Assembly: GCA_963765435.1 (NCBI GenBank) | Contig: CAVXWK010000002.1 | Coordinates: forward strand, 1,561,664 to 1,625,663 | DNA: 64,000 bases | Origin: an uncultured delta proteobacterium | GTDB lineage: Bacteria; Desulfobacterota; BSN033; UBA1163 | Direction of reading: 5' to 3' | Shown here: piece by piece, positions 1 to 64,000 of the stretch | Position numbering within the stretch: the stretch's first letter is position 1 | How the letters are laid out: each line of letters starts with the position of its first letter | Program-made: the position numbers and the translations under genes | The notes under the pieces: model-generated | Told to the model about the DNA's origin: nothing | The model's database searches: none | Seen by the model: only the letters and a program-made list of their open reading frames with translations

Positions 1-99
1 ATCTTGCATCCACTGAACGTAAGCCACGTTGTTGGCATGGCCATTCTCGTCGAGGGTATCTTCTGAAACAACAAACTCATGTGTATATGCCGGGAGCAT
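1..99 (-). CDS. 4HBT/YbgC-type hotdog thioesterase, N-terminal fragment (gene runs off the window start)
   Basis: Reverse complement of 1-99 reads MLPAYTHEFVVSEDTLDENGHANNVAYVQWMQD. The D-x-x-GH-x-NN-x-x-Y stretch is typical of 4HBT thioesterases. The ORF track misses it because it is truncated. Confidence 0.5.
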   Translation of the reverse strand, partial: MLPAYTHEFVVSEDTLDENGHANNVAYVQWMQD

Positions 100-110
100 T
101 TTAGTCCTGT

Positions 111-163
111 CCCCCCTCACCCCGCCCTCTCCCCGAGGGGAGAGGGGAAGGTGGGGGCGTCCC
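111..163. repeat. REP-A palindromic element (ccctcacc..ctctcccc-N-ggggagagg..ggtgggg)
   Basis: cccccctcaccccgccctctccccgaggggagaggggaaggtgggggcg is self-complementary. Related copies lie at 19592, 28228, 32200, 32322, 32714, 33988 and 35229. Confidence 0.85.
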
Positions 164-202
164 TAGGTGTAAGGCTTAACGTAGTTGCATTGATAAAGGC
201 AT

Positions 203-287
203 GATTTGTAAAATCCCTCCTAACCTCCCCTGCCTACCGGTAGGCAGGCTTTGCAAAAGGGAGGAATTACCCCTCTTTGGCAAATGG
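203..287. repeat. REP-B element (tttgtaaaatccct.ctaacctccc...gggagg.attacccctctttgg)
   Basis: A near-identical copy lies at 59236-59316. This copy carries an extra internal palindrome, gcctaccggtaggc. Confidence 0.85.
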
Positions 288-320
288 TTCGACGAGACTC
301 ACCATCCTGAGCTTGTCGAA
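288..320. repeat. Hairpin module (ttcgac...gtcgaa)
   Basis: The 6-bp arms ttcgac (288-293) and gtcgaa (315-320) enclose gagactcaccatcctgagcttg. It sits directly against REP-B. Only one copy is seen in the window. Confidence 0.5.
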
Positions 321-337
321 GGAGAGGGGGGCTCTTG

Positions 338-742
338 TTAAAGGAGGCGCTGATGTTCTTTTTTCATACAGCGATCCATGACTACTTTTAACCCGGATTT
401 CTCCGCTTTTCCCCCGGCCTCTTTGTGAATCACGCCTTCTTGCATCCAGATTGCTTTGGCTCCCCGCTGGACGGCCTCTTCCACGACGGGCGGGACATCT
501 TCCGATCTTCGAAAGATATCTACCACCTCCACTCTGATTTCTTTGGGAATTTCTGAAAGGCTGTGGTAGACCTTTTCTCCCAGAATTTCATCCCCATCGG
601 GGCGGACCGGGATGATCCGATATCCTTTGGACTTGAGATAGGAGGCTACGACATAACTGGGACGATCCTCTTTCGGAGAAATTCCCACCACAGCGACTGC
701 CTTAAAATTACGCAATATGTCCTTTATTTCCTCGTCTTTCAT
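338..742 (-). CDS. CoA-binding domain protein (YccU/YneT family)
   Basis: 134-aa ORF. The region FKAVAVVGISPKEDRPSYVVASYLKSKGYRIIPVRP, followed by a C-terminal AIWMQEG, fits the small CoA-binding Rossmann protein family. Confidence 0.8.
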   Translation of the reverse strand: MKDEEIKDILRNFKAVAVVGISPKEDRPSYVVASYLKSKGYRIIPVRPDGDEILGEKVYHSLSEIPKEIRVEVVDIFRRSEDVPPVVEEAVQRGAKAIWMQEGVIHKEAGGKAEKSGLKVVMDRCMKKEHQRLL

Positions 743-759
743 GTTCCCTCTGACCGTTA

Positions 760-786
760 GGAGCGGGAGCGCTAAGCGCTTAATGA
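760..786. repeat. REP-E element (gagcgctaagcgctta)
   Basis: gagcgggagcgctaagcgcttaatg matches the reverse complement of 43691-43726 and resembles 10225-10258. It overlaps the PBP stop codon. Confidence 0.7.
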
Positions 787-3236
787 GATGCCGGGATGAC
801 AGGATTGTCAGGAGACTTGCCGGCGGGCGGAGTCCCTGAAGAAGAAGTTTCTTCTTCGGGGCCCTCTTTCTTCAAGGGGATCGAGCTATCGATAAATGCC
901 TCTACGATCGTATCAGGGGAATCCCCGTCGCTGGGCAGTCCTGTTTCGAGATTGACTCTGACAAGCGTTATCCCTTTGGGGGGCTTGGAGGTTTCCACCG
1001 GAGTATTTCTCAAAGCCTGATCCATAAAAGAAATCCAGATGGGGAGGGCTGCCCGAGCCCCGGTCTCATTTTTCCCCAAAGAAGTCCTGTCATCGAAACC
1101 TACCCAAACCCCTGCAAGAAGAGAAGGGGTGTATCCCACGAACCATGCATCGGAATAGTCGCTCGAGGTTCCGGTTTTTCCGGCGACCGGTCTTCCGAGA
1201 GCTTTTGCCCTCTGTCCTGTGCCGTGCTGGACGACTCCCTCCAGGAGATGGGTCATGATAAAAGCATTTTGCGGGGAGATCACCCGTTCCTTTAGCACAG
1301 GAGGACGCGTTGCGGAAATTTCTTCCTCTTCCTCTTTCTCTTCCATCTCAATATAAGGGGTGTTTTCCTCAAGAACCTCGCCTTCCATGGTGACAATCTT
1401 TTTGAGGAAGATGGGTTTGACCCGCTCCCCTCCGTTTGCAAAGACGGCAAAGGCGGAGGTCAGCTCGGGCATGGAGACGCCGGACGTTCCGAGAGCGATA
1501 GAGAGATCCCTTTTGATGGGAGATTCGATCCCCAGCCTCTTGATGAATTTAAGCGCGTAACCCACCCCGATGTCTTCAAGGATTTTGACCGTGACGACAT
1601 TTCTGGAATAGGCCAAGGCATTCCGGAAAGTGATGGGTCCCATAAATTCCTGGTCATAATTCTTTGGTGCCCAGTAGCCTTCTCCATCGGGATCGGAGTA
1701 CTCCACCGGAGAATCCATGAGAATGGTGGAAGGGGTATAGCCTTTCTCCAAAGCCGCAGCATAGATGATCGGCTTGAAGGCCGAACCGGGTTGCCTTCGA
1801 GAAGAGATCGCCCGGTTAAATTGACTCTCGCTGAAATCACGGCCTCCGACCATGGCCCGGACATACCCGGTTTTCGGGTCGAGGCAGAGCAAGGCGCCCT
1901 GGACCAGAGGGTCTTGCTCCAAGGTGAACAACGGTGGTTGATCTTTCTTAGAAGATTCTTTGACACGAACGTAAACTACGTCACCCGGGTTGAGAAGATC
2001 TCCGGCGGTTTTCACTTTCTGCGGTTTGTAGCTCGGTGTGGGCTTGAGGGTGAGGGCCCAGGACATTTCGGAGAAAGGGAGAGTCCCCTTTCGATCTTCG
2101 ACCCAGATCGTGTAAAGCTTGTTGGAGTCGTCTTTGGAGAGGGTCACCCCTTCGAAAACCTCGTTGGAGGGAAGAGGCCTCGAGGATTCTTTCTTTTTGT
2201 GAAGAAGCTCCTTTACCTCCTTTGGGGGAAGCGTGCGGAGAGGGCCTCGGAACCCCTCTCTCTTGTCCAGCTCTCTTAACCCTGCTTCCACGGATCGTTG
2301 AGCCGCTCTCTGAAAGGGGAGATCGAGGGTGGTGTAAATCCTCAACCCTTGTTGGTAGAGTTTTTCCTTTCCATATTTCCTCTCCACCTGCTGCCGGATG
2401 AATTCCGTGAAGTAGGGGGCCTTGCTGAAATAGGCGCTTTCTCGCGACTGAATCTTGAGAGGAGTCCGGAGAGCCCTTTCTCTCTGGTCCTGGGAGATCA
2501 TGCCTAACTCGGTCATGCGGGTGAGAACGTAGGCCTGGCGGTCCCTGGCCCTTCTATAATTCGTGACGGGCGAATAACGGCTGGGGGCCTTGGCCAGGCC
2601 GGCCATCATGGCCATCTCCGCCAGCTGGAGTTGATCGATCCGCTTATTGAAGTAACTCTCGGAAGCGGCCTCTACGCCGTAGGCCCCATTTCCCAAATAA
2701 ATATTGTTGAGATAAAGGGTGAGGATCTCCTCTTTGGTCAAATCCCGCTCCAGACCGAAGGCGTAGGCAACTTCCCTTAACTTTCGGTGCAGACTTCTCT
2801 TGGGCGTGAGGAAAAAAGTCTTGGTCACCTGTTGGGTGATCGTACTCCCTCCCTGGACGATCCGTCCGGCCAGAAGGTTCTTGAACATGGCGCGGAGTAT
2901 GCCCTTATAATCAACGCCTTTATGCTGGAAAAATTCCGCATCCTCTGCGGCGATGAAAGCCTTTACCAGCAGTTTGGGAACCTGTTCATAGGAAACGGGG
3001 ATCCGGTTGTCCATCAAGAATTTTCCAACCACCTCATCTTCCTCCGAATAAACGACGGAATAGGCATTCAGGCGTCGGTCCTTTAGCGGCGTAAAATCAG
3101 GGAGGTGATGGGAGTAATAGAAGAAGAGCACAGCTCCGGAAATGAGGAATAAAAGGGTGCAGAGAATAAAGGTGTAGATGACGTAGAAAACCAATCCTTT
3201 TTTTTCTCTATGTTGGGGATACGTGTGGGCATTCAT
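780..3236 (-). CDS. mrcA: Class A penicillin-binding protein 1A (bifunctional transglycosylase/transpeptidase)
   Basis: 818 aa with an N-terminal TM segment. GT51 motifs present: AAEDAEFFQHKGVD, GGSTITQQ, RKLRE. Transpeptidase motifs present: SAFKP (SxxK), SRN, KTGT. Confidence 0.9.
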   Translation of the reverse strand: MNAHTYPQHREKKGLVFYVIYTFILCTLLFLISGAVLFFYYSHHLPDFTPLKDRRLNAYSVVYSEEDEVVGKFLMDNRIPVSYEQVPKLLVKAFIAAEDAEFFQHKGVDYKGILRAMFKNLLAGRIVQGGSTITQQVTKTFFLTPKRSLHRKLREVAYAFGLERDLTKEEILTLYLNNIYLGNGAYGVEAASESYFNKRIDQLQLAEMAMMAGLAKAPSRYSPVTNYRRARDRQAYVLTRMTELGMISQDQRERALRTPLKIQSRESAYFSKAPYFTEFIRQQVERKYGKEKLYQQGLRIYTTLDLPFQRAAQRSVEAGLRELDKREGFRGPLRTLPPKEVKELLHKKKESSRPLPSNEVFEGVTLSKDDSNKLYTIWVEDRKGTLPFSEMSWALTLKPTPSYKPQKVKTAGDLLNPGDVVYVRVKESSKKDQPPLFTLEQDPLVQGALLCLDPKTGYVRAMVGGRDFSESQFNRAISSRRQPGSAFKPIIYAAALEKGYTPSTILMDSPVEYSDPDGEGYWAPKNYDQEFMGPITFRNALAYSRNVVTVKILEDIGVGYALKFIKRLGIESPIKRDLSIALGTSGVSMPELTSAFAVFANGGERVKPIFLKKIVTMEGEVLEENTPYIEMEEKEEEEEISATRPPVLKERVISPQNAFIMTHLLEGVVQHGTGQRAKALGRPVAGKTGTSSDYSDAWFVGYTPSLLAGVWVGFDDRTSLGKNETGARAALPIWISFMDQALRNTPVETSKPPKGITLVRVNLETGLPSDGDSPDTIVEAFIDSSIPLKKEGPEEETSSSGTPPAGKSPDNPVIPASH

Positions 3237-3240
3237 AGGG

Positions 3241-3285
3241 AGAAAGAATAAAAAGGGAAAACTCCCTCGACAGAGTCTTCCCTTT
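3241..3285 (-). terminator. Rho-independent terminator after the lipoprotein gene
   Basis: Stem aaagggaa (3252-3259) pairs with ttcccttt (3278-3285), and inner arms actc/gagt add to it. On the minus strand the hairpin is followed by ttattctttct. Confidence 0.55.
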
Positions 3286-3308
3286 CTTGTGATCTCATCG
3301 TCGTGTGA

Positions 3309-3599
3309 CTACCTTTTCTTCTTTGTCAGTTTGGCATTTAAATCTTCCACCTGTTTTTTCAAGGCTTCATTCTCGGCTGTCAGGGAAGCGATGGTCGCAT
3401 CCTTTCCAGCGGCCTTCTGAATATCTTCCTTCAATTTTTGTACTTCGAGCTTCAGCCTGTCGTTGTCCGCCGTGAGGGTGGCGTTTTCCGTTTTCAGTCT
3501 CTCATTCTCCGCCTTGATGTCTGCGCCGCATCCTATGAGGGCCGAAGCCAATAGGCCGATCATGAGCAATGACAGAACCGCCGCTATGGCTCTTTTCAT
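3309..3599 (-). CDS. Coiled-coil lipoprotein
   Basis: 96 aa. A signal peptide ends in the lipobox LIGC. The rest is heptad-like and rich in K/E/L/N (ENERLKTENATLTADNDRLKLEVQKLKEDI). Confidence 0.6.
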   Translation of the reverse strand: MKRAIAAVLSLLMIGLLASALIGCGADIKAENERLKTENATLTADNDRLKLEVQKLKEDIQKAAGKDATIASLTAENEALKKQVEDLNAKLTKKKR

Positions 3600-3804
3600 C
3601 TTCCCATCACCTCCTTCTCGCTAAAGTCTAACAAACCATTTCACCATTTTAAATTATAGATAGGAGCTCAAGAAAAATCAAATATTTTTTTTAAACTTGA
3701 CAACCCATCCTTTTTTTGGCGATATTTTTAAAAATTTATTTCACGTCGGATCAGCCCTCCCTATCCTTTCTTCCCTCGCTTATGGCGACGGAAGGAGAAA
3801 AAAC

Positions 3805-3833
3805 GGAACAAAGGCTGGCCTTGCGTTGTCTAT
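3805..3833 (+). promoter_or_regulatory. Candidate ECF-type (sigma-E-like) autoregulated promoter
   Basis: GGAACAA-N17-TCTAT lies about 30 nt upstream of the sigma-factor start. Spacing and the -10 element are imperfect. Confidence 0.35.
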
Positions 3834-3859
3834 AGCATCAGGGGAAGAGCGGGTTTTCG

Positions 3860-4450
3860 ATGAAGACTTCTCCCAGGGTTCGAAGAGAGGTGATTGAGAG
3901 TTGCAAGGCGGGTGACCCAAGGGCCTTTGCAGAAATGGTTCTTCAGTCGCAGAAGAAGGTATTCAATATCGCTTACCGGATGTTGGGCAATTCAGAGGAG
4001 GCAAAGGACCTGGCCCAGGAAGTGTTTGTTTCCGTATTCAACTCGATCAAGGATTTGAGGGAGGAGATCAAATTCGATTCCTGGCTCACTCAGATCACTC
4101 TGAACCATTGCCGGAATCGCTGGAAATATCTGAAGCGACGACACTATTTCAACTCCGGTTCGTTGGACGATCCAGTCGAGACGGAAGACGGAGACGTGCC
4201 AAGAGCGATTTATGACCCTTCTGATAATCCTGAGACGCTCTACGAAAAGAAGATGATCCAGGAGCTTGTTCAGAGAGGACTTCAGAAGCTGAAAGAAGAC
4301 CAGAGGGAACTACTGGTGCTGAGAGACCTTCAAGGGTTTTCATACGAAGAGATGGGCGAACTGCTCGGCCTTCCTGAGGGGACGATCAAATCAAAACTCC
4401 ACAGGGCAAGGATGGATCTAAAGCAGGTATTGGAAAGGTCCGCCGATTAG
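3860..4450 (+). CDS. ECF (sigma-24/RpoE-like) RNA polymerase sigma factor
   Basis: 196 aa. Region 2 (AEDLAQEVF, FDSWLTQITLNHCRN) and region 4 (RELLVLRDLQGFSYEEMGELLGLPEGTIKSKLHRAR) are both present. Confidence 0.85.
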   Translation: MKTSPRVRREVIESCKAGDPRAFAEMVLQSQKKVFNIAYRMLGNSEEAKDLAQEVFVSVFNSIKDLREEIKFDSWLTQITLNHCRNRWKYLKRRHYFNSGSLDDPVETEDGDVPRAIYDPSDNPETLYEKKMIQELVQRGLQKLKEDQRELLVLRDLQGFSYEEMGELLGLPEGTIKSKLHRARMDLKQVLERSAD

Positions 4451-4467
4451 CCGGAGAAGGAGAGCCT

Positions 4468-5439
4468 ATGGATTGTAAGGAAGTCCGGGATCGATTTTCC
4501 TCGTTGTGGGAGAAGGAGCTGACCCCGTTTGAAGAGAGAGCGGTCAGGGAACATCTTTCTTCGTGTCCGGAGTGCCAGAAGGAATTTAAGCAATTCGAGA
4601 AAACGATGCAATGGCTTCACTCTGTGGGAGACGTGGAGGTGCCGGATGGATTTCTCCCCGGACTTTACAAAAAAATGGAAGAGCGGAGAGAAATCACCTC
4701 AGCCGAGAAGTCCGGGAAAAGATGGTTAAACCTCCCGCTCCCGTTGAAACTTCCGGTTCAGGCAGCGGCCATGGTGGCCGTCATTTTCTTAGTGCTCTAT
4801 CTTACCAAGACGATGCCGATGAGAGGGTATCATCCCAAAGAGATCGCGCAACCCTCTTCACCTCTTTCTTTAGAGAAGAAGCCCGAGCAGGTATCACCCC
4901 GCCCAAAGGATGCTAAGCGCGCCGAGACGGTTGTCCCAAGAAAGGTGGAGGCACCTTCTTCAAGCACGGAGGTCGCGAAATACCAGGCCTTCGATCTGAA
5001 GGAGGCAGGCCGTGAAAAAGTTCCATCCTCAGAGGTCCCGGAGAAAATTGAGAAAGGACCGTATGCCCAAGAGAAATTAGCCTTGGCTTCGAAACCCGAT
5101 CAAGAAATCGTCCTGAAAATCTCCGATCGGGGAAAGGCGATCTCCCAGCTTTACAGACTGACCAAGCAATTTGGAGGAGAGATTATCACGAAAGAGGGGG
5201 ATAAGTTTCTTGCTTCTCTTCCCGCGGGTTCGTTTCCGCAGTTTGAGAAAGAGTTGGGAAGGCTGAGCTCTTCTACCGAAGCAGATGAGGCGATCATGAG
5301 AAAACCTGCCACGGGAAGTGCGAGAGCTCGTCAAGAAGTGAAGAGAGAAGTCGTTGAAGGAAAAGCGAAGGAACCGGCAACGCTTGCGACCCGTGAAGAG
5401 AGTCGAATAATCGTTCGCATCCTTCTCGTTCAGGATTAG
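4468..5439 (+). CDS. Anti-sigma factor (zf-HC2 N-terminus, one TM, extracytoplasmic C-domain)
   Basis: H-x3-C-x2-C motif (HLSSCPECQ) near the N-terminus. TM segment PVQAAAMVAVIFLVLYL. The gene lies immediately downstream of the ECF sigma gene. Confidence 0.7.
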   Translation: MDCKEVRDRFSSLWEKELTPFEERAVREHLSSCPECQKEFKQFEKTMQWLHSVGDVEVPDGFLPGLYKKMEERREITSAEKSGKRWLNLPLPLKLPVQAAAMVAVIFLVLYLTKTMPMRGYHPKEIAQPSSPLSLEKKPEQVSPRPKDAKRAETVVPRKVEAPSSSTEVAKYQAFDLKEAGREKVPSSEVPEKIEKGPYAQEKLALASKPDQEIVLKISDRGKAISQLYRLTKQFGGEIITKEGDKFLASLPAGSFPQFEKELGRLSSSTEADEAIMRKPATGSARARQEVKREVVEGKAKEPATLATREESRIIVRILLVQD

Positions 5440-5489
5440 TCCTCTCGAGCGGTTCCGTGCCTATGCGGAAAAGCGAGGATGGATTGAGT

Positions 5490-5518
5490 TTGACTTCCGG
5501 CCCTAAGTTTTGTATAAA
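5490..5518 (+). promoter_or_regulatory. Sigma-70-type promoter (TTGACT-17-TATAAA)
   Basis: ttgact at 5490-5495, a 17-nt spacer, then tataaa at 5513-5518. It sits about 200 nt upstream of the NlpC/P60 start. Confidence 0.55.
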
Positions 5519-5523
5519 TGAAA

Positions 5524-5700
5524 CCTGTCATTTATCCAGTTGACCCGTTAGAAAGCCCTGTTTCCACAGGGGGTGAGCGGCATTCGGAAGCTAGATACCC
5601 CTCCGAAATGACGGAGTTTAAAATCACACGTCATTTCTAACGTGGTTTTGTCCTTCTCGACAATTCCCCCGGCGTTTCAAGGGGGAAGATTTCGCTTTGT
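5524..5700 (+). promoter_or_regulatory. Structured 5' leader with mutually exclusive helices and a terminator-like hairpin (riboswitch/attenuator candidate)
   Basis: AAAUGACGG (5606-5614) can pair with CCUGUCAUUU (5524-5533) or with GUCAUUU (5630-5636). Hairpin uucccccc/gggggaa at 5664-5687 is followed by gauuucgcuuug. Confidence 0.4.
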
Positions 5701-5718
5701 AAAGAGAGGAGAGATCTT

Positions 5719-6666
5719 ATGATCAGGCTACTGAAAATTCTTGGAATGCAATTGATCTTCTTCTTGCTCGTGTTCGGTCTTTACGAGAAGGGATGGACAG
5801 AGGAGAGATATACGGTCAAACCGGGTGATACGCTTTATGGGATTTCAAAATCATCGGGTGTTAGCGTCGAGACGTTAAAAAAAGCGAATGCCCTGGAGGA
5901 AGAATCGATCAAGCCGAAACAGGTTCTGACGATTCCATCCCGGGGAGAAAATAAAGCAGCAGGTGGTGCGGGAAAACCTGCGAGCCAGACCGGCAAAAAA
6001 CTTTCAGCTGCAGCTGTCAGAAGAGCTTTGGGAGAAACGGATTCTTATGTCGTGCAGAAAGGAGATACCCTCAACAGTATTTCAAAGAAGGTCGGTCTCT
6101 CGACAAAGGGAATTATGATGAGGAACGGCCTCCACACTTCGGGCTTAAAGACCGGTCAAATCCTTCTTCTTCCAAGAGAGGCGAGCCAGCAGGATGACGA
6201 GGCAGAAGAATTGGGGGACGGGGATGCACGAGTAGAAACCGAACCAGATACCTCCGCCCCTCTTGGAAAATGGAGTAATTCGGAAGAGCAAGGTCTTCTG
6301 GTAAGGGTTGCGAAAGCATTCTTGGGGGTGCCGTACAAATTGGGGGGCTCCACGTTAAAAGGGATTGATTGTTCTGCCTTGGTAAAAAAGATCTACGAGG
6401 TTTTTAATATCCAACTTCCGAGAACCGCGCGGGAGCAGTTTACGGCTGGGAAAAGAGTTGAGAAGGCCCAATTGGAGGAAGGGGATCTGGTTTTTTTCAG
6501 ACGGGCCGGAAATAGGGCTCATGTGGGGATCTACGTGGGTGACAATCAATTTATTCACGCCTCTTCTCATGGCCGAGAGGTGAGGGTAGACTATCTGAAT
6601 ACCCCTTACTTCAGTCAACGCTTTCTCAGGGGAGTCCGGATAATGGAATCGGAGAAAGAGATTTAA
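5719..6666 (+). CDS. Peptidoglycan endopeptidase, 2x LysM + NlpC/P60
   Basis: Signal/TM N-terminus. Two LysM repeats (YTVKPGDTLYGISK..., YVVQKGDTLNSISKK...). The NlpC/P60 domain carries GIDCSALV (Cys) and AHVGIYVG (His). Confidence 0.85.
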   Translation: MIRLLKILGMQLIFFLLVFGLYEKGWTEERYTVKPGDTLYGISKSSGVSVETLKKANALEEESIKPKQVLTIPSRGENKAAGGAGKPASQTGKKLSAAAVRRALGETDSYVVQKGDTLNSISKKVGLSTKGIMMRNGLHTSGLKTGQILLLPREASQQDDEAEELGDGDARVETEPDTSAPLGKWSNSEEQGLLVRVAKAFLGVPYKLGGSTLKGIDCSALVKKIYEVFNIQLPRTAREQFTAGKRVEKAQLEEGDLVFFRRAGNRAHVGIYVGDNQFIHASSHGREVRVDYLNTPYFSQRFLRGVRIMESEKEI

Positions 6667-6696
6667 GATTATTTGCTTCGTCGAAGGAGAGTGCGT

Positions 6697-7305
6697 ATGA
6701 TCATTGCCATCAACCCCAAAAATCCTCAACCCAGACTGATTCGGAGGGTTGTGGAGGTCCTCAAGGAAGGCGGTGTGGTCGGATATCCCACAGACACCAT
6801 CTATGGAATCGGATGCAACCTTTTCAATCCGGAGGCGATCCGGAGAATTCATCGATTGAAGAAATTGGAGGGGAAGAAATTATTAAGCTTCATCTGCTCC
6901 GATTTGAAGGATATCAGTCGCTATGCCTATGTATCCAACTATGCCTATAAAATGATGAAACGTCTGCTTCCAGGTGCTTATACCTTCGTGTTGAAGGCGA
7001 CGAAGCTGGTCCCGAAGATAGCCATGACCAAACAGAACACGGTGGGGATAAGAATCCCCGACAACAAGATATGCTTGGCCCTCGTCAAGGAGTTGGGACA
7101 CCCGATTATCAGCACCAGTGTCTATAAACCGGATGAGGGACTGTACAACGATCCCGCCGGGATTGAAGAGCGATTTGGAAAACAGTTAGACCTCGTCATC
7201 GATGGAGGGGTGATCGTCGCAGAACATTCGAGCATGATTGACCTCACCGGTGATTCTCCGCGAGTCATTCGAAAAGGGAAAGGGGATATCAGCCTTTTCC
7301 TTTAA
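6697..7305 (+). CDS. tsaC: L-threonylcarbamoyladenylate synthase (YrdC/TsaC domain)
   Basis: VGYPTDTIYGIGCN, KLLSFICSD and GAYTFVL match the YrdC fold. I chose the ATG at 6697, preceded by aaggaga, over the upstream TTG at 6673. Confidence 0.8.
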   Translation: MIIAINPKNPQPRLIRRVVEVLKEGGVVGYPTDTIYGIGCNLFNPEAIRRIHRLKKLEGKKLLSFICSDLKDISRYAYVSNYAYKMMKRLLPGAYTFVLKATKLVPKIAMTKQNTVGIRIPDNKICLALVKELGHPIISTSVYKPDEGLYNDPAGIEERFGKQLDLVIDGGVIVAEHSSMIDLTGDSPRVIRKGKGDISLFL

Positions 7306-7333
7306 GAGTGAGCGGCGCAAGAAAGGAGAAGAG

Positions 7334-7903
7334 ATGGGCCGAAAAAGTCTACCCCCTACTACCTTGCTTTTCCCCACTCCAGTCGTTCTAGTAACCTGTG
7401 TCGATGAAGCGGGAAAGCCCAACATCATCACCCTGGCCTGGGTGGGAGTGGTCAACTCAGAGCCCCCCATGATCGGCATCTCCATTCGGCCGGGACGATA
7501 CTCCCATGCCTGTGTGAAGCGATCCAAGGAGTTTGTGGTTAATCTTCCTTCTGAAGAGATGGTCAGAAAGGTGGATGCCTGCGGCGTGCTTTCCGGTAGA
7601 GAGACAGACAAGTTTTCATCCATGGGGTGGAAGCCAGTGCCCGGCCAAAAGGTGAAACCTCCCCTCATCGATGAATCCCCTGTTCAGATGGAATGCAAGG
7701 TTAAGGAAATACTTTCCTTAGGGAGCCACGACCTCTTTTTGGGTGAGGTCGTTGCCCTCCATGTCAAGGAAGAAGTCGAAAAAGAAAAAGGTCGAATCGA
7801 TATCGCCAAGACGCTTCCGCTGGTTTTCTGTCCGGGTGCCAATGAGTATTGGAATCTGGGGAAATGCATCGGCCATTACGGGTTTACAAAAGGAAAACCC
7901 TGA
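7334..7903 (+). CDS. Flavin reductase-like FMN-binding domain protein
   Basis: LLFPTPVVLVTCVDEAGKPNIITLAWVG is the typical flavin-reductase-like N-terminus. The ATG at 7334 follows aaggagaagag. Confidence 0.75.
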   Translation: MGRKSLPPTTLLFPTPVVLVTCVDEAGKPNIITLAWVGVVNSEPPMIGISIRPGRYSHACVKRSKEFVVNLPSEEMVRKVDACGVLSGRETDKFSSMGWKPVPGQKVKPPLIDESPVQMECKVKEILSLGSHDLFLGEVVALHVKEEVEKEKGRIDIAKTLPLVFCPGANEYWNLGKCIGHYGFTKGKP

Positions 7904-8019
7904 GCTGACGGATCCAACGAGGGCAGCTAAGATCGAAGTCTTTGGATTGCGTCAAGGCATCAGGAAGATCTGAGCCATTTTGTATTGTATACTTTATATC
8001 GGACGCGTCAGGGCGAAGC

Positions 8020-8895
8020 ATGATCATTGACTGCCATACTCATATCTTTCCCGAGGAAGTAAGAAAGGATCGGGAGGCCTTCTGTAAAAAGGACGACGCG
8101 TTTTTATCCATTTATAGGGATTCGAAGTCCAAGATGGTCGGAGTGGAGGATTTGATCGCCTCGATGGATGAATCCGGCATTGATCGGTCTGTCATTTGCG
8201 GGTTCCCTTGGACGCAACCTGATCTCTGTTCCTTTCATAATCAATACTTGATGGCATCGGCCTCACGGTATCCAAATCGGTTGATTGTCTTTGTTTCCCT
8301 TCTCTTTTCAAATCCGGGTTGGTCAGGGAGAGAATTAGACCGGGCCCTGAACGGCGGGGCAAAGGGGGTAGGGGAGATCGCCTTCTACCACGATGAAATG
8401 ACTTCCCGTGATGTTCATTCCATGAAACCAATCCTTACCCAAATGGAGAAGCAGGGCGTCCCTCTTCTTCTCCATACCAATGAGACGATCGGCCATTCCT
8501 ACCCCGGGAAGGGAAGGACACCCCTCGAGCGCTTTTATGAACTCATCCTCTCTTTTCCAAAACTTCCCATCATCCTAGCGCACTGGGGAGGCGGCCTTCC
8601 CTTTTACGAGTTGATGCCGGAGGTGGCGAAGGTGATGACCAATGTCTACTATGATACGGCGGCTTCGCCTTTTCTGTATTCGGGGAGGATTTATGCGGTT
8701 GCCAAAGACATGGTAGGGGCCGAAAAGATCTTTTTCGGAACAGACTATCCTCTGATCTCACCCCGGCGATATTTTAAGGAATTAGAAGCATCGAGCCTCT
8801 CAAAACAGGATCGGGAAAAGATCCTGGGTCTCAATTTTTCAAGACTGATTTCGGGACGGATTAAAGAAAACCCGCCGTTGCTAAACTGTTCTTAA
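8020..8895 (+). CDS. Amidohydrolase-family metal-dependent hydrolase (TIM barrel)
   Basis: Begins MIIDCHTHIF (HxH metal motif), later LLLHTNE and FGTDYP. I chose the internal ATG at 8020. Confidence 0.7.
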   Translation: MIIDCHTHIFPEEVRKDREAFCKKDDAFLSIYRDSKSKMVGVEDLIASMDESGIDRSVICGFPWTQPDLCSFHNQYLMASASRYPNRLIVFVSLLFSNPGWSGRELDRALNGGAKGVGEIAFYHDEMTSRDVHSMKPILTQMEKQGVPLLLHTNETIGHSYPGKGRTPLERFYELILSFPKLPIILAHWGGGLPFYELMPEVAKVMTNVYYDTAASPFLYSGRIYAVAKDMVGAEKIFFGTDYPLISPRRYFKELEASSLSKQDREKILGLNFSRLISGRIKENPPLLNCS

Positions 8896-9280
8896 GGAAG
8901 GTGGAAATGCCCGTTGCCAAAATGGTTCCATCCTCTTTGGCCACATAAGCCTTTGCCCTGATTAATCTCCTGCTCACCTCTGTAATTTCGCCGTGGACGC
9001 TTAGTGGTTCGAGGATCGGAGCCGGCTTTTTGAACCTGACCTCTAAAGAAGCGGTCACCGCCTGATACCCTAACTCATAAACCAATTTTGCCATTGCTTC
9101 ATCCAACAAGGTACTGACCATTCCTCCGTGGATGAGTCCGTCCCAGCCCTGGAAGGTCGGACTTGCTATAAAAGTCGATTTGAGGGTTTGCTTCTCCTTG
9201 TCGATCTCAAAACTCAACTGCAACCCATTCGGATTGTTCTTTCCACAGACGAAACAGTTTCCATACGTTTCGAATTTCAT
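8861..9280 (-). CDS. PaaI-family hotdog thioesterase
   Basis: CFVCGKNNPNGLQL...GLIHGGMVSTLLDEAM matches the PaaI/4HBT class II pattern. Confidence 0.7.
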   Translation of the reverse strand: MKFETYGNCFVCGKNNPNGLQLSFEIDKEKQTLKSTFIASPTFQGWDGLIHGGMVSTLLDEAMAKLVYELGYQAVTASLEVRFKKPAPILEPLSVHGEITEVSRRLIRAKAYVAKEDGTILATGISTFLKNSLATAGFL

Positions 9281-9444
9281 CTTCTTCCTCGTTGACCCTG
9301 TACCTGTTTCTTACCCAATCGTTTCCTTTGCTCAAGACATTGAATTTCGGGTTTCCAGAGACCCTATGGATCTCATATATGAAATGGTACAGGGTTGACT
9401 TGATCCTTCAAGCTATCATATAGTTTTGCAAGAGGCATTGTCAA

Positions 9445-10266
9445 TTGATGAAGGTCGATGATCGCTATCTTGAATTGGCCGTCGCCGCGGCCAAAGAGGC
9501 AGGCCGGATCCAAATGCTCCATTTTGGACATTCGCATCCGGTGGAGTACAAAGGAGAATTCAACCCAGTGACGGAGGTAGACCGGCTTTGTGAACGAGCT
9601 ATCGTAAGAATGATCTCGGATGCTTTCCCGGAGCATGATATTCTGACAGAAGAAAGTCCTTTTGAGGGGAAAGGATCCCCATGGAGGTGGATTATCGATC
9701 CTCTTGATGGGACAACCAACTATTTTCACGGGTTTCCTTGTTTCTGTGTCTCCATCGGGCTTGAAATAGAAGGCGAGGTGAAGGTGGGAACGGTTTATAT
9801 TCCAACCCTCAAGGAACTCTTCCATGCGCAAAAAGGAAAGGGCGCCTTTCTCAACGGGAAGCGAATCGCTGTCTCAGAGATCGATCGGTTAAACAAAAGT
9901 TTTCTTTGTACCGGTTTTCCTTACGATGTCCATGAACATGCCGATTTCTATCTTCGCTATTTCCGCCAGTTTCTCACCAAGGGTTTTGCCATTCGGAGAC
10001 CCGGTTCAGCTGCCATTGATCTTTCTTACTTAGCAGCGGGCCGTTTCGATGGTTTCTGGGAATTTAAACTCCACCCCTGGGATGTGGCGGCAGCGACTTT
10101 GATGATTACTGAAGCGGGGGGTAAGGTGAGTGATCTTGAAGGCCGACCGTATGATATCTATTCTGAGGAGATCCTGGCTTCCAATGGATTGGTTCATGAA
10201 GAAATGCTTCAAACCATCCAAGAGATTAACGCAGAGCGCAAAGAGCCTAGCGAATTAAGTTCATAA
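9445..10266 (+). CDS. suhB: Inositol monophosphatase family protein
   Basis: Motifs TEESP, IIDPLDGTTNY and HPWDVAAA are present. The last ~13 codons are encoded by a REP-E-like repeat. Confidence 0.85.
   Translation: MMKVDDRYLELAVAAAKEAGRIQMLHFGHSHPVEYKGEFNPVTEVDRLCERAIVRMISDAFPEHDILTEESPFEGKGSPWRWIIDPLDGTTNYFHGFPCFCVSIGLEIEGEVKVGTVYIPTLKELFHAQKGKGAFLNGKRIAVSEIDRLNKSFLCTGFPYDVHEHADFYLRYFRQFLTKGFAIRRPGSAAIDLSYLAAGRFDGFWEFKLHPWDVAAATLMITEAGGKVSDLEGRPYDIYSEEILASNGLVHEEMLQTIQEINAERKEPSELSS
10225..10258. repeat. REP-E-like element inside the 3' end of suhB
   Basis: attaacgcagagcgcaaagagcctagcgaatt resembles attaacgctatgcgcagagcgctaagcgctt, which is the reverse complement of 43691-43726. Confidence 0.5.
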
Positions 10267-10276
10267 AAGAGACAGA

Positions 10277-11626
10277 GTGTTGAAGAAGCAGACAGAACTT
10301 TTTCAGAAGAAGGAAACAGATCTTTTTAAAAGAGAGGCCCCCCTTGCCGATCGGATGAGGCCTCGAACATTGAGTGAATTTGTTGGTCAGGATCAGCTCC
10401 TGGGGCAGGGAAAGGTTCTCCGGCAGGCCATCGAATCCGATCATCTTCCCTCCATGATTTTATGGGGACCTCCCGGGTCAGGCAAGACAACCCTAGCCAT
10501 GATCATTGCCTCCACCACAGGTGCTCAATTCCTCGCCTTCAGCGCCGTCCTTTCAGGGGTGAAGGAGATCAAAGAGGTCATCCAGGAGGCAGAGGAAGAA
10601 TGGAAATACAGTAAGCGGCGGACGATCCTTTTTGTGGATGAGATCCATCGATTCAACAAAGCCCAGCAGGACGCTTTCCTACCCCATGTGGAGAGAGGAA
10701 CCATCATCCTCATCGGAGCTACCACAGAAAACCCATCCTTTGAAGTCATTTCTCCATTGCTATCCAGGACAAAGGTCTTCACCCTCCAATCCTTAAAGGA
10801 GGAAGAGATTGAATTGATCTTAAGCCGGGCTTTGACGGATAGAGAAAAGGGATTAGGCAAGTATCAAACGGCAATCGAGCCAGAGGTCGTCAAAGGTATT
10901 TGCCAGCTGGCGAATGGAGACGCAAGGGCGGCCTTGAATACGTTGGAAATGCTCGTCTTGACAACTTCACCCGACGAAGAGGGCATTCGTCAGATCAAGA
11001 AAGAGGATTTAAAAGATGTTCTTCAAAGGAAGGCCTACCTTTACGACAAGTCTGGGGAAGAGCATTATAACCTCGTTTCAGCATTGCACAAGAGCCTGAG
11101 AGGGAGCGACCCTGATGCAGCGCTCTACTGGCTGGGAAGAATGTTGGAGGCAGGGGAGGATCCGCTCTACATTGCACGCCGGATGATCCGGTTTGCCTCG
11201 GAAGATGTGGGGATGGCGGATCCTCAGGCATTACAGGTGGCGGTGGCGGCTCAGCAGGCCTTCCATTTTGTCGGTCTGCCGGAAGGGAATTTGGCCCTTG
11301 CCCAGGCGGCGGTTTATTTGGCCACAGTTCCGAAATCGAATGCGCTCTACACGGCATTTCAGAGGGTTCAGAGGGAGGTTCGAGAAACCGAGAATATGCC
11401 TGTTCCACTCCATATTCGGAATGCTCCTACCCAGTTGATGGGAGATCTGGGTTATGGGAAAGACTACAAGTATCCCCATGATTATCCGGACCATTTTGTT
11501 GAAGAGGAATACCTTCCTGAAAACCTCAAAGGAAGAACCTATTATCACCCAACCGAACAGGGGTTTGAGAAAGAGATCAAAAGAAGGCTGGAATATTGGA
11601 GAAGGAAGAAAAACGAGAAAAAGTAG
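10277..11626 (+). CDS. rarA: Replication-associated recombination protein A (AAA+ ATPase)
   Basis: GTG start. Walker [10 protein letters not shown], Walker [12 protein letters not shown], and an MgsA C-terminal region ([24 protein letters not shown]). Confidence 0.9.
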
Positions 11627-11707
11627 CAAGTCTTTCCTGAAATTGCGGAAGTTGTAGTACCGGTGAAAAACTACATCCGTTCTTAATATCGCAGGAGGCA
11701 ATATTTT

Positions 11708-12814
11708 ATGTCCGATCAGCAATTGCGTTCCGCTTTTGAGCCCGTTGAATTCATGGGTCTAAACCTACGCAACCGATTCATCCGTTCCGCAACCATGGAA
11801 GGAATGCTTTCGACCAACGGCGTCCCAGGGGCTGAGCTTAAGGACCTCTATCAAAGGATAGCCAAAGGCGGGGTTGGACTCATCTCAACCAGTAGCTGTC
11901 TTCCGGACCCTGACTGGTCTATGGGTTCCCAGCGACAGTTGATGCTTTACGCTGGAACCGATCATTCGGCTTGGGAGGAGTTTACCCAAGCGATTCACAG
12001 CCACGGGGCTCTCATTTCCCTGCAAATGTCGCCTTTCATGCGTATACGAGACCAGTGGGTCGGGCCGTCCGAATACCGACCCGGCGTGCACGCGCTTACG
12101 GCTGACGAGATCGATCTCATCGCCTCACTCTACGCTGGGATGGCAACATTGGCCCGCAGAGTTGGTTTCGACGCGGTTCAGGTTCACGCAGGTCATGGCT
12201 ATGGGTTATCCCAATTTCTGTCGCCTTATTTCAACCGCCGCCACGATGCATACGGTGGATCGGTCGAAAACCGCGCCCACATTCTCGTTCAAATCCGGAA
12301 GGCCATTAGCGAAAATGTCGGCGTTGATTTTCCAGTCTGGATCAAGATGAATTCCTTTGACGGTATCCCCGGCGGATTAATCTCGGACCAAGCCGCCGAA
12401 TACGCCCCATTGCTGGAGGAAGCAGGCTACGGCGCTATCGAAGTCACTGGCGGCGCTATCGGCGGCAGCCACGATTCCCGGGGAGCTCTTGATAAAGACC
12501 AGTGGTTCGAGGGCTTTTACCTGGAAGGAGCGGCCAAGGTGAAAGCCGCCACTCACCTGCCCGTTGCAGCCGTGGGAGGTATTCGCAAACTGGACATGAT
12601 TGAGAAGATTCTTTCTGAAGGCGTCGCGGATATGATCTCTCTAAGCCGGCCCTTGGTCCGCGAGCCCGATCTGGTCAATCGCTGGGCTAAAGGAGACAAA
12701 AACCCGGCACGCTGCATCTCGTGCAATGGCTGCTTTAAAATGATGGCGGAAGGTGAAGGGTTATTTTGTGTCCAGGATAAAGAAGGAAACAATCATGAGA
12801 AACCGCAACCGTAA
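11708..12814 (+). CDS. NADH:flavin oxidoreductase (Old Yellow Enzyme family)
   Basis: LRNRFIRSATMEG, DAVQVHAGHGYGLSQFLSP and ADMISLSRPLVREPDL are typical OYE/2,4-dienoyl-CoA-reductase N-domain patterns. Confidence 0.8.
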   Translation: MSDQQLRSAFEPVEFMGLNLRNRFIRSATMEGMLSTNGVPGAELKDLYQRIAKGGVGLISTSSCLPDPDWSMGSQRQLMLYAGTDHSAWEEFTQAIHSHGALISLQMSPFMRIRDQWVGPSEYRPGVHALTADEIDLIASLYAGMATLARRVGFDAVQVHAGHGYGLSQFLSPYFNRRHDAYGGSVENRAHILVQIRKAISENVGVDFPVWIKMNSFDGIPGGLISDQAAEYAPLLEEAGYGAIEVTGGAIGGSHDSRGALDKDQWFEGFYLEGAAKVKAATHLPVAAVGGIRKLDMIEKILSEGVADMISLSRPLVREPDLVNRWAKGDKNPARCISCNGCFKMMAEGEGLFCVQDKEGNNHEKPQP

Positions 12815-12838
12815 ACGGAATTTTACCACAATCTCCGT

Positions 12839-13588
12839 TCACTTCTTTTGCTTTATGCCTTCGCCGGTCATGGGGACGAAGATAACGGGAACGACATCGA
12901 TGGTCTCGACTTTTCCAGACCGCTTGACAATTTTCTTCAATTCCTGTGCATAAGTCCCAACCGGAACGACCATTCGTCCTCCCTCTTTTAACTGGTTCAT
13001 AAGAGGTTGTGGAATGTGGTCAGGGGCAGCGGTGACGATGACGGCGTCAAACGGTGCTGCCTCGGGCCATCCCAAATAGCCGTCCCCAGATTTTACCTTC
13101 ACGTTTCGATAACCCAGTTCCAGAAGTCGATTGTTTGCCCTGGAGGCAAGGGATTCGATAATTTCGATGGTATAAACTTCTTTGGCCAATTCCGCTAGGA
13201 TAGCGGCTTGATATCCCGAACCCGTCCCGATTTCCAACACCTTCTCATCTCCTTTCAGTTCTAAGAGTTCGGTCATGAGGGCAACAATATAAGGCTGTGA
13301 GATGGTCTGGCCCTCTCCAATGGGAAGAGGCTGATCAGAGTAGGCGGAGTTCAAATATTCTTCTGGGACAAACCGGTGTCGCTCTACCTTGCGCAGTGCA
13401 GAAAGGACACGGGGGTCTTTCACTCCTCTGGCCTTGATTTGAGTCTCCACCATCTTGTCGCGCATGGCTTTGAAATCTCCCTCCGGGTCTGGTTCGGAAA
13501 CCCCGGTTCCGTTGGTGCATTGTGTCAACGCCATGGGAAGAATAAGAAAAGCTAAGGTTACAAATATCATCCTCCGCATCGTCATCAA
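12839..13588 (-). CDS. pcm: Protein-L-isoaspartate O-methyltransferase, with signal peptide
   Basis: [35 protein letters not shown] and the C-terminal FVPMTG are present. Confidence 0.85.
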
Positions 13589-13635
13589 CCTATCATAGTT
13601 GTGAAAATCCTGTCAATCCTTGACAATTTTTCCAT

Positions 13636-16600
13636 ATGTTTGATACTTTTCTAACAAAGGATGAGATGATGTTGAACTCGTTCGCTAAAATTTTGAGCCT
13701 CCTTCTGTTGATCTCGATCACCTTTACTTTTCCCGTTCTCCAAAGCCAGGGACAATACCAAAATCATACGGGGCCATCGGAACTCATCTTCTTTGGAAAG
13801 CAGGAGACCAAATGGATCGAGAAGAGGGAGGCCTCCCTTCCCATGATGATGGGGCAAGGAATAAAAGAAGAACCTTGGGTAGATTCCTTCGATTTGAGAG
13901 AAGAGTCGATCGGACCGACGGAGAAGATGAGCCCGGCCACAACGCAGCCTGGCTGCGCCTATTCAAGCCGGTTCACCTCGGGTCTGACAAAACCCTTTGT
14001 CGGAGACAGAGCCCTTTATGAACAAGGAAGATATCGTTATATGAAAGGGGCTTACGAAGATGCTTTCACTTCTTTCCAGAAGCTTATCCGACAATATCCT
14101 CGGAGTGAGTTGATTGGACCTTCCTATTACTGGATGGGAGAGGCGAGATATCACCAGGCGAGGGATGAGGAAGCGTTTTCGTATTTTCACAACGTCGTTG
14201 AAAAATATCCTGAAAGTAAATTCTATGGCTATGCCCTTTATGCCTGTGGATGGATTCGACTCAAACACGGTGCCTATGAGGATGGGTATCGATTCTTTCA
14301 TCAAGTCCATGAAAAAACTCCTGCCCTGCCCATTGCTGAATCTTCCCTTTTTTGGTCCGGGTACTCCCTCTATCAGCTTGGTCGATATCCAGAGGCACTT
14401 CAGGGGGCGGAGGCCCTTCTTCAAAAATACCCCGGTGGGAAGTTGCGATCCGAGGCCGAATATTTGATCGGTATCAGCTACTTTCGGCTCAAAAGGTTCA
14501 AAGAAGCGGCAGACCAGTTCAAGGATTTCTGGAGACGTTATCCAGGGCACCCCTTGGAGGAGAGTTCACGATACGCCCTGGCCTGGAGTCTAGTCTCACT
14601 CGGACAATATTCGGAAGGGAGAAAAACCTTTGAGGACATTCTCCTCGCCTATCCGGGAACCAAACTTTCAGATCCGATCTTCTGGGGAATTGTAAAGACC
14701 TATTTGGGCGCCGACGACGTGGAGGGGGCCACGCTCCTCTATCAAAGGTTTCTCTCGCAATTTCTCCCCTCTCCTTGGTTGGAGCAATGTCTATTCGATA
14801 TCGGACAATACTACTTCGGTAAGAAAGAATACTCCCAGGCCGCAACTACCTTTCATCAATTCCTCAAGACTTACCCCGAAAGTGAACTTCACGAGTGGGC
14901 CCATTTCATGCTGGGAGAAAGCCTGTTTAATCAGAAAGATTATGCAGGTGCGATCGCGTCTTACCAACAAGTCTTGGAAGATAGGGGAAGGGCGAGACTG
15001 GAGCCCCAGGTCTTCTCAAAATTGGGTTACGCTCATTTCTATTTAAAAAAATATGAAGCGGCCATTCAATACTGGGAGAGACTCCTTGCCGATTTTCCTA
15101 ATTTATCGGAGAAGAATGAAATTATTTACTGGTTAGCCGAAGCTTCGCTTCTAAAACAGGATTATCGAAAAGGGGTTGAATATGTGGACAAATTGCAGGG
15201 AGATCCGGCGTTATACCCGAAAGGACTGACGAGTTTGGGATGGTACCACTATCAACGGCGGGAGTGGAAGGAGGCAAGCCAATATTTCCTGAAGATCGTC
15301 ACAGAATTTCCTCACTATCGGTCCACGCCCCCCGTCTTCCTGATGGTGGCGGAATGTTATTTGAATCAGAATGAATATCAGAAGGCCAAGACCTATTTAA
15401 TGCGACTGGCCTCCATGACCGAAGGGAACGAAGATAAAGACAAGGCACACTATCTGCTTGGATGGGTGGCTTATCGAGAGGAACGATTTGATGAGGCGAT
15501 CAGTCAATTTCAGAAGCTCTTGAAATCCAATCCGCTGAGTGCCTATGCGGATGAATCCCAGTACTGGATTGGATGGTCCCATTTCCGGAAGAAAGAGTTC
15601 CAAAAAGCGATTGAAGAATTTCAACGTCTTGCCCAGAACTACCCCGAAAGCGCTTACGTGCCTCCCGCGCTTCTGAAGATAGGAGACGGGCATTATAACC
15701 TCAAAGAGTATACCCTATCGGCCAATGCTTACTCCAATGTGGTGAGGGCCTATCCGAAATCAAAAGAAGCACCGGAAGCTGATTTCGGAATTCTCCTTTG
15801 CCTTCTTCAAGAAAAGAAATACGACTCCTTTATTTCGCGGGTGGAAGCTTTTTTGAAACGATATCCTCAGCATGACCTCTCCGTTGAAGCCCTGATGCAG
15901 TTAGGAGAGTACTACCAACGAGAACGAATGAATGAAAAAGCGGTGAATACCTATCGAGAGCTGACCGGCCTCTATCCGAACAGTGAGTGGGCGGAGGAGG
16001 CGCAGTTCCGCATGGCCCTTCTCTTCATACAGGATAAAAGATGGACTGAAGCGGTCGAAGAGATGGATAAAGTGTTTCGTCGTTCTCCGCAGGGTCATCT
16101 TTTCGTCGAAGCCCAGATCGAATTAGGCGGTCTCTATCTTCTTCTCAAAGATTACCCGAAAGCTATCGAGCGATATGAGTGGGTGATCAAAAATCATCCG
16201 CAGCATCCGTTAGTCAAAAGAGCCTATCTGGGGATGGAGGAAGGATACCGGAGCCTGGGTAAGATGGATCAGGCTGAGAAGGTTTTGAAAGAACTGGTGG
16301 GTGCTTTTCCCCAGGGTGACATCCAGTTTGAAGGACAATTGAGGTTAGGGATTCTCTACCTCGCCCAGAAGAAATATGGGGAGGCCGTCGCTGCCTTTTC
16401 CGCGGCGGCTCGAAGCCCTGAAGAGTCCGTGGCCAGTCAGGCTCAATTTAAGATGGGGGAAGTCTATTTGGAGGCAGGAAACAGGGAATCGGCTTTGGTT
16501 CAATTTTCAAAGGTGGTTTACCTCTATCCCCATCACTCCGACCTGATGGAAGAGGCTCTTCTGAAATTGGGGACTCTCTATCTGGACGAGAAAAAAATAT

Positions 16601-16710
16601 CTGAGGCCAGACAGGTCTACCAGAAATTGTTGGACAAGAGCAAAAGGCAGGATCGGAAAGAGGCGGCCCAAAAAATGCTCAACCAGATGGATAGAGGGGC
16701 TATTCGCTGA
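13636..16710 (+). CDS. Large secreted TPR-repeat protein (YbgF/CpoB-like repeats)
   Basis: 1024 aa with an N-terminal signal-like segment. There are more than 15 recurring units of the form Y..A...Y..G.Y..A...F..L...YP.S. Confidence 0.75.
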   Translation: MFDTFLTKDEMMLNSFAKILSLLLLISITFTFPVLQSQGQYQNHTGPSELIFFGKQETKWIEKREASLPMMMGQGIKEEPWVDSFDLREESIGPTEKMSPATTQPGCAYSSRFTSGLTKPFVGDRALYEQGRYRYMKGAYEDAFTSFQKLIRQYPRSELIGPSYYWMGEARYHQARDEEAFSYFHNVVEKYPESKFYGYALYACGWIRLKHGAYEDGYRFFHQVHEKTPALPIAESSLFWSGYSLYQLGRYPEALQGAEALLQKYPGGKLRSEAEYLIGISYFRLKRFKEAADQFKDFWRRYPGHPLEESSRYALAWSLVSLGQYSEGRKTFEDILLAYPGTKLSDPIFWGIVKTYLGADDVEGATLLYQRFLSQFLPSPWLEQCLFDIGQYYFGKKEYSQAATTFHQFLKTYPESELHEWAHFMLGESLFNQKDYAGAIASYQQVLEDRGRARLEPQVFSKLGYAHFYLKKYEAAIQYWERLLADFPNLSEKNEIIYWLAEASLLKQDYRKGVEYVDKLQGDPALYPKGLTSLGWYHYQRREWKEASQYFLKIVTEFPHYRSTPPVFLMVAECYLNQNEYQKAKTYLMRLASMTEGNEDKDKAHYLLGWVAYREERFDEAISQFQKLLKSNPLSAYADESQYWIGWSHFRKKEFQKAIEEFQRLAQNYPESAYVPPALLKIGDGHYNLKEYTLSANAYSNVVRAYPKSKEAPEADFGILLCLLQEKKYDSFISRVEAFLKRYPQHDLSVEALMQLGEYYQRERMNEKAVNTYRELTGLYPNSEWAEEAQFRMALLFIQDKRWTEAVEEMDKVFRRSPQGHLFVEAQIELGGLYLLLKDYPKAIERYEWVIKNHPQHPLVKRAYLGMEEGYRSLGKMDQAEKVLKELVGAFPQGDIQFEGQLRLGILYLAQKKYGEAVAAFSAAARSPEESVASQAQFKMGEVYLEAGNRESALVQFSKVVYLYPHHSDLMEEALLKLGTLYLDEKKISEARQVYQKLLDKSKRQDRKEAAQKMLNQMDRGAIR

Positions 16711-17534
16711 TGTTCATACGATCGAAGAAAAACTCGAATCGCCTCTTGCTTCTCATCGGAGTTTTCTTTACTCTCGTCGTGTGTCTGGCGTGTATTTTTA
16801 TTTTTGTCCCTCCCCTCCATATCCGTCTGAGGGATGGATGGAACGCTCTGACGCATGAAAGCAAAAGGATTTTAGGTTGGGAGAAAGGCGAGATTTCTCC
16901 CGAGGAGAAACGGATACGGGAAGACGTCATTCTTAAGAAGATGGAAGAGGCTAGTGCCCGGGAGGATTGGAGGTCCCTCGCCCCGGAGTATCCTCGAACG
17001 AAGAGGCTCGAATCCCCCAATGCCGAAGAGAAGATGAAAGTCCTGAGAAATTCATCGGAGTTTAAAGAAGTGGATCAAGAATTAAAAGAATATTTGAAAA
17101 ACCGGGAGGCTCTTTTTTATCCAGAAGCTCCTAGCCCTTCTTTCAAGGATGCCGCCGACTTGGTCTCCCGAAAGGATAAGGGAGCGGAGAGGGTGATCGA
17201 TAGGCTTCTGAAGTCCAAGGAAGCAAATGATCAGGAAAAGCCCCTGGAGGAAAACCTTCGGCTGGGGATAAAGGGGTCTCTGGTCAGGCGGAAGGTTCTG
17301 GAGAGGCCCGATCTCCCTCAGGGTAAGGTGAAAGTGGAAGCAGAGATCGAGTTGACGCTCTGGGTATTACCCACTGGGACAGTGGATCGAGTCGTCCCAT
17401 CGGTCAAAGGGGATACGGAACTGGAAAGGATTGCGATCCAGTACTTGAAACAATGGCGGTTTGCTCCGCTCGCGAAAGATCAACCCCAGGTTGAACAATC
17501 GGGGACCATTCCCATCAAATTCAAGCTCCAGTAG
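16710..17534 (+). CDS. TonB C-terminal domain-like membrane protein
   Basis: N-terminal TM segment. The C-terminus VKVEAEIELTLWVLPTGTVDRVVPSVKGDTELERIAIQYLKQWRFAP resembles the TonB_C fold. The start overlaps the TPR stop (TGATG). Confidence 0.55.
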   Translation: MFIRSKKNSNRLLLLIGVFFTLVVCLACIFIFVPPLHIRLRDGWNALTHESKRILGWEKGEISPEEKRIREDVILKKMEEASAREDWRSLAPEYPRTKRLESPNAEEKMKVLRNSSEFKEVDQELKEYLKNREALFYPEAPSPSFKDAADLVSRKDKGAERVIDRLLKSKEANDQEKPLEENLRLGIKGSLVRRKVLERPDLPQGKVKVEAEIELTLWVLPTGTVDRVVPSVKGDTELERIAIQYLKQWRFAPLAKDQPQVEQSGTIPIKFKLQ

Positions 17535-17587
17535 AAGAGAGAAATTACTGAGAGTACCCAATTGCTTGTTTTAGGAACCACGAAAGG

Positions 17588-17690
17588 TTGTCATTGCGAG
17601 CCCGAAGCCCTGCACCGCATGGTGTTCAGGGCGAAGGGCGTGGCAATCTCGCTTTGAGATTGCTTCGTCGTTACACTCCTCGCAATGACC
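17588..17690. repeat. REP-D element (tgtcattgcgag...ctcgcaatgacc)
   Basis: Terminal inverted arms gtcattgcgag and ctcgcaatgac. The interior holds gaagggcgtggcaatctc and gagattgcttcgtcg. Only one copy is seen in the window. Confidence 0.7.
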
Positions 17691-17731
17691 TCCGGGGTCG
17701 GCGCAAACTATAATATGCTCCGTTTAATAGA

Positions 17732-18034
17732 ATGAGAAAAAGGCGTATTCTTATTTTAATTCTCATTTCGCTTTTGATTTTTGGGAGCCTCACCTTCTTT
17801 GGGGAAAAGGGAATCTTCCACCTTTTTGGCCTCCAGAAGGAATTGGCGCGGATCAAGGACAAGAATTCCAAGTTGGAGGAGGAGAATCAAAAGTTGAAGG
17901 AAGAGGTAAAACGGTTACAGAGTGACAAGCGCTATATCGAGGAGATCGCCCGGAAGGAACTGGGAATGGTCAAGGAAGGAGAGATCATTTATCAATTTGA
18001 TACCCCTTCGAAAGGAAAGGAGCAAGCGAAATGA
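17732..18034 (+). CDS. ftsB: Septum formation initiator (FtsB/DivIC family)
   Basis: 100 aa. An N-terminal TM is followed by a coiled coil (LQKELARIKDKNSKLEEENQKLKEEVKRLQSD) and YIEEIARKELGMVKEGE. Confidence 0.7.
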   Translation: MRKRRILILILISLLIFGSLTFFGEKGIFHLFGLQKELARIKDKNSKLEEENQKLKEEVKRLQSDKRYIEEIARKELGMVKEGEIIYQFDTPSKGKEQAK

Positions 18035-18900
18035 AATACGAGGGAATGATCTTCCGGCCCCCCAGCGAAGCGGACAGCTTGATCCTTCAGGCCACGGTGG
18101 GTTGCTCTTACAATCGGTGTACTTTTTGCGGGGCCTATCAGGGGAAGCGCTTCCGGATCAAGAGGTTCGAGGAGATCAAAGAAGATATCGATGAAGTGAG
18201 TCCGCATAAAGTTCGAAGGGTATTCCTGGCGGATGGCGATGCGTTGAGCATCCCTCAAAAAGGACTGCTTCAAATCCTCTCCTATCTGGAAGCAAAATTA
18301 AAGGGGCTCGAAAGGGTGGGGGTGTACGCCAATGCAAACGACATCCTTCGGAAAGAGGTGGAGGAGCTCAAAGCCCTAAAGGGCCTGGGTTTGGGAATAA
18401 TCTATCTGGGCTTGGAGTCCGGAGATCCGGAAGTATTGAAGCGAATTAAGAAGAATGCCGCTGTGGATCAATTGATCCGTGCCGGGAAAAGAGTAAAGGA
18501 ATCGGGGATCCTTCTCTCGGTGACTGTGATCTTAGGCATCGGTGGTGTGGAAGGCAGTCAGACGCACGCTGTGGAGACCGGAAAAGTTCTCTCGGAGATG
18601 GATCCGGACTATGTCGGTGCACTTTCTTTGATGATTGTTCCCGGAACACCCGTGGAGGAGGAGATCGAAACAGGAAAATTGGTCCTGCCCACTCCGTTCG
18701 GTCTGATCCAAGAGCTGGAAACGATGATTACCCATTGCCGATTGACCCATTGTTTTTTTGCTTCCAATCACGCCTCCAACTATCTCCCCCTTCGAATTCA
18801 AATGCCAGAGCAGAAAGAAGAAGCCCTTAAGCGCATTCGAGAAGTCCTCCGGAGGAAGGACCCGGAATTACTACGGCCTGAGTATTTAAGAGCGTTGTGA
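18031..18900 (+). CDS. Radical SAM protein
   Basis: CSYNRCTFC is a CX4CX2C cluster motif near the N-terminus, an atypical spacing versus the canonical CX3CX2C, with a TIM-like core following. It overlaps ftsB by 4 nt. Confidence 0.7.
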   Translation: MKYEGMIFRPPSEADSLILQATVGCSYNRCTFCGAYQGKRFRIKRFEEIKEDIDEVSPHKVRRVFLADGDALSIPQKGLLQILSYLEAKLKGLERVGVYANANDILRKEVEELKALKGLGLGIIYLGLESGDPEVLKRIKKNAAVDQLIRAGKRVKESGILLSVTVILGIGGVEGSQTHAVETGKVLSEMDPDYVGALSLMIVPGTPVEEEIETGKLVLPTPFGLIQELETMITHCRLTHCFFASNHASNYLPLRIQMPEQKEEALKRIREVLRRKDPELLRPEYLRAL

Positions 18901-18906
18901 AACACA

Positions 18907-19048
18907 AGGGCTCGAGGGGTCTAGGATTCAAGGGTCCGAGCGAAATGTCGAAGCCCCTTTTGTCATTGAGTAACTCAATCTTTAGGACGTGATACCGGTT
19001 TGAATACCAAAGGCTTGAACCCATGAACCCTCGAATCCTTGAACCCTT
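18907..19048. repeat. MITE-like element bounded by imperfect inverted arrays of G-rich 7-8-mers
   Basis: Left arm: aagggctcgaggggtctaggattcaagggtccgag. Right arm: cttgaacccatgaaccctcgaatccttgaaccctt, whose reverse complement is aagggttcaaggattcgagggttcatgggttcaag. Confidence 0.6.
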
Positions 19049-19113
19049 TGCGACAAACCTGTTATAAACCAAGTCCAAAGAAATAGAAGAGAAGTTGGGA
19101 GGAATTACAAGTG

Positions 19114-19515
19114 ATGAAGGACCTTGTGGATGTGGATATTCGAGTGAGGTATGCCGAGACGGACCAAATGGGGGTAGCTTACTATGCCAACTACCTCGTT
19201 TGGTTTGAAGTAGGGCGGTCAGAGTTCTGCCGAGAGAGGGGATTCCGCTATGTTGATTTGGAGGCGTTGGGATACAAGCTTGTGGTCATTGACGTTCATT
19301 GCCGGTATCGGAGTTCGGCTCGATATGATGAATCGGTCATCGTACAGACTCGCTTGAAGGGAGCCAATAAGCGGTTGATCACCTTCGGGTATCAGATCCT
19401 TCGTAAAGACCGAGAGGAGGTGATTGCGGAGGGAGAGACCCAACACATCTGCGTCGATTCAAGTGGTAAAACAAAAAGCCTACCTGAAAAATTCCTGGCT
19501 ACTCTAAGCGGGTAG
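19114..19515 (+). CDS. YbgC/4HBT-family acyl-CoA thioesterase
   Basis: VRYAETDQMGVAYYANYLVWFEVGRSEF is the classic YbgC N-terminal active-site region. Confidence 0.8.
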   Translation: MKDLVDVDIRVRYAETDQMGVAYYANYLVWFEVGRSEFCRERGFRYVDLEALGYKLVVIDVHCRYRSSARYDESVIVQTRLKGANKRLITFGYQILRKDREEVIAEGETQHICVDSSGKTKSLPEKFLATLSG

Positions 19516-19591
19516 TTTCTTATTTCCAAATCTTCCGAATAATTACCAATGAGTCCATAATTGAGAAGACGTAGTTACACTACTCCGACAA

Positions 19592-19677
19592 ATCCCCATC
19601 CCCCTTTCGACCTTACCCTTGCAGGGGGAGGAATGTGGGGATTTCCCTCCCCTTCAGGAGAAGGGGAAGGGTGGGGG
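19592..19677. repeat. Two tandem REP-A palindromes
   Basis: atccccatcccc...gcagggggaggaatgtggggat followed by ttccctccccttcaggagaaggggaagggtggggg. Confidence 0.8.
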
Positions 19678-19696
19678 TAACCAGAGGTCTATTCAA

Positions 19697-20710
19697 TCAT
19701 GGACCGATTAATAAAGGATCGATGATGGCGAAGCTTCCATCCGATTCGAGGCGCAGGACTCTAAAGATAAGGGTATCATCACGGTTTTCTATCTCGCAGA
19801 AGTGGAAAAAACGAAGTTCGGGGCCGGAAAAGAGGTCTTGGTAGCGCCGCTTTCGGGGATCGATCATAACCTTGTGCCTCGGCCCACCTCCTCCCCCGGA
19901 GACAATGAAGAACTTATCTCCGATTTGAAAGCGCTCATAGGAATGACTGTGACCGCTGAAGAATAAGCGAGTCTTTTGGAACCGGAGAAAAGGGTCGGCA
20001 AAATAAACTTTGACTTTCTCGTTTGGCCCGACTACCCGGCTGTTGGTAAACGGTGGTTCGTGGCAGCAGACAATAACGAAAGCAACTTCCTTGTTCCTTT
20101 CGAATTTCTCAAGCTCGCCCAAATACCACTGAGACTGTCCCTCGATTTGTTCTTTCGTGAGGGTGGAGAAATTGGAATCAACCAGGATCAATCCCACATT
20201 CTTCCAGGTGAAACTGTACCAGCGTTTTTTATTAAGATAAGGGAAACGCTCGAAATAGTTCTGTAGCGCTTTCTCGTCATTGCCATAAAGCTCATGGTTT
20301 CCAAGGGTCGGAAAATACGGGATCTTTTTCTCACGAAATTCTTTGTGCATCTCGTCGAATTCATGCCAGTGTTTATCTGAACTGCCCCGAGTAGTAAGGT
20401 CACCGAGATGGACAACAAAGGCCGGTTCACGTTTAGTGATTTCATCAATGATTAGCTTTCGCTCCTTATCATTCCTTTCCCGCCAGAACTCCCAGTGACT
20501 TGTACTTTGTGTGTCCCCAACGATGAGGAAGCGATTTTTTGTTGCCTGGATCTCTGCAAAGCCAGCGTAGGAGGGGACTGACCGGGATTTTTGTTCCAAG
20601 GCTATTGCGCCGGCGGCCTCGGCCATTAAGAAAATACTTAACAACACTGCAAGAAGAATTGTGATTTCCATTATCAACTTCTTCATGGGTGACACACGAT
20701 TAATTTTCAC
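19697..20710 (-). CDS. Secreted calcineurin-like metallophosphoesterase
   Basis: Signal peptide present. Motifs: GDTQ, GDLTTRG, GNHE, CCHEPP, GHSHSYE. Confidence 0.8.
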   Translation of the reverse strand: MKINRVSPMKKLIMEITILLAVLLSIFLMAEAAGAIALEQKSRSVPSYAGFAEIQATKNRFLIVGDTQSTSHWEFWRERNDKERKLIIDEITKREPAFVVHLGDLTTRGSSDKHWHEFDEMHKEFREKKIPYFPTLGNHELYGNDEKALQNYFERFPYLNKKRWYSFTWKNVGLILVDSNFSTLTKEQIEGQSQWYLGELEKFERNKEVAFVIVCCHEPPFTNSRVVGPNEKVKVYFADPFLRFQKTRLFFSGHSHSYERFQIGDKFFIVSGGGGGPRHKVMIDPRKRRYQDLFSGPELRFFHFCEIENRDDTLIFRVLRLESDGSFAIIDPLLIGP

Positions 20711-20775
20711 TTTTTTATTAACCGCTCTATTTTTTGCAGAAACTTATCGAGGTCCTGATTCGCTTCCTCGTCCTT

Positions 20776-20803
20776 ACGAAGGATACCTAACGAAGGATAC
20801 CTA
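20776..20803. repeat. Perfect 2 x 14-bp tandem duplication (acgaaggataccta)
   Basis: Read directly at 20776-20789 and 20790-20803. Confidence 0.9.
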
Positions 20804-21012
20804 TTGCAATATTATCAGTACGGTGAATAGCGATTTTCCCTAAATATCCCCCTGTCGTAATGTACCGCCCGTTCACATTTTCAAATAGTACCCTAGAAAG
20901 AATGTCTTCTTCTACTCTCTCAAAAAAAATATGCACTTTTCGCAGACATAGTATTTTGGAGAACCAACTTGCACGCACGGCTGCTAAATGATATCACGGC
21001 CTTCCCCCGAAT

Positions 21013-21275
21013 TGATGGACACGCCTGAAAATTTGTATGATTGGGTAGGAGGTCCGTATGGAGGGAAGAGACGCCATTTCAGCCGTGGGTTCTAACGTCA
21101 TGCAGTGCAAATGGTTACGGAGAAAGGAATGTCGGTAGGTAAGGTGGCCAGAGAGCTTGATATTCATCCCAATCTGCTCCATCTATGGAGGAAGAAGTTG
21201 TTAGCTGAAGGGGATAGAGCTTTTGTCCGGAAGGGCCATGTCACGCCAGAGGAAGCGATAATAAAGGGGCTCCGG
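21013..21275 (+). pseudogene. IS3-family transposase orfA remnant (HTH part only, in-frame stop, 3' truncated)
   Basis: The frame beginning at 21060 reads GGKRRHFSRGF*RHAVQMVTEKGMSVGKVARELDIHPNLLHLWRKKLLAEGDRAF. This matches the IS3 OrfA pattern KRR.FS.EFK..AV.LV...G.SV..VAREL.I..N.L..W. A TAA stop lies at 21093. No orfB or DDE region follows. Confidence 0.55.
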
Positions 21276-21391
21276 ATCATCACAGCACAGACTTCTTCCT
21301 CTCTGGCCACGGTACTCTTACAACGATTAATAGTTTCTAATTTTCTGATGACTGCAATAATTCTTGACCGTTCTTTGAAATTAATAAACGG

Positions 21392-22465
21392 TTATTCAAT
21401 CAATTGTAAGATTCCTTGAAGTTTTTTATTGAGAAGTGCCGTATAATGAACACCTCCTTTGTAGGATAAGTGTAATGTATTTAGAAACTCTTCGTCGGGA
21501 ATAGATTTATATAGATCGATAAAAGAGATGCCTTCCCCTTCCAGGTGAGGTTTAAGATCGTCCTCGACCCATTTTTGATAATCCTTTCCCAGCTGCGAAG
21601 TACGGCTCCAGGATCCGCTATAGATATTCACGACGACGACATTCGTCTGGCAATGAAGTGTTTTTAGAAAGTTTTTGAAGTCTTCCGTAATCCTGCTTGG
21701 GATTTTGGCATTCCTCATGTATTGCTTCACTAGTTCTCCATAAATGCTGACGCGATTGGAGGGAAGTGTCGTATCACCATTAGTTTTTTGTATCCCTTGA
21801 AAAAGGCTTAAAATATTGCGTCGAATGTCTTTCAGGGTTTTGTAATTGACGCCGAATTGGGGGTCCGGACGACCGATACAAATTGTTGCTAAACTAAGGC
21901 GCATCTTTAAATTTCCAAGAACCCACTCTTTTCTCAAGTCGGACACGCTTCCATAGATAGTGAGATCATCGTTGACAGTATAAAAGTCAAAAAGCTCGAG
22001 ATATTGCTTCATGGGTATATCATCGGATGGCTTGTTTGCCAGGCTTGGCAATTCAATGGCGACGACCACTATATCCGTTTTGTTTAAAACATGGTTGCTG
22101 TATTTATTAAGATAATTGAGCAAAATAGGATACCCATCGGCGTTGTCGGCACGCGCAGCAAGATTTGAAAATCTCCAGCATGAAGGCAGGTGGAGTAACT
22201 CTGGAATCACTCCCACGACTGTGCTGGAGGCTCCCAACAAAATTATGTTATGGTTCTGTGCCAGGCGAAAAACATCACGGTAAAGCATATGGATTTCCCA
22301 GGGCAGTCCATTTCGTAAAGGATCCTGATAAATTCCGCCTGCAAGATATTTTTTATATTGCTCTCTGTCTATTCTCTCAAGAAATACTGTCGAGCAATAA
22401 AGAGAGATTGCATATAATATAAAAGTCACCAATATTGTTATTAATAATGGCTTGTAGGTCTTCAT
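21392..22465 (-). CDS. DltD-like extracytoplasmic acyl-transfer protein (single N-terminal TM, SGNH-like motifs)
   Basis: 357 aa with TM segment LLITILVTFILYAISLYCSTVF. ILLGASSTVVG resembles the DltD GSSE serine block. C-terminal NTLHLSYKGG resembles DltD D-T-x-H-L-G-W-K-G-W. It is the last gene of the MBOAT operon. Confidence 0.5.
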   Translation of the reverse strand: MKTYKPLLITILVTFILYAISLYCSTVFLERIDREQYKKYLAGGIYQDPLRNGLPWEIHMLYRDVFRLAQNHNIILLGASSTVVGVIPELLHLPSCWRFSNLAARADNADGYPILLNYLNKYSNHVLNKTDIVVVAIELPSLANKPSDDIPMKQYLELFDFYTVNDDLTIYGSVSDLRKEWVLGNLKMRLSLATICIGRPDPQFGVNYKTLKDIRRNILSLFQGIQKTNGDTTLPSNRVSIYGELVKQYMRNAKIPSRITEDFKNFLKTLHCQTNVVVVNIYSGSWSRTSQLGKDYQKWVEDDLKPHLEGEGISFIDLYKSIPDEEFLNTLHLSYKGGVHYTALLNKKLQGILQLIE

Positions 22466-22469
22466 GGTT

Positions 22470-22574
22470 TTAAAAATTTTGATAGAGTACGTAAAGTTTT
22501 GATTTAGAACCGAGGATGATCAGGATAACCAATATTTTTACAGAAAGCCATAGCAGACTGTACCAGTAACGCAT
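22470..22574 (-). CDS. 34-aa transmembrane micro-ORF with C-terminal VLYQNF (DltX-like acyl-shuttle microprotein candidate)
   Basis: Not in the ORF track. The plus strand reads cat at 22572-22574 (ATG on minus). GGAGG lies 6 nt upstream, directly after the MBOAT TAA. Translation: MRYWYSLLWLSVKILVILIILGSKSKLYVLYQNF*. Its stop is 4 nt before the next start. Confidence 0.45.
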   Translation of the reverse strand: MRYWYSLLWLSVKILVILIILGSKSKLYVLYQNF

Positions 22575-22585
22575 GAGACGCCTCC

Positions 22586-23791
22586 TTACGTTATTAAATT
22601 TAAAAGCGAGGTTGTCAGCTTTTTTATGTCATACTCGAAGAATAGAAAAGTAAAACAAACAAAGTGAATCGTTATCATTGTTTCAACAATGGTAACCTTT
22701 ATGTTCTTCCGATACAAATCGAACCGTTCCTTGCCCAATACCTTCAACATGGTATCCCGGTACATCATCGAAAGGGCCATGCCGGATCCATGAAGAAGGC
22801 CGAAAACGATAAAGTTGATCGTAGTCCCATGCCATACTCCGGCAACAAAAAAAGTTATAAAAATGCTGATATATTGTGCCAGATTGGGTGATTTTTTTAA
22901 ATATCCTGTAAGCAAATATTTGAAATGCGGCTGATAAAGGAAATCACGCAGCCATTCGGATAATGTAATGTGCCATCTATTCCAGAATTCGATCATGTTT
23001 CTGGCCAGGTAAGGACGATTAAAATTTTCCGGTATTGAAAATCCGGCCCATCGGGCAATCCCAATGACCACGTCACAGTATCCGGAAAAGTTGAAATAGA
23101 CATATAAAGGATAGAAATAAAATATCATCAAAAGGCCCGTCAGATGGGATTTACCCTCCAGAAGCCGATCGTACCCTGAATCAGCGATATCTTTAAAAAG
23201 AACCCCAAAAATAAGGATTTTCAGCAGTCCATTCACAGCACGGTGGAGTTGCTTTAAAATTTCGTTTTTATCGAGAAGCGGTGTCGCCTGGTAGAACGAG
23301 GAGGTAAAATCCTTGAATCTCTGAATCGGCCCCGCCATGATGGTATAGAAAGAAAAAAGGTAGTTCCCGTAGTCGATTGGGCTGAACTCTGTTAACATTC
23401 CGGCGCTGGAATGGACCATTACATCAAGCTGGCGGAACAGGATATAAGAAAGGCCGAGCGACTTGGTGAGGCGGAAGATAGACCGACCGACAATCGGCCG
23501 AATGATCCATGTGTAACCATTCAGATATATAAAAATGAATATTAGTAAAACGGTAAATGGCCATAAGGGAAGCTTCCGTCTCCGATTTCCGTAGATATAG
23601 AAGAGGGGGATCATCAGAAATATGACTATCCCGATAAGTTCCCGCCATGAATCGAGAGAGGCGGCGTATAGGACCAAACTGCAGATAAAAAAGAAGACTC
23701 CGCGGTAATGCCGCTCTTTGACCATAAAAATAAGAGGGGAGAGAAGAAGCAGTAGCAGGAACCAACCACTATCAATTGAGATTCTGATCAT
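22586..23791 (-). CDS. Membrane-bound O-acyltransferase (MBOAT; DltB/AlgI/PatA family)
   Basis: 401 aa and polytopic. Signature FWNRWHITLSEWLRDFLY and second His block FFVAGVWHGTTINFIVFGLLHG. Confidence 0.85.
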   Translation of the reverse strand: MIRISIDSGWFLLLLLLSPLIFMVKERHYRGVFFFICSLVLYAASLDSWRELIGIVIFLMIPLFYIYGNRRRKLPLWPFTVLLIFIFIYLNGYTWIIRPIVGRSIFRLTKSLGLSYILFRQLDVMVHSSAGMLTEFSPIDYGNYLFSFYTIMAGPIQRFKDFTSSFYQATPLLDKNEILKQLHRAVNGLLKILIFGVLFKDIADSGYDRLLEGKSHLTGLLMIFYFYPLYVYFNFSGYCDVVIGIARWAGFSIPENFNRPYLARNMIEFWNRWHITLSEWLRDFLYQPHFKYLLTGYLKKSPNLAQYISIFITFFVAGVWHGTTINFIVFGLLHGSGMALSMMYRDTMLKVLGKERFDLYRKNIKVTIVETMITIHFVCFTFLFFEYDIKKLTTSLLNLIT

Positions 23792-25434
23792 GAAATGCGT
23801 CTATACTCGGCGACAGCCAGACTGAACTGATTTATTAGCCTTTCTTTTCCTTCGAAACGACCAGCATTATCCTGACGCAACATTGTGTTGATGATATCTT
23901 GACAGTTTTTTATCATCTCCCAGGGGAAACCACGGTCCCTTAAATAAACAAGATACCAAAGACCCGGGTCAGGATCTACAAAGAGAGAACCATGTATTTC
24001 TTCGAACATTTTCAGCTTTAATTCGGATGCGGTCGTACTGGTCATCGTTTTATGCTTCCAGCGGTATCCTTCACCCTCGAGTCCGTATTCTGATCGTTTT
24101 TGAAAGACCGGCGCTGTGTGGAGATAATAGAACTCCTTGATCGAGAAAAAGTCAAGCTCTGTCTCCTCAATAAAGGAAACATTGCTTTGCACGGACTCTT
24201 CCGTTTCTCCAGGAAAACCAAGAATAAACATTCCAAATAGCGGGATATTGTTCTTTTTCATCATCGCGATCGTCCGCCTATAATCATCAACGCGCGCTTT
24301 CTTATTCATGTTTCTGAGCACTGTATCGCTGGCGCTTTCTAACCCTAGGTAAAGGCCGTCACATCCACTCTCTTTCATATCCCGTATAAGATTTTCATCA
24401 GCAAGCTGAGCGCGATAAAAAGCATACCACCGGAAGTCGTATTTTTTTAGGAGCGATACAATCTCTCGAAATCTGCTGACAGGAAAATTGAAGGTATCAT
24501 CCACAAAAACGATTGCTTCAACACTGTTCATATCACGGACTGCATCGAGTTGTTTCTCTATCTGTTCCATGGAACTATGATGAAAACCGTGTGCAACCGC
24601 AGGGTAGGAGCAGAACGCACACCGGAATGGGCACCCCGAGCTCGTTCGTATTTGAACTGTTTTTGAGGGGATATGATGATCGACAATGTCCTTATAGGGA
24701 AGAATCTTCGAAAGAGACGGTTTGTTCCAAACCGTCGGGGTGACCTTATATCGGCCTTCTCGATCGATATAAATAAGGTTATTAACATTGTCAAAAGTAT
24801 CCGTATCATTTTGAAGCGCTTGGGCAAAGGAAGCGATATCCGGCTCTGGGTTCAAGCTATGAAGGATACAGGAAATGCCGTATTTTCTCATGGGTTTTTC
24901 AAGGATGTCGGGCCCTTTTGTGAGGAACTGGTCGTTTACGAATGCACCGCCGAGGACAATCAAGGGATTCTGGATGTTCTCCTGGATTTTTTTTACCATC
25001 CTTCCTATCTCCGACCACTGGAGGATAAAGGTTGTAGAAATTCCTATGATCGGCAAAGACATGTGGGTGCTGTATTCGAGGAGAAGGTCCCATTCGGCAT
25101 CAAAATTATTGATTACCCTGCAGACCAATCCAGCCTCCATAAATGGGTGTATCGCAGTGATCCCATTGAGTCCAGGCATATTCCAGATACTGAAGAGAGA
25201 CCGTTTCTCTTCATATTGACCTTCATGGAAATATTTACCGAAAAGAACCTTGTTGAATAGATCCAGGTGTGAATGAAAACCGTTATCCCAATATACCATC
25301 CTGAGTTGTACCAGATTCCTGTAAAGATCGATACGATCGATGGGCATACGGCTGTATTGCTCGTACTGAACCACTTCTGACTGGGTGATCAGGATCAAAT
25401 CTATTTTTTCTGTTCCCATGATTCGTTTAGCCAT
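23788..25434 (-). CDS. B12-binding-domain radical SAM enzyme (class B-like)
   Basis: 548 aa. The N-terminal Rossmann-like region (PIIGISTTF...PLIVLGGAF) precedes SSGCPFRCAFCSYP (CX3CX2C). Its stop overlaps the MBOAT start (ATGA). Confidence 0.75.
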   Translation of the reverse strand: MAKRIMGTEKIDLILITQSEVVQYEQYSRMPIDRIDLYRNLVQLRMVYWDNGFHSHLDLFNKVLFGKYFHEGQYEEKRSLFSIWNMPGLNGITAIHPFMEAGLVCRVINNFDAEWDLLLEYSTHMSLPIIGISTTFILQWSEIGRMVKKIQENIQNPLIVLGGAFVNDQFLTKGPDILEKPMRKYGISCILHSLNPEPDIASFAQALQNDTDTFDNVNNLIYIDREGRYKVTPTVWNKPSLSKILPYKDIVDHHIPSKTVQIRTSSGCPFRCAFCSYPAVAHGFHHSSMEQIEKQLDAVRDMNSVEAIVFVDDTFNFPVSRFREIVSLLKKYDFRWYAFYRAQLADENLIRDMKESGCDGLYLGLESASDTVLRNMNKKARVDDYRRTIAMMKKNNIPLFGMFILGFPGETEESVQSNVSFIEETELDFFSIKEFYYLHTAPVFQKRSEYGLEGEGYRWKHKTMTSTTASELKLKMFEEIHGSLFVDPDPGLWYLVYLRDRGFPWEMIKNCQDIINTMLRQDNAGRFEGKERLINQFSLAVAEYRRIS

Positions 25435-25472
25435 TTTTTGAAAGACGGAGCGACATCCGATAGGAGCTATCT

Positions 25473-25718
25473 TCAGGCAAGCTTTTTGTGAATAAGGGAT
25501 ATGAATTCACCTACGTTTTTGAGCTCCATAATCTCTGCAGTTTTAAAGGTAACGCCGAACTCCTGCTCGGAGGCGACGACGAGTTGAACATGTTTCAGAG
25601 AATCCCACTCCTCAACATCTTCCGCCGTCATTTCATCAAATAATTCTATTTCTTCATTATCAAAAACATCACGGAACACATTCTGAAGGCGTGCTTTGAT
25701 TTGTGTCCGGTCTGCCAT
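25473..25718 (-). CDS. Acyl/peptidyl carrier protein
   Basis: 81 aa and acidic. The phosphopantetheine site context is EEWDSLKHVQLV (DSL). Confidence 0.8.
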   Translation of the reverse strand: MADRTQIKARLQNVFRDVFDNEEIELFDEMTAEDVEEWDSLKHVQLVVASEQEFGVTFKTAEIMELKNVGEFISLIHKKLA

Positions 25719-25720
25719 CT

Positions 25721-27592
25721 TTATCTCATTCTTTTCTTAAGTTCTATTTGATGAGGTCGATCTACAAAATCGGACACTTTCAGTCGGTAGACGATCCCGT
25801 CAGGATGGGCAAGAGCAAACCAACCGTTATTCGATCGTTCAAAGCCCAATTCCAGGTATAGATTTTTCACCAGGCTGTTTTTCTTCGTAGGAATATACTC
25901 GCCGACCATCCATTCGGATGCCCAGCTTTTTGCAGCCGCTCCTATCGCATTCAGTGCGGCATTCTCGACCCTGCGCTTGAGGACTCTGCAACTCATCACC
26001 CACGTATCAATAAAAGCGATGTCTTCGATTTTCTGAATGATGATCGACGATATGATTCCATAGCTTCCGAATTTATCTGCGAGGCTGATCGATAGGGGAA
26101 ACCATTCCTCCGGGTCTTCCCGCATCTGCTCCACCGCGGCCTCTGTATAGCGTTTCGTACGTAGGTTGAATTGATTGCTTTTGTTGATGAGTTGGGTAAA
26201 ACGCGGAGATTCCATGGATGAAATGAGACTAATTTCCCCTTTCATTTCCAGAGACTTGAGGTAAGAGTCATAATCGGCACAACTGACAGCAAGCTCCTGC
26301 CGCTTCTTGTCCATGATATAGGAGTCCGACCGTCTCATGTCTTCCTTGCTCAATTGAACCCATTCGAAACTACACGATCTTTCAAGAGCTCTCACAAACA
26401 GGGCGGGATCTTCCGGCACCTCGACAATCTCCACTTCGGGGAGAACCTGTCGAATAATCTCACGTTCGGCAGGATTGTCGTCGAAGAAGACAAGAGAATC
26501 GAGACCAATATTCAGTCTGTTTGCAATCTCTCTGAGGTTGCTCGCTTTATCGTTCCAGTTAGCCATAAAACAGGCGACATCATCGATTTTCAAAATCATA
26601 TCCGGGTGCTGTTCAAAAGGTGTCCTTGCGATTTCTTCATCGTTCTTGCTGCAGACCGCAACGATCACGCCTCTTTCCTTCAGTGTTTTAATGTACTTCT
26701 GAAAAGCGATATAAGCTTCACCCAGGGCATCGTTGGGACTCATATTAATTCCCTCAAGTCCATCATCACCGATAACCCCTCCCCACAATGTATTATCAAG
26801 ATCGAGCACAAGGCACTTTTTTGCTTTTCCTGCTTGCGATGCAATAAGACGAGAGATTGTATGGGCAACAAGCGATGCTGCGTCAAAGGAAAATCCTTGT
26901 TTACTCATAAAGTAATTCACGTCATCGAACCAACGGTACTTCCCGAAAGCCGAAGCGAGGTAGTCCATATCAATGTATGTCACATAAGGAGGTTTTTGAC
27001 GGATCAGTTCTATATTGAGAGCCCGAAGACAACTGGATGCCGAAAAGGGGTAGTTTCCTTCCAGGTTGCCCAGTTGACGGTAAAGGGGTAATATGAACAA
27101 GGTTTGGAAGATATGGCAGCCTTTTATTTTGGCGGCATTCTTCCAAATCCCCTGATAGTGTTGAACTTTTGCACCAATCCATCTATGAATCTCCTCTTCG
27201 GAAGCAAAGAGTTCAGGATAGTCTTTAATATCATTGTGGTGGGTCAAGATCAGGAGGATTTCCGGTTGGAAAGAAAATATTTGCGAATTCGGATCCATCA
27301 GCTCCGCAGTAATCGCATCATATTCTCCCTCGTAAAAAACCGGTGCGATGCCGTACCGATAGAGAAATAGTTTAAAAATACCTACATAGTGATGCGTGGT
27401 AAACGACCCCAGGATCCCGATCTTTTTTTTAACTAAAGTGCCGGAGTGTTTTTCGTAGAAAGTCTTTTCGACTTTGTTGAATTTGGAAGCAAGAGAAAGA
27501 AGTTCGCTTCCAGTCATGGAGAGCATTTTCTCTGATGTAAACAAATCCTCGAATAACTTTAGTCTTTCTTTTCCCTTGTGGGTTGTTTCCAT
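25721..27592 (-). CDS. FkbH-like protein (HAD-IIIC phosphatase domain + C-terminal acyltransferase-like domain)
   Basis: LVLDLDNTLWGGVIGDDGLEGI (DxDxT with the FkbH-typical LWGG), AVCSKNDE and FFDDNPAERE. The ATG at 27592 overlaps the MaoC stop (TAATG). An alternative upstream ATG lies at 27613. Confidence 0.8.
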   Translation of the reverse strand: METTHKGKERLKLFEDLFTSEKMLSMTGSELLSLASKFNKVEKTFYEKHSGTLVKKKIGILGSFTTHHYVGIFKLFLYRYGIAPVFYEGEYDAITAELMDPNSQIFSFQPEILLILTHHNDIKDYPELFASEEEIHRWIGAKVQHYQGIWKNAAKIKGCHIFQTLFILPLYRQLGNLEGNYPFSASSCLRALNIELIRQKPPYVTYIDMDYLASAFGKYRWFDDVNYFMSKQGFSFDAASLVAHTISRLIASQAGKAKKCLVLDLDNTLWGGVIGDDGLEGINMSPNDALGEAYIAFQKYIKTLKERGVIVAVCSKNDEEIARTPFEQHPDMILKIDDVACFMANWNDKASNLREIANRLNIGLDSLVFFDDNPAEREIIRQVLPEVEIVEVPEDPALFVRALERSCSFEWVQLSKEDMRRSDSYIMDKKRQELAVSCADYDSYLKSLEMKGEISLISSMESPRFTQLINKSNQFNLRTKRYTEAAVEQMREDPEEWFPLSISLADKFGSYGIISSIIIQKIEDIAFIDTWVMSCRVLKRRVENAALNAIGAAAKSWASEWMVGEYIPTKKNSLVKNLYLELGFERSNNGWFALAHPDGIVYRLKVSDFVDRPHQIELKKRMR

Positions 27593-28008
27593 TACAAACA
27601 CTTGACCTGACATTTACCTGAGGCGATGCTTTCCCCTGTTATATTGGAAAATTCCAGGGCGAGTTCGATCACCCTGACTGAAACGCTTATCGCAACGACC
27701 GTTGCGGTCAGTTGAATGGTGTCTCCGATATAAACGGGTTTTTCAAAATCGAACCTTTCAGAAAGAAGCATTACTTCCTGATGGCCCAAATCCATGCCGA
27801 CCAAAGTGGAGAGGAGCATTCCATAAATATTCCCATAGACCACGCGGCTCTTAAACCCTTTTCCCCGGGCATATTGATCATCGACATGAAGAGGATTAAA
27901 ATCGCCCGAAAGCCTTCCATACCGTTCCAGAAGTTCGGATGTGATCGCAAGGGTTCTGGTAAACTTTTCCCCCCTGGAAAATAAATTGAGTGGATCTCCG
28001 CTATTCAT
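27592..28008 (-). CDS. MaoC-like (R)-hydratase/dehydratase hotdog protein
   Basis: 138 aa. LSGDFNPLHVDDQYA is the MaoC hydratase motif. Confidence 0.8.
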   Translation of the reverse strand: MNSGDPLNLFSRGEKFTRTLAITSELLERYGRLSGDFNPLHVDDQYARGKGFKSRVVYGNIYGMLLSTLVGMDLGHQEVMLLSERFDFEKPVYIGDTIQLTATVVAISVSVRVIELALEFSNITGESIASGKCQVKCL

Positions 28009-28142
28009 CTAATTTATCGTTTATCGAACAAAAGGGATCAGGCATTTTAATCGAAGTATTTCATCTTCAATCACAGCCATCTTGCATGGATCAACATTGT
28101 TCTGCCACGCTTTTTTAAAAGATTTTCCTATAAGATTTTTTT

Positions 28143-28171
28143 AATATAAAAAAAAGGGGGTTCCTTGTCAA
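28143..28171 (-). promoter_or_regulatory. Near-consensus sigma-70 promoter for the MaoC-to-DltD-like operon
   Basis: The minus strand reads TTGACA (28171-28166), a 17-nt spacer aggaacccccttttttt, then TATATT (28148-28143). It lies about 135 nt upstream of the 28008 start. Confidence 0.55.
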
Positions 28172-28227
28172 GCAAGGGCAGGAGTCACATCTCTTTTGAA
28201 TATTAATACAAACGCGGTAATTCTTTC

Positions 28228-28340
28228 TCCACACCCCCTGAGTGCCCCTTCACCTCAACCTCTCTCCCCTGCCTACGGCAGGCAATGGGGACAGGGAGAT
28301 GGCAGAGAGGCGGCCCCTTCCTTGAAGCAGAGGGGTGGCT
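28228..28340. repeat. REP-A cluster in the divergent intergenic region
   Basis: Contains ctctcccctgcctacggcaggcaatggggacagggagatggcagagagg and flanking ccccttc/gaagcagagggg arms. Confidence 0.7.
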
Positions 28341-28438
28341 ATGGGATAGCGGGGTTCTGTTTTGAATTTGGCAGTTATTTCGCAATGTTCTTGTATTTAC
28401 CATTGAAAATTAACGGGTAATAGGGTAATGTTTCAGAA

Positions 28439-29551
28439 ATGGATTCCCAAAAAATTTTAGTTTTGAGGCTGAGTGCGGTGGGGGATGTCATCCGGACGCT
28501 GCCTGCGGTAAAAGCGTTAAAAGAGCACAGGCCTTCCTCCTTTATCACCTGGATCGTCGAAGAACCCTCTCGAGCTCTCCTGGAAAGTCAACCAGAGGTC
28601 GATGAGGTGATCCTATTTCCAAGGAAAAGGTGGACCAGAGGAATAAAATCGCTAAAGGGGATATGGGCTACCTTCGGGGAAATGCGGGGATTTGTCAAAG
28701 ACCTTCGGAGGCGAAAGTTTGACATCGTTCTCGATTTTCACGGGATTCTCAAAAGCGGTGTTCTCTCTTTTCTTTCAGGCTCCCCCAAGAGGATTGGATA
28801 CGATCGAAGGTCGACCAAGGAGGGGAATTTCCTATTTTCAAACGTAAAAGCGATGCTCCCGCAGCATAAGGTCAGTCGGTTTCAAAGAAATCTTGCACTT
28901 CTCAAGGGAATGGGAGTGGAAGTGGAAGGATCTAAATATCGCCTTCATATCCCGCCAGAGGATCGGGAATATATGGGGTCATTTTTTAAGGCATCATCAG
29001 CATTCGTTAATAGACCTTTGATTGCGATCCATCCGGGGACGAGCCAAAAGGCTTTCTTTAAGCGATGGATGCCTGATCAGTATGCCCAATTGGCGGATCG
29101 ATTGGTCCGAGAACTTAATGCCTCCGTTCTTTTTACCTGGGGAGATGAGGAATTGGGATGGGTGGAAAGTATTCGAAAACAGATGAAAGAACCGTCTCTT
29201 CTGGCGCCCAAAACCGAATCTTTGACACAACTGGGGGAGCTATACAGAAACTGCGATCTTTATATCGGAGGTGACACTGGACCGATGCATATTGCTTCCC
29301 TCATGGGAATCCCTGCCGTCGTCATTTATGGACCGACAGACCCGATCGAAAATGAGCCTTTTGGGAACCACATCAAAGTGAGAAAAGAAGTGGGGTGCAG
29401 CCCGTGTCACGAGTATTCCTGTAAAAAACTTGACTGTATCAGAGCCGTCTCAGCCAACGAAGTTTTTAAGGCGACGAAAGAGATTTTAGGCATCTTGCCA
29501 AGCTCGGAACCTATGAGAGATAAAAAGAGAGACCTCGAATGTCGCTCATAA
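28439..29551 (+). CDS. ADP-heptose:LPS heptosyltransferase (GT9)
   Basis: ILVLRLSAVGDVIRTLPAVKALKE at the N-terminus and GGDTGPMHIA near the C-terminus are GT9 hallmarks. Confidence 0.85.
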   Translation: MDSQKILVLRLSAVGDVIRTLPAVKALKEHRPSSFITWIVEEPSRALLESQPEVDEVILFPRKRWTRGIKSLKGIWATFGEMRGFVKDLRRRKFDIVLDFHGILKSGVLSFLSGSPKRIGYDRRSTKEGNFLFSNVKAMLPQHKVSRFQRNLALLKGMGVEVEGSKYRLHIPPEDREYMGSFFKASSAFVNRPLIAIHPGTSQKAFFKRWMPDQYAQLADRLVRELNASVLFTWGDEELGWVESIRKQMKEPSLLAPKTESLTQLGELYRNCDLYIGGDTGPMHIASLMGIPAVVIYGPTDPIENEPFGNHIKVRKEVGCSPCHEYSCKKLDCIRAVSANEVFKATKEILGILPSSEPMRDKKRDLECRS

Positions 29552-30288
29552 AGAATATGGCTGCATTCAAGAATTGGTATATGCTTTATGCAGGACGTTA
29601 TGGATTTCTGCATAAGGAGATTGAGTTGATACATCGAAGTGGTTTAAGAATCAGGTTGCGGCCGAATACGGATGATTTGAGAATTGTAAAATCGAATTTT
29701 GTCAAGAAAAACTATACAAAGGATTTTGTCCCAATCACAAAAGACTCCATTGTTGTCGATGTGGGAGCCCACATCGGATCCTTCTCTATCATGGTTGCAA
29801 GAAATGCTTACAAGGTGCTCGCTTTTGAGCCGGAGCCGACGAATTATCAAATGCTCAAGAAAAATGTGGAGCTAAACCACCTGGAGAATATGTCTATCTT
29901 TGCGATGGCGGTTTCTGGTAGAACTGGACATCAAGATATTTATACCTATCAAGGTGGCTCTTCGGCTGATTATTCCCTGTACGAAAGGGGGATCACGAAT
30001 ATTAAGGCGGGACGTATTCCCACGATTTCGGTCGAAGACATCTTCAAGCGAGAGGGTCTACCCCGAATTGATTTCCTGAAGCTGGATTGCGAAGGCGCTG
30101 AACATGATATCCTGAAGAATATGCGTTTGGAAACTGCCACTAAAATAATGGGAATGGCTATGGAAACGCATCGTGTCCCGTCGGAATTCTCCATCGATAT
30201 TCCTTTGAGACTTAAAGAATTGGGTTTTGAAATTAGAATGAACGGCAGCGGTGGGTATATCTATGCCAAGCGAACGCATCCAAAGTGA
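29539..30288 (+). CDS. FkbM-family SAM-dependent methyltransferase
   Basis: VVDVGAHIGSFS, AFEPEPTNYQML and IDFLKLDCEGAEHDIL. Confidence 0.8.
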   Translation: MSLIKNMAAFKNWYMLYAGRYGFLHKEIELIHRSGLRIRLRPNTDDLRIVKSNFVKKNYTKDFVPITKDSIVVDVGAHIGSFSIMVARNAYKVLAFEPEPTNYQMLKKNVELNHLENMSIFAMAVSGRTGHQDIYTYQGGSSADYSLYERGITNIKAGRIPTISVEDIFKREGLPRIDFLKLDCEGAEHDILKNMRLETATKIMGMAMETHRVPSEFSIDIPLRLKELGFEIRMNGSGGYIYAKRTHPK

Positions 30289-30397
30289 AAAATCGGACTT
30301 CTCTTAGGGGATGGGGAATTTATCTGCGGATTCCGTGCTCCACTTAAAAAATAGACATCATAACATTAATGAAATTGCTTAGGAAGGAGTAGACTTC

Positions 30398-31447
30398 TTG
30401 AAACGCGATTTTAACCGAGTCAATCGTATCCTGGTAAGAGGTGTAAACTGGGTAGGGGATACTGTCCTCAGCTATCCAGCGGTTCAACAATTAAAGACTC
30501 TCTTTCCCAAATCCCATTTAGCCATTCTGATTCCAAGCTATCTGGTTGATTTGTGGAAAACATTTCCCTATGTGGATGAGATCATTCCTTTTCAAAAGAA
30601 GGAGGGGATTGGATCTATTTGGGAAGATCTAAACCTCAGCCAGTCCTTAAAGGAGAGGAATTTTGATCTGGCTGTCATCCTTCCCAGATCTTTCCGTTCT
30701 GCTTTCCATATTTTTCTGGCTCGCATTCCAATCCGAATTGGTTATCAATCGGAGGGTCGCTCCCTCTTTCTTACCCAGGGAGTTCGTCGGACAAAAGAGG
30801 TTCTTCATGGCCACCGAGTCCACTATTACCGAAAGCTGATTGAGCCTTTAGGAAAGATAGAAGACCTTCCTTCTCCCAAGATATTTCTCAGAGAGGAAGA
30901 TCGAAGGTGGGCCGACGGAGTGTTGAAAGACCTGGGGATTTCGGAAGAGAAGCCTCTTATCGGAATGAATCCTGGGGCCACATATGGTTTGGCCAAATGT
31001 TGGTATCCGGATCGATTCGGCAAACTGGGAAAGAGGCTTGCTGAGAAATGGCAGGCCAGGATTCTTCTGTTTGGGAAGGAGGAAGAGCGTCCCATCGCTG
31101 ATGAGATTCTGCACTACTTGGGAACGGACGGAGTAGATTTGACCGGAAAGACGGGTTTACTCCAGCTGGCTGCCCTTTTGGAGCGCTGTACTCTCCTTGT
31201 GACCAACGATACCGGGACGATGCATATGGCCACTGCCGTCGGTATTCCCGTCGCCGCTCTCTTTGGATCAACGCCCCCTCTTGCCACGGGTCCATGGGGG
31301 GAGGGCCATGTGGTGGTTAGAAGGGATGTCCCGTGCAGTCCATGCTGGAAGAGAATTTGTCCAAAAGATCACCAATGTATGGAACTCATCACGGTGGATG
31401 AAGTCGAAAAGGTCGTTGATAAACAATTGAGGCGTAAGAGGAAATGA
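30398..31447 (+). CDS. waaF: ADP-heptose:LPS heptosyltransferase II-like (GT9)
   Basis: TTG start. ILVRGVNWVGDTVLSYPAVQQLK and NDTGTMHMA are present. The symbol assignment (WaaF versus other GT9 enzymes) is tentative. Confidence 0.8.
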   Translation: MKRDFNRVNRILVRGVNWVGDTVLSYPAVQQLKTLFPKSHLAILIPSYLVDLWKTFPYVDEIIPFQKKEGIGSIWEDLNLSQSLKERNFDLAVILPRSFRSAFHIFLARIPIRIGYQSEGRSLFLTQGVRRTKEVLHGHRVHYYRKLIEPLGKIEDLPSPKIFLREEDRRWADGVLKDLGISEEKPLIGMNPGATYGLAKCWYPDRFGKLGKRLAEKWQARILLFGKEEERPIADEILHYLGTDGVDLTGKTGLLQLAALLERCTLLVTNDTGTMHMATAVGIPVAALFGSTPPLATGPWGEGHVVVRRDVPCSPCWKRICPKDHQCMELITVDEVEKVVDKQLRRKRK

Positions 31448-32277
31448 TCGAAAAAGTTCCGGTCTCCGTCTATGTCCTCACCACCAACAACCGCAGGACG
31501 ATTGACCGATGTCTGAAGAGCCTCTCCTGGGCTGAGGAATTAGTGGTTCTGGACTCCTTCAGCCAGGACGGGACGTACGAAATCTGCAAACAATATACCG
31601 ATAAGACATTTCAGAGGAAGTGGACGGGACATCGCGATCAGTACCAGTATGCCGCCGATCTCACCCATCGGGATTGGATCATGTTTGTGGATGCCGATGA
31701 AGAAATTCCTCTGGAACTGGCTGAAGAGATTCGAGTGGAATTGAACGGAAAGGCAAAGGAGTTGGATGGATATTTTGTCTATCGACGCACCTATTACCTG
31801 GGGAGGTGGATTCGATACGGAGGATGGTATCCAGATGGCGAAATTCGCCTTTACCGAAGGGACAAGGGCAAATGGGAGGGAGGACTTCATGCCAAGTTGG
31901 TAGTGGATGGAAAGGTGGGGGTTTTAAGAAATCAATATCATCATTATACCTATGGAGACATTTCTGATCAGATTCAGACAATCGACAGGTATTCGAAAAT
32001 TGCTGCCATGGATCTTTTGGAGAGTGGGAAGAAGTTCCGTCTTTCCAAACTTCTCTTTCATCCCCCGTTTCGATTCATCAAGGAGTACCTTTTTAAGTTG
32101 GGATTTAGGGACGGGTTGCCGGGGTTCATCATCATTGTCTCGACCATGTTCTATGTTTTTATCAAATATGCCAAATTATGGGAGTTGCAGCTGAAAGAAC
32201 CCCCTATCCGCTCTCGCCTGGCGAGAGAGGGTGGGAGTGAGGGGAAATTGTCCCCCCATCAAGGGCATAAGCGCTAA
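31444..32277 (+). CDS. GT2 glycosyltransferase (WaaE/KdtX-like LPS core type)
   Basis: VSVYVLTTNNRRTIDRCLKSL...VVLDSFSQDGT...FVDADEE. The last ~25 codons are encoded by a REP-A element. Confidence 0.8.
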   Translation: MIEKVPVSVYVLTTNNRRTIDRCLKSLSWAEELVVLDSFSQDGTYEICKQYTDKTFQRKWTGHRDQYQYAADLTHRDWIMFVDADEEIPLELAEEIRVELNGKAKELDGYFVYRRTYYLGRWIRYGGWYPDGEIRLYRRDKGKWEGGLHAKLVVDGKVGVLRNQYHHYTYGDISDQIQTIDRYSKIAAMDLLESGKKFRLSKLLFHPPFRFIKEYLFKLGFRDGLPGFIIIVSTMFYVFIKYAKLWELQLKEPPIRSRLAREGGSEGKLSPHQGHKR

Positions 32278-32362
32278 CTCAAATATTTCCTGCTCTTCAA
32301 AGGGAGAGTTAGACCTCTATAATTCCCTCCCCTTCAAGGGGAGGGTTAGGGTGGGGATGGGA
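32200..32362. repeat. Two REP-A elements (32200-32262 and 32322-32362)
   Basis: ccgctctcgcctggcgagagagggtgggagtgagggg and ttccctccccttcaaggggagggttagggtgggg. Confidence 0.8.
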
Positions 32363-32368
32363 TAGACT

Positions 32369-32775
32369 GTGATCGGCCAGACAAATAAGAAGATACGTTC
32401 GAGCAAACTGCAACGAGCGTTACGTAACGAGATGTCTGACGCGGAACAGGTTTTGTGGAATGTTCTGCGTGGCCGACAGATTTCGGATCTCAAGTTCCGC
32501 CGTCAGCATCCATTTGGTGATTATATCCTCGACTTTGTCTGCCTGGAAAACAAGCTGGTAATCGACAGCATGGGCAGCAGGCAAGGTATGACGAAAATCG
32601 CACACAAGAACTGCAGGCGGCTGGTTTTTGCGTTCTCCGATTCTGGAACAATGAGGTTCCTAAGGAAATAGAAATCGTGAAGGAGAAGGTTTGGTTAGTA
32701 GTTCAGAGTCTGCAATCCCATCCCGCTCCCAGCCTCCCCCTTGAAGGGGGAGGAATCAAGAAACTTGTCCTGTGA
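32369..32775 (+). pseudogene. DUF559 (Vsr-like endonuclease domain) gene, frameshifted
   Basis: Frame 1 reads LQRALRNEMSDAEQVLWNVLRGRQISDLKFRRQHPFGDYILDFVCLENKLVID. The expected continuation, QHGQQARYDENRTQELQAAGFCVLRFWNNEVPKEIE, is in the +1 frame from about 32570 and stops at 32773-32775. Confidence 0.65.
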
Positions 32776-32822
32776 AGGGGAGAGAGAGCGCAAAGTTGGC
32801 GGCTATGCCCATCAAGGGGGCA
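32714..32822. repeat. REP-A cluster
   Basis: atcccatcccgctcccagcctcccccttgaagggggagg, then cctgtgaaggggagagag and gcccatcaagggggc. Confidence 0.75.
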
Positions 32823-32991
32823 GATGAGAGTTGGTAGTTTTCATCGTTCACCCTGTTAAAAATGATGCGCCGCTGCCCTTCGACGGGGTTAATTCAGAGA
32901 ATAGTTCAAGCAAGGTTTGATGACCTGTTGGAATTTCTAACGGGGTGAACTTGTGACGAACTCGACATAAAAAATTAAAAAGGAGATCAGG

Positions 32992-33987
32992 ATGACTCCT
33001 TACGAAGAGGGCTTCAGAAAAAGAAGGGTGCTGGTGACGGGCGGTTTGGGTTTTGTCGGATCCAATCTGTCGGCCCGGTTGATTGCATTGGGGGCAAAAG
33101 TGACGATTGTAGATAATATGATGCCCCGTCTTGGAGGAAACCTCTTCAATGTGAAAGAGATCGCTGATCGTGTCCATATCAATTTCACTGATGTGAGGGA
33201 TGGTCACTCGATGGATTATTTGGTCAAGGGGCAGGAGATCATTTTTCACCTTGCCGGCCAGGTGAATCATGTGGACAGCATCCGGAATCCGATTCAGGAT
33301 TTAGACATCAACTGCCGGGGGACCCTGGTCCTCCTCGAATCCTGCCGAAAGAATAATCAAGGGACGAAGATCATTTTTGCAGGGACCCGGGGGGAGTATG
33401 GGTCCAGTGTGACCTTGCCCGTGGGAGAAGATCATCCCACCAATCCCAAGGGAATCTATGCGGTGACCAATTTGTCGGCGGAGAAGATGGTTCTCGTCTA
33501 TCACGATGTCCACAAAATTCCGGGAACCTGTCTCCGGATTACGAACACCTATGGACCACGGCATCAGATGGCCCACGATGAATACGGCGTCCTCAATTGG
33601 TTTATCCGAAAGGCCATCGACAACGAAGTCATTCCTGTCTTTGGGGACGGCCGGATCGTGAGGGATTTCCTCTACGTGGATGACCTGGTGGATTGTTTTT
33701 TGCGAGTGGCCGCCTGCGATCAGGCTTACGGAGAGGTATTTAATGTAGGAACTGGCATTCCCGTCAGCTTCATCGACCTGGCAAAACGGATTGTAAAGAT
33801 TGCCGGAACCGGCAAGACGGCCTTTACCGAATTTACTCAAGAGAGAAAGGAAGTCGAACCCGGAGATTATTATACCGATATCTCCAAGATCAAACGCATG
33901 GTGGGCTGGGAGCCGAAGACCGATCTGGAGGAAGGACTCAGAAAAACCGTCGAGTTCTATAGAAAATATAAAAAGGAATATTGGTAA
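32992..33987 (+). CDS. Extended-SDR NAD-dependent sugar epimerase/dehydratase
   Basis: VLVTGGLGFVGSNL (GxxGxxG) is present. At the expected Y-x-x-x-K site the sequence reads IYAVTNLSAEK, with Asn at +4. Confidence 0.8.
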   Translation: MTPYEEGFRKRRVLVTGGLGFVGSNLSARLIALGAKVTIVDNMMPRLGGNLFNVKEIADRVHINFTDVRDGHSMDYLVKGQEIIFHLAGQVNHVDSIRNPIQDLDINCRGTLVLLESCRKNNQGTKIIFAGTRGEYGSSVTLPVGEDHPTNPKGIYAVTNLSAEKMVLVYHDVHKIPGTCLRITNTYGPRHQMAHDEYGVLNWFIRKAIDNEVIPVFGDGRIVRDFLYVDDLVDCFLRVAACDQAYGEVFNVGTGIPVSFIDLAKRIVKIAGTGKTAFTEFTQERKEVEPGDYYTDISKIKRMVGWEPKTDLEEGLRKTVEFYRKYKKEYW

Positions 33988-34038
33988 CCCCCTCACCCCC
34001 ACCCTCTCCCCTTGGGGGAGAGGGGAAGGGTGAGGGGT
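33988..34038. repeat. REP-A element
   Basis: cccctcacccccaccctctccccttgggggagaggggaagggtgaggggtg is nearly a perfect palindrome. Confidence 0.9.
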
Positions 34039-34067
34039 GCAATGCAATCCGCAATAGGCATGTGACG

Positions 34068-35195
34068 ATGGTTCCTTTTTTGGATTTAACCAGGCAGTAT
34101 GAAAAGATCAAAAGCGAAATCCTTTCGGCAACCCGGAGAGTGTATGAAAAAGGTCGCTTCATTCTTGGAGAGGAAGTTTCCGGTTTCGAGAAAGAATTTT
34201 CTCGTTATTGCGGGGTTCGGTATGGGGTTGGAGTGGGCTCCGGGACGGATGCCCTCTATCTGGCTTTGAAAGCAACCGGCATTGGAGAGGGAGATCAAGT
34301 GGTTACCGTGGCAAATTCTTTTGTGGCCACGGCCCTGGCCATCTCCTTCACAGGAGCAAAACCCCTCTTCGTCGATATCGATCCCAAAGCCTACACGATG
34401 GACCCCAATAGCCTGGAGCTTCTTCTAAAACGCGAGAAAACAAAAAAAAGCGGACGCAAGATCAGAGCGGTCCTTCCCGTCCATCTTTATGGCCATCCGG
34501 CGGATATGGACTCGATCATGGAAATTGCGAATCGTTATGATCTCGTCGTCATCGAAGATGCCTGCCAAGCCCATGGGGCGAAAGTTGGTAGGAGGAAGGT
34601 GGGCTCGTTAGGAGCAATGGGCTGTTTTAGTTTCTATCCCACCAAGAACTTGGGAGGATATGGGGACGGCGGGATGGTGGTGACCGATAGGCAAAAATAT
34701 GACCGGAAACTCAGACTTCTTCGCTGCTACGGGCAGAGAGAAAAATATCAGCACATCCTTAAGGGGCACAACAGCCGGTTGGACGAAATCCAGGCGGCAC
34801 TCCTTCGAGTCAAATTGAAATATTTGGATGAGTGGAATGAAGAGAGGAGGAGGAAGGCTAAGCTCTACGCAACGTTGCTTTCCCCGTTGGGGCTGGTATG
34901 TCCGTCAGAGAAAAAAGGAGTCCGGCACGTCTATCATCTCTATACGATCAAGACGGGAAGGAGGGGCGCTCTTCAAACATTTTTAAAAAAAAGGGGGATT
35001 GAGACGCTTATCCATTACCCCATTCCCATCCCTCTTGAGAAGGCTTATCGGGAAATGGGATATCGGAGTGGAGACTTTCCCTTGACGGACCAGTGGTCTC
35101 GGAAGATTCTCTCTCTTCCTTTTTTCCCGGAAATAAGGGAACGCGAGATGGAGAAAGTGGCTGAAGCGGTCCGATGTTTTTTTGAAGACGAATGA
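34068..35195 (+). CDS. DegT/DnrJ/EryC1-family PLP sugar aminotransferase (WbpE-like)
   Basis: Begins MVPFLDLTRQYEKIKSEI. Also GDQVVTVANSF, DACQAHGA and FSFYPTKNLG (PLP Lys). I chose the ATG at 34068 because the upstream part of the ORF is REP-encoded. Confidence 0.85.
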   Translation: MVPFLDLTRQYEKIKSEILSATRRVYEKGRFILGEEVSGFEKEFSRYCGVRYGVGVGSGTDALYLALKATGIGEGDQVVTVANSFVATALAISFTGAKPLFVDIDPKAYTMDPNSLELLLKREKTKKSGRKIRAVLPVHLYGHPADMDSIMEIANRYDLVVIEDACQAHGAKVGRRKVGSLGAMGCFSFYPTKNLGGYGDGGMVVTDRQKYDRKLRLLRCYGQREKYQHILKGHNSRLDEIQAALLRVKLKYLDEWNEERRRKAKLYATLLSPLGLVCPSEKKGVRHVYHLYTIKTGRRGALQTFLKKRGIETLIHYPIPIPLEKAYREMGYRSGDFPLTDQWSRKILSLPFFPEIREREMEKVAEAVRCFFEDE

Positions 35196-35242
35196 ATCGA
35201 ATGGCAGCGAATAGCACGAATCCCCACACTCCCCTCTCTCCC

Positions 35243-36436
35243 ATGAGGGAAGAGGGGTTGAAAAAAATAAGGTTCGCCATAGGTCTTCGAGACTTCTCTA
35301 AAAAGAGGGGGGGAGCCGAAAGATACCTGGTTGACTTGTGCGCCCGAATGACAGCAGAGGGCCATGAGGTCCATGTCTATGCGGAGAGCCAGGATGTGGA
35401 AAACCCGCGGATCTTAATTCATTCTGTGAAGACGATTCGGTTCCCCAAGAGTCTTCGGCTTCTCTCTTTTGCAATCAGGGCGACGGAAGCGATCGAGAAT
35501 GGGAATTATGACATCACCTTCGGGGTGGGAAATACGCTCAAGGCGGATATTCTCCAACCCCATGGAGGCGTACACTGGGCGTGGTTCTGGAGGAGCTTGA
35601 GAGTCTACGATCACTTGTGGGTTTGGGTGATCAAATTCTTAGGAAGGGTGTTGAGCCCAAAACAATGGGTCCAGGGTTATATCGAAAGTTCACCTTACAA
35701 GAAGAAACATTTTCATAAGATTGTTGCCATCTCCGACATGGTAAAGCAGGACATGATGCGCTGGTATGGAATGGCTGAAGAAAAGATTGCCGTGGTCTAC
35801 AATGGGGTTGATATCGAACGCTTCCATCCCAGAAATCGTCAATACCGACAGGAGATCAGAGGCCAGCACGGTATTGGAGCACAGGACCTGGTGATTCTCT
35901 TTGTCTCAAATAATTTTCAGATGAAAGGGCTGGGTTTCTTGATCAAGGCATTGGCGAAAATCGAGAAAGAGAACCTTCCTCCCTTCAAACTTCTCATTCT
36001 GGGAAGGGATCGCCCAGATTCCTATTTACGCACGGCCAGGGAAATGAGGATTGACGAGGACGTGGTCTTTGCCGGTTCCACGAATGAACCGGAGAAATAC
36101 TATGGTGCCTCTGATCTTCTCGTTCACCCCACTTTTTACGACGCCTGCTCTCTCACCGTGCTGGAGGCCTTGGCAAGTGGGATCCCGGTGATCACCACCC
36201 GTTGCAACGGAGCGAGTGGAATTGTCACCCAGGGCCAAGAGGGTTTTGTTATTTCTGACCCCCGGGATGTTCGAGCGTTGGCAGAAAGGATTTCGTTCTT
36301 TTTGAACCGAGAGAAGCTGGACAGAGCCTCTATTGCCGCCCGTCATCTGGCAGAATCCTATTCTCTTGAAAGAAATTGGAGAGAGATGGAACATATCCTG
36401 CTGGATGATTTACCGAAGGGAGGTCCATCGGAATGA
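35243..36436 (+). CDS. GT4 (GT-B) glycosyltransferase, RfaG-like
   Basis: KKIRFAIGLRDFSKKRGGAERYLVDL at the N-terminus, and a C-terminal E-x7-E region (SLTVLEALASGIPVITT). The start may instead be the TTG at 35258. The ATG at 35243 lies inside a REP-A-like hairpin. Confidence 0.8.
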   Translation: MREEGLKKIRFAIGLRDFSKKRGGAERYLVDLCARMTAEGHEVHVYAESQDVENPRILIHSVKTIRFPKSLRLLSFAIRATEAIENGNYDITFGVGNTLKADILQPHGGVHWAWFWRSLRVYDHLWVWVIKFLGRVLSPKQWVQGYIESSPYKKKHFHKIVAISDMVKQDMMRWYGMAEEKIAVVYNGVDIERFHPRNRQYRQEIRGQHGIGAQDLVILFVSNNFQMKGLGFLIKALAKIEKENLPPFKLLILGRDRPDSYLRTAREMRIDEDVVFAGSTNEPEKYYGASDLLVHPTFYDACSLTVLEALASGIPVITTRCNGASGIVTQGQEGFVISDPRDVRALAERISFFLNREKLDRASIAARHLAESYSLERNWREMEHILLDDLPKGGPSE

Positions 36437-37071
36437 TAAGGAAAAAACCATTCTGGTACCCACTCTCCAATTTGAAAAATCGGTTTTTCTTTGGCTCCTA
36501 TGGAAAGAACATCTATATCGAATCCGGAGTGGTAATCAATCGGCCACGGTTTGTCCATGTGGGGGATCATGTCAGAATTAAAAGAAATACGAGTATTAAC
36601 CTCCATCCGAAGGATAAGAAATCAAAAGAAATCCTTCTTTTCCTCGGAGACCATGTCATCATTTCCGAAAGTTGTTTTATCAGTGCCTGCAACCGCCTCA
36701 TCATTGAGGAAAATGTCGGAATCTCGCCGAATGTGATGATCATCGACAACTCAAGGAAACTTGGGGATGTCAGCCGGCCGAGTAAAGAGCAAGACTTGAA
36801 GATCGGCTACGTTCACATTGGAGCCGATTCCTGGATTGCCTATGGGGCCTGCATCTTGCCGAATGTGACGATCGGAAGGCATTGTATCATCGGCGCCCTC
36901 TCCGTGGTGAATCGTGACATTCCACCTTATTCTTTAGCCGTCGGTTCCCCAGCCAAGGTGGTGAAACGGTTCGATTTTGAGAAGAGGGAATGGGTAAAGG
37001 TGGTCGGGAGTGAGATCCCCGAGGGGGTGATGCGGGATGGAATGGAGGAACCCCATAGGTCGGTGGAATAG
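36433..37071 (+). CDS. Left-handed beta-helix (hexapeptide) acyltransferase, paralog 1
   Basis: IGADSWIAYGACILPNVTIGRHCIIGALSVVNRDIPPYSLAVGSPAKVVKRFD. It aligns along its length with the next gene. Confidence 0.75.
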   Translation: MIRKKPFWYPLSNLKNRFFFGSYGKNIYIESGVVINRPRFVHVGDHVRIKRNTSINLHPKDKKSKEILLFLGDHVIISESCFISACNRLIIEENVGISPNVMIIDNSRKLGDVSRPSKEQDLKIGYVHIGADSWIAYGACILPNVTIGRHCIIGALSVVNRDIPPYSLAVGSPAKVVKRFDFEKREWVKVVGSEIPEGVMRDGMEEPHRSVE

Positions 37072-37074
37072 ACA

Positions 37075-37653
37075 ATGAAAAGAGGAATCTGGCGATACGT
37101 TCGAAATATCAAGAACCGGATGATATTCGGATATTATGGACGGAATGTTTACATCTTCCCGGGGGTGCGTATTCTAAGACCTCGATTCATCTCCATCGGG
37201 GATAATGTGACCATTGGTAGAGACACGGACATCTATGTCCACCGGCCCCATTCGGGATCGAAGGATTCTATTATTCGGATTGGCAACAATGTTCATATCG
37301 GAAGTCACAATATTATCGGGGCGCGAAAGAGTATCATCCTAGAGGACAATGTCTTGATTGGGCCCCATGTCATGATTGGAGACCACAGCCACCGTTATGA
37401 GAATATAGAGATTCCCGTAAAGCTGCAGGAGACCACGGAAGGAGGACCTATTCGAATCGAGAGGGATAGCTGGATTGGTGCGAACGTTTTCATTTTACCC
37501 AATGTGACCATTGGCCGGCATTCGGTGGTAGGGGCGAATTCGGTTGTTAATCGGAATATTTCACCATACTCGGTTGCAGTGGGCCTTCCAGCCCGAGTCA
37601 TTAAAAAATATGATTTCAATCTTAAGCAATGGGTAAAGGTTGATGAGCGATAA
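37075..37653 (+). CDS. Left-handed beta-helix (hexapeptide) O-acetyltransferase, paralog 2
   Basis: IGDHSHRYEN...IERDSWIGANVFILPNVTIGRHSVVGANSVVNRNISPYSVAVGLPARVIKKYD. Confidence 0.8.
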   Translation: MKRGIWRYVRNIKNRMIFGYYGRNVYIFPGVRILRPRFISIGDNVTIGRDTDIYVHRPHSGSKDSIIRIGNNVHIGSHNIIGARKSIILEDNVLIGPHVMIGDHSHRYENIEIPVKLQETTEGGPIRIERDSWIGANVFILPNVTIGRHSVVGANSVVNRNISPYSVAVGLPARVIKKYDFNLKQWVKVDER

Positions 37654-38287
37654 GGTTTCTTGGAGTAAACTATTTAGATATCGAGATAAAACTCATGAAT
37701 ACTATCATGATATCTGGGATTTGAAGATTCTCCGGAAAAGATTTCCTTTAATGCTGGAAAATATTCGGGATGGAGAAAAGGTCCTTGACGTTGGAGCTTC
37801 AAACCGAAATCTTCAGGAGCGACTGAGACGCCATTTCCCCAAATTAATTTATAAGAGCATGGATATTGACCGAGACCAGCTTCACGACTTTTACAGCCTG
37901 GAGGATGTTCAAGAGCCTTTTGACGTTGTCCTTCTTTTTGAGGTCATCGAACATTTGGGTCTTGAAGAAGGGGTCCAACTTATCAGGAAGATTTATGATC
38001 TCCTCAATGAGGGAGGACGATTGATCTTGACCACTCCCAATGTGTTCAATCCCAGCCGGTTTTGGAGGGATGCGACGCATAAGGTGGCCTATTGTTATGA
38101 CGAGTTGGGTGGTCTTCTTCTCGCCCATGGTTTTCAAATCAAGGCGATGTATCGAACCTACAGCGATGCCTTCCACCGCTATCTCTTCAGGATCTATGTC
38201 ATGGCCCCTCTTCATCGGTATCTGGGCATCGACTTTGCGAAATCCATTTTAGTGATCGCAGAAAAGAAATCGAGCGGCATGAAATGA
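37640..38287 (+). CDS. Class I SAM-dependent methyltransferase
   Basis: Motif I VLDVGASN, then VVLLFEVIEHL and GGRLILTTPN. Confidence 0.7.
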   Translation: MMSDKVSWSKLFRYRDKTHEYYHDIWDLKILRKRFPLMLENIRDGEKVLDVGASNRNLQERLRRHFPKLIYKSMDIDRDQLHDFYSLEDVQEPFDVVLLFEVIEHLGLEEGVQLIRKIYDLLNEGGRLILTTPNVFNPSRFWRDATHKVAYCYDELGGLLLAHGFQIKAMYRTYSDAFHRYLFRIYVMAPLHRYLGIDFAKSILVIAEKKSSGMK

Positions 38288-39279
38288 GAATCATCTTCCT
38301 CACCCATTCCAGTGATCAGGGGCATCGGTTCCGGGTGGAGCAATATTTCCCTTATCTGATCGCCCACGGGGTGGAACCGAAGTGGCAACCCCTCTCCGGT
38401 TCATGGAGGAAACGGTTGATCCTTTATCGTCAGCTTCCTCTCTTCGATGCGGTCTGTATTCAAAGGAGACTATTGTCTCCTTTTGAATTTTATTGGATCC
38501 GAAAAAAGTCTTCGAGAATTCTTTTCGATCTCGATGATGCCGTTATGTACCGGTCTTCCAGTTCTCCTCACCCTCATTCTTTGTCCAGGTGGCTGAAATT
38601 CAGATCGATGGTCAAAGGAAGCGATGTCGTGACGGTAGGAAACCGGTTTTTAAAGAGCCAGGTCCTCAAGGTGGATCCGGAGAAAAAGGTCTTTATCATT
38701 CCCACGTCCATCGATACGAAGCTTTATCCAAAAAAGAAGAAAATGTCTAACCATGGGGAGATCACTTTAGGATGGATTGGGACCAAAGGAAACTTGAAAT
38801 ACCTCAAAAAATTGGAACCTGTCTTTGAGACCATTCGCCAAAGATTTCCCCAGGTCAAGCTGAAGATCGTAAGCAATGATTTTTATGATTCCCTCCACCT
38901 TCCGGTCGTCAAGAAACTTTGGAAATTGGAGGATGAGAATGAAGATCTGATCTCTTTCGACATCGGACTGATGCCCCTGGACGATGATCTATGGTCGAAA
39001 GGGAAATGTGGATTGAAGATCATTCAATATCTCAGCGTCGGGGTGCCTGCCGTTTGCACTCCCGTGGGAATTAATTCGGATATCGTTAAAGACGGGGAGA
39101 ATGGTTTTGGGGCGATGGATCATCAGGAATGGGTGGATCGCTTGTCGAACCTCATCCAAAATCCGGATCTTAGGTTGCAAATGGGGTTAAAGGGAATAGA
39201 GACCGTAGAGCGGGGATACTCGCTGACGGTCGCCTCTGAAAAGTTTTTTCAAGTTCTTCAGAAGCTTGTCGGGAGATAA
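38284..39279 (+). CDS. GT-B glycosyltransferase, paralog 1
   Basis: ITLGWIGTKGNLKYL and KCGLKIIQYLSVGVPAVCTPVGINSDIVKDGENGF. It is collinear with the next gene. Confidence 0.7.
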   Translation: MRIIFLTHSSDQGHRFRVEQYFPYLIAHGVEPKWQPLSGSWRKRLILYRQLPLFDAVCIQRRLLSPFEFYWIRKKSSRILFDLDDAVMYRSSSSPHPHSLSRWLKFRSMVKGSDVVTVGNRFLKSQVLKVDPEKKVFIIPTSIDTKLYPKKKKMSNHGEITLGWIGTKGNLKYLKKLEPVFETIRQRFPQVKLKIVSNDFYDSLHLPVVKKLWKLEDENEDLISFDIGLMPLDDDLWSKGKCGLKIIQYLSVGVPAVCTPVGINSDIVKDGENGFGAMDHQEWVDRLSNLIQNPDLRLQMGLKGIETVERGYSLTVASEKFFQVLQKLVGR

Positions 39280-40296
39280 ATGAGAGTCCTGTTTCTGATC
39301 CAAGGTTTCTCCGTAGCCGCCAGCCGGTATCGGGTGCTCCAATACATTCCGTATTTGGAGTCCAAGGGGGTGGAGGCTAAGGTCAGCCTCTATCCGAGGA
39401 CCTTGAAGGAGAATTTTCGATTCTTCAACGAGCTCTCCCAGTATGATATCGTTTTTCTTCAGAGGAAAAGGTTCAGCCAGCCCAGGCTCACGCTATTGAG
39501 AAGGAAAGCGAAAAGGATCGTCTACGATTTCGATGATTCGGTGATGTATCGAAACTCGAAGGCAGAAGACCCGCTCTCATCAACCCGAAGAAGGCGTTTT
39601 GTCAAGATGGTAAAAAACTCTGACTTCGTCATCGCCGGAAATGAATTTTTGAAGAGCCAGGTGCTTCCATTGAATCAAAATGTCGAGGTGATCCCTACGG
39701 CGATTATTGAGGAAAGATATCAATTAAAGACCTATTCGGCTCAGCCGGCGAGGGTGATCCTCGGCTGGATCGGGGATCACGGCTCTATTCATTATTTAGA
39801 AAAAATGAGGCCCATCTTCGAGAGGATAGGGGAGAAATATCCTCATGTGGAACTCAAGATTGTCTGTGACACGTTTTTTGACTGCGATAAGATGAGGGTG
39901 ATCAAGAAGAATTGGAGTTCAGAAGAAGAGGTGACTGATCTTCAAGGATTTGATATCGGACTGATGCCTCTTGTTGATGACCCATGGTCATGGGGGAAAT
40001 GCGGCCTCAAGATTATCCAGTACCAGGGAGTAGGTGTTCCCGTGGTTTGTACCCCTGTGGGGATCAACAAGGACTTGGTCGAGGACGGGGCCAATGGATT
40101 TTGGGCGAAAACTCCCATGGAATGGGAAGAGAAGCTTTCGCTCCTCATTGAAAATCCTAAGTTGCGGGAGCAGATGGGCCGCGAGGGGAGGATGAGGGTT
40201 TTGAAAGATTATACCAACGAAGTCTGTGCGCCTCGTCTCTTTTCGATCCTGACTCGTATGATAGAGAAACCATCGAAGGGAAGGAGATCTTATTGA
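39280..40296 (+). CDS. GT-B glycosyltransferase, paralog 2
   Basis: ILGWIGDHGSIHYL and KCGLKIIQYQGVGVPVVCTPVGINKDLVEDGANGF. Confidence 0.7.
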   Translation: MRVLFLIQGFSVAASRYRVLQYIPYLESKGVEAKVSLYPRTLKENFRFFNELSQYDIVFLQRKRFSQPRLTLLRRKAKRIVYDFDDSVMYRNSKAEDPLSSTRRRRFVKMVKNSDFVIAGNEFLKSQVLPLNQNVEVIPTAIIEERYQLKTYSAQPARVILGWIGDHGSIHYLEKMRPIFERIGEKYPHVELKIVCDTFFDCDKMRVIKKNWSSEEEVTDLQGFDIGLMPLVDDPWSWGKCGLKIIQYQGVGVPVVCTPVGINKDLVEDGANGFWAKTPMEWEEKLSLLIENPKLREQMGREGRMRVLKDYTNEVCAPRLFSILTRMIEKPSKGRRSY

Positions 40297-40904
40297 GAGA
40301 AGCGATTGTCAACTACGTCAAATGGGCGATCGGGCGTTTCCCCTTTGAGGAACCCATCCTCGATACCTGCGCTGGATGGGAGCCGAATTTTTATCAGCCC
40401 CTCTTTCCAGGAAAACGGTATATTAAGCAGGATATGACGGACTTCAACCCGACCTGCATTGACATTATCTGTGATATTGCGAACATGAAGCCAATTTCCA
40501 ACGAGAGCATTGGATTGGTATTGAACCTCGAATCCCTTGAACATCTTCCCTACCCTCAAAGGGGGATCGATGAGATACACCGTGTGCTTCGCCCAGACGG
40601 ACTTCTCATCCTAACCACGGTGATGCACTTTAAAATCCATCGTGCTCCTAAGGATTATTGGAGATTTACGCCGGATGGCATCGAGCTTCTGTTGAATCGA
40701 TTTAAAATTCTGGATTGCACTTTAGAGAAAGATTTAAAAAGACCGAAGGGGATCTGGGTCACCGCTCAGAAAACATCAAACCGGGAGGAATGGGGGAAAC
40801 TCCCTCCCTTGAGAAGAGTGGGAAGTGATGACCGAATCATAAAAAAGTTAGGGCGGAGGATGACGCGCCTCAAAAGGATTTTTTATTCCCAACCTTTAGG
40901 ATGA
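40293..40904 (+). CDS. Class I SAM-dependent methyltransferase
   Basis: TTG start overlapping the upstream stop. ILDTCAGW (motif I-like), LESLEHLPYP and DGLLILTT. Confidence 0.65.
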   Translation: MREAIVNYVKWAIGRFPFEEPILDTCAGWEPNFYQPLFPGKRYIKQDMTDFNPTCIDIICDIANMKPISNESIGLVLNLESLEHLPYPQRGIDEIHRVLRPDGLLILTTVMHFKIHRAPKDYWRFTPDGIELLLNRFKILDCTLEKDLKRPKGIWVTAQKTSNREEWGKLPPLRRVGSDDRIIKKLGRRMTRLKRIFYSQPLG

Positions 40905-41004
40905 AAAGGTTGAAAAAGAAATGGATAATTTTTTTGACTTATGAGGGAAGACAAAGAAAGAGGGAAGATCGTTCATGTCTTCCCGAAGGAGAGGTTGAGG
41001 AGAG

Positions 41005-41763
41005 ATGACTTTAACAGAGGGAAATCATCCTAACAAGAAATGGAGTTATGGGGCAGTTGCTTTGTCGAGGGGCGAAGCCCACGATAAGGTGATCGAGATG
41101 ATGGGAAAAGAATCCAGAGGAAAAGTCTTGGACGTCCCCACGGGCACGGGGATTTTGGCAGACCGGCTGAAAAGGATGGGGTTTGAGGTTTCCTGCTGTG
41201 ATATTAATCCCTCCTATTTTTCAGTCCCGGACCTGAAGATGGAGATCGGTGATCTCAACCACTCCATTCCTTACGGAGACCGTTCCTTCGATTACCTCAT
41301 CAGCATCGATGGCATTGAGCATACAGAAAACCCGTCCAATGCCATCCGTGAATTCGCAAGGGTTTTGAGAAAGGGAGGGAAAATTTTTCTCACGACTGCC
41401 AATTTTCTTAACATTGAGCGAAGGCTCCGGTTTCTTTTTCGAGGTTCTTTTTCTAAGATTCCTTCCCGCGAGACAGTCGAAAAGATATGGAGAGGCGATC
41501 TTTCGATGGCCCACATCAGTCCCCTGGGGTATCCGCTGCTGAAGTTTATGATGGAGCATCAAGGATTTCGGATCCTCGGGGTGGAGAAAGACCGAGCTAA
41601 GCCGAGGATGAAATGGTTGTTGCCCATCGTCTGGATCATTCGTCTCTACGGACGTTTCCTCTCAAGGGAGAGTCGGGAGTTATACCGGTTGAATGAGACC
41701 TTGTCCGATGAGATTATGATGGGCGGAAATACCTTGATCATCGTGGGAGAAAAGGTGGTTTAG
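41005..41763 (+). CDS. Class I SAM-dependent methyltransferase
   Basis: VLDVPTGTGILA, CCDIN, LISIDGIEH and GGKIFLTTAN. Confidence 0.7.
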   Translation: MTLTEGNHPNKKWSYGAVALSRGEAHDKVIEMMGKESRGKVLDVPTGTGILADRLKRMGFEVSCCDINPSYFSVPDLKMEIGDLNHSIPYGDRSFDYLISIDGIEHTENPSNAIREFARVLRKGGKIFLTTANFLNIERRLRFLFRGSFSKIPSRETVEKIWRGDLSMAHISPLGYPLLKFMMEHQGFRILGVEKDRAKPRMKWLLPIVWIIRLYGRFLSRESRELYRLNETLSDEIMMGGNTLIIVGEKVV

Positions 41764-41766
41764 GCA

Positions 41767-42750
41767 GTGAGAATGATGCCTTGTGAAATTTGCGGGTCGA
41801 ATCAACATCGATTTCTTTTTGATGGATGGGATCGTTTATTTGGGGTTCCCGGAGTTTTCAAAGTGGTACAGTGCAAAGAATGTGGCCTCATCTTTGTCAA
41901 TCCTCAACCCGAACCGGAGGCACTGAAAGAATATTATCCAAAGGACTACTATACTTCCAATCCGCGCCATTACAGAGAATACTCCCGGTCGAGAAGAAAG
42001 GTATTGGAAACCTATTGGGGGTATGGGTCTCATTCCAATTCCCACCCGAACACGCATCTCTTAAAAAAAATGGTCATGCTGCCATTTCGAATCAAGTATC
42101 AGCACTGTATCCCCTTTGTCGAAGGGGGGAGGCTTTTAGACATTGGGTGCGGGAATGGAACAGAGCTTTATAAATTAAAATTAATGGGTTGGGATGTATA
42201 CGGAGTAGAGATAGATGCCGAAGCCTCTGAGCGGGCGAGGTCAAAGGGGCTTTCTCTTTTCACTGGAGAGCTTCTTGAAGCGAATTATCCTGATCATTTC
42301 TTCCATGTGGTCAGGATGAGTTTTGTTTTGGAGCACCTCCGCAATCCGAAAGAAGTCCTTCTTGAGATCAAGAGAGTTCTCATGCCGAAAGGGCGAGTTT
42401 ATATCTCCGTCCAGAATGCGAGAAGCCTGAACTACTGGCTGTTCCGTAAGTGTTGGTTTAGTTTGGATGTCCCCCGGCACCTTTTCTCCTTTACTCCTGA
42501 GACTATTCAAAAACTTCTCTCCCCATTAGGCCTGAGGGTTAAGACGCTGTGGTTCGATTCTGGGGAGAGGAATTTCTTGGCAAGTCTTCAATATTGGATG
42601 AATGAACGATATGGTCGGGGAGCAGTTTGTAAGAAGCCTCAACCGGTTGCAGAAAGTCGTTTTCTGAAGCTCCTTTTTGGTCCATTTTGTTGGGCGGTGG
42701 ATCGATTGAGATTTGGAGATCTGATGCATCTGGAGGTCGTTAAGGATTGA
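41767..42750 (+). CDS. Class I SAM-dependent methyltransferase with N-terminal Cys4 zinc ribbon
   Basis: CEICGS...CKECGL, followed by LLDIGCGNGTEL, VRMSFVLEHL and KGRVYISVQN. Confidence 0.7.
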   Translation: MRMMPCEICGSNQHRFLFDGWDRLFGVPGVFKVVQCKECGLIFVNPQPEPEALKEYYPKDYYTSNPRHYREYSRSRRKVLETYWGYGSHSNSHPNTHLLKKMVMLPFRIKYQHCIPFVEGGRLLDIGCGNGTELYKLKLMGWDVYGVEIDAEASERARSKGLSLFTGELLEANYPDHFFHVVRMSFVLEHLRNPKEVLLEIKRVLMPKGRVYISVQNARSLNYWLFRKCWFSLDVPRHLFSFTPETIQKLLSPLGLRVKTLWFDSGERNFLASLQYWMNERYGRGAVCKKPQPVAESRFLKLLFGPFCWAVDRLRFGDLMHLEVVKD

Positions 42751-43697
42751 TCGATTTATCCATCCTGATTGTCAGCTGGAATACGAAAGAATTTCTGCTC
42801 CCTTGTATCAGAGCAGCTTCTGAAAAGGAAGAAGGAATATCCAGGGAGATCATTGTGGTCGATAACGGCTCCCAGGATGGGAGTGTAAGCGAAGTAAAGC
42901 AGGCATTTCTCTTCGTTCATGTCATCGAAAATGAGAGAAACTTAGGATTTGCGAAGGCCGTCAACCAAGGACTTCAAAAAGCATCGGGTAGATATGTTCT
43001 TCTTCTGAATCCGGATACACAGGTGAAAAATGGAGCGATCCGACAATTGGTTTCGTTTATGGATGAGTGTTCCAATGCCGGGGTGGCCGGAGCCCAGCTA
43101 TTGAATGGTGATGGGTCAAAACAGAACTCAATTGCCAATTTCCCGTCCTTGACTACGGAGCTCCTTAATAAAAGCCTCCTGAGGTGGTTATTCCCGAAAA
43201 AGTTTCCAGGAAAAGAGAGAAATTATTCTGAGCCTGTAGAAGTGGATTCGGTGATCGGTGCGTGTATGATGGTGAGGCGGGCGGCCTTGGAGCAGGTAGG
43301 CTTATTGGATGAGGATTATTTCCTTTTTCTCGAAGAGACGGATTGGTGCTATCGTATGAAGAGGGCAGGTTGGAAAGTCTACCATGTTCCGCAGGCTGAG
43401 GTCTATCATTTTCAAGGGAAGAGCGCGGAGAAAGATAGAAAAAGGGCGAAGGTCGAATACTACCGGTCCCGTTACCATTTTTTTAAAAGAGGCAAGGGGA
43501 ATACTCAATTCTTAATTCTCTGCATCGGATTGGTCATTAAGCTGATTGTTGAAGTGCTTTCCACCGGAGTAAGATGTTTTGTCACTTTATTTGCCGTCAA
43601 GAAATGGAGACAAAGGTTTTTTATCTATGCCTACCTAATTTGGTGGCACCTAAGGTTGTGTCCCAAAGCAATGGGGCTGAAACAACAAAGGCGCTAA
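42747..43697 (+). CDS. GT2 glycosyltransferase (rhamnosyltransferase-like) with C-terminal TM segments
   Basis: LSILIVSWNTKEFL, VVDNGSQDGS, LLLNPDT and FLFLEETDWCYR. Confidence 0.8.
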   Translation: MIDLSILIVSWNTKEFLLPCIRAASEKEEGISREIIVVDNGSQDGSVSEVKQAFLFVHVIENERNLGFAKAVNQGLQKASGRYVLLLNPDTQVKNGAIRQLVSFMDECSNAGVAGAQLLNGDGSKQNSIANFPSLTTELLNKSLLRWLFPKKFPGKERNYSEPVEVDSVIGACMMVRRAALEQVGLLDEDYFLFLEETDWCYRMKRAGWKVYHVPQAEVYHFQGKSAEKDRKRAKVEYYRSRYHFFKRGKGNTQFLILCIGLVIKLIVEVLSTGVRCFVTLFAVKKWRQRFFIYAYLIWWHLRLCPKAMGLKQQRR

Positions 43698-43726
43698 GCG
43701 CTTAGCGCTCTGCGCATAGCGTTAAT
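43691..43726. repeat. REP-E element
   Basis: gcgctaagcgcttagcgctctgcgcatagcgttaat. The core gcgctaagcgcttagcgc is palindromic. Confidence 0.8.
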
Positions 43727-43742
43727 TACGGGGGGAGGTTCC

Positions 43743-44753
43743 ATGATCAACGTTGCTGTCGTGGGAGCCGGGGCATGGGGAAAGAACCACATCCGGGTAT
43801 TTTCCGAAATTCCCAATGTTCGATTGAAATATGTCTGTGATCGCGATCCTGACAAATTGGTGTCATTACAGAAGACCTACCCCCAAACGAAGATGGTTGA
43901 GGGTTTGGAACCCATCCTTCAGGATTCAGAGGTGAGAGGAGTTGTCGTGGCTTCTTCAGCTCTCTCTCATTATTCCCTTTCGAAGGAAATCATGTTAGCG
44001 GACAAAGATGTGTTGGTAGAGAAACCCATGACCTTAAATGTAAAAGATGCCCAGGAGATGTTAGGGATCGCGGTGAAGAGGAAAAGAATCCTGATGGTCG
44101 GTCATCTTCTGATCTATCATCCTGTCGTCGACCGGTTGAAGGAAATGGTCGACTCTGGAGAATTGGGGAAGATTTACTACATTTATGCTCAGCGGGTCAA
44201 CCTCGGCGTCATCCGGCAAGATGAAAACGCCCTTCTCTCTTTTGCTCCCCATGATCTATCGGTCATCCTATACCTCCTCGAGGAAGAACCGGTTGCGGTG
44301 ACCGCTCATGGGGAAAGCTATATCCAAAAGGGCATTGAGGACGTGGTGTTTCTTGGGCTCCAATTCTCTGACGGCAAAATGGCGAATATTCATTTGAGTT
44401 GGCTGGATCCTCATAAGTTAAGGAAGATCACCATCGTAGGCTCGAAAAAGATGGTGGTCTTCGATGATATGGAAGCTTCTGAGAAACTGAAACTGTATGA
44501 CAAAGGGGTAAAGAATCCCTCTTATGATACCTATGGAGAATATCTCAGCTTGAGGTTCGGAGATATTACTATCCCGAGTATTAAGATGGCGGAGCCGCTC
44601 CGGGCTGAGGCAGAACATTTTATTGAAAGCATCGAATTGAGGAAAGAGCCTAAAACGAGTGGGCGGGACGGACTCAGAGTGGTAAAAATTCTTATGGCGG
44701 CCCAGGAGTCTTTGAAGAAGAAAGGATTTCCAATCCGCCTCGGAGGAGAATAA
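43743..44753 (+). CDS. Gfo/Idh/MocA-family NAD-dependent sugar-nucleotide oxidoreductase (WbpB/WlbA-like)
   Basis: [25 protein letters not shown], and gene context with an LbH N-acetyltransferase and a DegT aminotransferase. Confidence 0.8.
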
Positions 44754-44757
44754 AGGG

Positions 44758-45330
44758 ATGGGAAAGGAATACTTTATTCACCCCACGGCTGTCGTGGATG
44801 AACCCGTGGAGATTGGAAAGGGGACGAAGGTCTGGCACTTCACCCACATCATGCCAGGTGCAAAGATCGGGCAGAACTGTACCATCAGTCAAAATGTCTT
44901 TATCAGTTCAGGTGCGGTCTTAGGAAATAATATAAAGGTTCAAAACAATGTTTCTATTTTTGATGGAGTGATCTTGGAGGATGAGGTCTTCTGCGGCCCC
45001 TCCATGGTCTTTACGAATGTCTTTAACCCCAGGAGTTTCATATCGAGAAGAAAAGAGTTTCGGAAAACTCTGGTAAAAAGAGGAGCCACCCTTGGCGCGA
45101 ATGTGACGATTATCTGTGGAAATACGATTGGTCAGTATGCTTTTATTGGTGCCGGATCTGTTGTGACCAAAGATGTTCCGGATTACGCTTTGGTTTATGG
45201 AAATCCTGGAAAAGTGAAAGGGTGGGTCTGCGAATGTGCTGAGGAGATTGTTTTTCGATCCGGGAAAGCGGTCTGTAAAACCTGCGGGAGAAAATATGGA
45301 AAAGATCGAAGCGGAGTGAAGCTGGTTTAA
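44758..45330 (+). CDS. LbH N-acetyltransferase (WbpD/WlbB-like)
   Basis: [45 protein letters not shown]...[17 protein letters not shown] is the typical WlbB/WxcM-C pattern. Confidence 0.8.
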
Positions 45331-45485
45331 AAATAGGGGTTAAAAGGTAATGGCGAGGATGCTCGTTTCGTGAGAGGGTTACGTTGCAAGTTTTTTAGAT
45401 CATTTAACCGTAACCCTTTGACCATATACGAAACCGGCTTCGTAACCTTAACCTGTGGACTATACCCGAAGGGAAGGTTGAAGGA

Positions 45486-46646
45486 ATGAAGATGATAACC
45501 ATTGTGGGCGCACGGCCCCAATTTATTAAGGCTGCAGCGGTCAGTCGAGTGATTCGCGAATTTAATAAAAAGAAGGGCCGCATCCAGGAAATTTTGGTTC
45601 ATACCGGCCAGCATTATGATTACCTGATGGATAAAGTTTTTTTTGAAGAACTGGAACTTCCCAGACCGGATTATCATCTTGGCGTGGGTTCTGGTTCCCA
45701 TGGAAGACAAACTGGAATCATGCTTGAAAGGATCGAGTCCGTCATGAAAAAAGAAAAACCCAAGGTGGCGATGGTTTATGGGGATACGAACTCGACATTG
45801 GCCGGTGCTTTGGCTGCCGCAAAGCTTAGGATTCCCGTCGCTCATGTGGAGGCGGGTTTGAGAAGCTACAACCAGAGCATGCCCGAGGAGATTAATCGAC
45901 TTCTGACAGACCATCTTTCAACTATGCTATTCTGCCCCACTGACCAAGCTGTTCGAAATTTAGTCAAGGAAGGCATAAGAAATGGAGCAACCAAAATCGT
46001 TAAGAACGTGGGCGATGTGATGTACGATTCGATTCTCTATTATTCGAAGGTTGCTGAAAAGAAATCGCGCATTCTTCATGATTTGAATCTGGTCGATCCG
46101 CAATCCGGATTCCCTGCCTCGCCGTGGCTTCGGCAAGGCGGGCGCAATCCGCAATATTATTTAGCCACTCTCCATCGTGCCGAGAATACGGACGACCCCA
46201 AGAGGCTAAAATCTATCCTCAAAGCCTTGAACGAGATCGGAAAAAAAACTCCTGTCATCCTTCCTCTTCATCCAAGGACAAAGAAGGTGACGAAGGCCTA
46301 CCATCTCTTCTCCGAATTTAAAAATATCAAATTCATTGATCCCCTCTCCTATTTTGATATGCTCAAATTGGAAAAGAATGCAAAGGCGATCCTTACCGAT
46401 TCAGGGGGTGTCCAGAAAGAGGCTTGCTGGTTTTCCGTTCCCTGTTTTACGTTAAGGGAAGAGACCGAGTGGGTGGAGACAATTAAAAGTGGTTGGAACG
46501 TGCTGGTGGGGACGAGTGCGGAAAGGATTGTAGAAGGGATCAGTCAAATGGAGGGACGAGGGAGGTATTTAAGGGGAAATAAGATATTCGGAGATTGGAA
46601 GGCGAGTCAGAAAATCGTCCAGATTTTAGCCGGACACTTCGGTTAA
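45486..46646 (+). CDS. wecB: UDP-N-acetylglucosamine 2-epimerase (non-hydrolysing; WecB/WbpI-like)
   Basis: MITIVGARPQFIKAA, VHTGQHYD, GDTNSTLAGALAA, HVEAGLRS, LHRAENTD and TDSGGVQKEA. It carries a 17-codon insertion (see findings). Confidence 0.9.
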   Translation: MKMITIVGARPQFIKAAAVSRVIREFNKKKGRIQEILVHTGQHYDYLMDKVFFEELELPRPDYHLGVGSGSHGRQTGIMLERIESVMKKEKPKVAMVYGDTNSTLAGALAAAKLRIPVAHVEAGLRSYNQSMPEEINRLLTDHLSTMLFCPTDQAVRNLVKEGIRNGATKIVKNVGDVMYDSILYYSKVAEKKSRILHDLNLVDPQSGFPASPWLRQGGRNPQYYLATLHRAENTDDPKRLKSILKALNEIGKKTPVILPLHPRTKKVTKAYHLFSEFKNIKFIDPLSYFDMLKLEKNAKAILTDSGGVQKEACWFSVPCFTLREETEWVETIKSGWNVLVGTSAERIVEGISQMEGRGRYLRGNKIFGDWKASQKIVQILAGHFG

Positions 46647-46682
46647 TATTTTAACTTACTTATCTGCCTTCAATCTGAACCA

Positions 46683-48209
46683 ATGACCAAAAACTTTATT
46701 GAGTTCTTCAAGACCCTTAACGAAAAGCAGGTGCTCCTACTCCTCATCGGGATTGTGTTTGGCTTAAGGCTTTATGCCGTCCTGATGGCACAAGGAATTG
46801 CCTTTGATAGCGCTGGTTATGGTTTCTGGGCAAGGGATTTTTTAAAGGGCCATTTTGCAAAAGGATTATCTTCACCTGCCCCCCCTCTTTATCCATTCCT
46901 GATCTCCTTGGTGTCACCGGATACAACTCATGTTGAAATAGCGGGGAGATTGCTCTCTCTTTTTTTTGGGACTCTTGCCGTCATTCCATTATTCTATTTA
47001 ATTAAAGGAGCGGTCGGCCAAAAAGAAGCCTTTGTTTCGGCGGTTTTCTATGCTTTCCATCCCTATTTGGTCGCTTATTCGGGAACGCTCCTCACGGAAG
47101 CCACTTATTGGGGATTGCTGGTTTTATCGGTCTATTTTTTTTGGACGGGGCTGAAAAAAGAGAAAGCATGGAGGATGGCGTTGTCAGGATGCTTTCTGGG
47201 CCTGGCCTATCTCACGAGGCCAGAGGGAATTGGTTACGTTTTGGTTTATCTGGTCTGGATCATTGTAGAAGGGGTTCTCAGAAAGAAATGGTCAAAAAAA
47301 TTGATTCTGATGGGGGTCCTCATCCCGAGCGTTCTTGTTTTTGTCATCCCTTACGTCTTCTATATCCATCAAGAGACAGGCCAATGGTTGATTAGTAAAA
47401 AGGCTGTGGCACAACAATCTCAATTTTTAGGAAGGGGCGCGGGGGAGGGGGACTCTTCAAGAGGCATTGAGCAAAATAAGTCCTTAGAAAAGAATTCTAA
47501 AATCCGAATGATCATTGGAAACATCGTTAAATATATCCCTCATGTAACCTACCACTATCTAAGGGCCTACCACTTTTCATTGTGGCTGTTTCTATTTTTT
47601 GGGTTAATAAGGGTCAGGAGAAAGGTCATCGCCTATGAATTATTCTTAGCTTCTCTGGTTCTTTTTCACCTATTTTCTATATCCATCTTTAACCCTTCAA
47701 CGACCCGGTTTTCAATTCCAGTCATTCCCCTCTCCCTCTTTTGGGCTGGTACTGGTGTTTTTGAAATTAAAAGATATTTGGAGAAAATCAGCATATGGAA
47801 TCCAGAGAAGGTGACTTTCTTGTTGATTATTGTCGTAATCCTAACCCAATTGCCCGCGGACTTGAAGCCGGAGAGAGGATTTCGTGCATGGAGAAAAGAA
47901 ATCGGATTGTGGTTAAAACAAAATACTCCCCAGGATGCTATCATTATGAGCAACAGGCCTCAAGAAGTATTTTATGCTGACCGAGAGTTCAGGCTTTTAC
48001 CCCTGGGCATTTCGCACCGCGGGATTCCTGGCAAGTCGTATAGCGAGATCATCGAATATGCAAGAGCAATAGGGGTTCGATATATCCTCATTGACAAAAA
48101 CACTTATGAAACGAATCCGGACTTTATCGAGTCCATTCGATCAAAGGATTTAAAAGAAGTGTTTAGAAAAGCGGACCGGGGATTGATTATCTACGAGGTG
48201 ATCTATTGA
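46683..48209 (+). CDS. GT-C fold membrane glycosyltransferase (ArnT/PMT, GT39/GT83-like)
   Basis: 508 aa, polytopic, with a first-loop acidic motif (IAFDSAGYGFWARDF) and a soluble C-terminal domain. Confidence 0.65.
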   Translation: MTKNFIEFFKTLNEKQVLLLLIGIVFGLRLYAVLMAQGIAFDSAGYGFWARDFLKGHFAKGLSSPAPPLYPFLISLVSPDTTHVEIAGRLLSLFFGTLAVIPLFYLIKGAVGQKEAFVSAVFYAFHPYLVAYSGTLLTEATYWGLLVLSVYFFWTGLKKEKAWRMALSGCFLGLAYLTRPEGIGYVLVYLVWIIVEGVLRKKWSKKLILMGVLIPSVLVFVIPYVFYIHQETGQWLISKKAVAQQSQFLGRGAGEGDSSRGIEQNKSLEKNSKIRMIIGNIVKYIPHVTYHYLRAYHFSLWLFLFFGLIRVRRKVIAYELFLASLVLFHLFSISIFNPSTTRFSIPVIPLSLFWAGTGVFEIKRYLEKISIWNPEKVTFLLIIVVILTQLPADLKPERGFRAWRKEIGLWLKQNTPQDAIIMSNRPQEVFYADREFRLLPLGISHRGIPGKSYSEIIEYARAIGVRYILIDKNTYETNPDFIESIRSKDLKEVFRKADRGLIIYEVIY

Positions 48210-49498
48210 AACTCTTAAAATTAAAGGATGAGTTTTTTAAAAATACAGGATTGATGTTTGTTGGCTTCGGCCTCTTCAGCGTTTTTACTCTCCTGTATCA
48301 TTTTTTTATGATAAGAGCCCTATCCCCGATCGATTACGGGCACCTTAATACACTGACCGCCTTCTTTATGCTCATCACTGCCCCAGCCAATACGGTTCAG
48401 ACGACGATTGCAAGATTTGTCACTTCCTCTCAAGCGAAGTCTCAATATTTTCAAGCGAGAGGCTTCCTTCGGCACTTTCTCTTGCTTATGGTGACCATAG
48501 CTTCCTCAGTATTTATATTGATAGCTCTGGGAAGCTCTTTCCTCTCCTCTTTTTTTCAAATCACTTCGCGAGGTTTGATTATTGTCACAGGAATTGTTCT
48601 TTTTTTTGCCTTTGTGACTCCCGTGTCAAGTGGAGGGCTACAAGGTTTGCAAAAATTTGGTTCCTTAGCTTTCACGTTCTTTATGAATGGAGGGCTTAAA
48701 CTTATCCTGGGCATTCTTTTCGTCCTTTTGGGGTGGGGGTTGTTAGGTGCAATGGGTGCCGTCGCACTTGCCTATTTCGTCACGGCCTTTTTTTCTTTCT
48801 CACTATTGTATTTTTCCTTAAAAACGCCATGGGAAAAGGTTTACGAAAAAGAGGACCTCATCGGTAATAGTCCTCCGAATCTCTTTGAAGCCTACCAATA
48901 TGTTTTTCCAGTCGGATTGACCCTATTGTGCTTCATGGTTCTCACGAACGTCGATTTAATCTTGGTAAAACATTTTTTTACACCCATCGAGGCAGGCTAT
49001 TATTCGATTGCCCAGATGGTTGGTAAAATTATTCTCGTGCTTCCTATTCCCATGGTCACGGTGATGTTTCCTAGTCTTTTCTCATCCGAGGGTCAGGAGA
49101 AAAAGACACGCTCAATTTTAGAAAGGAACCTCAAAATTGCTGGTATTCTTTGTGGTGGAGGTACCCTGTGCTCCTTTATCTTCCCATCGGCAATTATCAA
49201 GATCTTGAGTGGGAAGATTTACTCAGAATGCCTGCCTCTGGTGGGAATGTTTTCTGTCAATATGGCCTTTTTCTCGCTTACCTTAATTTTACTTTATTAT
49301 CATCTCTTCACCTCCAGAAGGGAGTTTCTTTACCCGCTTTTGCTATTCACCTTGATGGAGGTCGGCCTAATACTATTATTTCATGACACGTTGGTTCAGG
49401 TTCTTACGGTCGTTGGCATTGTTGCGTTCTGCTTAGCCTTAATAAACTTCTATCTGATTTACCGTTCTTATCCAGGGAAGGGAAAGGAATTGGTTTAG
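48206..49498 (+). CDS. wzx: Wzx-type oligosaccharide flippase (MOP superfamily)
   Basis: 430 aa with about 12 predicted TM segments. The N-terminus (FKNTGLMFVGFGLFSVFTLLYHFFMIRALSPIDYG) is typical of polysaccharide biosynthesis/flippase proteins. Confidence 0.7.
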   Translation: MKLLKLKDEFFKNTGLMFVGFGLFSVFTLLYHFFMIRALSPIDYGHLNTLTAFFMLITAPANTVQTTIARFVTSSQAKSQYFQARGFLRHFLLLMVTIASSVFILIALGSSFLSSFFQITSRGLIIVTGIVLFFAFVTPVSSGGLQGLQKFGSLAFTFFMNGGLKLILGILFVLLGWGLLGAMGAVALAYFVTAFFSFSLLYFSLKTPWEKVYEKEDLIGNSPPNLFEAYQYVFPVGLTLLCFMVLTNVDLILVKHFFTPIEAGYYSIAQMVGKIILVLPIPMVTVMFPSLFSSEGQEKKTRSILERNLKIAGILCGGGTLCSFIFPSAIIKILSGKIYSECLPLVGMFSVNMAFFSLTLILLYYHLFTSRREFLYPLLLFTLMEVGLILLFHDTLVQVLTVVGIVAFCLALINFYLIYRSYPGKGKELV

Positions 49499-49510
49499 TC
49501 GAGCAAGACG

Positions 49511-50578
49511 ATGAAGGGTAGAGGTTCTTGGAAAATTCGGGACGGAAATAAGTTGGATATGGAAGGGATTTTATCCCTAAGGGGAATCGTTTTTAAAGAA
49601 GAAGAAAGGGATAAACTGGATCCGAGATTCTGGCAGTGGGAATTCATAGATGGGCCGGCTGGAAAGGCCTTTATATACATCGTAGAAGATCATAACAAGA
49701 TTATCGGTCACTTTGCGGATACTCCAAGGCGCTTTTCCGTCCAAGGAGAAACAGTTCTCGGAACTCTTTCTCTCGATTTGATGGTTCATCCGGATTACTG
49801 GAGAAAGGGTATTTTTGCGGCCATGGGAAGATATGGAGCGCTGCGAGTCAAACAGGGGAATGGACTCTTTATGACAGCTTTCCCGATACGGTTAGAGACC
49901 ATCCTTGGGCTGAGAAAAATTGGTTGGAAGGACGTGGTGAAGCTTCCTGTCCTGGTTTACCCGATAAGATTTCACGGCATTTTAAACCGATACTTCCATT
50001 TCCCACCTCTGAGTCTTCTGGCAGGAGGGGTCGCAAGATTCTTCTACGTTCTCTTCTTCGGATGGAAAAAGAAAAGGGAAATGGATGGAATTGAGATAGA
50101 AAAAGTAGACGGATTTGATGACCGGTTCAATGAGTTTTGGCAAAAGGCGTTATCACTTTACCCCATCATGGGAGTCCGGAACGGGGATTATTTGACCTGG
50201 AGATATCTTCGGCACCCAACGCGAACCTATACGATCTATCGAGCAAAAAAAAGTGGAGAGGTGAGGGGATATATTGTCTTGCGAAAGGTCGAACTCCTCA
50301 ACTTCAACAGCGCTGTCATCGTGGATTTATTGGCATTGGATGAGGCGACGCTTACGGCGCTCGTGGAAGAAGGAATTCAACACAGCCAACGGGAAGGAAC
50401 TGATCTTTTGGCATTCATGGTCCCCCAAGGCCATCGTTATGATAAAATTCTTCGGGAAAGAGGATTTCTCCCAAGCCCTAAAACTTTTCAATTTATGGTC
50501 TATTTCCATTCGAAAAGAGAAATGTTAAATTCTCCAGAGAAGTGGTATGTCAACTGGGGTGATACCAATGTCATTTAA
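49511..50578 (+). CDS. GNAT-family acyltransferase (two-domain)
   Basis: LMVHPDYWRKGIFAAMGRYG resembles GNAT motif A. The call is supported by overall size and context only. Confidence 0.5.
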   Translation: MKGRGSWKIRDGNKLDMEGILSLRGIVFKEEERDKLDPRFWQWEFIDGPAGKAFIYIVEDHNKIIGHFADTPRRFSVQGETVLGTLSLDLMVHPDYWRKGIFAAMGRYGALRVKQGNGLFMTAFPIRLETILGLRKIGWKDVVKLPVLVYPIRFHGILNRYFHFPPLSLLAGGVARFFYVLFFGWKKKREMDGIEIEKVDGFDDRFNEFWQKALSLYPIMGVRNGDYLTWRYLRHPTRTYTIYRAKKSGEVRGYIVLRKVELLNFNSAVIVDLLALDEATLTALVEEGIQHSQREGTDLLAFMVPQGHRYDKILRERGFLPSPKTFQFMVYFHSKREMLNSPEKWYVNWGDTNVI

Positions 50579-50624
50579 GGGTGGACCCGCTCTGACGATA
50601 GGGGTTCAAGGGGAAGAAGCGCGG

Positions 50625-51368
50625 ATGCAGTCGGCTAAAATCGAGGGGGCTAATACGTCGATGAGACGAAGTCAGAGGTTCTTTAATAAGGTTTCTTCCC
50701 ATTACCAAGATCTCTTCAGGCAGAGGATCACCTCGGAGAAGTTCAATGCCCGTAAGGCTATTGTCGAACCTCGGATAGGAGAAAGGGTGCTGGATGTAGG
50801 GAATGGGGGTGTGAGAGGGATCTATCCCCCTCAGACCTCCTTTTATGTAGGCACCGATTTCAGTTTGGAAATGTTGAAGAAAGGAGAGGATAGAACTTAC
50901 TATAAAGTTTGCGGGGACGCGATCAACCTACCTTTCAAGCAGGGGGGCTTCGATACCATTTTGTATTTCTATTTATTACACCACCTGGCCCAAGGAAGTA
51001 CAGAGGAAACCATGGAAGCGGTAAAGAAGGCTCTCAGAGAAGGTTTTCTCTGCCTGAAGACGGGGGGAAACGTCATTATCGCCGAGACCTGCGTTCCTTC
51101 TTTTCTGGAAAAAGTGGAGAGGGCTTTCTTTTTCATTCTCAAAATCTTCTTATTTTTTACGAGACAATCAGAGATTTTTCTCTTCTCCGCCGTGACGCTG
51201 ACTCGAATTTTGAGCCAATGTGGTTACAAACAAATAAAGACTTGGGAAATCTCCAAAGAAAAAGAGAGTCCGTGGGCGTGGGTCCCTATTTCTATTTTGT
51301 TCACCCATCTCAAGATCCCGAGATGGACGAATCCTTCGAGAACCATGATCTTCGAGGTAAGAAATTGA
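50625..51368 (+). CDS. Class I SAM-dependent methyltransferase with hydrophobic C-terminal segment
   Basis: VLDVGNGGV, GDAINLPFKQGGFDTILYFYLLHHL and GGNVIIAE. I chose the internal ATG at 50625 to avoid overlap with the GNAT gene. Confidence 0.65.
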   Translation: MQSAKIEGANTSMRRSQRFFNKVSSHYQDLFRQRITSEKFNARKAIVEPRIGERVLDVGNGGVRGIYPPQTSFYVGTDFSLEMLKKGEDRTYYKVCGDAINLPFKQGGFDTILYFYLLHHLAQGSTEETMEAVKKALREGFLCLKTGGNVIIAETCVPSFLEKVERAFFFILKIFLFFTRQSEIFLFSAVTLTRILSQCGYKQIKTWEISKEKESPWAWVPISILFTHLKIPRWTNPSRTMIFEVRN

Positions 51369-51388
51369 AATTCTATGAGAGGCCTTCG

Positions 51389-52228
51389 ATGGAAAGAATC
51401 AATGCATTATCGATCGATTTAGAGGAATGGTATCACTCCGAACTGGTAGAAGGGAGAAGGTCCTCTTTCTCGCAGGCTGAGGAGGCTACGAAACCCATTC
51501 TTGACCTTCTGGACCGATATCAAACGAAAGCTTCCTTCTTTGTTGTGGGGGAGGTAGCCGAGCAAAATCCTTTCCTCATTCAGTCAATTTTTGAAAAAGG
51601 GCATGAGATTGGTTGTCACACTTTTTCTCACAAACTTGTATGGAACTTGGACGAAAGCTTGTTCCGGGAGGAGCTTGAACGTTTTCATGCGGTGATGGGA
51701 AAAATTCTGGGAGAGGTCAAGATTAAAGGGTTCCGTGCTCCGTGTTTTTCTATTGATAACCGCAACAAATGGGCGCTGAAGGTTCTTTTGGATTTTGGAT
51801 ACCAATATGATGCGAGCATTTTCCCTTTGAAGATAAATCCTCTTTATGGAGTCAGTGGGGCACCCACGCGACCATATCGTATCTCTTTTGAAGATGTAAG
51901 AAAAGAGAATCCCCAGAGTTCCCTCATGGAGTTTCCTTTGTGCCCATTGATGATCGGAAGGTTGAAGATTCCCATTTCGGGAGGATTTTACTTGAGAGCT
52001 TTGCCGTCCTCCTTCCTCTACTGGGGATTGAAAAGAATCAATCGAACTCAACCATTTTTGCTTTATTTTCACCCCTGGGAAGGTTACGACAAGACGCCTC
52101 GGTTTAAGCTCCCTCTTTACAATCGTGTTATTTCGTACTACGGTATCTCTTCTGCGTTGAGGAAATTCGAATTTCTTTTGGAACATTTTAGATTCACGAG
52201 AGTTGATCAGGTCCTCGGTTTAATGTAG
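51389..52228 (+). CDS. Polysaccharide deacetylase (NodB-like, DUF3473/XrtA-locus type)
   Basis: INALSIDLEEWYH, KASFFVVGEVAEQNP and GHEIGCHTFSH. The long N-terminal extension of the 50909 ORF overlaps the methyltransferase and is rejected. Confidence 0.75.
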   Translation: MERINALSIDLEEWYHSELVEGRRSSFSQAEEATKPILDLLDRYQTKASFFVVGEVAEQNPFLIQSIFEKGHEIGCHTFSHKLVWNLDESLFREELERFHAVMGKILGEVKIKGFRAPCFSIDNRNKWALKVLLDFGYQYDASIFPLKINPLYGVSGAPTRPYRISFEDVRKENPQSSLMEFPLCPLMIGRLKIPISGGFYLRALPSSFLYWGLKRINRTQPFLLYFHPWEGYDKTPRFKLPLYNRVISYYGISSALRKFEFLLEHFRFTRVDQVLGLM

Positions 52229-52235
52229 GAAGAAA

Positions 52236-53264
52236 ATGAACCCTCAACCGCTATTATCCGTGATCATTCCTAACTGGAACGGTAAACATTTCTTGGGTGA
52301 ATGTATTGATTCCTTGAGGGAGCAGACGTTTCATGATTTTGAAACCATTCTAGTCGACAATGGGTCCACGGACGGTTCAGCTGAGTTTGCTGAGAAACGT
52401 TATGGTGACTTTATCCGAACCATTCGGAATAAGAAAAACCTCGGTTTTACGGGAGGAAATAATGTCGGCATCGAAGCCGCCAGGGGGGAATATATTGTCC
52501 TCTTGAATAACGACACGTGGGCAGAGCCCACCTGGCTCGAGGAATTGGCCAAAGCCACCTCCCCAGACCGTCCCATTGGAATGTGGGCCTCGAAAGTTTA
52601 CTCCTATTATAAGAGAAATCAAATCGAGGCGGTTGGCGAACTCATTTACTGGGATGGGTTGAGCCGATCACGGGGGCAATACGAGCTTGAGCGAGGGAAG
52701 TATGACGAGATCGAGGAAATTTTTTTCCCTCCCGGATGTGGTGGCATGTATCGGAAGGCGGTCTTTGAGGAAATTGGTCTTTTTGATGAAGAGTTTTTTG
52801 CTTATGCCGATGATGCGGAGATAGGGATTCGTGCTCGATTGGCGGGTTGGAAAGGCCTATATGTTCCAAGGGCCGTCATCTATCACAAGAATTCTGGCAC
52901 CGGAGGCCAGTATTCACCTTTCAAGGCTTTCTATGTCGAGAGGAATCGCTTCTGGATCACCATCAAATATTTTCCATTGCCTCTGCTGCTCCTCAGTCCA
53001 TTTTTTACTTTCTATCGGTTTATTTTCCAGGCCTATGGTGCCCTCACACATCGGGGGGCAGCCGGTAAATTCACAAAAAACTATTCTCCCTGGAGATTAA
53101 TATGGATTTTGATGAGGGCGTACGCATCGGCATTGCGGGGCTTTCCCCTTATGTGGAAGAAAAGAAGAACCTTGAAGGCATTGAGAAAGATTTCATACGG
53201 AGAAATATTTGCCTGGTTCAAGCGGTTTGGAATTGATGCTAGAGGGATCTCTCTTCGAGATTGA
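52236..53264 (+). CDS. GT2 glycosyltransferase
   Basis: LSVIIPNWNGKHFL, LVDNGSTDGS, LLNNDT and FFAYADDAEIGIR. Confidence 0.8.
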   Translation: MNPQPLLSVIIPNWNGKHFLGECIDSLREQTFHDFETILVDNGSTDGSAEFAEKRYGDFIRTIRNKKNLGFTGGNNVGIEAARGEYIVLLNNDTWAEPTWLEELAKATSPDRPIGMWASKVYSYYKRNQIEAVGELIYWDGLSRSRGQYELERGKYDEIEEIFFPPGCGGMYRKAVFEEIGLFDEEFFAYADDAEIGIRARLAGWKGLYVPRAVIYHKNSGTGGQYSPFKAFYVERNRFWITIKYFPLPLLLLSPFFTFYRFIFQAYGALTHRGAAGKFTKNYSPWRLIWILMRAYASALRGFPLMWKKRRTLKALRKISYGEIFAWFKRFGIDARGISLRD

Positions 53265-53296
53265 TCGGCGTTTATCAATTTCGGTTTGCCAAAATA

Positions 53297-53752
53297 ATGG
53301 GAAAGACTAAAAAGATTGGTCTCATCTGTTCCGCAGGGGGACATTATACGGAGATGCTGCAATTATGGGAGGCATTCGAAGCGTACCCAAAATTTCTATT
53401 GACCTATCGAGAGGTGACCACGATGAACCGAGAAGGCACCTATTATTTGGAAAACATCTTTAAGAGTCCGGCGGCCTTCATCAAAGGGGTAGTGAGAATA
53501 TTCATGATCCTTTTGAAGGAGAGACCGGGCATCCTCTTCTCGACGGGTTCTGAAATAGCCGCCCCTGCTTTCTACTTTGGGAAATTCCTCTTCCGGACTC
53601 GATTGGTCTATTTGGAATGCAGCGCCCAGGTCTATCGGCCTTCTTTGACCGGGAGATTTGTTTACCCGATTACGGATTTATTTTTGGTCCAATGGAAGCC
53701 CTTGCTGAAACAATACGGTCCTAAAGCGAAATATGTGGGAGGGCTTATATGA
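53297..53752 (+). CDS. Alg14-like / PssD-Cps14F-type glycosyltransferase membrane-anchoring subunit
   Basis: KKIGLICSAGGHYTEMLQL is the typical N-terminal pattern. The gene is paired with an Alg13-like gene that overlaps it by 4 nt. Confidence 0.7.
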   Translation: MGKTKKIGLICSAGGHYTEMLQLWEAFEAYPKFLLTYREVTTMNREGTYYLENIFKSPAAFIKGVVRIFMILLKERPGILFSTGSEIAAPAFYFGKFLFRTRLVYLECSAQVYRPSLTGRFVYPITDLFLVQWKPLLKQYGPKAKYVGGLI

Positions 53753-54237
53753 TTTTCGTCACAGTGGGCAACCATTATCAAGGGTTTGATCGTCTCATCA
53801 AACAAGTGGATGAGATTGCTTCCCGCACCTCCTATGATATTCTGATCCAGAAAGGTTATTCTTCTTATTGCCCTCGCAGCGCGCGGTATTTTGAATTCGT
53901 CCCCATCCAGACTGCCATGGAATATATTCGGACATCCGAGCTGGTGATTTCACATGCGGGGATTGGAACGATCATTCTGTGTAAAGAGTATGGAATTCCT
54001 CTCCTCATCTTTCCGCGAAGGAAGAAGCTTGGTGAACACGGGACAGACCATCAAATGGAAATTGCCAGGGCCATCGAGGAACGGAAGGATGATCACATCC
54101 TAATCGCCTACGAAGGAGACCAACTGGAGGCAAAAATCGCTGAGGTTCTGACCAAAAAAAAACCTGTTCCGGGAATAAATGTGGGGAGAGGCAATCTGAT
54201 CAGAGCTATTCAAGCATTCATCGAGGGTCAGAATTGA
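53749..54237 (+). CDS. Alg13-like / PssE-Cps14G-type glycosyltransferase catalytic subunit (GT28 C-domain)
   Basis: MIFVTVGNHYQGFDRLI and ISHAGIGTI. Confidence 0.7.
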   Translation: MIFVTVGNHYQGFDRLIKQVDEIASRTSYDILIQKGYSSYCPRSARYFEFVPIQTAMEYIRTSELVISHAGIGTIILCKEYGIPLLIFPRRKKLGEHGTDHQMEIARAIEERKDDHILIAYEGDQLEAKIAEVLTKKKPVPGINVGRGNLIRAIQAFIEGQN

Positions 54238-54261
54238 GAAAAACTTACGAGATAGGAGAAA

Positions 54262-54945
54262 ATGGAAAAACAGAAAATAGTTCAGAAGCAGTGGTATGAG
54301 AACAAGTCAACCCCAAAGGGAAGCGACATCATCGAGATCAGCACCCGTGATCATATCGAAAGGCTCAAACGTTTAGTCCCGGTTCGGTGGGGGGTGCTGA
54401 GTCTTAACTGCGGATGCGGAAATGGTTCTCAGAAGGATCTTTTTGGCCCTTCCGTTGGCGTGGATATTTCTTTCGAAAACATTCGTTCACTCGTGAAAGC
54501 AGGAGGTCAAGGGATCGTTGCCGATATGGAATTTCTTCCCTTTAGAGATCATGTCTTTGACTTGGTTTACGGATTTGGAATCCTTCACCACTTGAGTGAT
54601 ATCAAAAAGGGTGTTTCGGAAGCTTCTCGCGTCCTAAAAAAAGGAGGCTATGTTGGTTTTGGAGGAGAAAATAATGGGTTATGTCCTTTAGTCTATATCA
54701 TGAGTCTCCTTTATCGTAACTGGAGGATAGAAAAAGGATCCTATCGAATCCGAGAGGGGAATCTAAGAAAAATCTTTCAAGAGTTGGGGGTTAAAGAGTT
54801 CAAGATTTCAAAACAGGGCATGACCATCTATGGCATGGGTCGTGCTCTTTATCAGATTACAGCTGTTATGGAAAGGATCTTATCAAAAATTAAATCCCTT
54901 CAAACGCTTTCAGGATATTGTTATATGGCAGGCAAAAAAATGTAA
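54262..54945 (+). CDS. Class I SAM-dependent methyltransferase
   Basis: LSLNCGCGNG, ADMEFLPFRDHVFDLVYGFGILHHL and GGYVGF. Confidence 0.7.
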   Translation: MEKQKIVQKQWYENKSTPKGSDIIEISTRDHIERLKRLVPVRWGVLSLNCGCGNGSQKDLFGPSVGVDISFENIRSLVKAGGQGIVADMEFLPFRDHVFDLVYGFGILHHLSDIKKGVSEASRVLKKGGYVGFGGENNGLCPLVYIMSLLYRNWRIEKGSYRIREGNLRKIFQELGVKEFKISKQGMTIYGMGRALYQITAVMERILSKIKSLQTLSGYCYMAGKKM

Positions 54946-55251
54946 TGGAATTCCAGTTCATCCAAATAACTTTCAAGGGATATTGAAACAGTTGAATTTG
55001 TATGGCAACGTTGATCAGCAGATACTGTGGGGCAGGGACTATTCTAAACGCCCTGAAGTTTCAATTTGCCATCGTGGTCATTCCGAGGAGACATGAGTAT
55101 AGGGAACACGTTGATGAGCATCAGATAGAACTCGCGTAGCGGTTATTCGGGAACGGGTTGACAAAAGACGAACATGGTTCTGTAGCACAAAAATGAGTCA
55201 TCGGGATTCGAAGCCTTAGAAGCGACGTCATTTATCTCACACAGGGGACAC

Positions 55252-56889
55252 ATGGGGAAAGTGGTTATGATCGGTTTGGATGGAGCTCCTTTCGGGGTCA
55301 TCCAAAGATTGACGGAGGAAGGTATTCTCCCCAATATTAAAAAGTTGATTGAGGAAGGTGCTTTTGGTCCACTCTTGTCCTCTTACCTTCCCGAGACCCC
55401 GATTGCTTGGACTTCCATTATGACAGGGAAAAATGCAGGAAAGCATGGCGTCTACGATTGGGGGGAGAGAGCAGAAGGAAGTTATGATATTGGTGTGTCC
55501 CTTTCCCATTCCTGTAAGGAACCTCCCCTATGGCAGACCATTGGAGAGGAAGGGAAAGAAGTGGGAATCTTTAACCTGCCACTGACCTACCCCCCTAAGC
55601 CATTGAATGGATTTCTTGTTTCAGGATTCGATACCCCAAGCACAAAAGTTTGTTTCACGTATCCTGATTCCCTTTCAGATGACATCCGTTCACGGGTTAA
55701 AGATTATGTTTTGGCTGAACAGGAGGTCTATGCGCGGGGGTTTGAGAGAAAATACGTAGATGGTCTCCTCTATTCTCTTGAGAAGAAAGAAGCCGCAGCC
55801 CTGTATCTCATGGATCGATATGATGTGGATTTTTCTCTCTATGTGTTTATGGAAATTGACCATCTCCACCACAAGCTGTGGCGCCTCCTCGAAGAAGGTT
55901 CTGAAGAAGGAAAGAGATTATTTCAAGAAGTCTATCAGAGGATGGACGAGACGGTAGGGAAGATTATAAATCGATTCGACGAGGAGACGACATTTATCCT
56001 CGTTTCTGACCATGGTGCAGGACCACTGGAAGGCATCATGTTTATCAACAAATGGCTGATGGAGGAGGGATGGCTTAAACTGAAGAGAAAACCATCCCTT
56101 TATCTTAAATCGCTTTTGAGCAGGACGGACGTGTTCGTTAAAGGTTATCGACTGCTTTGCAAATTTGGACTGGGCAGGTTAGGAAAGTTGCTTCCAGCCT
56201 CTCTTCAGTATGATCTTGCCACTTCCTTCATTTCCTTTGGCGATGTTGATTGGAAACAGACGAAGGCTTATGCTTTCGGAACGTACGGTCAGATATTTGT
56301 CAACCTCAAAGGGAGAGAACCTCAGGGAATCGTCGCTCCTGGTGAAGAATATGAGCATCTTCTGAAAGAGATTAGCCAAAGACTTCTGGAACTTATGCAC
56401 CCAAGGACAGGGGAGAAGATGATCCAGGAGGTCTTACGGAAAGAAGAACTTTATCAGGGGCCTATGTTAATAAAGGCACCTGATCTTTCCTTCGCGATTA
56501 AGGATTATTGTTATGATTCCTCGGTCCAATTCGGATTAGGGGTCAAGGGAATTTTGGGCATGCCGGCGTTTGAGGACTCTGGGACCCACCGCCGGGAAGG
56601 CATTTTGATTGCCCATGGGAAGGGGATTAAGCGCGGTTTCGACATTAAGGGAGTCACCTTGGTTGATATTGCTCCAACTGCTCTTCATCTTTTAGATCTA
56701 CCCATTCCGATCGATATGGATGGAAAAGTCTCGTCGACCATGTTTAAAGAAGACTGGATGAAGAGCCATCCGATCGGCTATAAAGAAAAGGATTCCAAGA
56801 ATTTATTCTCAGAGACCAGAACGGAACTTTCACACGAGGAGACGGAAATGGTGAAGAAGAGGCTTCGAGGCTTGGGATATCTGGATTAA
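55252..56889 (+). CDS. Alkaline-phosphatase-superfamily protein (type I phosphodiesterase/nucleotide pyrophosphatase family)
   Basis: VVMIGLDGAPFGV, TPIAWTSIMTGKNAGKHGV and ILVSDHGAGP. It is a paralog of 60282-61640. Confidence 0.75.
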   Translation: MGKVVMIGLDGAPFGVIQRLTEEGILPNIKKLIEEGAFGPLLSSYLPETPIAWTSIMTGKNAGKHGVYDWGERAEGSYDIGVSLSHSCKEPPLWQTIGEEGKEVGIFNLPLTYPPKPLNGFLVSGFDTPSTKVCFTYPDSLSDDIRSRVKDYVLAEQEVYARGFERKYVDGLLYSLEKKEAAALYLMDRYDVDFSLYVFMEIDHLHHKLWRLLEEGSEEGKRLFQEVYQRMDETVGKIINRFDEETTFILVSDHGAGPLEGIMFINKWLMEEGWLKLKRKPSLYLKSLLSRTDVFVKGYRLLCKFGLGRLGKLLPASLQYDLATSFISFGDVDWKQTKAYAFGTYGQIFVNLKGREPQGIVAPGEEYEHLLKEISQRLLELMHPRTGEKMIQEVLRKEELYQGPMLIKAPDLSFAIKDYCYDSSVQFGLGVKGILGMPAFEDSGTHRREGILIAHGKGIKRGFDIKGVTLVDIAPTALHLLDLPIPIDMDGKVSSTMFKEDWMKSHPIGYKEKDSKNLFSETRTELSHEETEMVKKRLRGLGYLD

Positions 56890-56992
56890 GCCTATGAGGA
56901 TTCTGGTTGTTTATCCACAGTTAGCTATTACTATTCCCCCTGTTCACAAAATCAGGGAAAACAGTGCATCCCAAGAAAAGGAATGATTAAAT

Positions 56993-57778
56993 ATGGTATT
57001 TAGGCCAAAGGATATAATATCTCTTGCGAGAAACTATCCAATCCATCTGAGGGCGTTGAGCAAGAAATTATTCCCTTCGAGAGATTTTTATAAAATAATT
57101 TTTGACGGAAAAAGTGTTTTTAATCGCATCCTTAATGAAATAAGAGAAGATAATATTAATGAATATCTCGAGAAGGAGCTAGAAACATTTAATCGTATAA
57201 GAGGAAGAACCGTCAGAGGATGCTCTTACTCTTCAGGCATCGTGTCCAGAAGGCAAGCTTATATTCTCTATGCGTCTGTAAGAATTAAGAAACCTAATAC
57301 AGTCGTGGAGTCAGGTACCGGCAATGGCTATTCAACGGCATTCATTCTTAAAGCACTTCGTATGAATAACAAAGGCAAGTTATATTCTATAGATTTTCCA
57401 GAAATAGAGGGTCGTCATTACGCCCAAGACGATTTTTACAAAGAGAAGGGCGGAGCGGTGATCCCCAAAGGTCAGTCTTCGGGTTGGTTGGTCCCCGAAT
57501 ACCTTCATGATAGATTAAAAATTGTGCTTGGAAAATCTCAGGATGTGCTTCCCAAGCTTCTTGAAGAACTGAATTCTGTAGATATTTTTTTTCATGATAG
57601 TGAACATTCCTATTCTGGAATGATATTTGAGTTCGAACAGACATGGCCTCGCCTGATTTCTGGAGGCATATTGTTTGCTCACGATGTAAATTGGAACAAG
57701 GCATTCGTTCACTTTGCAAAAGAAGTCAATAGGAAACCTTATTTTATAGATGGGTCTTTGGGATTTTTAATTAAGTAA
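56993..57778 (+). CDS. Class I SAM-dependent methyltransferase (Methyltransf_24/CmcI-like)
   Basis: VVESGTGNGYSTAFILKAL and IFFHDSEHSY. Confidence 0.6.
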   Translation: MVFRPKDIISLARNYPIHLRALSKKLFPSRDFYKIIFDGKSVFNRILNEIREDNINEYLEKELETFNRIRGRTVRGCSYSSGIVSRRQAYILYASVRIKKPNTVVESGTGNGYSTAFILKALRMNNKGKLYSIDFPEIEGRHYAQDDFYKEKGGAVIPKGQSSGWLVPEYLHDRLKIVLGKSQDVLPKLLEELNSVDIFFHDSEHSYSGMIFEFEQTWPRLISGGILFAHDVNWNKAFVHFAKEVNRKPYFIDGSLGFLIK

Positions 57779-57809
57779 GTTAACCGAGGATATGGCAAGC
57801 AACAAAAAA

Positions 57810-59039
57810 TTAAAGAATAATTCCTCCCGCGACGGGTCTGCCCTCCCTTTCTAACACAAATCTTCCCATCTCAGGAATTTCAGTAAAAGGATCGACCGCC
57901 ACTTTTTTATCAAGCTGAATCAGGATGTCCGCCACCTCCGCAGTCTTGATGGAAGACGCATCCTTCTCCGTTAGTTCCATCGAGGCAGGGTCGAATTTTC
58001 TGTAGATCTTTTCAATCCGGCACGGGACCTCCTGAGTCACACACCTGAAAAGGAGGGTTTCTCCGGTGTGATAACCCATGGGGTCCATCCAAAAGATGTT
58101 GGCCTTGATTTTATTCGAGATCGTGGAAGAGAGGTCTGCCGTCAAAACTTGCCCCCTCTTTACCAGATGCCTTCCCTTGAGACAAATTCCCACCGATTCT
58201 TCGAAATGAGCCATGTTCACACCCGTTTCGAGAAATTTCTCGATGCTTTCGACGACCACTTTTTTCTTTCCGGGCAAGAGATATAGGCTTTCTCCTTTCG
58301 TGAGATGGCCTGATTCGATTCTGCCGACTAAGATCTTTTTCCTATCGACTCGATAAGAATCTTGAACGGGAAAACGAAGCGGTTTCTCCTCTATTTTTAA
58401 GTCATGAAAGGTGTCCAGTGCCTGCAAGACGGTCGGGCCGTCAAACCAGGAGAGTTTCTCTGAAGGACTGGCCACATTATCTCCATGGATGGCCGAGATG
58501 GGCAGTACAAAGGTGGGATGGACATTCAATTTATTTAAGAACTCGGCGATCTCTGCCTTTAAATCGAAAAATTTATCCTTGGAATAATTGACCAGGTCTA
58601 TCTTATTCAAGAGGACGCATACCTGATTCAGACCCAGCATGCCTAAGATATAGGCGTGACGTTTGGTTTGATCTCGAACGCCCTCGAAAGAATCGATGAT
58701 CAATAAGGCGGCCTCTGCTTGGCTGGAGCCTGTGATCATATTTTTCAAGAATTCTTTGTGACCGGGGGCATCGATAATCACGTATCGTCTCTTCTTCGTT
58801 TTGAAAAAAGTCTGGGTCGTATCGATGGTGATCCCTCTCGATCTCTCCTCTTCAAGGCAGTCCATGACGAAAGCGAATTCCAATCGTTTGCCGAGCTCCT
58901 CAGAACTCGTTTGTATCTCTACAAATTTATCGGGAGGGAGACAATCCGTGTCGTAAAGCAACCTGCCAATGAGGGTACTCTTCCCATGATCCACATGGCC
59001 GACAATGACGATCGGCAGGGCTTTTTCTTCAGTGCTCAT
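57810..59039 (-). CDS. cysN: Sulfate adenylyltransferase subunit 1 (GTPase), no APS-kinase fusion
   Basis: GHVDHGKSTLIGRLLYDT (G1), DAPGH (G3) and NKID (G4). It lies downstream of cysD on the same strand. Confidence 0.8.
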   Translation of the reverse strand: MSTEEKALPIVIVGHVDHGKSTLIGRLLYDTDCLPPDKFVEIQTSSEELGKRLEFAFVMDCLEEERSRGITIDTTQTFFKTKKRRYVIIDAPGHKEFLKNMITGSSQAEAALLIIDSFEGVRDQTKRHAYILGMLGLNQVCVLLNKIDLVNYSKDKFFDLKAEIAEFLNKLNVHPTFVLPISAIHGDNVASPSEKLSWFDGPTVLQALDTFHDLKIEEKPLRFPVQDSYRVDRKKILVGRIESGHLTKGESLYLLPGKKKVVVESIEKFLETGVNMAHFEESVGICLKGRHLVKRGQVLTADLSSTISNKIKANIFWMDPMGYHTGETLLFRCVTQEVPCRIEKIYRKFDPASMELTEKDASSIKTAEVADILIQLDKKVAVDPFTEIPEMGRFVLEREGRPVAGGIIL

Positions 59040-59056
59040 AAAAGTCTCCTCCTTGT

Positions 59057-59107
59057 AGGGGTTGGGGGTTAGGGGTTGGGGGTTAGGGATTCGGGTTAGG
59101 GATTCGT
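59057..59107. repeat. G-tract array (GGGGTTGGGGGTTAGGGGTTGGGGGTTAGGGATTCGGGTTAGGGATTCG)
   Basis: Read directly. An inverted partner array lies at 59430-59457. Confidence 0.9.
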
Positions 59108-59235
59108 TATGGATCGAGGCCTGGCTAGCTTCTTCATTAATCCCCGAATCATCTTACCCACTGAGTTCATTTGATCAATGAGATACTCCGTCCTTTCGTT
59201 GGAGATATGAACAGTCTCATAATAATATAGACATT

Positions 59236-59316
59236 GGTTTGTAAAATCCCTACTAACCTCCCTTTGCCAAAGGGAGGCATTACCCCTCTTTGGTAAAGAG
59301 GGGCCAGGGGAGATTT
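59236..59316. repeat. REP-B element, second copy
   Basis: ggtttgtaaaatccctactaacctccctttgccaaagggaggcattacccctctttggtaaagagggg matches 203-287. Confidence 0.85.
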
Positions 59317-59429
59317 TCTAATGACGGTGTCAATTCAATTTTGAAACCCTTTTGAATCCCTCTTTGCCAAATCATCAGATCTCTGAAACTTTTGATCTGT
59401 TTTCCCATAGGCCCCGTGCCTAATTATTT

Positions 59430-59457
59430 AATCCCCAATCCCTAACCCCTAGCCCCT
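59430..59457. repeat. C-tract array, inverted partner of 59057-59107
   Basis: aatccccaatccctaacccctagcccct. Its reverse complement is aggggctaggggttagggattggggatt. Confidence 0.9.
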
Positions 59458-59466
59458 GTTTTTCCG

Positions 59467-60270
59467 TTACATATATCCCAGGGCTCTCAGTTTCTGCATT
59501 GTGTAGATGTTCTCTTTGTCCTGGGCTCTTCCTGATCTTTCAGAGGTCTTTGAGATTCTAATTTCTTCAACAATTTCATCTATGGTTTGAGCATTCGAAT
59601 CAATGGGAGAGCAACACGTGACGCACCCGATGCTCCGGTATCTTTTCCCATTCTTGCTAAAGTAGAGAGGGACGATGGGGAGTCCTTCTCGTTTGACATA
59701 ATTCCAGATGTCGTATTCTGTAAAGTGAAGAAGGGGATGAATCCTAAAATGCTCCTCTTCCTCAACGGTCGATTGGTATTGATCCCATAATTCGGCGGGT
59801 TGATTCTCATAATCCCATTTAAACTGAGAATCCCTTGGCGAGAAATATCTTTCTTTTGCCCGGATCCCATGCTCGTCCCTCCGGATGCCTAAAAGGATGG
59901 CCTTCAGATGGTATTTCTTGATGATCATCTTGAGGGCATTTGTCTTTAATTCATTGCAACAGTCCAATTTGCTTCCCTGACCCGGTCCCATTCCTTCCTT
60001 AAGTTTTTCTTCGTTTCTCCCGATCAGTAAACGAAGATTCCATTCTTTCGCTCTTTCATCTCTAAATCGATACATCTCCGGGAACTTGTAACCAGTATCG
60101 ATATGAATGATCGGGAAGGGAATGGCACCGAAAAATGCTTTGCGGCAAAGCCAGAGCAGCGTCGTGGAATCCTTCCCGACAGACCACAATATGGCGATAT
60201 CCTTAAATTGGTAGTAGGCTTCTCGAATGATATAAATACTTTTGTTTTCCAATCTTGTTAAGTGATCCAT
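59467..60270 (-). CDS. cysD: Sulfate adenylyltransferase subunit 2
   Basis: PP-loop ILWSVGKDSTTLL, and a C-terminal SERSGRAQDKE...MQKLRALGYM typical of CysD. Confidence 0.9.
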   Translation of the reverse strand: MDHLTRLENKSIYIIREAYYQFKDIAILWSVGKDSTTLLWLCRKAFFGAIPFPIIHIDTGYKFPEMYRFRDERAKEWNLRLLIGRNEEKLKEGMGPGQGSKLDCCNELKTNALKMIIKKYHLKAILLGIRRDEHGIRAKERYFSPRDSQFKWDYENQPAELWDQYQSTVEEEEHFRIHPLLHFTEYDIWNYVKREGLPIVPLYFSKNGKRYRSIGCVTCCSPIDSNAQTIDEIVEEIRISKTSERSGRAQDKENIYTMQKLRALGYM

Positions 60271-60281
60271 AAACGAGTCTC

Positions 60282-61640
60282 CTATTCAGAATAATATTGA
60301 AGAATGTATTCCGTAAGATTTTGGATGGATGGTTTTTCAGAAAAAATAATCTTTTCCGGAAGAAGACAAAGGGCATCATGCCAGGTATGCATTCCGGTAA
60401 AGATATTTTGGCCGAAGATTTCCTTCTTTTCCAAACTTCCCTTCAAATCGTAGCCATCGTTTGGAAGGCAGACCAAAGCCGGAGCCATCCCGCTGTAAGG
60501 TCCGTTATAGATCTCCGCTTTTTCATAGATCTTATCAATGACCGTCTCGCCGTTTTCTCCTTTTAAGCCCCTGAGTGTCTCCTTGATGTCCCTTAATAGA
60601 TCCGATCTCTCTTCTTTTCTGACCCTGCCCCTTGGGTATCGGTCGTGGTCATGAAGACAAATACGGCCGGGATCCATATTAAACGCCCGTGTTCCCTCGT
60701 GGATCCTCTCATAGAAATTGCCGCTCTCCTTTAACACCAAAAACCCCTTTTCCTCCAGGAATCGGTTGAGGTAGACTTCCTTTTTCAGCGGAGCGAATCC
60801 ATGGTCGGAGAGGACCATAAAGAATCCGTTTTCCGAAAATCTTTCACGAAACGCCTCGTACAAATAGTTTATAAACTTATCCAATTCGCTATAGAACTGG
60901 AGGAAAGACTCGTAATGAGGATTTTCTTCATCGTTCGAGGCATCAAAGAAGAAGTGGTGTAAACGATCCGTCTCCGTAATACAGGCGAAGAAAAGGTCCC
61001 AGGACTCTTTCTCGAAGAGATGAGAGATCGCTTTCTTGCGGATCTCGAAACATTCGAACAGGCTTTTCATAAATGCCACTTTATCTTCTCTGGCCTTTTC
61101 GGCTTCCACATCGATGAGGTAATGGATGGAGTGAAGATAAGGGTAAGCGGATTCAGGAAAGGTTGCTTTCTTTAAATCGAGGGCGACGAAACCGGAGACC
61201 AGTATTCCATTCATCGGCCAAGCAGGATACGTATGAGGCACATTCAAAATAATGGAGCGATAGGAACGGTTTATCCTATTATGGTACTTTTGAAATAGCG
61301 TTGAATTTTTTCGATCCGTTTTCCCTAAAATCTCCCAAAAAGTCGGAGCCTGGATATCCTTTGAGTTCGGGAAGTATAAAGAATAGCTGTGAGGGCTTAA
61401 ATCTGTAAATCCATAGATCCCATGTTCTCCGGGATTGACTCCGGTGTTAAAAGATGTCCAGGAAACCGAAGAGATGTCAGGGATGGATGCATTCATCTGG
61501 TGAAGTGTAAAGCCTTGGCTCAAAATCTTTTTTAAATTTGGCACCATGCCATTCTCTATGTAGGTGTTTAAGAGGGAATAGGGAACGCCGTCAACGCCAA
61601 TAATCAAAGTCTTTTTCATTTCTTTTGAAATTGATTTCAT
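60282..61640 (-). CDS. Alkaline-phosphatase-superfamily protein (type I phosphodiesterase/nucleotide pyrophosphatase family)
   Basis: TLIIGVDGVPYSL, SSVSWTSFNTGVNPGEHGI and MVLSDHGFAP. I chose the ATG at 61640 to avoid a 44-nt overlap with pstB. Confidence 0.75.
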   Translation of the reverse strand: MKSISKEMKKTLIIGVDGVPYSLLNTYIENGMVPNLKKILSQGFTLHQMNASIPDISSVSWTSFNTGVNPGEHGIYGFTDLSPHSYSLYFPNSKDIQAPTFWEILGKTDRKNSTLFQKYHNRINRSYRSIILNVPHTYPAWPMNGILVSGFVALDLKKATFPESAYPYLHSIHYLIDVEAEKAREDKVAFMKSLFECFEIRKKAISHLFEKESWDLFFACITETDRLHHFFFDASNDEENPHYESFLQFYSELDKFINYLYEAFRERFSENGFFMVLSDHGFAPLKKEVYLNRFLEEKGFLVLKESGNFYERIHEGTRAFNMDPGRICLHDHDRYPRGRVRKEERSDLLRDIKETLRGLKGENGETVIDKIYEKAEIYNGPYSGMAPALVCLPNDGYDLKGSLEKKEIFGQNIFTGMHTWHDALCLLPEKIIFSEKPSIQNLTEYILQYYSE

Positions 61641-61656
61641 CTTACGTTTCTTTATA

Positions 61657-62505
61657 TTAACTGATCTCGCCAGAAATGTAAGCCCGGGTTCTTTCGTCAC
61701 GAGGGGAGCTGAAAAATTGTCCGGCAGGTCCGTGTTCGACCAACTCCCCTAAGTACAGGAAGATCACATAGTCGGCAATGCGCCGCGCCTGGCGGAGGAT
61801 ATGGGTGACGACCACAATCGTATAGTGATTTTTCAGGGTCTTAAACTGTTTTTCGATCAGCTGTGCCGAGATGGGGTCGAGTGCTGATGTTGGTTCGTCA
61901 GCGAGGATGACCTCGGGTTCAACCGCCAGTGCCCGAGCGAGCGCCAACCTTTGCTGTTGCCCGATGGAAAGCTGGGCGGCTGGGGCATGTAGCCTCTCTC
62001 GGACTTCCTCCCAAAGACCGGCGAGGCGAAGGTAGTATTCGACCAAATAAGCCATCTCATGGGTTTTGCTGGGTCGTGTCTCCTCCTGTCGACCATGAGG
62101 GCACAACGAATCGATGGGGATATGTTTTTCTAATTCCTGGATTTGATCAAGAAGTTCCTTTCTATTCATCCTGTGAATTCGAGGTCCGAAAGTGATATTG
62201 TCATGGATCGACATGGGAAGAGGGTAGGGCTTCTGTGAAAGAAATCCTACCTTTTTCCTCAGAGTAAGAAGATCCGCTTTCGGGTCGTAAATATCGGCGC
62301 CGTCAATCCGGACCTCCCCCTCTACCCTGATTTCGTCATAGAGATCGACCAGTCGGTTCAGAGTTTTAAGAAGGGTTGTCTTTCCGCAGCCAGAGGGCCC
62401 GATGATTGCAGTGATCTGGTTATTTGGAATATCCACGGTAATATTCTGAAGCACTTTTTGATTTCCGTAAGCGACCATGAGATTCGATAAGCTGATATGC
62501 GGCAT
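61657..62505 (-). CDS. pstB: Phosphate ABC transporter ATP-binding protein
   Basis: Walker A GPSGCGKTT, Q-loop region SQKPYPLPMSIHDN, signature LSIGQQQR and Walker B ILADEPTSALD. It carries a ~30-aa insertion. Confidence 0.9.
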   Translation of the reverse strand: MPHISLSNLMVAYGNQKVLQNITVDIPNNQITAIIGPSGCGKTTLLKTLNRLVDLYDEIRVEGEVRIDGADIYDPKADLLTLRKKVGFLSQKPYPLPMSIHDNITFGPRIHRMNRKELLDQIQELEKHIPIDSLCPHGRQEETRPSKTHEMAYLVEYYLRLAGLWEEVRERLHAPAAQLSIGQQQRLALARALAVEPEVILADEPTSALDPISAQLIEKQFKTLKNHYTIVVVTHILRQARRIADYVIFLYLGELVEHGPAGQFFSSPRDERTRAYISGEIS

Positions 62506-62514
62506 TTGAATGTC

Positions 62515-63363
62515 CTACCTTACGATATGTTTTGAGAACCGGCGGCTCAATAGTCTTGAGACAACGCTGACCAGGAGAACGATGATTAACAGAATAAGAG
62601 CTGAGGCATAAGCCCGTTGCTGAACTTCAGGGATTGGGGTGGCTACTTGGAAAAAGACGGCAAGGGGGAGAGAAGCGACCGGATCAAAGAGAGACCGAGG
62701 AATGTAATCCGTGTAACCGGCCGTAAATAGAATAGAGGCCGCATCTCCGATCCCGCGCCCGAAAGCAAGGAGAACCCCCGTGACCATCCCGGGCAGCGCC
62801 TGCCTCAGGACCACCTTGAGGGTGGTCTCGATTCTCGTGGCTCCCATGGCATAAGAAGCCTCTTTCAATTCAAGAGGTGTCATACGAATGACTTCATCGA
62901 TGGATCGTACCATGATCGGCAGCATGAGAAGGGTCAGGGCGATGATTCCGCCCAGCAGCGAAGCCCTCAATCCCAGGTAAACCATAATGATAAAGCCGAA
63001 GGCTCCGTAAACAATGGAAGGGATTCCCCAGAGGATATCGAGAGAGAGCCTGGTGATTTGGGCAAGACGACGGCCGATGTATTCCTTCTGTAAAGCAAAG
63101 GCAATGGGGAGCCCTAACAGGAAAGATAATAACGAAGCGCCAAACGCAAGGCAGAGGGATCCGACAATGGCATTTGCAATCCCCCCCTCTTTTCCGAGGT
63201 AGTAGCCGCCTTGCGGGGTTTGAATGAGCATGGATAGGTTGAGAGCCGAAGCCCCCCGCACCACGATGACGATCAGAATGCCGGCCAGGACAGCGAGAAC
63301 CATCGTGATAGAGACAATCATGAGAAGCTTGAGCACGGATTCTTCAATCTTTCTTGATTTCAC
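62515..63363 (-). CDS. pstA: Phosphate ABC transporter permease PstA
   Basis: 282 aa and polytopic. EAA-type loop LKEASYAMGATRIETTLKVVLRQALPG. Confidence 0.85.
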   Translation of the reverse strand: MKSRKIEESVLKLLMIVSITMVLAVLAGILIVIVVRGASALNLSMLIQTPQGGYYLGKEGGIANAIVGSLCLAFGASLLSFLLGLPIAFALQKEYIGRRLAQITRLSLDILWGIPSIVYGAFGFIIMVYLGLRASLLGGIIALTLLMLPIMVRSIDEVIRMTPLELKEASYAMGATRIETTLKVVLRQALPGMVTGVLLAFGRGIGDAASILFTAGYTDYIPRSLFDPVASLPLAVFFQVATPIPEVQQRAYASALILLIIVLLVSVVSRLLSRRFSKHIVR

Positions 63364-63369
63364 GTGACG

Positions 63370-64000
63370 TTACCTCTTTTCGACCCGCATCAGAGTCAGA
63401 TGAGCTGTCATATTGAAGGCGCTGACCACCACGAGCAGGATCAGGGCCGAAAGCAAGAGTGCGGAATTGTAAAGCGGGATGGACATCATCTCGCCGTAAT
63501 TGTTTGCCAGCAGAGCCGGAAGAGGGTATGCAGGATCAAAGACAGAGGTTGGAACTTTGGGGACATTTCCCACGATCATCAGGACGGCAATGGTTTCACC
63601 AAATGCCCGCGCAAATCCGAGAATGACGGCTGAAAGAATGCCATGAAAGGCGTTCCTCAGGACAACATGCTTGATGGCTTCCCACCTTGTTGTTCCTAAA
63701 GCCAGGGCTGCCTCCCTCGCCTGAAGGGGCACAGTTCGAAGCACTTCGAGCGATACGGAAATAATGATGGGAGAAGCCATAATAGCGAGAATGATTCCCC
63801 CGGCCAGAAGGCTGTAGCCGGTGGTCGGGGTGTTCAGCCACTTTCCGAGGAGACATACGAAAGGCACCACCACAATCACTCCCCAGAGTCCGTAGATGAC
63901 GGAGGGAATGGCTGCCATAATGTCAACGGTGATACGGGCGATCTCTCTCAAACGGTGATCTGCATATTCTGAAAGATAGATGGCACTTAAAAGGCAGACC
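63370..64000 (-). CDS. pstC: Phosphate ABC transporter permease PstC (5' end beyond the window)
   Basis: [27 protein letters not shown]. The reading frame stays open to the window edge. Confidence 0.8.

Follow-up and report, generated by a model that had tools for sequence, protein, structure and literature searches.

The stretch of DNA analysed here (the window, 64,000 nucleotides from an uncultured delta proteobacterium) carries seven closely packed genes on its minus strand, and all of the ORFs and junctions agreed with those described in an earlier sequence-only reading, which had taken them for one operon. The first gene (27592..28008) encodes a MaoC-type (R)-hydratase/dehydratase of 138 residues and the second (25721..27613) an FkbH-like loader of 630 residues, for which an alternative ATG at 27592 overlaps the MaoC stop codon as TAATG. 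Two nucleotides separate the stop of this gene from the start of that for a dedicated acyl carrier protein of 81 residues (ACP; 25473..25718). After a further 38 nt comes the gene for a radical SAM enzyme of 548 residues (23788..25434), whose stop codon shares four nucleotides (ATGA) with the start codon of a short DltB-type MBOAT of 401 residues (22586..23791); this overlap indicates that the two genes are translationally coupled. An 11-nt gap leads to a 34-residue ORF preceded by AGGAGG (22470..22574), which encodes a DltX-like membrane microprotein, and 4 nt beyond it begins the gene for a DltD-like single-pass protein of 357 residues with a predicted SGNH fold (21392..22465).

A sigma-70-like sequence, TTGACA-17-TATATT (28143..28171, minus strand), had been proposed as the promoter. 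It is indeed present, 135 nt upstream of the MaoC start codon, and is the sole 11-of-12 match in the 19-29 kb region. As that region contained no more promoter-like sites in total than shuffled sequences did (13 observed, 16.8 expected), the site matches the consensus and is well placed but does not prove that a promoter is present. Divergent from the operon, on the plus strand, domain searches identified an LPS-core/O-antigen-type locus (28439..57778) of the kind that had been claimed there. It encodes two GT9 heptosyltransferases, GT2 and GT4 proteins, an FkbM-type methyltransferase, a DegT protein, a 4,6-dehydratase-like protein, three hexapeptide transferases, a UDP-GlcNAc 2-epimerase, PMT_2 and Wzx proteins, a deacetylase and a phosphodiesterase.

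The 630-residue protein was found to lie within the FkbH/HAD-IIIC family to which it had been assigned, exceeding both curated cut-offs: 293 bits with TIGR01686 (cut-off 147) and 69 bits with TIGR01681 for HAD-IIIC (cut-off 36). Its architecture is FkbH_N, HAD-IIIC and a C-terminal transferase domain. Asp271 and Asp273 (in DLDNTLWGG) and Cys542 (in SCR) were invariant in 24 homologues. The operon resembles the polyketide pathways that use FkbH or OzmB to make glyceryl-ACP, in which an FkbH-domain enzyme with the HAD phosphatase motif and conserved cysteine likewise adjoins a dedicated ACP. It differs from them in having no ketosynthase, acyltransferase or NRPS, its acyl-ACP being predicted to supply a membrane acyl relay instead of an assembly line, and in the extra FkbH_N domain of the loader, which is also present in the Bacteroides fragilis BF1531 structure (3slr), the best match among PDB sequences. 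The ACP was recognised by the PP-binding model (25.3 bits, cut-off 20.8), with the phosphopantetheine-site Ser40 in a DSL motif. Domain-model searches gave no match to the DltC-specific model at E <= 0.01, and the ACP models, including the AcpP equivalog, scored the protein below their cut-offs. In the domain searches all seven proteins also lacked an AMP-binding domain, which bears out the claim that an adenylating ligase is missing from the operon, and no phosphopantetheinyl transferase was found among its genes.

The MBOAT (PF03062, E 1.6e-18) matched only DltB among both the NCBIfam models and the PDB sequences (6bug and 8jem, E 4e-33), although its score of 202 bits with the DltB model TIGR04091 is under the equivalog cut-off of 375. 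His321, in a WHG motif, aligns with the WHG of DltB, and both His274 and His321 are invariant in relatives. The C-terminal FxYxxF motif is absent from the MBOAT itself, which ends ...LLNLIT. The 34-residue microprotein ends in VLYQNF (Val29 to Phe34), keeping the tyrosine (Tyr31) and the terminal phenylalanine of FXYXXF, the "acyl-shuttle" motif of DltX (PMC12148441), with valine in place of the first phenylalanine. The ending [VIL][VIL]Y[QKE]xF is shared by 57 distinct homologous micro-ORFs that adjoin related MBOATs; of all small ORFs in the loci, 0.55% have its loose form. This conserved ending had escaped the sequence-only reading and adds support to the Dlt-like pathway that it proposed. 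The Pfam DltX model did not match the microprotein even at E <= 10. A profile search of PDB sequences recognised neither the microprotein nor the 357-residue protein, and the latter also had no match in Pfam (DltD model included) or NCBIfam.

An AlphaFold2 model of the 357-residue protein (pLDDT 92.2, pTM 0.89) was searched against the PDB with Foldseek, and the three best matches were all DltD (6pfx, 7dxm and 3bma), followed by SGNH esterases; the DltD matches were modest (E 4e-5 to 1e-4, TM about 0.4). The protein therefore falls within the SGNH/DltD-like fold, as had been suggested. Its family is rare (45 cluster representatives), with Gly78 and Ser80 invariant and His332 near-invariant. 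The DltD of Lactobacillus plantarum has the triad Ser74/Asp373/His376 (PMC13653941), and its layout of an N-terminal transmembrane helix, a serine near residues 75-80 and a DxxH motif near the C-terminus is matched here, the N-terminal helix of the model spanning residues 5-41. The position of the triad aspartate is occupied by Asn329 in the window's protein and by Asp in most homologues.

The sequence-only reading had implied that these genes should co-occur elsewhere, and neighbourhood scans from two sides showed FkbH, ACP and MBOAT to be widely linked. The first took one genome per species and examined the 80 best FkbH matches. An MBOAT lay within 10 kb in 41 of these, most often in the order FkbH-ACP-MBOAT. 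In eight of the 41 loci the MBOAT was short and the microprotein separate; in 24 the MBOAT was long, with a fused tail of the F[LI]YFQF type. The second scan covered 80 metagenome loci with related MBOATs. FkbH and ACP were found in 32 of the 35 loci with at least 2.3 kb upstream, the microprotein ending [VIL][VIL]Y[QKE]xF in 52 of 73 and a DltD-like protein in 34 of 49. In most related loci the ACP gene is directly downstream of that for FkbH. The Dlt-like cassette with an FkbH loader thus occurs in many bacterial phyla, its named carriers belonging to the Nitrospirota, Elusimicrobia, Planctomycetota, Bacillota, Alphaproteobacteria and Myxococcota, and the complete seven-gene set is also present in an Elusimicrobia genome (L019). 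No paper describing such a cassette was found in the literature. Genes for glycan biosynthesis flank the cassette in the window and in loci L003, L008, L020 and L021. In locus L144 an AMP-binding enzyme and an ACP take the place normally held by FkbH, which indicates that this position holds a carrier-protein loader.

Outside this conserved core are two accessories that vary, the MaoC protein (PF01575, E 1.6e-15) and the radical SAM enzyme. MaoC co-occurs with FkbH in many loci, where it is partnered by a radical SAM enzyme or an SDR; close relatives of the operon have MaoC and an SDR, with or without a methyltransferase, in contrast to MaoC and the radical SAM enzyme here. The latter had been described as B12-type. 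Its radical SAM character is well founded (Radical_SAM, E 5e-25, with the CxxxCxxC cluster motif CPFRCAFC starting at residue 268), but the B12-type part drew only a weak Pfam B12-binding match (E 0.07, residues 102-167). The PhpK family model TIGR04479 matched over its full length with 359 bits, below the cut-off of 600, and the best PDB sequence match was to AprD4, in the core only. The enzyme may thus be described as PhpK-like, or class B methyltransferase-like.

The DltB matches of the MBOAT, the DltD fold, the VLYQNF ending, the FkbH scores and the conserved linkage together support the Dlt-like acyl-shuttle reading, and the operon probably encodes a Dlt-type transmembrane acyl relay in which the donor arm has been exchanged. 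Like the Dlt pathway (DltA, DltC, DltB, DltX and DltD), which D-alanylates teichoic acids in Gram-positive bacteria, it combines a small carrier protein and a short MBOAT lacking a fused motif with a separate single-pass microprotein, whose C-terminal hexapeptide contains the putative shuttle tyrosine, and a predicted N-terminally anchored SGNH-fold transferase, in a comparable gene order and with DltB (by sequence) and DltD (by fold) as the best PDB matches. It differs in having an FkbH-like loader instead of the DltA-type ligase, in the added putative on-carrier tailoring enzymes, in a shuttle motif V/L-x-Y-x-x-F in place of F-x-Y-x-x-F, and in the scores noted above, under the equivalog cut-off for DltB and with the Pfam DltX and DltD models silent. 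The host, too, appears to be of Gram-negative type: the window contains an LPS locus, and genes for teichoic acids are not evident in it. It looks as if an enzyme loading a glycerate-derived unit has taken the place of the amino-acid ligase of Dlt. With an FkbH-like loader in place of DltA, the expected cargo of the relay is a glycerate-derived hydroxy- or keto-acid and not D-alanine.

Gene content, motifs, fold and conserved linkage are established, and the chemistry of the relay is a prediction. From its family membership, the FkbH-like enzyme would move a glyceryl unit from 1,3-bisphosphoglycerate onto Cys542; the phosphate would be stripped at the HAD site (Asp271/Asp273) and the unit passed to the phosphopantetheine on Ser40 of the ACP. 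Tentatively, MaoC could then remove the 3-hydroxyl group of the ACP-bound unit to give an enol-pyruvoyl/pyruvoyl thioester, which the PhpK-like radical SAM enzyme might modify further, most likely by C-methylation. In the close relatives that have an SDR instead of the radical SAM enzyme the product might be lactyl-ACP. Relatives L003, L044 and L087 have a dehydratase and a ketoreductase as partners of FkbH, a further likeness to the FkbH/OzmB pathways. FkbH-DH-KR loading modules have been proposed to make the lactyl starters of bryostatin and FR901464. Homology with DltB, the architecture and the linkage suggest that the short MBOAT would use His321 to carry the acyl group through the membrane to Tyr31 of the microprotein. 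Judging from its fold and from the residues that are conserved, the periplasmic SGNH protein, anchored in the membrane, would accept the group from the microprotein tail on Ser80 and esterify an envelope polymer. The acceptor is most plausibly a product of the neighbouring LPS-core/O-antigen locus, an assignment made from adjacency alone.

The acyl-ACP made by FkbH, ACP, MaoC and the radical SAM enzyme could instead be used in the cytoplasm, for N-acylation of an amino-sugar nucleotide by a hexapeptide transferase of the adjacent locus or for lipid or small-molecule synthesis, while the MBOAT, microprotein and SGNH protein take another donor or a lipid acceptor. Although we consider this unlikely, it has some points in its favour. 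Loci L004 and L025 contain MaoC, FkbH, ACP and radical SAM genes with no MBOAT within 10 kb, and a hexapeptide acyltransferase adjoins the L004 module, so at least there acyl-ACP can feed a cytoplasmic transfer. The DegT protein and the three hexapeptide transferases of the window's neighbouring locus would fit such a use. The FkbH-domain gene cj1302 belongs to another surface-glycan modification locus, that for flagellar glycosylation in Campylobacter jejuni (PMC7099621); the paper makes no mention of an MBOAT at this locus, from which no microprotein or SGNH relay is reported either. The modification in that case is presumably made in the cytoplasm on a nucleotide sugar. Extra acpP genes are also present in the C. 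jejuni locus. Against cytoplasmic use in the window are the translational coupling of the MBOAT to the radical SAM gene, the position of FkbH and ACP immediately upstream of 32 of the 35 related short MBOATs, and the pairing of a short MBOAT and a separate microprotein, as has been described for the Dlt pathway, which depends on a carrier protein (PMC12148441).

It is still less probable that the MBOAT and SGNH protein carry out an ordinary acetyl-CoA-dependent O-acetylation, of the PatA/PatB (peptidoglycan) or AlgI/AlgJ/AlgX (alginate) type, beside an unrelated FkbH and ACP. Those systems also combine an MBOAT and an SGNH protein with a tyrosine-containing C-terminal hexapeptide shuttle, and their targets in Gram-negative bacteria are extracytoplasmic glycans. 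Polysaccharide loci often encode O-acetyltransferases of the MBOAT/SGNH kind, and many FkbH-linked MBOATs resemble PatA and AlgI in being long and having a fused motif. In PatA/AlgI-type MBOATs, however, the motif is carried on two extra C-terminal transmembrane helices and the donor is acyl-CoA, a carrier protein and a microprotein both being absent (PMC12148441), whereas here the motif is on a separate micro-ORF, the MBOAT has no fused C-terminal motif and DltB as its sole match among PDB sequences and NCBIfam models, and an ACP and a loader are encoded in the operon. The retention of the FkbH and ACP linkage across phyla and the loader position revealed by L144 also argue against simple O-acetylation.

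That the operon is a horizontally acquired, decaying island which no longer functions is very improbable. Its GC content (41-45%, against about 49% in the flanks), an IS3-type transposase fragment overlapping its 3' end and the asparagine at the triad aspartate position of the SGNH protein would agree with such an origin. Nevertheless, none of the seven ORFs is disrupted and their coupling is tight, and pN/pS values of 0.12-0.39 for the four large genes, measured against a relative that is 96% identical and organised in the same way, show that they are under purifying selection. Classical Dlt-type aminoacylation with D-Ala or another amino acid, its ligase encoded elsewhere and FkbH acting only as a phosphatase or accessory, is scarcely credible, since, despite the similarity to DltB and DltD and the evidence of L144 that an AMP-binding loader can serve this MBOAT clade, the operon has no AMP-binding domain, Cys542 and the HAD motifs of FkbH are invariant, and FkbH immediately precedes the ACP in nearly all relatives.

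The seven minus-strand open reading frames, with the junctions between them, were located by ORF calling exactly where the sequence-only reading had placed them. Identities were assigned by profile searches against Pfam and NCBIfam using curated cut-offs. The MaoC dehydratase gene (28008-27592; PF01575, E 1.6e-15) is followed by an FkbH-like gene (27613-25721), whose internal ATG at 27592 shares the sequence TAATG with the MaoC stop. Next come an acyl carrier protein (ACP; 25718-25473), which scores above the cut-off for PP-binding domains and has Ser40 in a DSL motif, a radical SAM enzyme (25434-23788; E 5e-25) and an MBOAT (23791-22586; PF03062). ORFs of 34 residues (22574-22470) and 357 residues (22465-21392), neither with a profile match, complete the set. 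From the FkbH-like gene onwards the junctions are, in order, a 2-nt gap, a 38-nt gap, a 4-nt ATGA overlap, an 11-nt gap with AGGAGG and a 4-nt gap. The TTGACA-17-TATATT sequence proposed as the promoter (28171-28143) is present 135 nt 5' of MaoC, and is the single 11-of-12 match in the 19-29 kb region. The total number of promoter-like sites in that region is no higher than in shuffled sequences, so this candidate promoter remains a well-placed consensus match.

The 357-residue protein had been called DltD-like, and comparison of folds supports this. No Pfam or NCBIfam match was obtained even at E <= 10, and a profile of the family found no DltD among PDB sequences. A word-indexed homologue search returned only a 96% identical twin, and an exhaustive HMMER search gave 45 cluster representatives; the family is therefore rare. 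The aligned proteins share a hydrophobic helix at the N-terminus; G78 and S80 in LLGASST..G are invariant and D131, D317 and H332 nearly so, H332 lying in a D-x-x-H-L block that reads N-T-L-H-L in the window. An AlphaFold2 model built from the family alignment (pLDDT 92.2, pTM 0.89) lies within the SGNH/DltD fold: in a Foldseek search of the PDB, DltD structures ranked first to third (6pfx, 7dxm and 3bma; E 4e-5 to 4.5e-4), followed by SGNH esterases. The likeness to DltD is thus detected by fold comparison only and not by sequence profiles. The layout is the same as that of L. plantarum DltD, which has an N-terminal transmembrane helix, Ser74, Asp373 and His376 (PMC13653941).

The MBOAT scored 202 bits with the DltB model TIGR04091, under its cut-off of 375. 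Its only PDB sequence matches were DltB (6bug and 8jem, E 4e-33), and its WHG His321 aligned with the WHG motif of DltB. The mechanism of DltX was reportedly defined by Schultz et al. in 2023. DltB transfers D-Ala from DltC to the invariant Tyr of an FXYXXF "acyl shuttle" motif at the C-terminus of DltX, which then hands it to the catalytic Ser of DltD, whereas other MBOAT/SGNH pathways lack a carrier protein and microprotein and have the motif fused to the MBOAT instead (PMC12148441). With 401 residues and a C-terminus without an FxYxxF motif, the window MBOAT has the architecture of DltB and not that of PatA or AlgI.

The micro-ORF (MRYWYSLLWLSVKILVILIILGSKSKLYVLYQNF) encodes one hydrophobic helix and ends in V-L-Y31-Q-N-F34. 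It gave no Pfam or NCBIfam match even at E <= 10, the Pfam DltX model being silent. Directly 3' of related MBOATs, 57 distinct micro-ORFs were collected from related loci; each has a single hydrophobic stretch, and the majority finish with [VIL][VIL]Y[QKE]xF. Of the 16,884 small ORFs across all the loci retrieved, only 0.55% carry even a loose version of this ending, and most of these are the same micro-ORFs. This conservation against a low background indicates that the micro-ORF is a real, conserved gene with what appears to be a DltX-type tail.

At the loading end, the FkbH-like protein exceeded the cut-offs for TIGR01686 (293 bits; cut-off 147) and the HAD-IIIC family TIGR01681 (69 bits; cut-off 36) and also matched PF21211 (FkbH_N). 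Its best PDB sequence match was a structural-genomics protein, BF1531 (3slr). It has more than 8000 homologues, the closest named ones (56-65% identity) being from Nitrospirota and Magnetobacteriaceae, and 24 diverse homologues all retain the HAD motif DLDNTLWGG (D271, D273) and Cys542 (SCR). The profile searches found an AMP-binding domain in none of the seven operon proteins, in agreement with the proposed lack of an adenylating ligase.

The radical SAM enzyme, whose CxxxCxxC cluster begins at residue 268, was earlier described as B12-type. Its best curated family is PhpK (TIGR04479), matched over the full length with 359 bits, below the cut-off of 600. Since the B12-binding signal itself is weak (E 0.07), "B12-type" is a putative label drawn from likeness to the family. 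A diol-dehydratase role like that of AprD4 is less likely than methyltransfer, because the score for AprD4 is 67 bits against the 359 for PhpK.

The distribution of the cassette was examined from both ends. From the FkbH side, with one genome per species, the best 80 loci were analysed by scripted ORF calling and phmmer with the window proteins. An ACP gene adjoins FkbH in most of them; 41 have an MBOAT within 10 kb of FkbH, most often arranged as FkbH-ACP-MBOAT. Two architectures were seen. A short MBOAT (about 390-415 residues) with a separate microprotein is found in the window and in loci from Magnetobacteriaceae (L003), Lachnospiraceae (L008, L020), Erysipelotrichaceae (L013), Isosphaeraceae (L017), Elusimicrobia (L019), Alphaproteobacteria (L021) and Myxococcaceae (L069). 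In 24 loci there is instead a long MBOAT (about 470-550 residues) with a C-terminal F[LI]YFQF-type motif; these include a Leptospiraceae genome and two cultured carriers, Stutzerimonas stutzeri KOS6 (L075) and Eisenbergiella tayi DSM 26961 (L081).

From the MBOAT side, metagenomes were searched with an alignment of short MBOATs and 80 loci were returned. FkbH and ACP are present in 32 of the 35 with at least 2.3 kb of upstream sequence, the microprotein in 52 of 73, and a member of the 357-residue family downstream in 34 of 49. The profile of that family also finds the partners in L008, L013, L017, L019 and L021, and several partners have sub-threshold GDSL or AlgX matches in Pfam. Since the linkage recurs in both scans, the conserved core is FkbH-ACP-MBOAT-microprotein-SGNH, and the co-occurrence expected by the sequence-only reading extends to Nitrospirota, Elusimicrobia, Planctomycetota, Bacillota, Alphaproteobacteria and Myxococcota.

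Around this core the tailoring genes vary. MaoC and radical SAM genes accompany FkbH in the window and in seven related loci (L004, L019, L023, L025, L030, L083 and L085). Among the closest relatives an SDR ketoreductase takes the place of the radical SAM gene: the closest named relative, L003 (8837-13394), has SDR-MaoC-FkbH-ACP-MBOAT-microprotein and then glycosyltransferases; L087 (1965-8780) has MaoC-FkbH-ACP-methyltransferase-SDR-MBOAT-microprotein-DltD-like, the methyltransferase being of class I; and L044 (8797-14424) has MaoC-SDR-FkbH-ACP-MBOAT. The pairing of MaoC with SDR, plus the methyltransferase in L087, suggests that these loci may handle lactyl- or O-methyl-lactyl-type cargo. 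The loader varies too. A metagenome locus, L144 (1139-5397), encodes an AMP-binding, DltA-like enzyme and an ACP with an MBOAT of the same clade, a microprotein ending in LLLYQGF and a weak match to the 357-residue family, and is thus a Dlt-like system with an adenylating loader within the clade of the window MBOAT. As this pair precedes the same kind of MBOAT/microprotein/SGNH set, L144 shows that FkbH and AMP-binding loaders are apparently interchangeable. In L004 (9561-14336) and L025 (7742-11680) no MBOAT lies within 10 kb of the MaoC, FkbH, ACP and radical SAM genes; those of L004 are immediately followed by a hexapeptide-repeat acyltransferase, suggesting that the same acyl-ACP may also serve cytoplasmic acylation.

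FkbH and OzmB load a glyceryl unit from 1,3-bisphosphoglycerate onto an ACP, and the FkbH-like protein would be expected to do the same. As glyceryl is a 3-hydroxyacyl thioester, the MaoC dehydratase could convert it to enol-pyruvoyl/pyruvoyl-ACP, from which the SDR of the relatives would give lactyl-ACP; some polyketide synthases have FkbH-DH-KR loading modules for which the same dehydratase/ketoreductase logic has been proposed. In the window, where a PhpK-like radical SAM enzyme stands in place of the SDR, the best guess, held with low confidence, would be a C-methylated C3-derived acyl group. Export following the Dlt scheme would run from the ACP via MBOAT His321, microprotein Tyr31 and SGNH Ser80 to the acceptor. 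A carrier-protein-dependent, Dlt-like relay fed by FkbH is probable, and a glycerate-derived cargo is slightly favoured; the specific MaoC and radical SAM chemistry is unlikely to be correct as drawn. That the acceptor is the product of the adjacent LPS-type locus is a tentative proposal from context. This divergent locus (28.4-57.8 kb) encodes heptosyltransferases, other glycosyltransferases, sugar-nucleotide enzymes, Wzx and a PMT_2 protein, and in L003, L008, L020 and L021 the cassette likewise has glycan genes beside it. It also contains three hexapeptide-repeat acyltransferases and a DegT aminotransferase (36433-37653, 44758-45330 and 33981-35195), and so probably N-acylates an amino sugar.

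Every component comes from a known family and the proposed mechanism follows Dlt; the cassette is widespread and uncharacterised. No description of FkbH combined with an MBOAT relay was found in the literature searched, a scope that stopped short of the 2023 work on the DltX mechanism. The matches were unrelated natural-product papers, with aeruginosin-type clusters where FkbH and MBOAT have no connection. The cassette has a carrier protein and a DltX-like microprotein and differs from Dlt in its loader, FkbH instead of an adenylating ligase; it conflicts with the current statement that a carrier protein and microprotein are unique to Dlt (PMC12148441). The chances seem even that it represents an undescribed, phylum-spanning second class of carrier-protein-dependent MBOAT-microprotein-SGNH relays, in which FkbH supplies glycolysis-derived C3 acyl units for extracytoplasmic esterification of LPS or other envelope glycans. 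These units would be glyceryl or, after MaoC with or without SDR, lactyl or pyruvoyl; in the window they would be a radical-SAM-modified derivative. If true, the Dlt mechanism would reach beyond Gram-positive D-alanylation, and the enzymes behind unusual hydroxy-acid esters of bacterial polysaccharides would be identified. The Dlt relay would then be modular, exporting carrier-bound acyl groups with interchangeable FkbH or AMP-binding loaders and tailoring sets. The model predicts a family of non-acetyl O-acyl decorations derived from glycerate, lactate or pyruvate on LPS or exopolysaccharides; such esters change surface charge, phage and immune recognition and polymer rheology. A connection with the L-glycerate ester of gellan was weighed; the FkbH product is expected to be D-glyceryl, which has the opposite configuration. 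Glycerate esters are known on bacterial polysaccharides, gellan being an example (PMC9104527).

The same organisation is present in L001, a 285-kb metagenome contig, where the 357-residue protein is 96% identical, the micro-ORF has exactly the same nucleotide sequence and pN/pS is 0.12-0.39 for the large genes. The GC content is 41-45% in the 20-30 kb stretch and about 49% in its flanks, and the DltD-like gene shares 28 nt at its 3' end with a convergent 104-residue IS3-type transposase OrfA fragment (21105-21419, plus strand), whose counterpart in L001 matches HTH_Tnp_1. The lower GC content and this fragment suggest a horizontally acquired island. Just beyond the fragment lies a membrane-anchored, calcineurin-like metallophosphoesterase (19697-20710, minus strand), whose place beside the operon is conserved in just two near-identical relatives, L001 and L002, with a weak 27-bit match in a further locus, L049; it was rejected as a member of the system because the IS fragment intervenes and the 80 loci of the genome scan hold no convincing homologue.

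At about 9 kb from its operon, L001 also carries a second, long-type MBOAT gene (20320-21074; 445 residues). Its position corresponds to about 11.4-12.1 kb (minus strand) of the window, where the largest ORFs are on the plus strand. GC-rich palindromic repeats of the CCCCTTCAAGGGGAGGG...GGGTGGGG type occur at 123-156, 19595-19676, 32322-32363, 32715-32756 and 34002-34035, with a similar sequence, judged by eye only, in the 28230-28340 intergenic region. They are mostly intergenic, the copy at 34002-34035 being at the start of the DegT ORF, and look like REP-type elements; copies lie to either side of the operon-containing block at 19.6-28.3 kb.

Follow-up and report, generated by a model that had tools for sequence, protein, structure and literature searches.

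A relay in which a tyrosine carries the acyl group has been worked out only for D-alanylation, where the carrier is DltX of the Gram-positive teichoic-acid pathway dltXABCD (Schultz et al., 2023, as summarized in PMC12148441), and for peptidoglycan O-acetylation, where the C-terminal tail of PatA takes this part. DltX and the PatA-type MBOATs share a C-terminal motif that was published as FXYXXF, the tyrosine of which is the acylated residue, and PatA auto-acetylates the tyrosine of its own motif (PMC12148441). The topology of DltX is N-in/C-out (PMC5541007). MBOAT pathways other than Dlt are stated to operate without a carrier protein and without a DltX-like microprotein (PMC12148441, published in 2025).

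Here we describe a locus that resembles the Dlt system in its architecture and differs from it in the way the acyl unit appears to be loaded. It lies in a stretch of 64,000 nucleotides from an uncultured delta proteobacterium, which was analyzed as a whole and is referred to below as the window. Judging from sequence comparisons, a 34-codon open reading frame (ORF) between an MBOAT gene and a gene for an SGNH-like protein probably encodes a single-pass membrane microprotein that acts as the detachable tyrosine acyl-shuttle subunit of a Dlt-like relay.

The Micro-ORF and Its Immediate Surroundings

The micro-ORF had been proposed in a sequence-only reading of the window, and its coordinates, its strand and the spacing of GGAGG, ATG and stop codon all proved exact when the sequence was read again. 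The features of this part of the window, with the basis of each in brackets, are as follows.

22470–22574, minus strand: micro-ORF, 34 codons plus stop (window sequence; gene calls on the metagenome contigs L001 and L002; comparative data)
22473–22490, minus strand: C-terminal hexapeptide V29-L-Y31-Q-N-F34, the proposed acyl-shuttle motif (conservation and the published FXYXXF)
22581–22585, minus strand: Shine-Dalgarno sequence GGAGG, 6 nt 5' of the micro-ORF ATG (direct sequence reading)
22586–23791, minus strand: DltB-like MBOAT, 401 aa (PF03062; TIGR04091; structures 6BUG and 8JEM)
21392–22465, minus strand: membrane-anchored SGNH-like protein, 357 aa, putative DltD/AlgX-type partner (iterated HMM family; conserved triad; profile matches)

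Read from 22574 to 22470 on the minus strand of the window sequence, the micro-ORF translates to MRYWYSLLWLSVKILVILIILGSKSKLYVLYQNF, followed by a stop codon. The stop codon TAA of the MBOAT gene (22588–22586) is followed directly by GGAGG (22585–22581), a 6-nt spacer and the ATG of the micro-ORF (22574–22572), and the micro-ORF's own TAA (22472–22470) is separated by the four nucleotides AACC from the ATG of the 357-aa gene (22465), leaving gaps of 11 nt to the MBOAT gene and 4 nt to the 357-aa gene. The predicted product has a short N-terminus, a tail of 12–13 residues and, between them, the single hydrophobic helix that the earlier reading had described (approximately residues 4–22, with Lys13 within it). 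Model searches with this product gave no Pfam or NCBIfam match, and a search of Rfam returned no RNA element in the operon and none overlapping the micro-ORF. The six frames of the whole window hold 1503 segments of 25 aa or more between stop codons; three of them end in Y-x-x-F, and the micro-ORF alone (1/1503) ends in two hydrophobic residues followed by Y-x-x-F.

The contigs L001 and L002, whose operons are 95–96% identical to that of the window, contain the same micro-ORF, and there it was called as a gene; the exact 34-aa protein is already present in public collections, without a functional name. The earlier description of the ORF as unannotated is therefore to be qualified, as gene callers did predict it on these two contigs. 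The public entries for the microproteins of the related loci are likewise unnamed or labeled "hypothetical."

The 181 nt that hold the micro-ORF and both its junctions (window 22440–22620) are 100% identical to L001 and to L002, with flanks that are 96.2% (MBOAT gene) and 97.8% (SGNH gene) identical, and at a divergence of ~3% the occurrence of zero differences in 181 nt would be unlikely (roughly 0.4%). Because this stretch is identical, the comparison of the window with L001 and L002 is uninformative with respect to selection on the micro-ORF.

Conservation and Selection Across Related Loci

A profile of the MBOAT relatives retrieved 80 independent genome loci, to which the metagenome contigs L001 and L002 are additional. 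A separate small ORF of 30–51 aa, whose product has a single hydrophobic helix and then a tail that ends in h-h-Y-x-x-F (h, hydrophobic), was found in 35 of the 80 loci (the split form). It adjoins the MBOAT gene in 34 of these 35, and in 33 of the 35 its start lies within ~80 nt of the MBOAT stop codon, frequently as an ATGA overlap; in L021 the ORF ends ~500 nt downstream of the MBOAT stop codon and in L023 it is located ~3 kb upstream of the MBOAT gene. In a further 43 of the 80 loci the form is fused, in that an MBOAT of ~476–492 aa itself ends in ...[I/F]VY[K/R][A/T]F, a layout like that of PatA. Only two of the 80 loci have neither a split nor a fused shuttle, one of them being a truncated contig. 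The split form spans at least seven phyla, namely Nitrospirota relatives, Bacillota, Myxococcota, Planctomycetota, Elusimicrobiota, Acidobacteriota and Gemmatimonadota, and the gene order of MBOAT, microprotein and SGNH protein is kept in most split loci.

In an alignment of 29 of the microproteins, Met1, Tyr31 and Phe34 are the only invariant columns. Between L011 and L019, the codons of the small gene differ by 16 synonymous and two non-synonymous changes over 30 codons, and within clades the changes are mostly synonymous; pooled differences number 381, 197 and 709 at the first, second and third codon position, respectively. The sequence-only reading had taken the close spacing to its neighbors as typical of a real gene, and cross-phylum conservation together with the synonymous excess in the codons now bears this out: as judged from these comparisons, the micro-ORF is a real protein-coding gene under purifying selection, and the features under selection in the microprotein are the tyrosine and the terminal phenylalanine. 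Conservation of a small ORF in homologous FkbH/MBOAT loci, on which that reading had made its case depend, is found as well, in the split form in 35 of the 80 loci and with both residues invariant in 29 of 29 aligned sequences.

Two of the loci show further arrangements. In L004, from a genome of the Magnetobacteriaceae, the microprotein gene (8120–8326) lies in the frame of the MBOAT gene, with one stop codon and four codons preceding its own ATG, so that a single stop-codon change would yield the fused form. In the Acidobacteriota locus L039, two MBOAT paralogs of the fused type lie in tandem (ORF ends at 6326 and 8209), each ending in DIVYK[A/T]F.

Hexapeptide, Helix and Predicted Topology

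The micro-ORF carries the motif at its very C-terminus, as VLYQNF followed by the stop codon, with Tyr31 encoded by 22484–22482. The motif had been given in the sequence-only reading as F-I-Y-x-x-F for DltX, with the tyrosine and the terminal phenylalanine in the register seen here, which agrees with the published FXYXXF (PMC12148441), the valine at position 1 being a relaxation of the published phenylalanine. Across the 29 microproteins, position 1 is V in 15, F in seven, I in six and L in one, and position 2 is L, V or I. The register is constant in the family, with Phe as the last residue and Tyr three residues before it, and the tail that follows the helix is 11–17 residues long. Position 1 of FxYxxF is variable even in true DltX, since the canonical DltX encoded on the megaplasmid of Niallia taxi (L084, 31–174) ends in YIYNDF and not in FIYNEF.

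Family-wide, Lys and Arg residues number 95 in the N-terminal flank of the helix vs. 19 in its C-terminal flank, which favors an N-in/C-out topology for the family, with the tail predicted to lie outside the cell. The charges of the window microprotein alone are ambiguous, with one Lys/Arg residue before the helix (R2) vs. two after it (SKSK).

A charged residue is located in the middle of the helix, which is Lys in the Nitrospirota-like and many Bacillota microproteins (LS[IVL]K[IVL]; Lys13 in the window, codon 22536–22538) and Glu in several from Lachnospiraceae (LSLELA). This suggests, from sequence, a specific intramembrane contact with the MBOAT.

The MBOAT and SGNH-Like Neighbors

The sequence-only reading had placed the micro-ORF between an MBOAT gene and a DltD-like gene, and the flanking genes fit this description. 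The MBOAT aligns with the DltB model TIGR04091 over its full length, at a score of 202 bits that is below the cutoff of 375; its closest solved structures are those of DltB (6BUG and 8JEM, E 4e-33), and its sequence identity with Listeria DltB is 31% (E 3e-42). By these comparisons it is DltB-like in architecture and not a DltB ortholog, and its best relatives bear Nitrospirae or Magnetobacterium names. Its C-terminus (...SLLNLIT) has no shuttle motif of its own. A WHG sequence that includes His321 is invariant in the MBOAT alignment, and by analogy His321 is presumed to be the catalytic histidine.

The 357-aa window protein itself has no Pfam or NCBIfam match. It has an N-terminal transmembrane helix, a G78-A-S80 sequence corresponding to block I and a D329-x-x-H332 sequence corresponding to block V. 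Iterated searching with an HMM matched 56 ORFs and recovered the family of this protein from most of the 82 loci; its genes usually lie directly after that for the microprotein or the MBOAT and, in Bacillota, upstream of FkbH. Ser, Asp and His of GxS and DxxH are 90–100% conserved across this family. Among 26 family members, 11 match Lipase_GDSL_2 and one matches the DltD family PF04914 (E 0.008). The two best matches of the family profile in the PDB are AlgX (4KNC, E 0.0078) and DltD (6O93, E 0.008), and hhalign aligned the family with Listeria DltD over 91 columns in the block V region (84%, E 7.6e-6). The similarity to DltD and AlgX of this membrane-anchored SGNH protein is thus weak but specific.

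An AlphaFold2 model of the SGNH protein, built from an alignment of 11 sequences, is poor (mean pLDDT 50.7), and a Foldseek search with this low-confidence model found nothing at E ≤ 0.001, the best matches being SGNH esterases at E 0.015 and DltD (7DXM) at E 0.065. The model is consistent with an SGNH fold and is not counted as evidence. As in systems of the shuttle class, an MBOAT with an invariant WHG histidine (His321) is paired here with a downstream protein that has conserved GxS...DxxH, the support at the level of the fold being weak. A word-indexed protein search with the 357-aa sequence found a single relative (96% identical) and one with a family profile found 10; a profile of the SGNH family matched 427 clusters (50% identity) among 1.84 billion representative proteins.

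Putative Loading and Tailoring Genes of the Operon

The operon comprises eight minus-strand genes, tightly spaced or overlapping, behind a strong promoter-like site. Among them are, in order, genes for a MaoC dehydratase, FkbH, an acyl carrier protein (ACP), a B12 radical SAM methyltransferase, the MBOAT, the micro-ORF product and the 357-aa protein. The features upstream of the MBOAT gene are listed here.

28143–28171, minus strand: promoter-like site TTGACA-17-TATATT with 11/12 matches, located 135 nt before the first operon gene (consensus match only)
27592–28008, minus strand: MaoC-type (R)-hydratase/dehydratase, 138 aa, putative accessory tailoring enzyme (PF01575, E 1.6e-15)
25721–27613, minus strand: FkbH-family loading enzyme, 630 aa, with FkbH_N, HAD-IIIC phosphatase and FkbH domains (TIGR01686, PF21211)
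25473–25718, minus strand: acyl carrier protein, 81 aa, with a DSL phosphopantetheine site, putative counterpart of DltC (PF00550, E 1.8e-5)
23788–25434, minus strand: B12-binding radical SAM methyltransferase of the PhpK subfamily, 548 aa, putative accessory enzyme (PF04055, E 5e-25; TIGR04479)

FkbH passes the cutoff of TIGR01686 (293.4 bits vs. 146.65, residues 264–594) and has the DxDxT motif of HAD proteins (LDLDNT). The ACP matches NCBIfam ACP models below their cutoffs, and the radical SAM protein scores 359 bits against TIGR04479, below the cutoff of 600. Pfam and NCBIfam searches of the operon genes found no DltA-type adenylating enzyme; FkbH precedes the ACP instead.

In 63 of the 80 genome loci, FkbH and an ACP are neighbors of the MBOAT; they lie at a distance of no more than 7 kb in 31 of the 35 split and 31 of the 43 fused loci. 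A scheme in which a split shuttle would go with a carrier protein and a fused shuttle with acyl-CoA was considered and rejected, since FkbH and ACP accompany the fused shuttle, too, in those 31 of 43 loci. The remaining enzymes are less common: a MaoC homolog occurs in 15 of the 80 genome loci, and homologs of the radical SAM protein are present only in L001, L002, L024 and L060, that is, in two of the 80 genome loci (L024 and L060). This pattern suggests that, in certain lineages, the MaoC and radical SAM enzymes modify the acyl unit on the ACP before it is exported.

FkbH/ACP modules serve polyketide and tetronate biosynthesis, in which they form glyceryl-ACP. The locus is like these modules in that its FkbH domain exceeds the curated cutoff and has a stand-alone ACP next to it, but differs from them in the apparent consumers, which are the MBOAT and the SGNH protein, no polyketide synthase (PKS) or non-ribosomal peptide synthetase (NRPS) being encoded in the neighborhood of the operon. 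With MBOAT and SGNH protein as the downstream consumers, export of the acyl unit to the cell surface would be expected rather than chain extension.

Genes on both sides of the operon were also noted. Divergent from it, at 28439–30288 on the plus strand of the window, are genes for a GT9 heptosyltransferase and an FkbM-type methyltransferase, followed in L001 by a second GT9 gene; these divergent genes hint at the lipopolysaccharide (LPS) core or a related glycan as the acceptor. As TonB-type and heptosyltransferase genes lie near the locus, the host is taken to be a diderm. On the other side, an HTH_Tnp_1 transposase ORF (21105–21419, plus strand, E 6e-8) lies on the opposite strand, shares 28 nt with the 3' end of the SGNH gene and separates the operon from a calcineurin-like phosphoesterase gene (19697–20710), a layout that is the same in L001 and L002.

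Relation to DltX and to Fused MBOAT Tails

The resemblance to DltX that the sequence-only reading had proposed holds for the motif, its register and the partner proteins, but does not extend to membership of the DltX family of sequences. The DltX model PF12459 is matched by none of the 29 microproteins even at E ≤ 10, whereas DltX of Bacillus thuringiensis, used as a control, matches at 2e-21. Comparison of the microproteins with one and with five DltX sequences by hhalign gave values of 5–11%, which are not significant; the hexapeptides nevertheless align in register. A sequence search found no DltX chain in the PDB.

In contrast, the microprotein profile aligned with the tails of fused MBOATs, represented by the last 45 residues of those in the FkbH-associated clade, at 93% (hhalign, E 2.5e-7), ungapped and over the last 25 positions. 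Homology of the microprotein to the fused shuttle tails is shown by this profile comparison, and the micro-ORF is best regarded, on sequence, as a stand-alone form of the shuttle segment with which MBOATs of the same clade end, with the microprotein as a functional analog of DltX and not a member of the DltX family.

Like DltX, the microprotein is shorter than 50 aa and has one transmembrane helix, for which an N-in/C-out orientation is here predicted from sequence. Its tail, predicted to be extracytoplasmic, likewise closes with a hexapeptide in which the terminal Phe comes three residues after an invariant Tyr. The systems also agree in their other components, which are an MBOAT of the DltB type of ~400 aa without a motif of its own, a carrier protein as acyl donor and a membrane-anchored SGNH protein. 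They differ in gene order, as dltX lies upstream of dltA (dltXABCD in Listeria) and the microprotein gene lies between the MBOAT and SGNH genes; in the motif, position 1 of which is more often V, I or L than F in the microproteins; and in the tail, which is two to three residues shorter here. In addition, the loader is FkbH and not the adenylating DltA, hence the acyl group would be something other than D-alanine, and the host is a diderm. With the C-termini of PatA/AlgI-type MBOATs, the microprotein shares the h-x-Y-x-x-F end on a final transmembrane helix, predicted in the microprotein to run outward, but it is a separate gene product with one helix, in contrast to an extension of ~80 aa with two helices. 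Moreover, the characterized fused systems use acyl-CoA and no carrier, whereas both split and fused members of the present group adjoin FkbH/ACP.

A second family of transmembrane microproteins was encountered in three MBOAT loci. These proteins of ~49 aa match Pfam DUF5989 (E 1e-24 to 1e-26), end in a canonical F-I-Y-T-[L/V/I]-F and are encoded in L033 (minus strand, ~5930–6079), in L076 (plus strand, end at 6736, directly upstream of the MBOAT gene) and in L040 (end at 756); in all three loci they adjoin genes for a carbamoyltransferase (PF02543/PF16861) and SxtJ. From its sequence, the DUF5989 family may be another unrecognized tyrosine-shuttle microprotein, possibly for carbamoyl groups.

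A Proposed Acyl Relay and Its Alternatives

In the mechanism that we propose, FkbH would charge the dedicated ACP with an acyl unit; judging from characterized FkbH enzymes, this unit could be, speculatively, a glyceryl-type C3 unit derived from a glycolytic intermediate, and the MaoC dehydratase and the B12 radical SAM methylase may alter the ACP-bound unit further. At the cytoplasmic face, acyl-ACP would then donate its acyl group to the MBOAT, which at the outer face would hand it on to Tyr31 of the microprotein, from where the flexible VLYQNF tail would deliver the acyl-tyrosine ester to Ser80 of the SGNH protein. The latter would finally esterify a surface glycan, and LPS is a possible, speculative target, because the operon is divergent from heptosyltransferase genes. 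The two transfers, from the MBOAT to Tyr31 and from Tyr31 to Ser80, are modeled on the biochemistry of DltX and PatA (PMC12148441) and on the pattern of conservation. Along with them we infer that the micro-ORF is translated in this organism and that Tyr31 becomes acylated, and likewise which acyl group is carried and what accepts it.

The same conservation and gene context, which make up the support for a shuttle here, could be expected if the microprotein were real but served as a structural or assembly subunit that bridges or stabilizes an MBOAT-SGNH complex, in which the MBOAT hands the acyl group directly to the SGNH serine or to the acceptor and the tyrosine is kept for packing, and the conserved Lys or Glu inside the helix does suggest a specific helix-helix contact. 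It is, however, the tyrosine and the terminal phenylalanine of the tail that are invariant, and not positions of the helix, and the same motif tyrosine is acylated in both experimentally tested systems, DltX and PatA (PMC12148441), so that a purely structural role is considered unlikely. That the locus is a true Dlt D-alanylation operon, with the micro-ORF as the DltX ortholog, would agree with DltB as the best family and structure match of the MBOAT and with the presence of an ACP and of an SGNH/DltD-like protein. Yet FkbH occupies the loading position and a DltA-type adenylating enzyme is missing, the DltB model is matched at 202 bits vs. a cutoff of 375, and the DltX model of Pfam recognizes 0 of 29 microproteins but B. 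thuringiensis DltX at 2e-21; the micro-ORF follows the MBOAT gene instead of preceding dltA, and TonB and heptosyltransferase genes mark the host as a diderm. Together these points leave this explanation highly improbable.

The abundance of fused relatives (43 of 80 loci), to whose tails the microprotein is homologous, and the IS-type HTH_Tnp_1 ORF just downstream of the operon raise the question of whether the micro-ORF is a stranded C-terminal fragment of a once-fused MBOAT, left as a pseudogene remnant or created by an assembly error. Such an origin is very unlikely, as the micro-ORF is preceded by a GGAGG and begins with an ATG of its own, three independent assemblies give one and the same sequence, and the split form occurs in 35 loci of many phyla, each time with its own start codon and under purifying selection. 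Furthermore, the split MBOATs are uniformly ~386–418 aa long, which is the length of DltB, and the microprotein contains one helix in comparison to the fused extension of ~80 aa, a difference that a single frameshift would not give. Finally, a length of only 34 codons and the lack of a match to any protein family model are what would be expected of an untranslated chance frame in an intergenic spacer. This idea can practically be discarded, being contradicted by conservation across phyla with an invariant C-terminal Y-x-x-F, by the excess of synonymous changes, by the finding that one of 1503 window segments has such an end and by the lack of overlap with an Rfam RNA. A tyrosine acyl shuttle is the preferred function of the microprotein.

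Implications for Envelope Acylation

Beside D-alanylation and peptidoglycan O-acetylation, the window and 62 of the 80 related genome loci present a third arrangement, which consists of FkbH, ACP, MBOAT and SGNH protein with a shuttle that is either split or fused. Because a carrier protein and a shuttle microprotein are both present, the FkbH-ACP-MBOAT loci would be counter-examples to the generalization about MBOAT pathways other than Dlt (PMC12148441). In the searchable literature, no paper was found that links FkbH with MBOAT/AlgI envelope acylation, and an earlier listing in Schultz et al. (2023) is possible.

The small genes of 30–50 aa in such operons are currently "hypothetical" or overlooked and seem to be important ones, and the natural series of split and fused forms offers a test bed for what a shuttle requires of its helix and tail. 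The loci point to a surface modification in bacteria that include Nitrospirota-like lineages, Lachnospiraceae, Acidobacteriota, Bradyrhizobium and Pseudomonas; this modification is probably an ester of the glyceryl type. Whether they represent a widespread and undescribed third class of MBOAT-SGNH envelope acylation, carrier-dependent, with a glycolysis-derived hydroxyacyl unit (glyceryl-type) loaded by FkbH, in diderms and monoderms and with split and fused shuttles, is on the present sequence comparisons an evenly balanced question. If true, such a class would contradict the rule that non-Dlt MBOAT pathways use acyl-CoA and no microprotein, and many phyla would be predicted to bear glycerate-type esters on their LPS or on other glycans of the cell surface.

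Follow-up and report, generated by a model that had tools for sequence, protein, structure and literature searches.

A predicted cassette with a MaoC-type dehydratase and a cobalamin-type radical SAM enzyme for carrier-bound tailoring of a surface-glycan acyl group

The window, the whole stretch of 64 000 nucleotides from an uncultured delta proteobacterium that was analysed here, carries genes for a MaoC-type hydratase/dehydratase, an FkbH-type loader, a dedicated acyl carrier protein (ACP) and a cobalamin-type radical SAM enzyme (rSAM), and these four form one unit. We consider it fairly probable that the unit serves to build and tailor an acyl group for a surface glycan; the group would be loaded, dehydrated, methylated and transferred. 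A narrower reading, put forward tentatively and with somewhat less than even confidence, is that rSAM acts as a cobalamin-dependent C-methyltransferase which, together with MaoC, converts a glycerate-derived C3 unit tethered to the ACP into a short, hitherto undescribed 2-oxo or 2-hydroxy glycan decoration of C4 or longer. Literature searches on FkbH together with rSAM and MaoC, with polysaccharide or with MBOAT/DltB, and on cobalamin rSAM enzymes together with ACP, glycan and PhpK, returned no description of such a module.

The operon and its encoded proteins

The four genes from MaoC to rSAM lie on the minus strand at 23788-28008, as the first-pass annotation had placed them, and are packed as an operon (Table 1). 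The ATG of FkbH is overlapped by the MaoC stop codon (TAATG), with an alternative, TAATG-coupled FkbH start at 27592 giving a protein of 623 aa; FkbH and ACP are separated by 2 nt and ACP and rSAM by 38 nt, and the start of the MBOAT gene overlaps the rSAM stop (ATGA). A promoter-like site, the best of the region with 11 of 12 consensus positions, lies inside the divergent gap shared with a heptosyltransferase gene; since the total of promoter-like sites was not above that in shuffled sequence, it serves as a placement hint only. No RNA family was found with Rfam within 19000-29000. A metallophosphoesterase gene at 19697-20710 was considered as part of the unit and rejected, since a gap of 680 bp lies between it and the operon and it does not recur in the homologous loci.

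Table 1. Features of the operon and its surroundings in the window
Feature	Coordinates	Strand	Length	Family or remark
Promoter-like site TTGACA-17 nt-TATATT	28143..28171	-		about 135 nt upstream of the MaoC start
MaoC-type (R)-specific hydratase/dehydratase, single hot-dog	27592..28008	-	138 aa	PF01575
FkbH-type loader (HAD phosphatase and acyl-transfer domain)	25721..27613	-	630 aa	TIGR01686
Dedicated ACP	25473..25718	-	81 aa	PF00550; putative phosphopantetheine Ser40 (WDSL)
Cobalamin-type (class B) radical SAM enzyme	23788..25434	-	548 aa	PF04055
DltB-like MBOAT	22586..23791	-		PF03062, E 1.6e-18; outside the four-gene interval of the first-pass annotation
DltX-like micro-ORF	22470..22574	-	34 codons	same-position homologues in L107 and L122
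Protein in the DltD position	21392..22465	-	357 aa	no Pfam match; homologues after MBOAT elsewhere

All of the domain identities that had been assigned to the four proteins hold, the motifs SGDFNPLHVD, DLDNTLWGG, WDSL and CPFRCAFC being present and the family models matched. MaoC is placed by its sequence in the hydratase 2 family: it matched PF01575 with an E value of 1.6e-15 and 57 bits (cut-off 27), it aligned with the PhaJ enzyme of structure 5cpg, and the Asp and His of the catalytic motif (D-x-N-P-x-H) are retained in 20 of 20 cassette homologues. Its nearest solved structures are the PhaJ (R)-enoyl-CoA hydratases 5cpg and 1iq6, which are short-chain relatives, and human 3-hydroxyacyl-thioester dehydratase 2 (3ir3). 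FkbH has the family score and residues of a predicted glyceryl-ACP loader, with 293 bits and an E value of 2e-87 against TIGR01686 (cut-off 147), a match to PF21211 (FkbH_N), the aspartates of the HAD DxDxT motif retained in 23 of 23 homologues, and an SCR Cys in the acyl-transfer domain, which we take to be the catalytic cysteine, invariant in the same 23. No operon protein matched the AMP-binding family of DltA-type adenylating ligases, and FkbH holds the loader position. The ACP matched PF00550 with 25 bits (cut-off 20.8), and its W38, D39, S40 and L41 are invariant across 11 cassette ACPs.

The MBOAT is the predicted downstream transferase that would receive the carrier-bound acyl group; against the DltB model TIGR04091 it scored 202 bits, under the cut-off of 375. 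Behind it, the micro-ORF has homologues of 59-61% identity at the equivalent position in L107 and L122, and the 357-aa protein, for which profile searches with Pfam and NCBIfam models gave no family match, has homologues behind the MBOAT of the same two loci (35% identity in L107 and 38% in L122).

The radical SAM enzyme and its corrinoid supply

The rSAM protein matched PF04055 with an E value of 5e-25. Its best family was PhpK (TIGR04479), at 358.7 bits over residues 43-517 against a cut-off of 600, which true members from Streptomyces pass with 607-759 bits; identity to these is 28-34%. The next scores were 99 bits for HpnJ, 67 for AprD4 and 57 for BchE. In the tree the rSAM family is a separate clade (support 100/99) neighbouring the PhpK clade (support 100/100), and by sequence, then, the enzyme falls in a large clade adjoining, and outside, the PhpK P-methyltransferases. 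The clustering with a non-methylating family that the first-pass annotation had allowed for was not found, the scores and the tree agreeing on this point. The labels 'p-methyltransferase' and 'Mg-protoporphyrin cyclase' that some homologues carry in JGI are mislabels for this clade.

Like PhpK/BcpD (TIGR04479), the window enzyme would combine a putative N-terminal B12-type domain with a CxxxCxxC core and a C-terminal domain, and PhpK requires methylcobalamin (PMC9204698). Unlike PhpK/BcpD, it has FkbH, ACP and MaoC as neighbours and glycan loci as its setting, which makes carbon, and not phosphorus, the likely target; on sequence and model we regard it as a probable, predicted C-methyltransferase. 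Cysteines C268, C272 and C275 are invariant in 33 aligned sequences, as are Y277 and G162-G163 across the family alignment. The Pfam B12-binding model PF02310 gave a weak match in the window protein, below threshold (E 0.073, 13 bits, residues 102-167), and matches all 33 aligned family members at E <= 1 (best 3.7e-11); the invariant S133, T135 and L138 together with G162-G163 resemble the SxL...GG signature. The predicted model (pLDDT 90) found cobalamin rSAM enzymes first, its top fold matches being TsrM, MgmA, AprD4, OxsB, TokK and CysS. A B12-type domain can be present without cobalamin, as in AprD4.

A prediction of the rSAM-ACP complex, with both partners given as alignments, scored 0.54, and one unrelated control 0.44, a result that speaks neither for binding nor against it. 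When genome contigs were scanned with the rSAM family alignment, using generic radical SAM peptide patterns, nearly all hits were distant relatives (best 30% identity), and a protein search of plasmids gave no match.

One stretch of the genome holds a B12 riboswitch with genes for a TonB-dependent receptor, CobU and CobS, which constitute a riboswitch-controlled operon for corrinoid uptake and salvage. Genes for de novo corrin synthesis were not found in the genome, which is 95.8% complete. Thus, where cobalamin biosynthesis or uptake genes had been asked for, uptake and salvage were found and synthesis was not, and rSAM activity would depend on imported corrinoids.

The cassette in homologous loci

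Linkage was counted over 19 loci that have an rSAM of 40-60% identity and flanks long enough to judge. MaoC and FkbH lie within a few kb of rSAM in 18 of them, with a small ACP wherever gene calls or BLAST detect one, and the cassette genes occur in at least six different orders. MaoC directly adjoins rSAM in four shorter contigs (L100, L102, L103 and L105). One member of the rSAM family, in L012, occurs with an adjacent ACP homologue (49% identity) and without FkbH or MaoC. The transferase partner is an MBOAT in 11 loci, an Antibiotic_NAT (aminoglycoside-NAT-like) protein in four and an LbH protein in one, and close rSAM relatives go with different transferases, the window enzyme (MBOAT) grouping with P0004 (NAT) and P0027 (MBOAT) with P0082 (NAT). 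Nitrospirota and Desulfobulbus are among the taxa of the cluster members.

The cassettes stand in nonulosonic-acid, EPS or LPS loci: each homologous cassette recovered is part of a glycan locus that has genes for NeuB/CMP-nonulosonate, Wzz/GT4 or heptosyltransferases, and none is adjoined by PKS or NRPS genes. The initial view that this combination is typical of natural-product tailoring and not of the envelope therefore has to be given up. The proposal that MaoC and rSAM act on the acyl group while it is bound to the carrier, and not on the glycan, fits the loci, in which the genes stay together while transferase and glycan context vary; as the carrier-bound acyl group is the only element shared across the loci, it is the likely substrate.

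In L122, from a 97% complete genome of the same phylum (G247), the genes run MaoC-FkbH-ACP-MBOAT-micro-ORF-P357 with identities of 57-70% (38% for P357 as given above), and neither an rSAM gene nor a remnant was found in the cassette, nor an orthologue elsewhere in that genome. The rSAM is thus an add-on that is dispensable in one natural variant. In three other loci (L106, L125 and L128), fusions of MaoC with an SDR domain adjoin FkbH. DH-KR proteins of polyketide systems convert glyceryl-S-ACP to lactyl-S-ACP (PMC4765723), a step that the fusions would parallel by analogy, and the dehydration suggested in the first-pass annotation thereby gains an independent genomic echo.

Proposed pathway, its alternatives and known systems

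In the pathway that we propose, FkbH would, judging from its family membership, load the C3 unit of 1,3-bisphosphoglycerate onto the dedicated ACP to give glyceryl-S-ACP. MaoC may then remove the 3-hydroxyl to give an enol-pyruvoyl or pyruvoyl thioester, as its motifs and the MaoC-SDR fusions elsewhere suggest, and the cobalamin-type rSAM, on the basis of its relatedness and fold, would place one or more methyl groups on the carrier-bound acyl chain. A domain search of the operon proteins found no SDR/KR ketoreductase, and the predicted product is thus an alpha-keto thioester; the best single guess is 2-oxobutanoyl-ACP, which would be the same whether C3 were methylated before or after dehydration. 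The acyl group would pass to the DltB-like MBOAT acting with the DltX-like peptide and the 357-aa protein, which would esterify an exported polymer; the heptosyltransferase genes on the flanks make LPS or another glycan the probable one. An alpha-keto thioester is an unusual, reactive group for polymer esterification, and this counts against the pathway, as do the low identity to PhpK, the sub-threshold B12-domain score of the window protein, the L012 homologue that has an ACP and neither FkbH nor MaoC, and the reliance on imported corrinoids. C-methylation of alpha-keto acids is normally the work of ordinary SAM enzymes. The need for a radical enzyme after dehydration is therefore not obvious, which speaks for the hydroxymethyl carbon of the glyceryl group being methylated first.

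Other roles for the two tailoring enzymes can be envisaged. The rSAM could be a non-methylating, class B-like enzyme that acts on glyceryl-ACP as a radical 1,2-diol dehydratase or by rearrangement, with MaoC acting on what rSAM has formed or on some other intermediate. In favour of this role, glyceryl-ACP carries a 1,2-diol, and the best matches by sequence and by fold include AprD4, which dehydrates a diol by radical chemistry and has a B12-like domain; the B12-domain score of the window protein is weak, and non-methylating class B precedents exist in OxsB, BchE and HpnJ (PMC9204698). The score for AprD4 is, however, far below that for the methylating PhpK, and true PhpK enzymes are the neighbours of the clade; moreover, a second dehydratase would render MaoC redundant, yet MaoC accompanies rSAM in all but one of the 19 loci, and we regard this role as unlikely. 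Alternatively, rSAM could methylate the acceptor sugar or a different precursor of the glycan, its link to the other genes arising only from a common polymer; this would suit the glycan setting of all loci and the L012 homologue that lacks FkbH and MaoC. Sugar methylation is known among class B enzymes, for example in GenK. Nevertheless, even L012 keeps an adjacent ACP homologue, and rSAM stays beside MaoC, FkbH and ACP while the glycan context changes between nonulosonic acid, EPS and LPS core; loci also differ in their kind of transferase, and with it in the acceptor atom (N or O), making methylation of the sugar distinctly unlikely.

MaoC, for its part, might not dehydrate glyceryl-ACP at all, and could hydrate a different enoyl thioester, act as a thioesterase or proofreader, or be a structural partner of rSAM, which it most often directly adjoins; hot-dog proteins do include thioesterases. 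We find this very improbable in view of the hydratase motif conserved in every homologue and the MaoC-SDR fusions beside FkbH, and the persistence of MaoC in L122 indicates that it is not there solely to serve rSAM. Almost no weight can be given to rSAM being a true PhpK-type P-methyltransferase on a phosphinate or phosphonate decoration. TIGR04479 is its best NCBIfam match and some JGI labels name this activity, but the score is far under the cut-off and the clade is separate from the passing Streptomyces members. PEP mutase (TIGR02320) had no match in the window's genome at its 95.8% completeness, the gene lists of the nine homologous loci with gene calls name none, and on these three grounds the P-methyltransferase identity was rejected.

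The proposed pathway, with dehydration and methylation on the carrier, has partial counterparts in known systems. The DH-KR-FkbH-ACP lactate starters of FR901464 and lankacidin likewise use an FkbH-loaded glyceryl-S-ACP and dehydration on the carrier by a hot-dog domain (PMC4765723). In contrast, the window operon has no ketoreductase, its MaoC is free-standing and not a PKS domain, no PKS lies downstream, so that the acyl group would go to a glycan-acylating transferase, and an rSAM step is added. BryA of bryostatin is a further lactate-starter system of this kind. CysS and TokK/ThnK are class B enzymes that methylate small molecules bound as thioesters or to pantetheine, iteratively in some cases (PMC9204698), and the rSAM model gave fold matches to them with E values of 4e-15 to 2e-14; the titles of the structure entries for TokK and CysS describe crystals with pantetheinylated substrates. 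Tyr277, two positions past the Cys loop, occupies the site of the TokK Trp that stacks between cluster and cobalamin (PMC9204698). However, the window enzyme is just 13-17% identical to CysS and TokK/ThnK and lies in another region of the sequence-similarity network, and those enzymes serve antibiotic pathways.

The order carrier, MBOAT, micro-protein and extracytoplasmic transferase is shared with the Dlt pathway of teichoic acid D-alanylation (DltA, DltC, DltB, DltX and DltD), from which the window differs in having FkbH and not DltA as loader, a proposed tailored glycerate derivative and not D-alanine, and a Gram-negative, LPS-type locus. Small acyl groups on the sugars of LPS, capsules and flagellin affect recognition by phages, the immune system and antimicrobials. 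To our knowledge, the known routes to glycan acyl groups draw on acetyl-CoA, D-alanine or amino acids; the cassette, which is found in many phyla and combines with no fewer than three transferase types, would extend these by a route on a carrier protein to a tailored, methylated C3-derived acid. It offers a concrete substrate hypothesis for a large orphan clade of B12 radical SAM enzymes, with the rSAM-less cassette of G247 as a natural comparison. If the proposal is correct, this would be the first time that a class B radical SAM enzyme is linked to acylation of the cell envelope. The surface chemistry of a corrinoid auxotroph would then depend on community-supplied B12 and, as the host imports and does not make corrinoids, cross-feeding of the cofactor could be read from the decoration.

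In Campylobacter jejuni NCTC 11168, a surface nonulosonic acid likewise carries an acyl group derived from glycerate, the flagellin of this strain bearing 5-N-(2,3-di-O-methylglyceroyl) pseudaminic acid; the locus has an FkbH-domain gene, cj1302 (PMC7099621), and also codes for the aminopeptidase-like Cj1295, which is needed for the modification (PMC3068675). That group is N-linked and O-methylated, and no MaoC or B12 radical SAM gene has been reported in the C. jejuni locus. The NAT-type cassettes found here carry an aminopeptidase-like protein of the DUF4910 family, to which Cj1295 presumably belongs.

Operon structure and genomic setting

The cassette is part of a single compact operon on the minus strand (21392-28171). 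MaoC, FkbH, ACP and B12-type radical SAM (rSAM) genes had been proposed from the motifs SGDFNPLHVD, DLDNTLWGG, DSL and CPFRCAFC; all four motifs were found, and the family assignments of the operon genes are, on sequence grounds, solid.

Features of the cassette operon, in order of transcription
Feature	Coordinates	Strand	Remarks
Promoter-like site	28143-28171	-	11/12 consensus positions
MaoC	27592-28008	-	first gene
FkbH	25721-27613	-	second gene
ACP	25473-25718	-	third gene
Radical SAM	23788-25434	-	fourth gene
DltB-like MBOAT	22586-23791	-	fifth gene
Micro-ORF	22470-22574	-	sixth gene; 34 codons
P357 (357-aa protein)	21392-22465	-	seventh gene; no family match

Gene junctions are close: the MaoC stop codon shares TAATG with an FkbH ATG, 2 nt separates FkbH from ACP, and an ATGA overlap joins rSAM to MBOAT. 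Two starts are conceivable for FkbH (27590-27613). The first in-frame ATG, at 27613, lies inside the MaoC gene; the second, at 27592, is the one in TAATG, and from it translation would be coupled to that of MaoC and yield 623 aa. Facing the operon across the divergent gap are genes of the heptosyltransferase (GT9) and FkbM-methyltransferase types.

Over the cassette (20000-30000) G+C falls to 0.41-0.45, against about 0.49 in adjacent 2-kb windows, and neither rSAM nor FkbH turned up in the 14 same-genus genomes searched; the cassette thus looks like an acquired island, consistent with horizontal acquisition. Four same-genus genomes (loci L005, L006, L007 and L008) carry another B12-type radical SAM gene directly beside an ORF with a MaoC-like motif; these enzymes are 30-33% identical to the window rSAM in the core only, and the pairing is separate from the window cassette.

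Linkage of the tailoring genes across loci

Loci encoding an rSAM 40-60% identical to that of the window were gathered from metagenome and genome assemblies, the window proteins were mapped onto them, and 19 had enough flank to judge linkage. MaoC and FkbH lay within a few kb of the rSAM gene in 18 of these, in at least six gene orders, together with a small ACP wherever gene calls or BLAST detect one; in four shorter contigs MaoC directly adjoins rSAM. The sole exception, L012, lacks both FkbH and MaoC and retains an ACP homologue. There (7132-9892) rSAM lies between a 2OG-Fe(II) oxygenase gene, which precedes it, and the 49%-identical ACP homologue; loading of the carrier may follow another route at this locus. 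In L009 a DDE transposase gene (3844-5394) interrupts the cassette, with a SPASM radical SAM gene on one side and FkbH on the other, parting MaoC-NAT from FkbH-ACP-rSAM.

The transferase beside the unit varied, being an MBOAT in 11 loci, an aminoglycoside-NAT-like protein (NAT, PF02522) in four, a left-handed-helix acyltransferase in one and unclear in the rest. It was exchanged even among close rSAM kin: the window and L107 have an MBOAT and their relative P0004 (L009) a NAT, and the close rSAMs P0027 and P0082 are accompanied by MBOAT and NAT, respectively. The surroundings likewise varied, with NeuB and CMP-nonulosonate synthetase genes in five loci (L010, L094, L101, L137 and L138), Wzz/GT4 exopolysaccharide genes in L139 and LPS core genes in the window. 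All the loci share just one element, the carrier-bound acyl group, and this is our main argument that MaoC and rSAM both do their work on the ACP, ahead of transfer. The first-pass annotation was only partly borne out. Comparative genomics lends good support to its predictions that tailoring takes place on the carrier and that the substituent is non-standard. Its view that such a set is foreign to envelope loci was wrong, given the nonulosonate, exopolysaccharide and LPS core contexts.

The radical SAM enzyme and its probable cofactor

The top NCBIfam model for the rSAM was the PhpK family of cobalamin-dependent P-methyltransferases (TIGR04479; 359 bits, residues 43-517), below the family cut-off of 600 and followed by HpnJ (99), B12 lipid rSAM (98.5), AprD4 (67) and BchE (57). 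The cut-off was passed by members in eight Streptomyces genomes, and the six compared were 28-34% identical to the window rSAM. A careful maximum-likelihood analysis recovered the window family as one clade (support 100/99), adjacent to a clade of true PhpK members and one Acidobacteriota sequence (100/100), and the two together stood apart from the remaining B12 radical SAM genes in the sample. Both the best score and the tree neighbour are thus PhpK rather than a non-methylating family. P-methyltransferase identity was itself rejected, since PEP mutase was not found in the organism's own genome, and the enzyme is by context a PhpK relative of other function. The Acidobacteriota rSAM within the PhpK clade (L013, 9998-15361) lies 2.6 kb from an ORF matching FkbH in its HAD and acyl-transfer part only, and the 'PhpK family' may include further FkbH-linked enzymes.

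A structure model built from 33 homologues was confident (pLDDT 90, pTM 0.90), and its best fold matches, TsrM, MgmA, AprD4, OxsB, TokK and CysS, are all cobalamin-type radical SAM enzymes. The Pfam B12-binding model reached only E 0.073 with the window protein, and matched 33 of 33 family members at E <= 1 (best 3.7e-11). Invariant residues include the three cluster cysteines, an S/T...GG pair in the Rossmann domain and Tyr277, two positions past the last cluster Cys; in TokK a Trp at the matching position stacks between cluster and cobalamin (PMC9204698).

PhpK requires methylcobalamin (PMC9204698). A search of the organism's own genome (95.8% complete) revealed no CbiC, CbiD or CobD/CbiB. 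On contig 1 (2551791-2556156, outside the window; its start covered by L130), a cobalamin riboswitch scoring 67 bits precedes genes for a BtuB-like TonB-dependent receptor, CobU and CobS. On this gene content the organism probably imports and remodels corrinoids, as a salvager would, and imported corrinoid would probably suffice for the cassette rSAM and the several other B12 radical SAM genes of the genome.

Proposed order of steps and comparison with known systems

Hydratase-motif Asp and His were kept in all 20 cassette MaoC homologues, and among solved structures those nearest to MaoC were PhaJ-type (R)-enoyl-CoA hydratases of short-chain specificity and a 3-hydroxyacyl-thioester dehydratase. 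As a 3-hydroxyacyl thioester, glyceryl-S-ACP would fit such an enzyme: elimination of the 3-hydroxyl yields a pyruvoyl thioester in its enol form. A MaoC domain fused to SDR/KR stands beside FkbH in L106, L125 and L128, the first of which also has a window-family rSAM (56% identity).

G247, a 97%-complete genome of the same phylum, carries MaoC-FkbH-ACP-MBOAT-microORF-P357 without rSAM. Its first five genes are 57-70% identical to their window counterparts, and its P357 is 38% identical. No rSAM remnant was found in the 265-bp ACP-MBOAT gap of this cassette and no orthologue elsewhere in that genome. Other FkbH-ACP loci of the phylum have neither tailoring gene, or carry radical SAM genes of unrelated kinds. 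The pattern is thus nested, with FkbH-ACP as core, MaoC with or without KR as a common addition, and the PhpK-like rSAM as a further one, nearly always with MaoC.

The window MaoC is 59% identical to that of rSAM-less G247 and 55% to that of rSAM-bearing L107, and this similarity weakly suggests that MaoC may have the same substrate with and without rSAM, which would then act after it, the order first proposed. The reverse would also be chemically reasonable, by analogy with Fom3 and GenK, which methylate hydroxymethyl carbons: rSAM would methylate the hydroxymethyl carbon of the glyceryl group before dehydration. Given a single methyl at C3, either order would lead to a 2-oxobutanoyl thioester, a best guess that we hold with low confidence.

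FkbH loading has a known precedent, as do the proposed MaoC step, in glyceryl-ACP dehydration during polyketide starter-unit synthesis, the proposed rSAM step, in class B methylation of tethered substrates by CysS and TokK, and transfer, in the Dlt-type MBOAT relay. Our literature search found no paper that brings FkbH together with both MaoC and a radical SAM enzyme, and none on FkbH in polysaccharide acylation. Among glycan systems the nearest parallel is C. jejuni NCTC 11168. Its flagellin carries di-O-methylglyceroyl pseudaminic acid, and an FkbH-domain gene lies in its locus together with aminopeptidase-like Cj1295 (PMC3068675, PMC7099621), the latter being needed for dimethylglyceroyl pseudaminic acid (PMC3068675). 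A DUF4910/DUF2172 aminopeptidase-like gene, resembling Cj1295 as described, recurs in the NAT-type cassettes (L009, L010, L137 and the P0067 locus), and we suspect that it and Cj1295 are of the same family. A LIC12162-family (PF27859) gene is also present in L009, L010 and L137, and DUF4910-like ORFs also occur in L126 and L127, FkbH-ACP loci without a NAT match.
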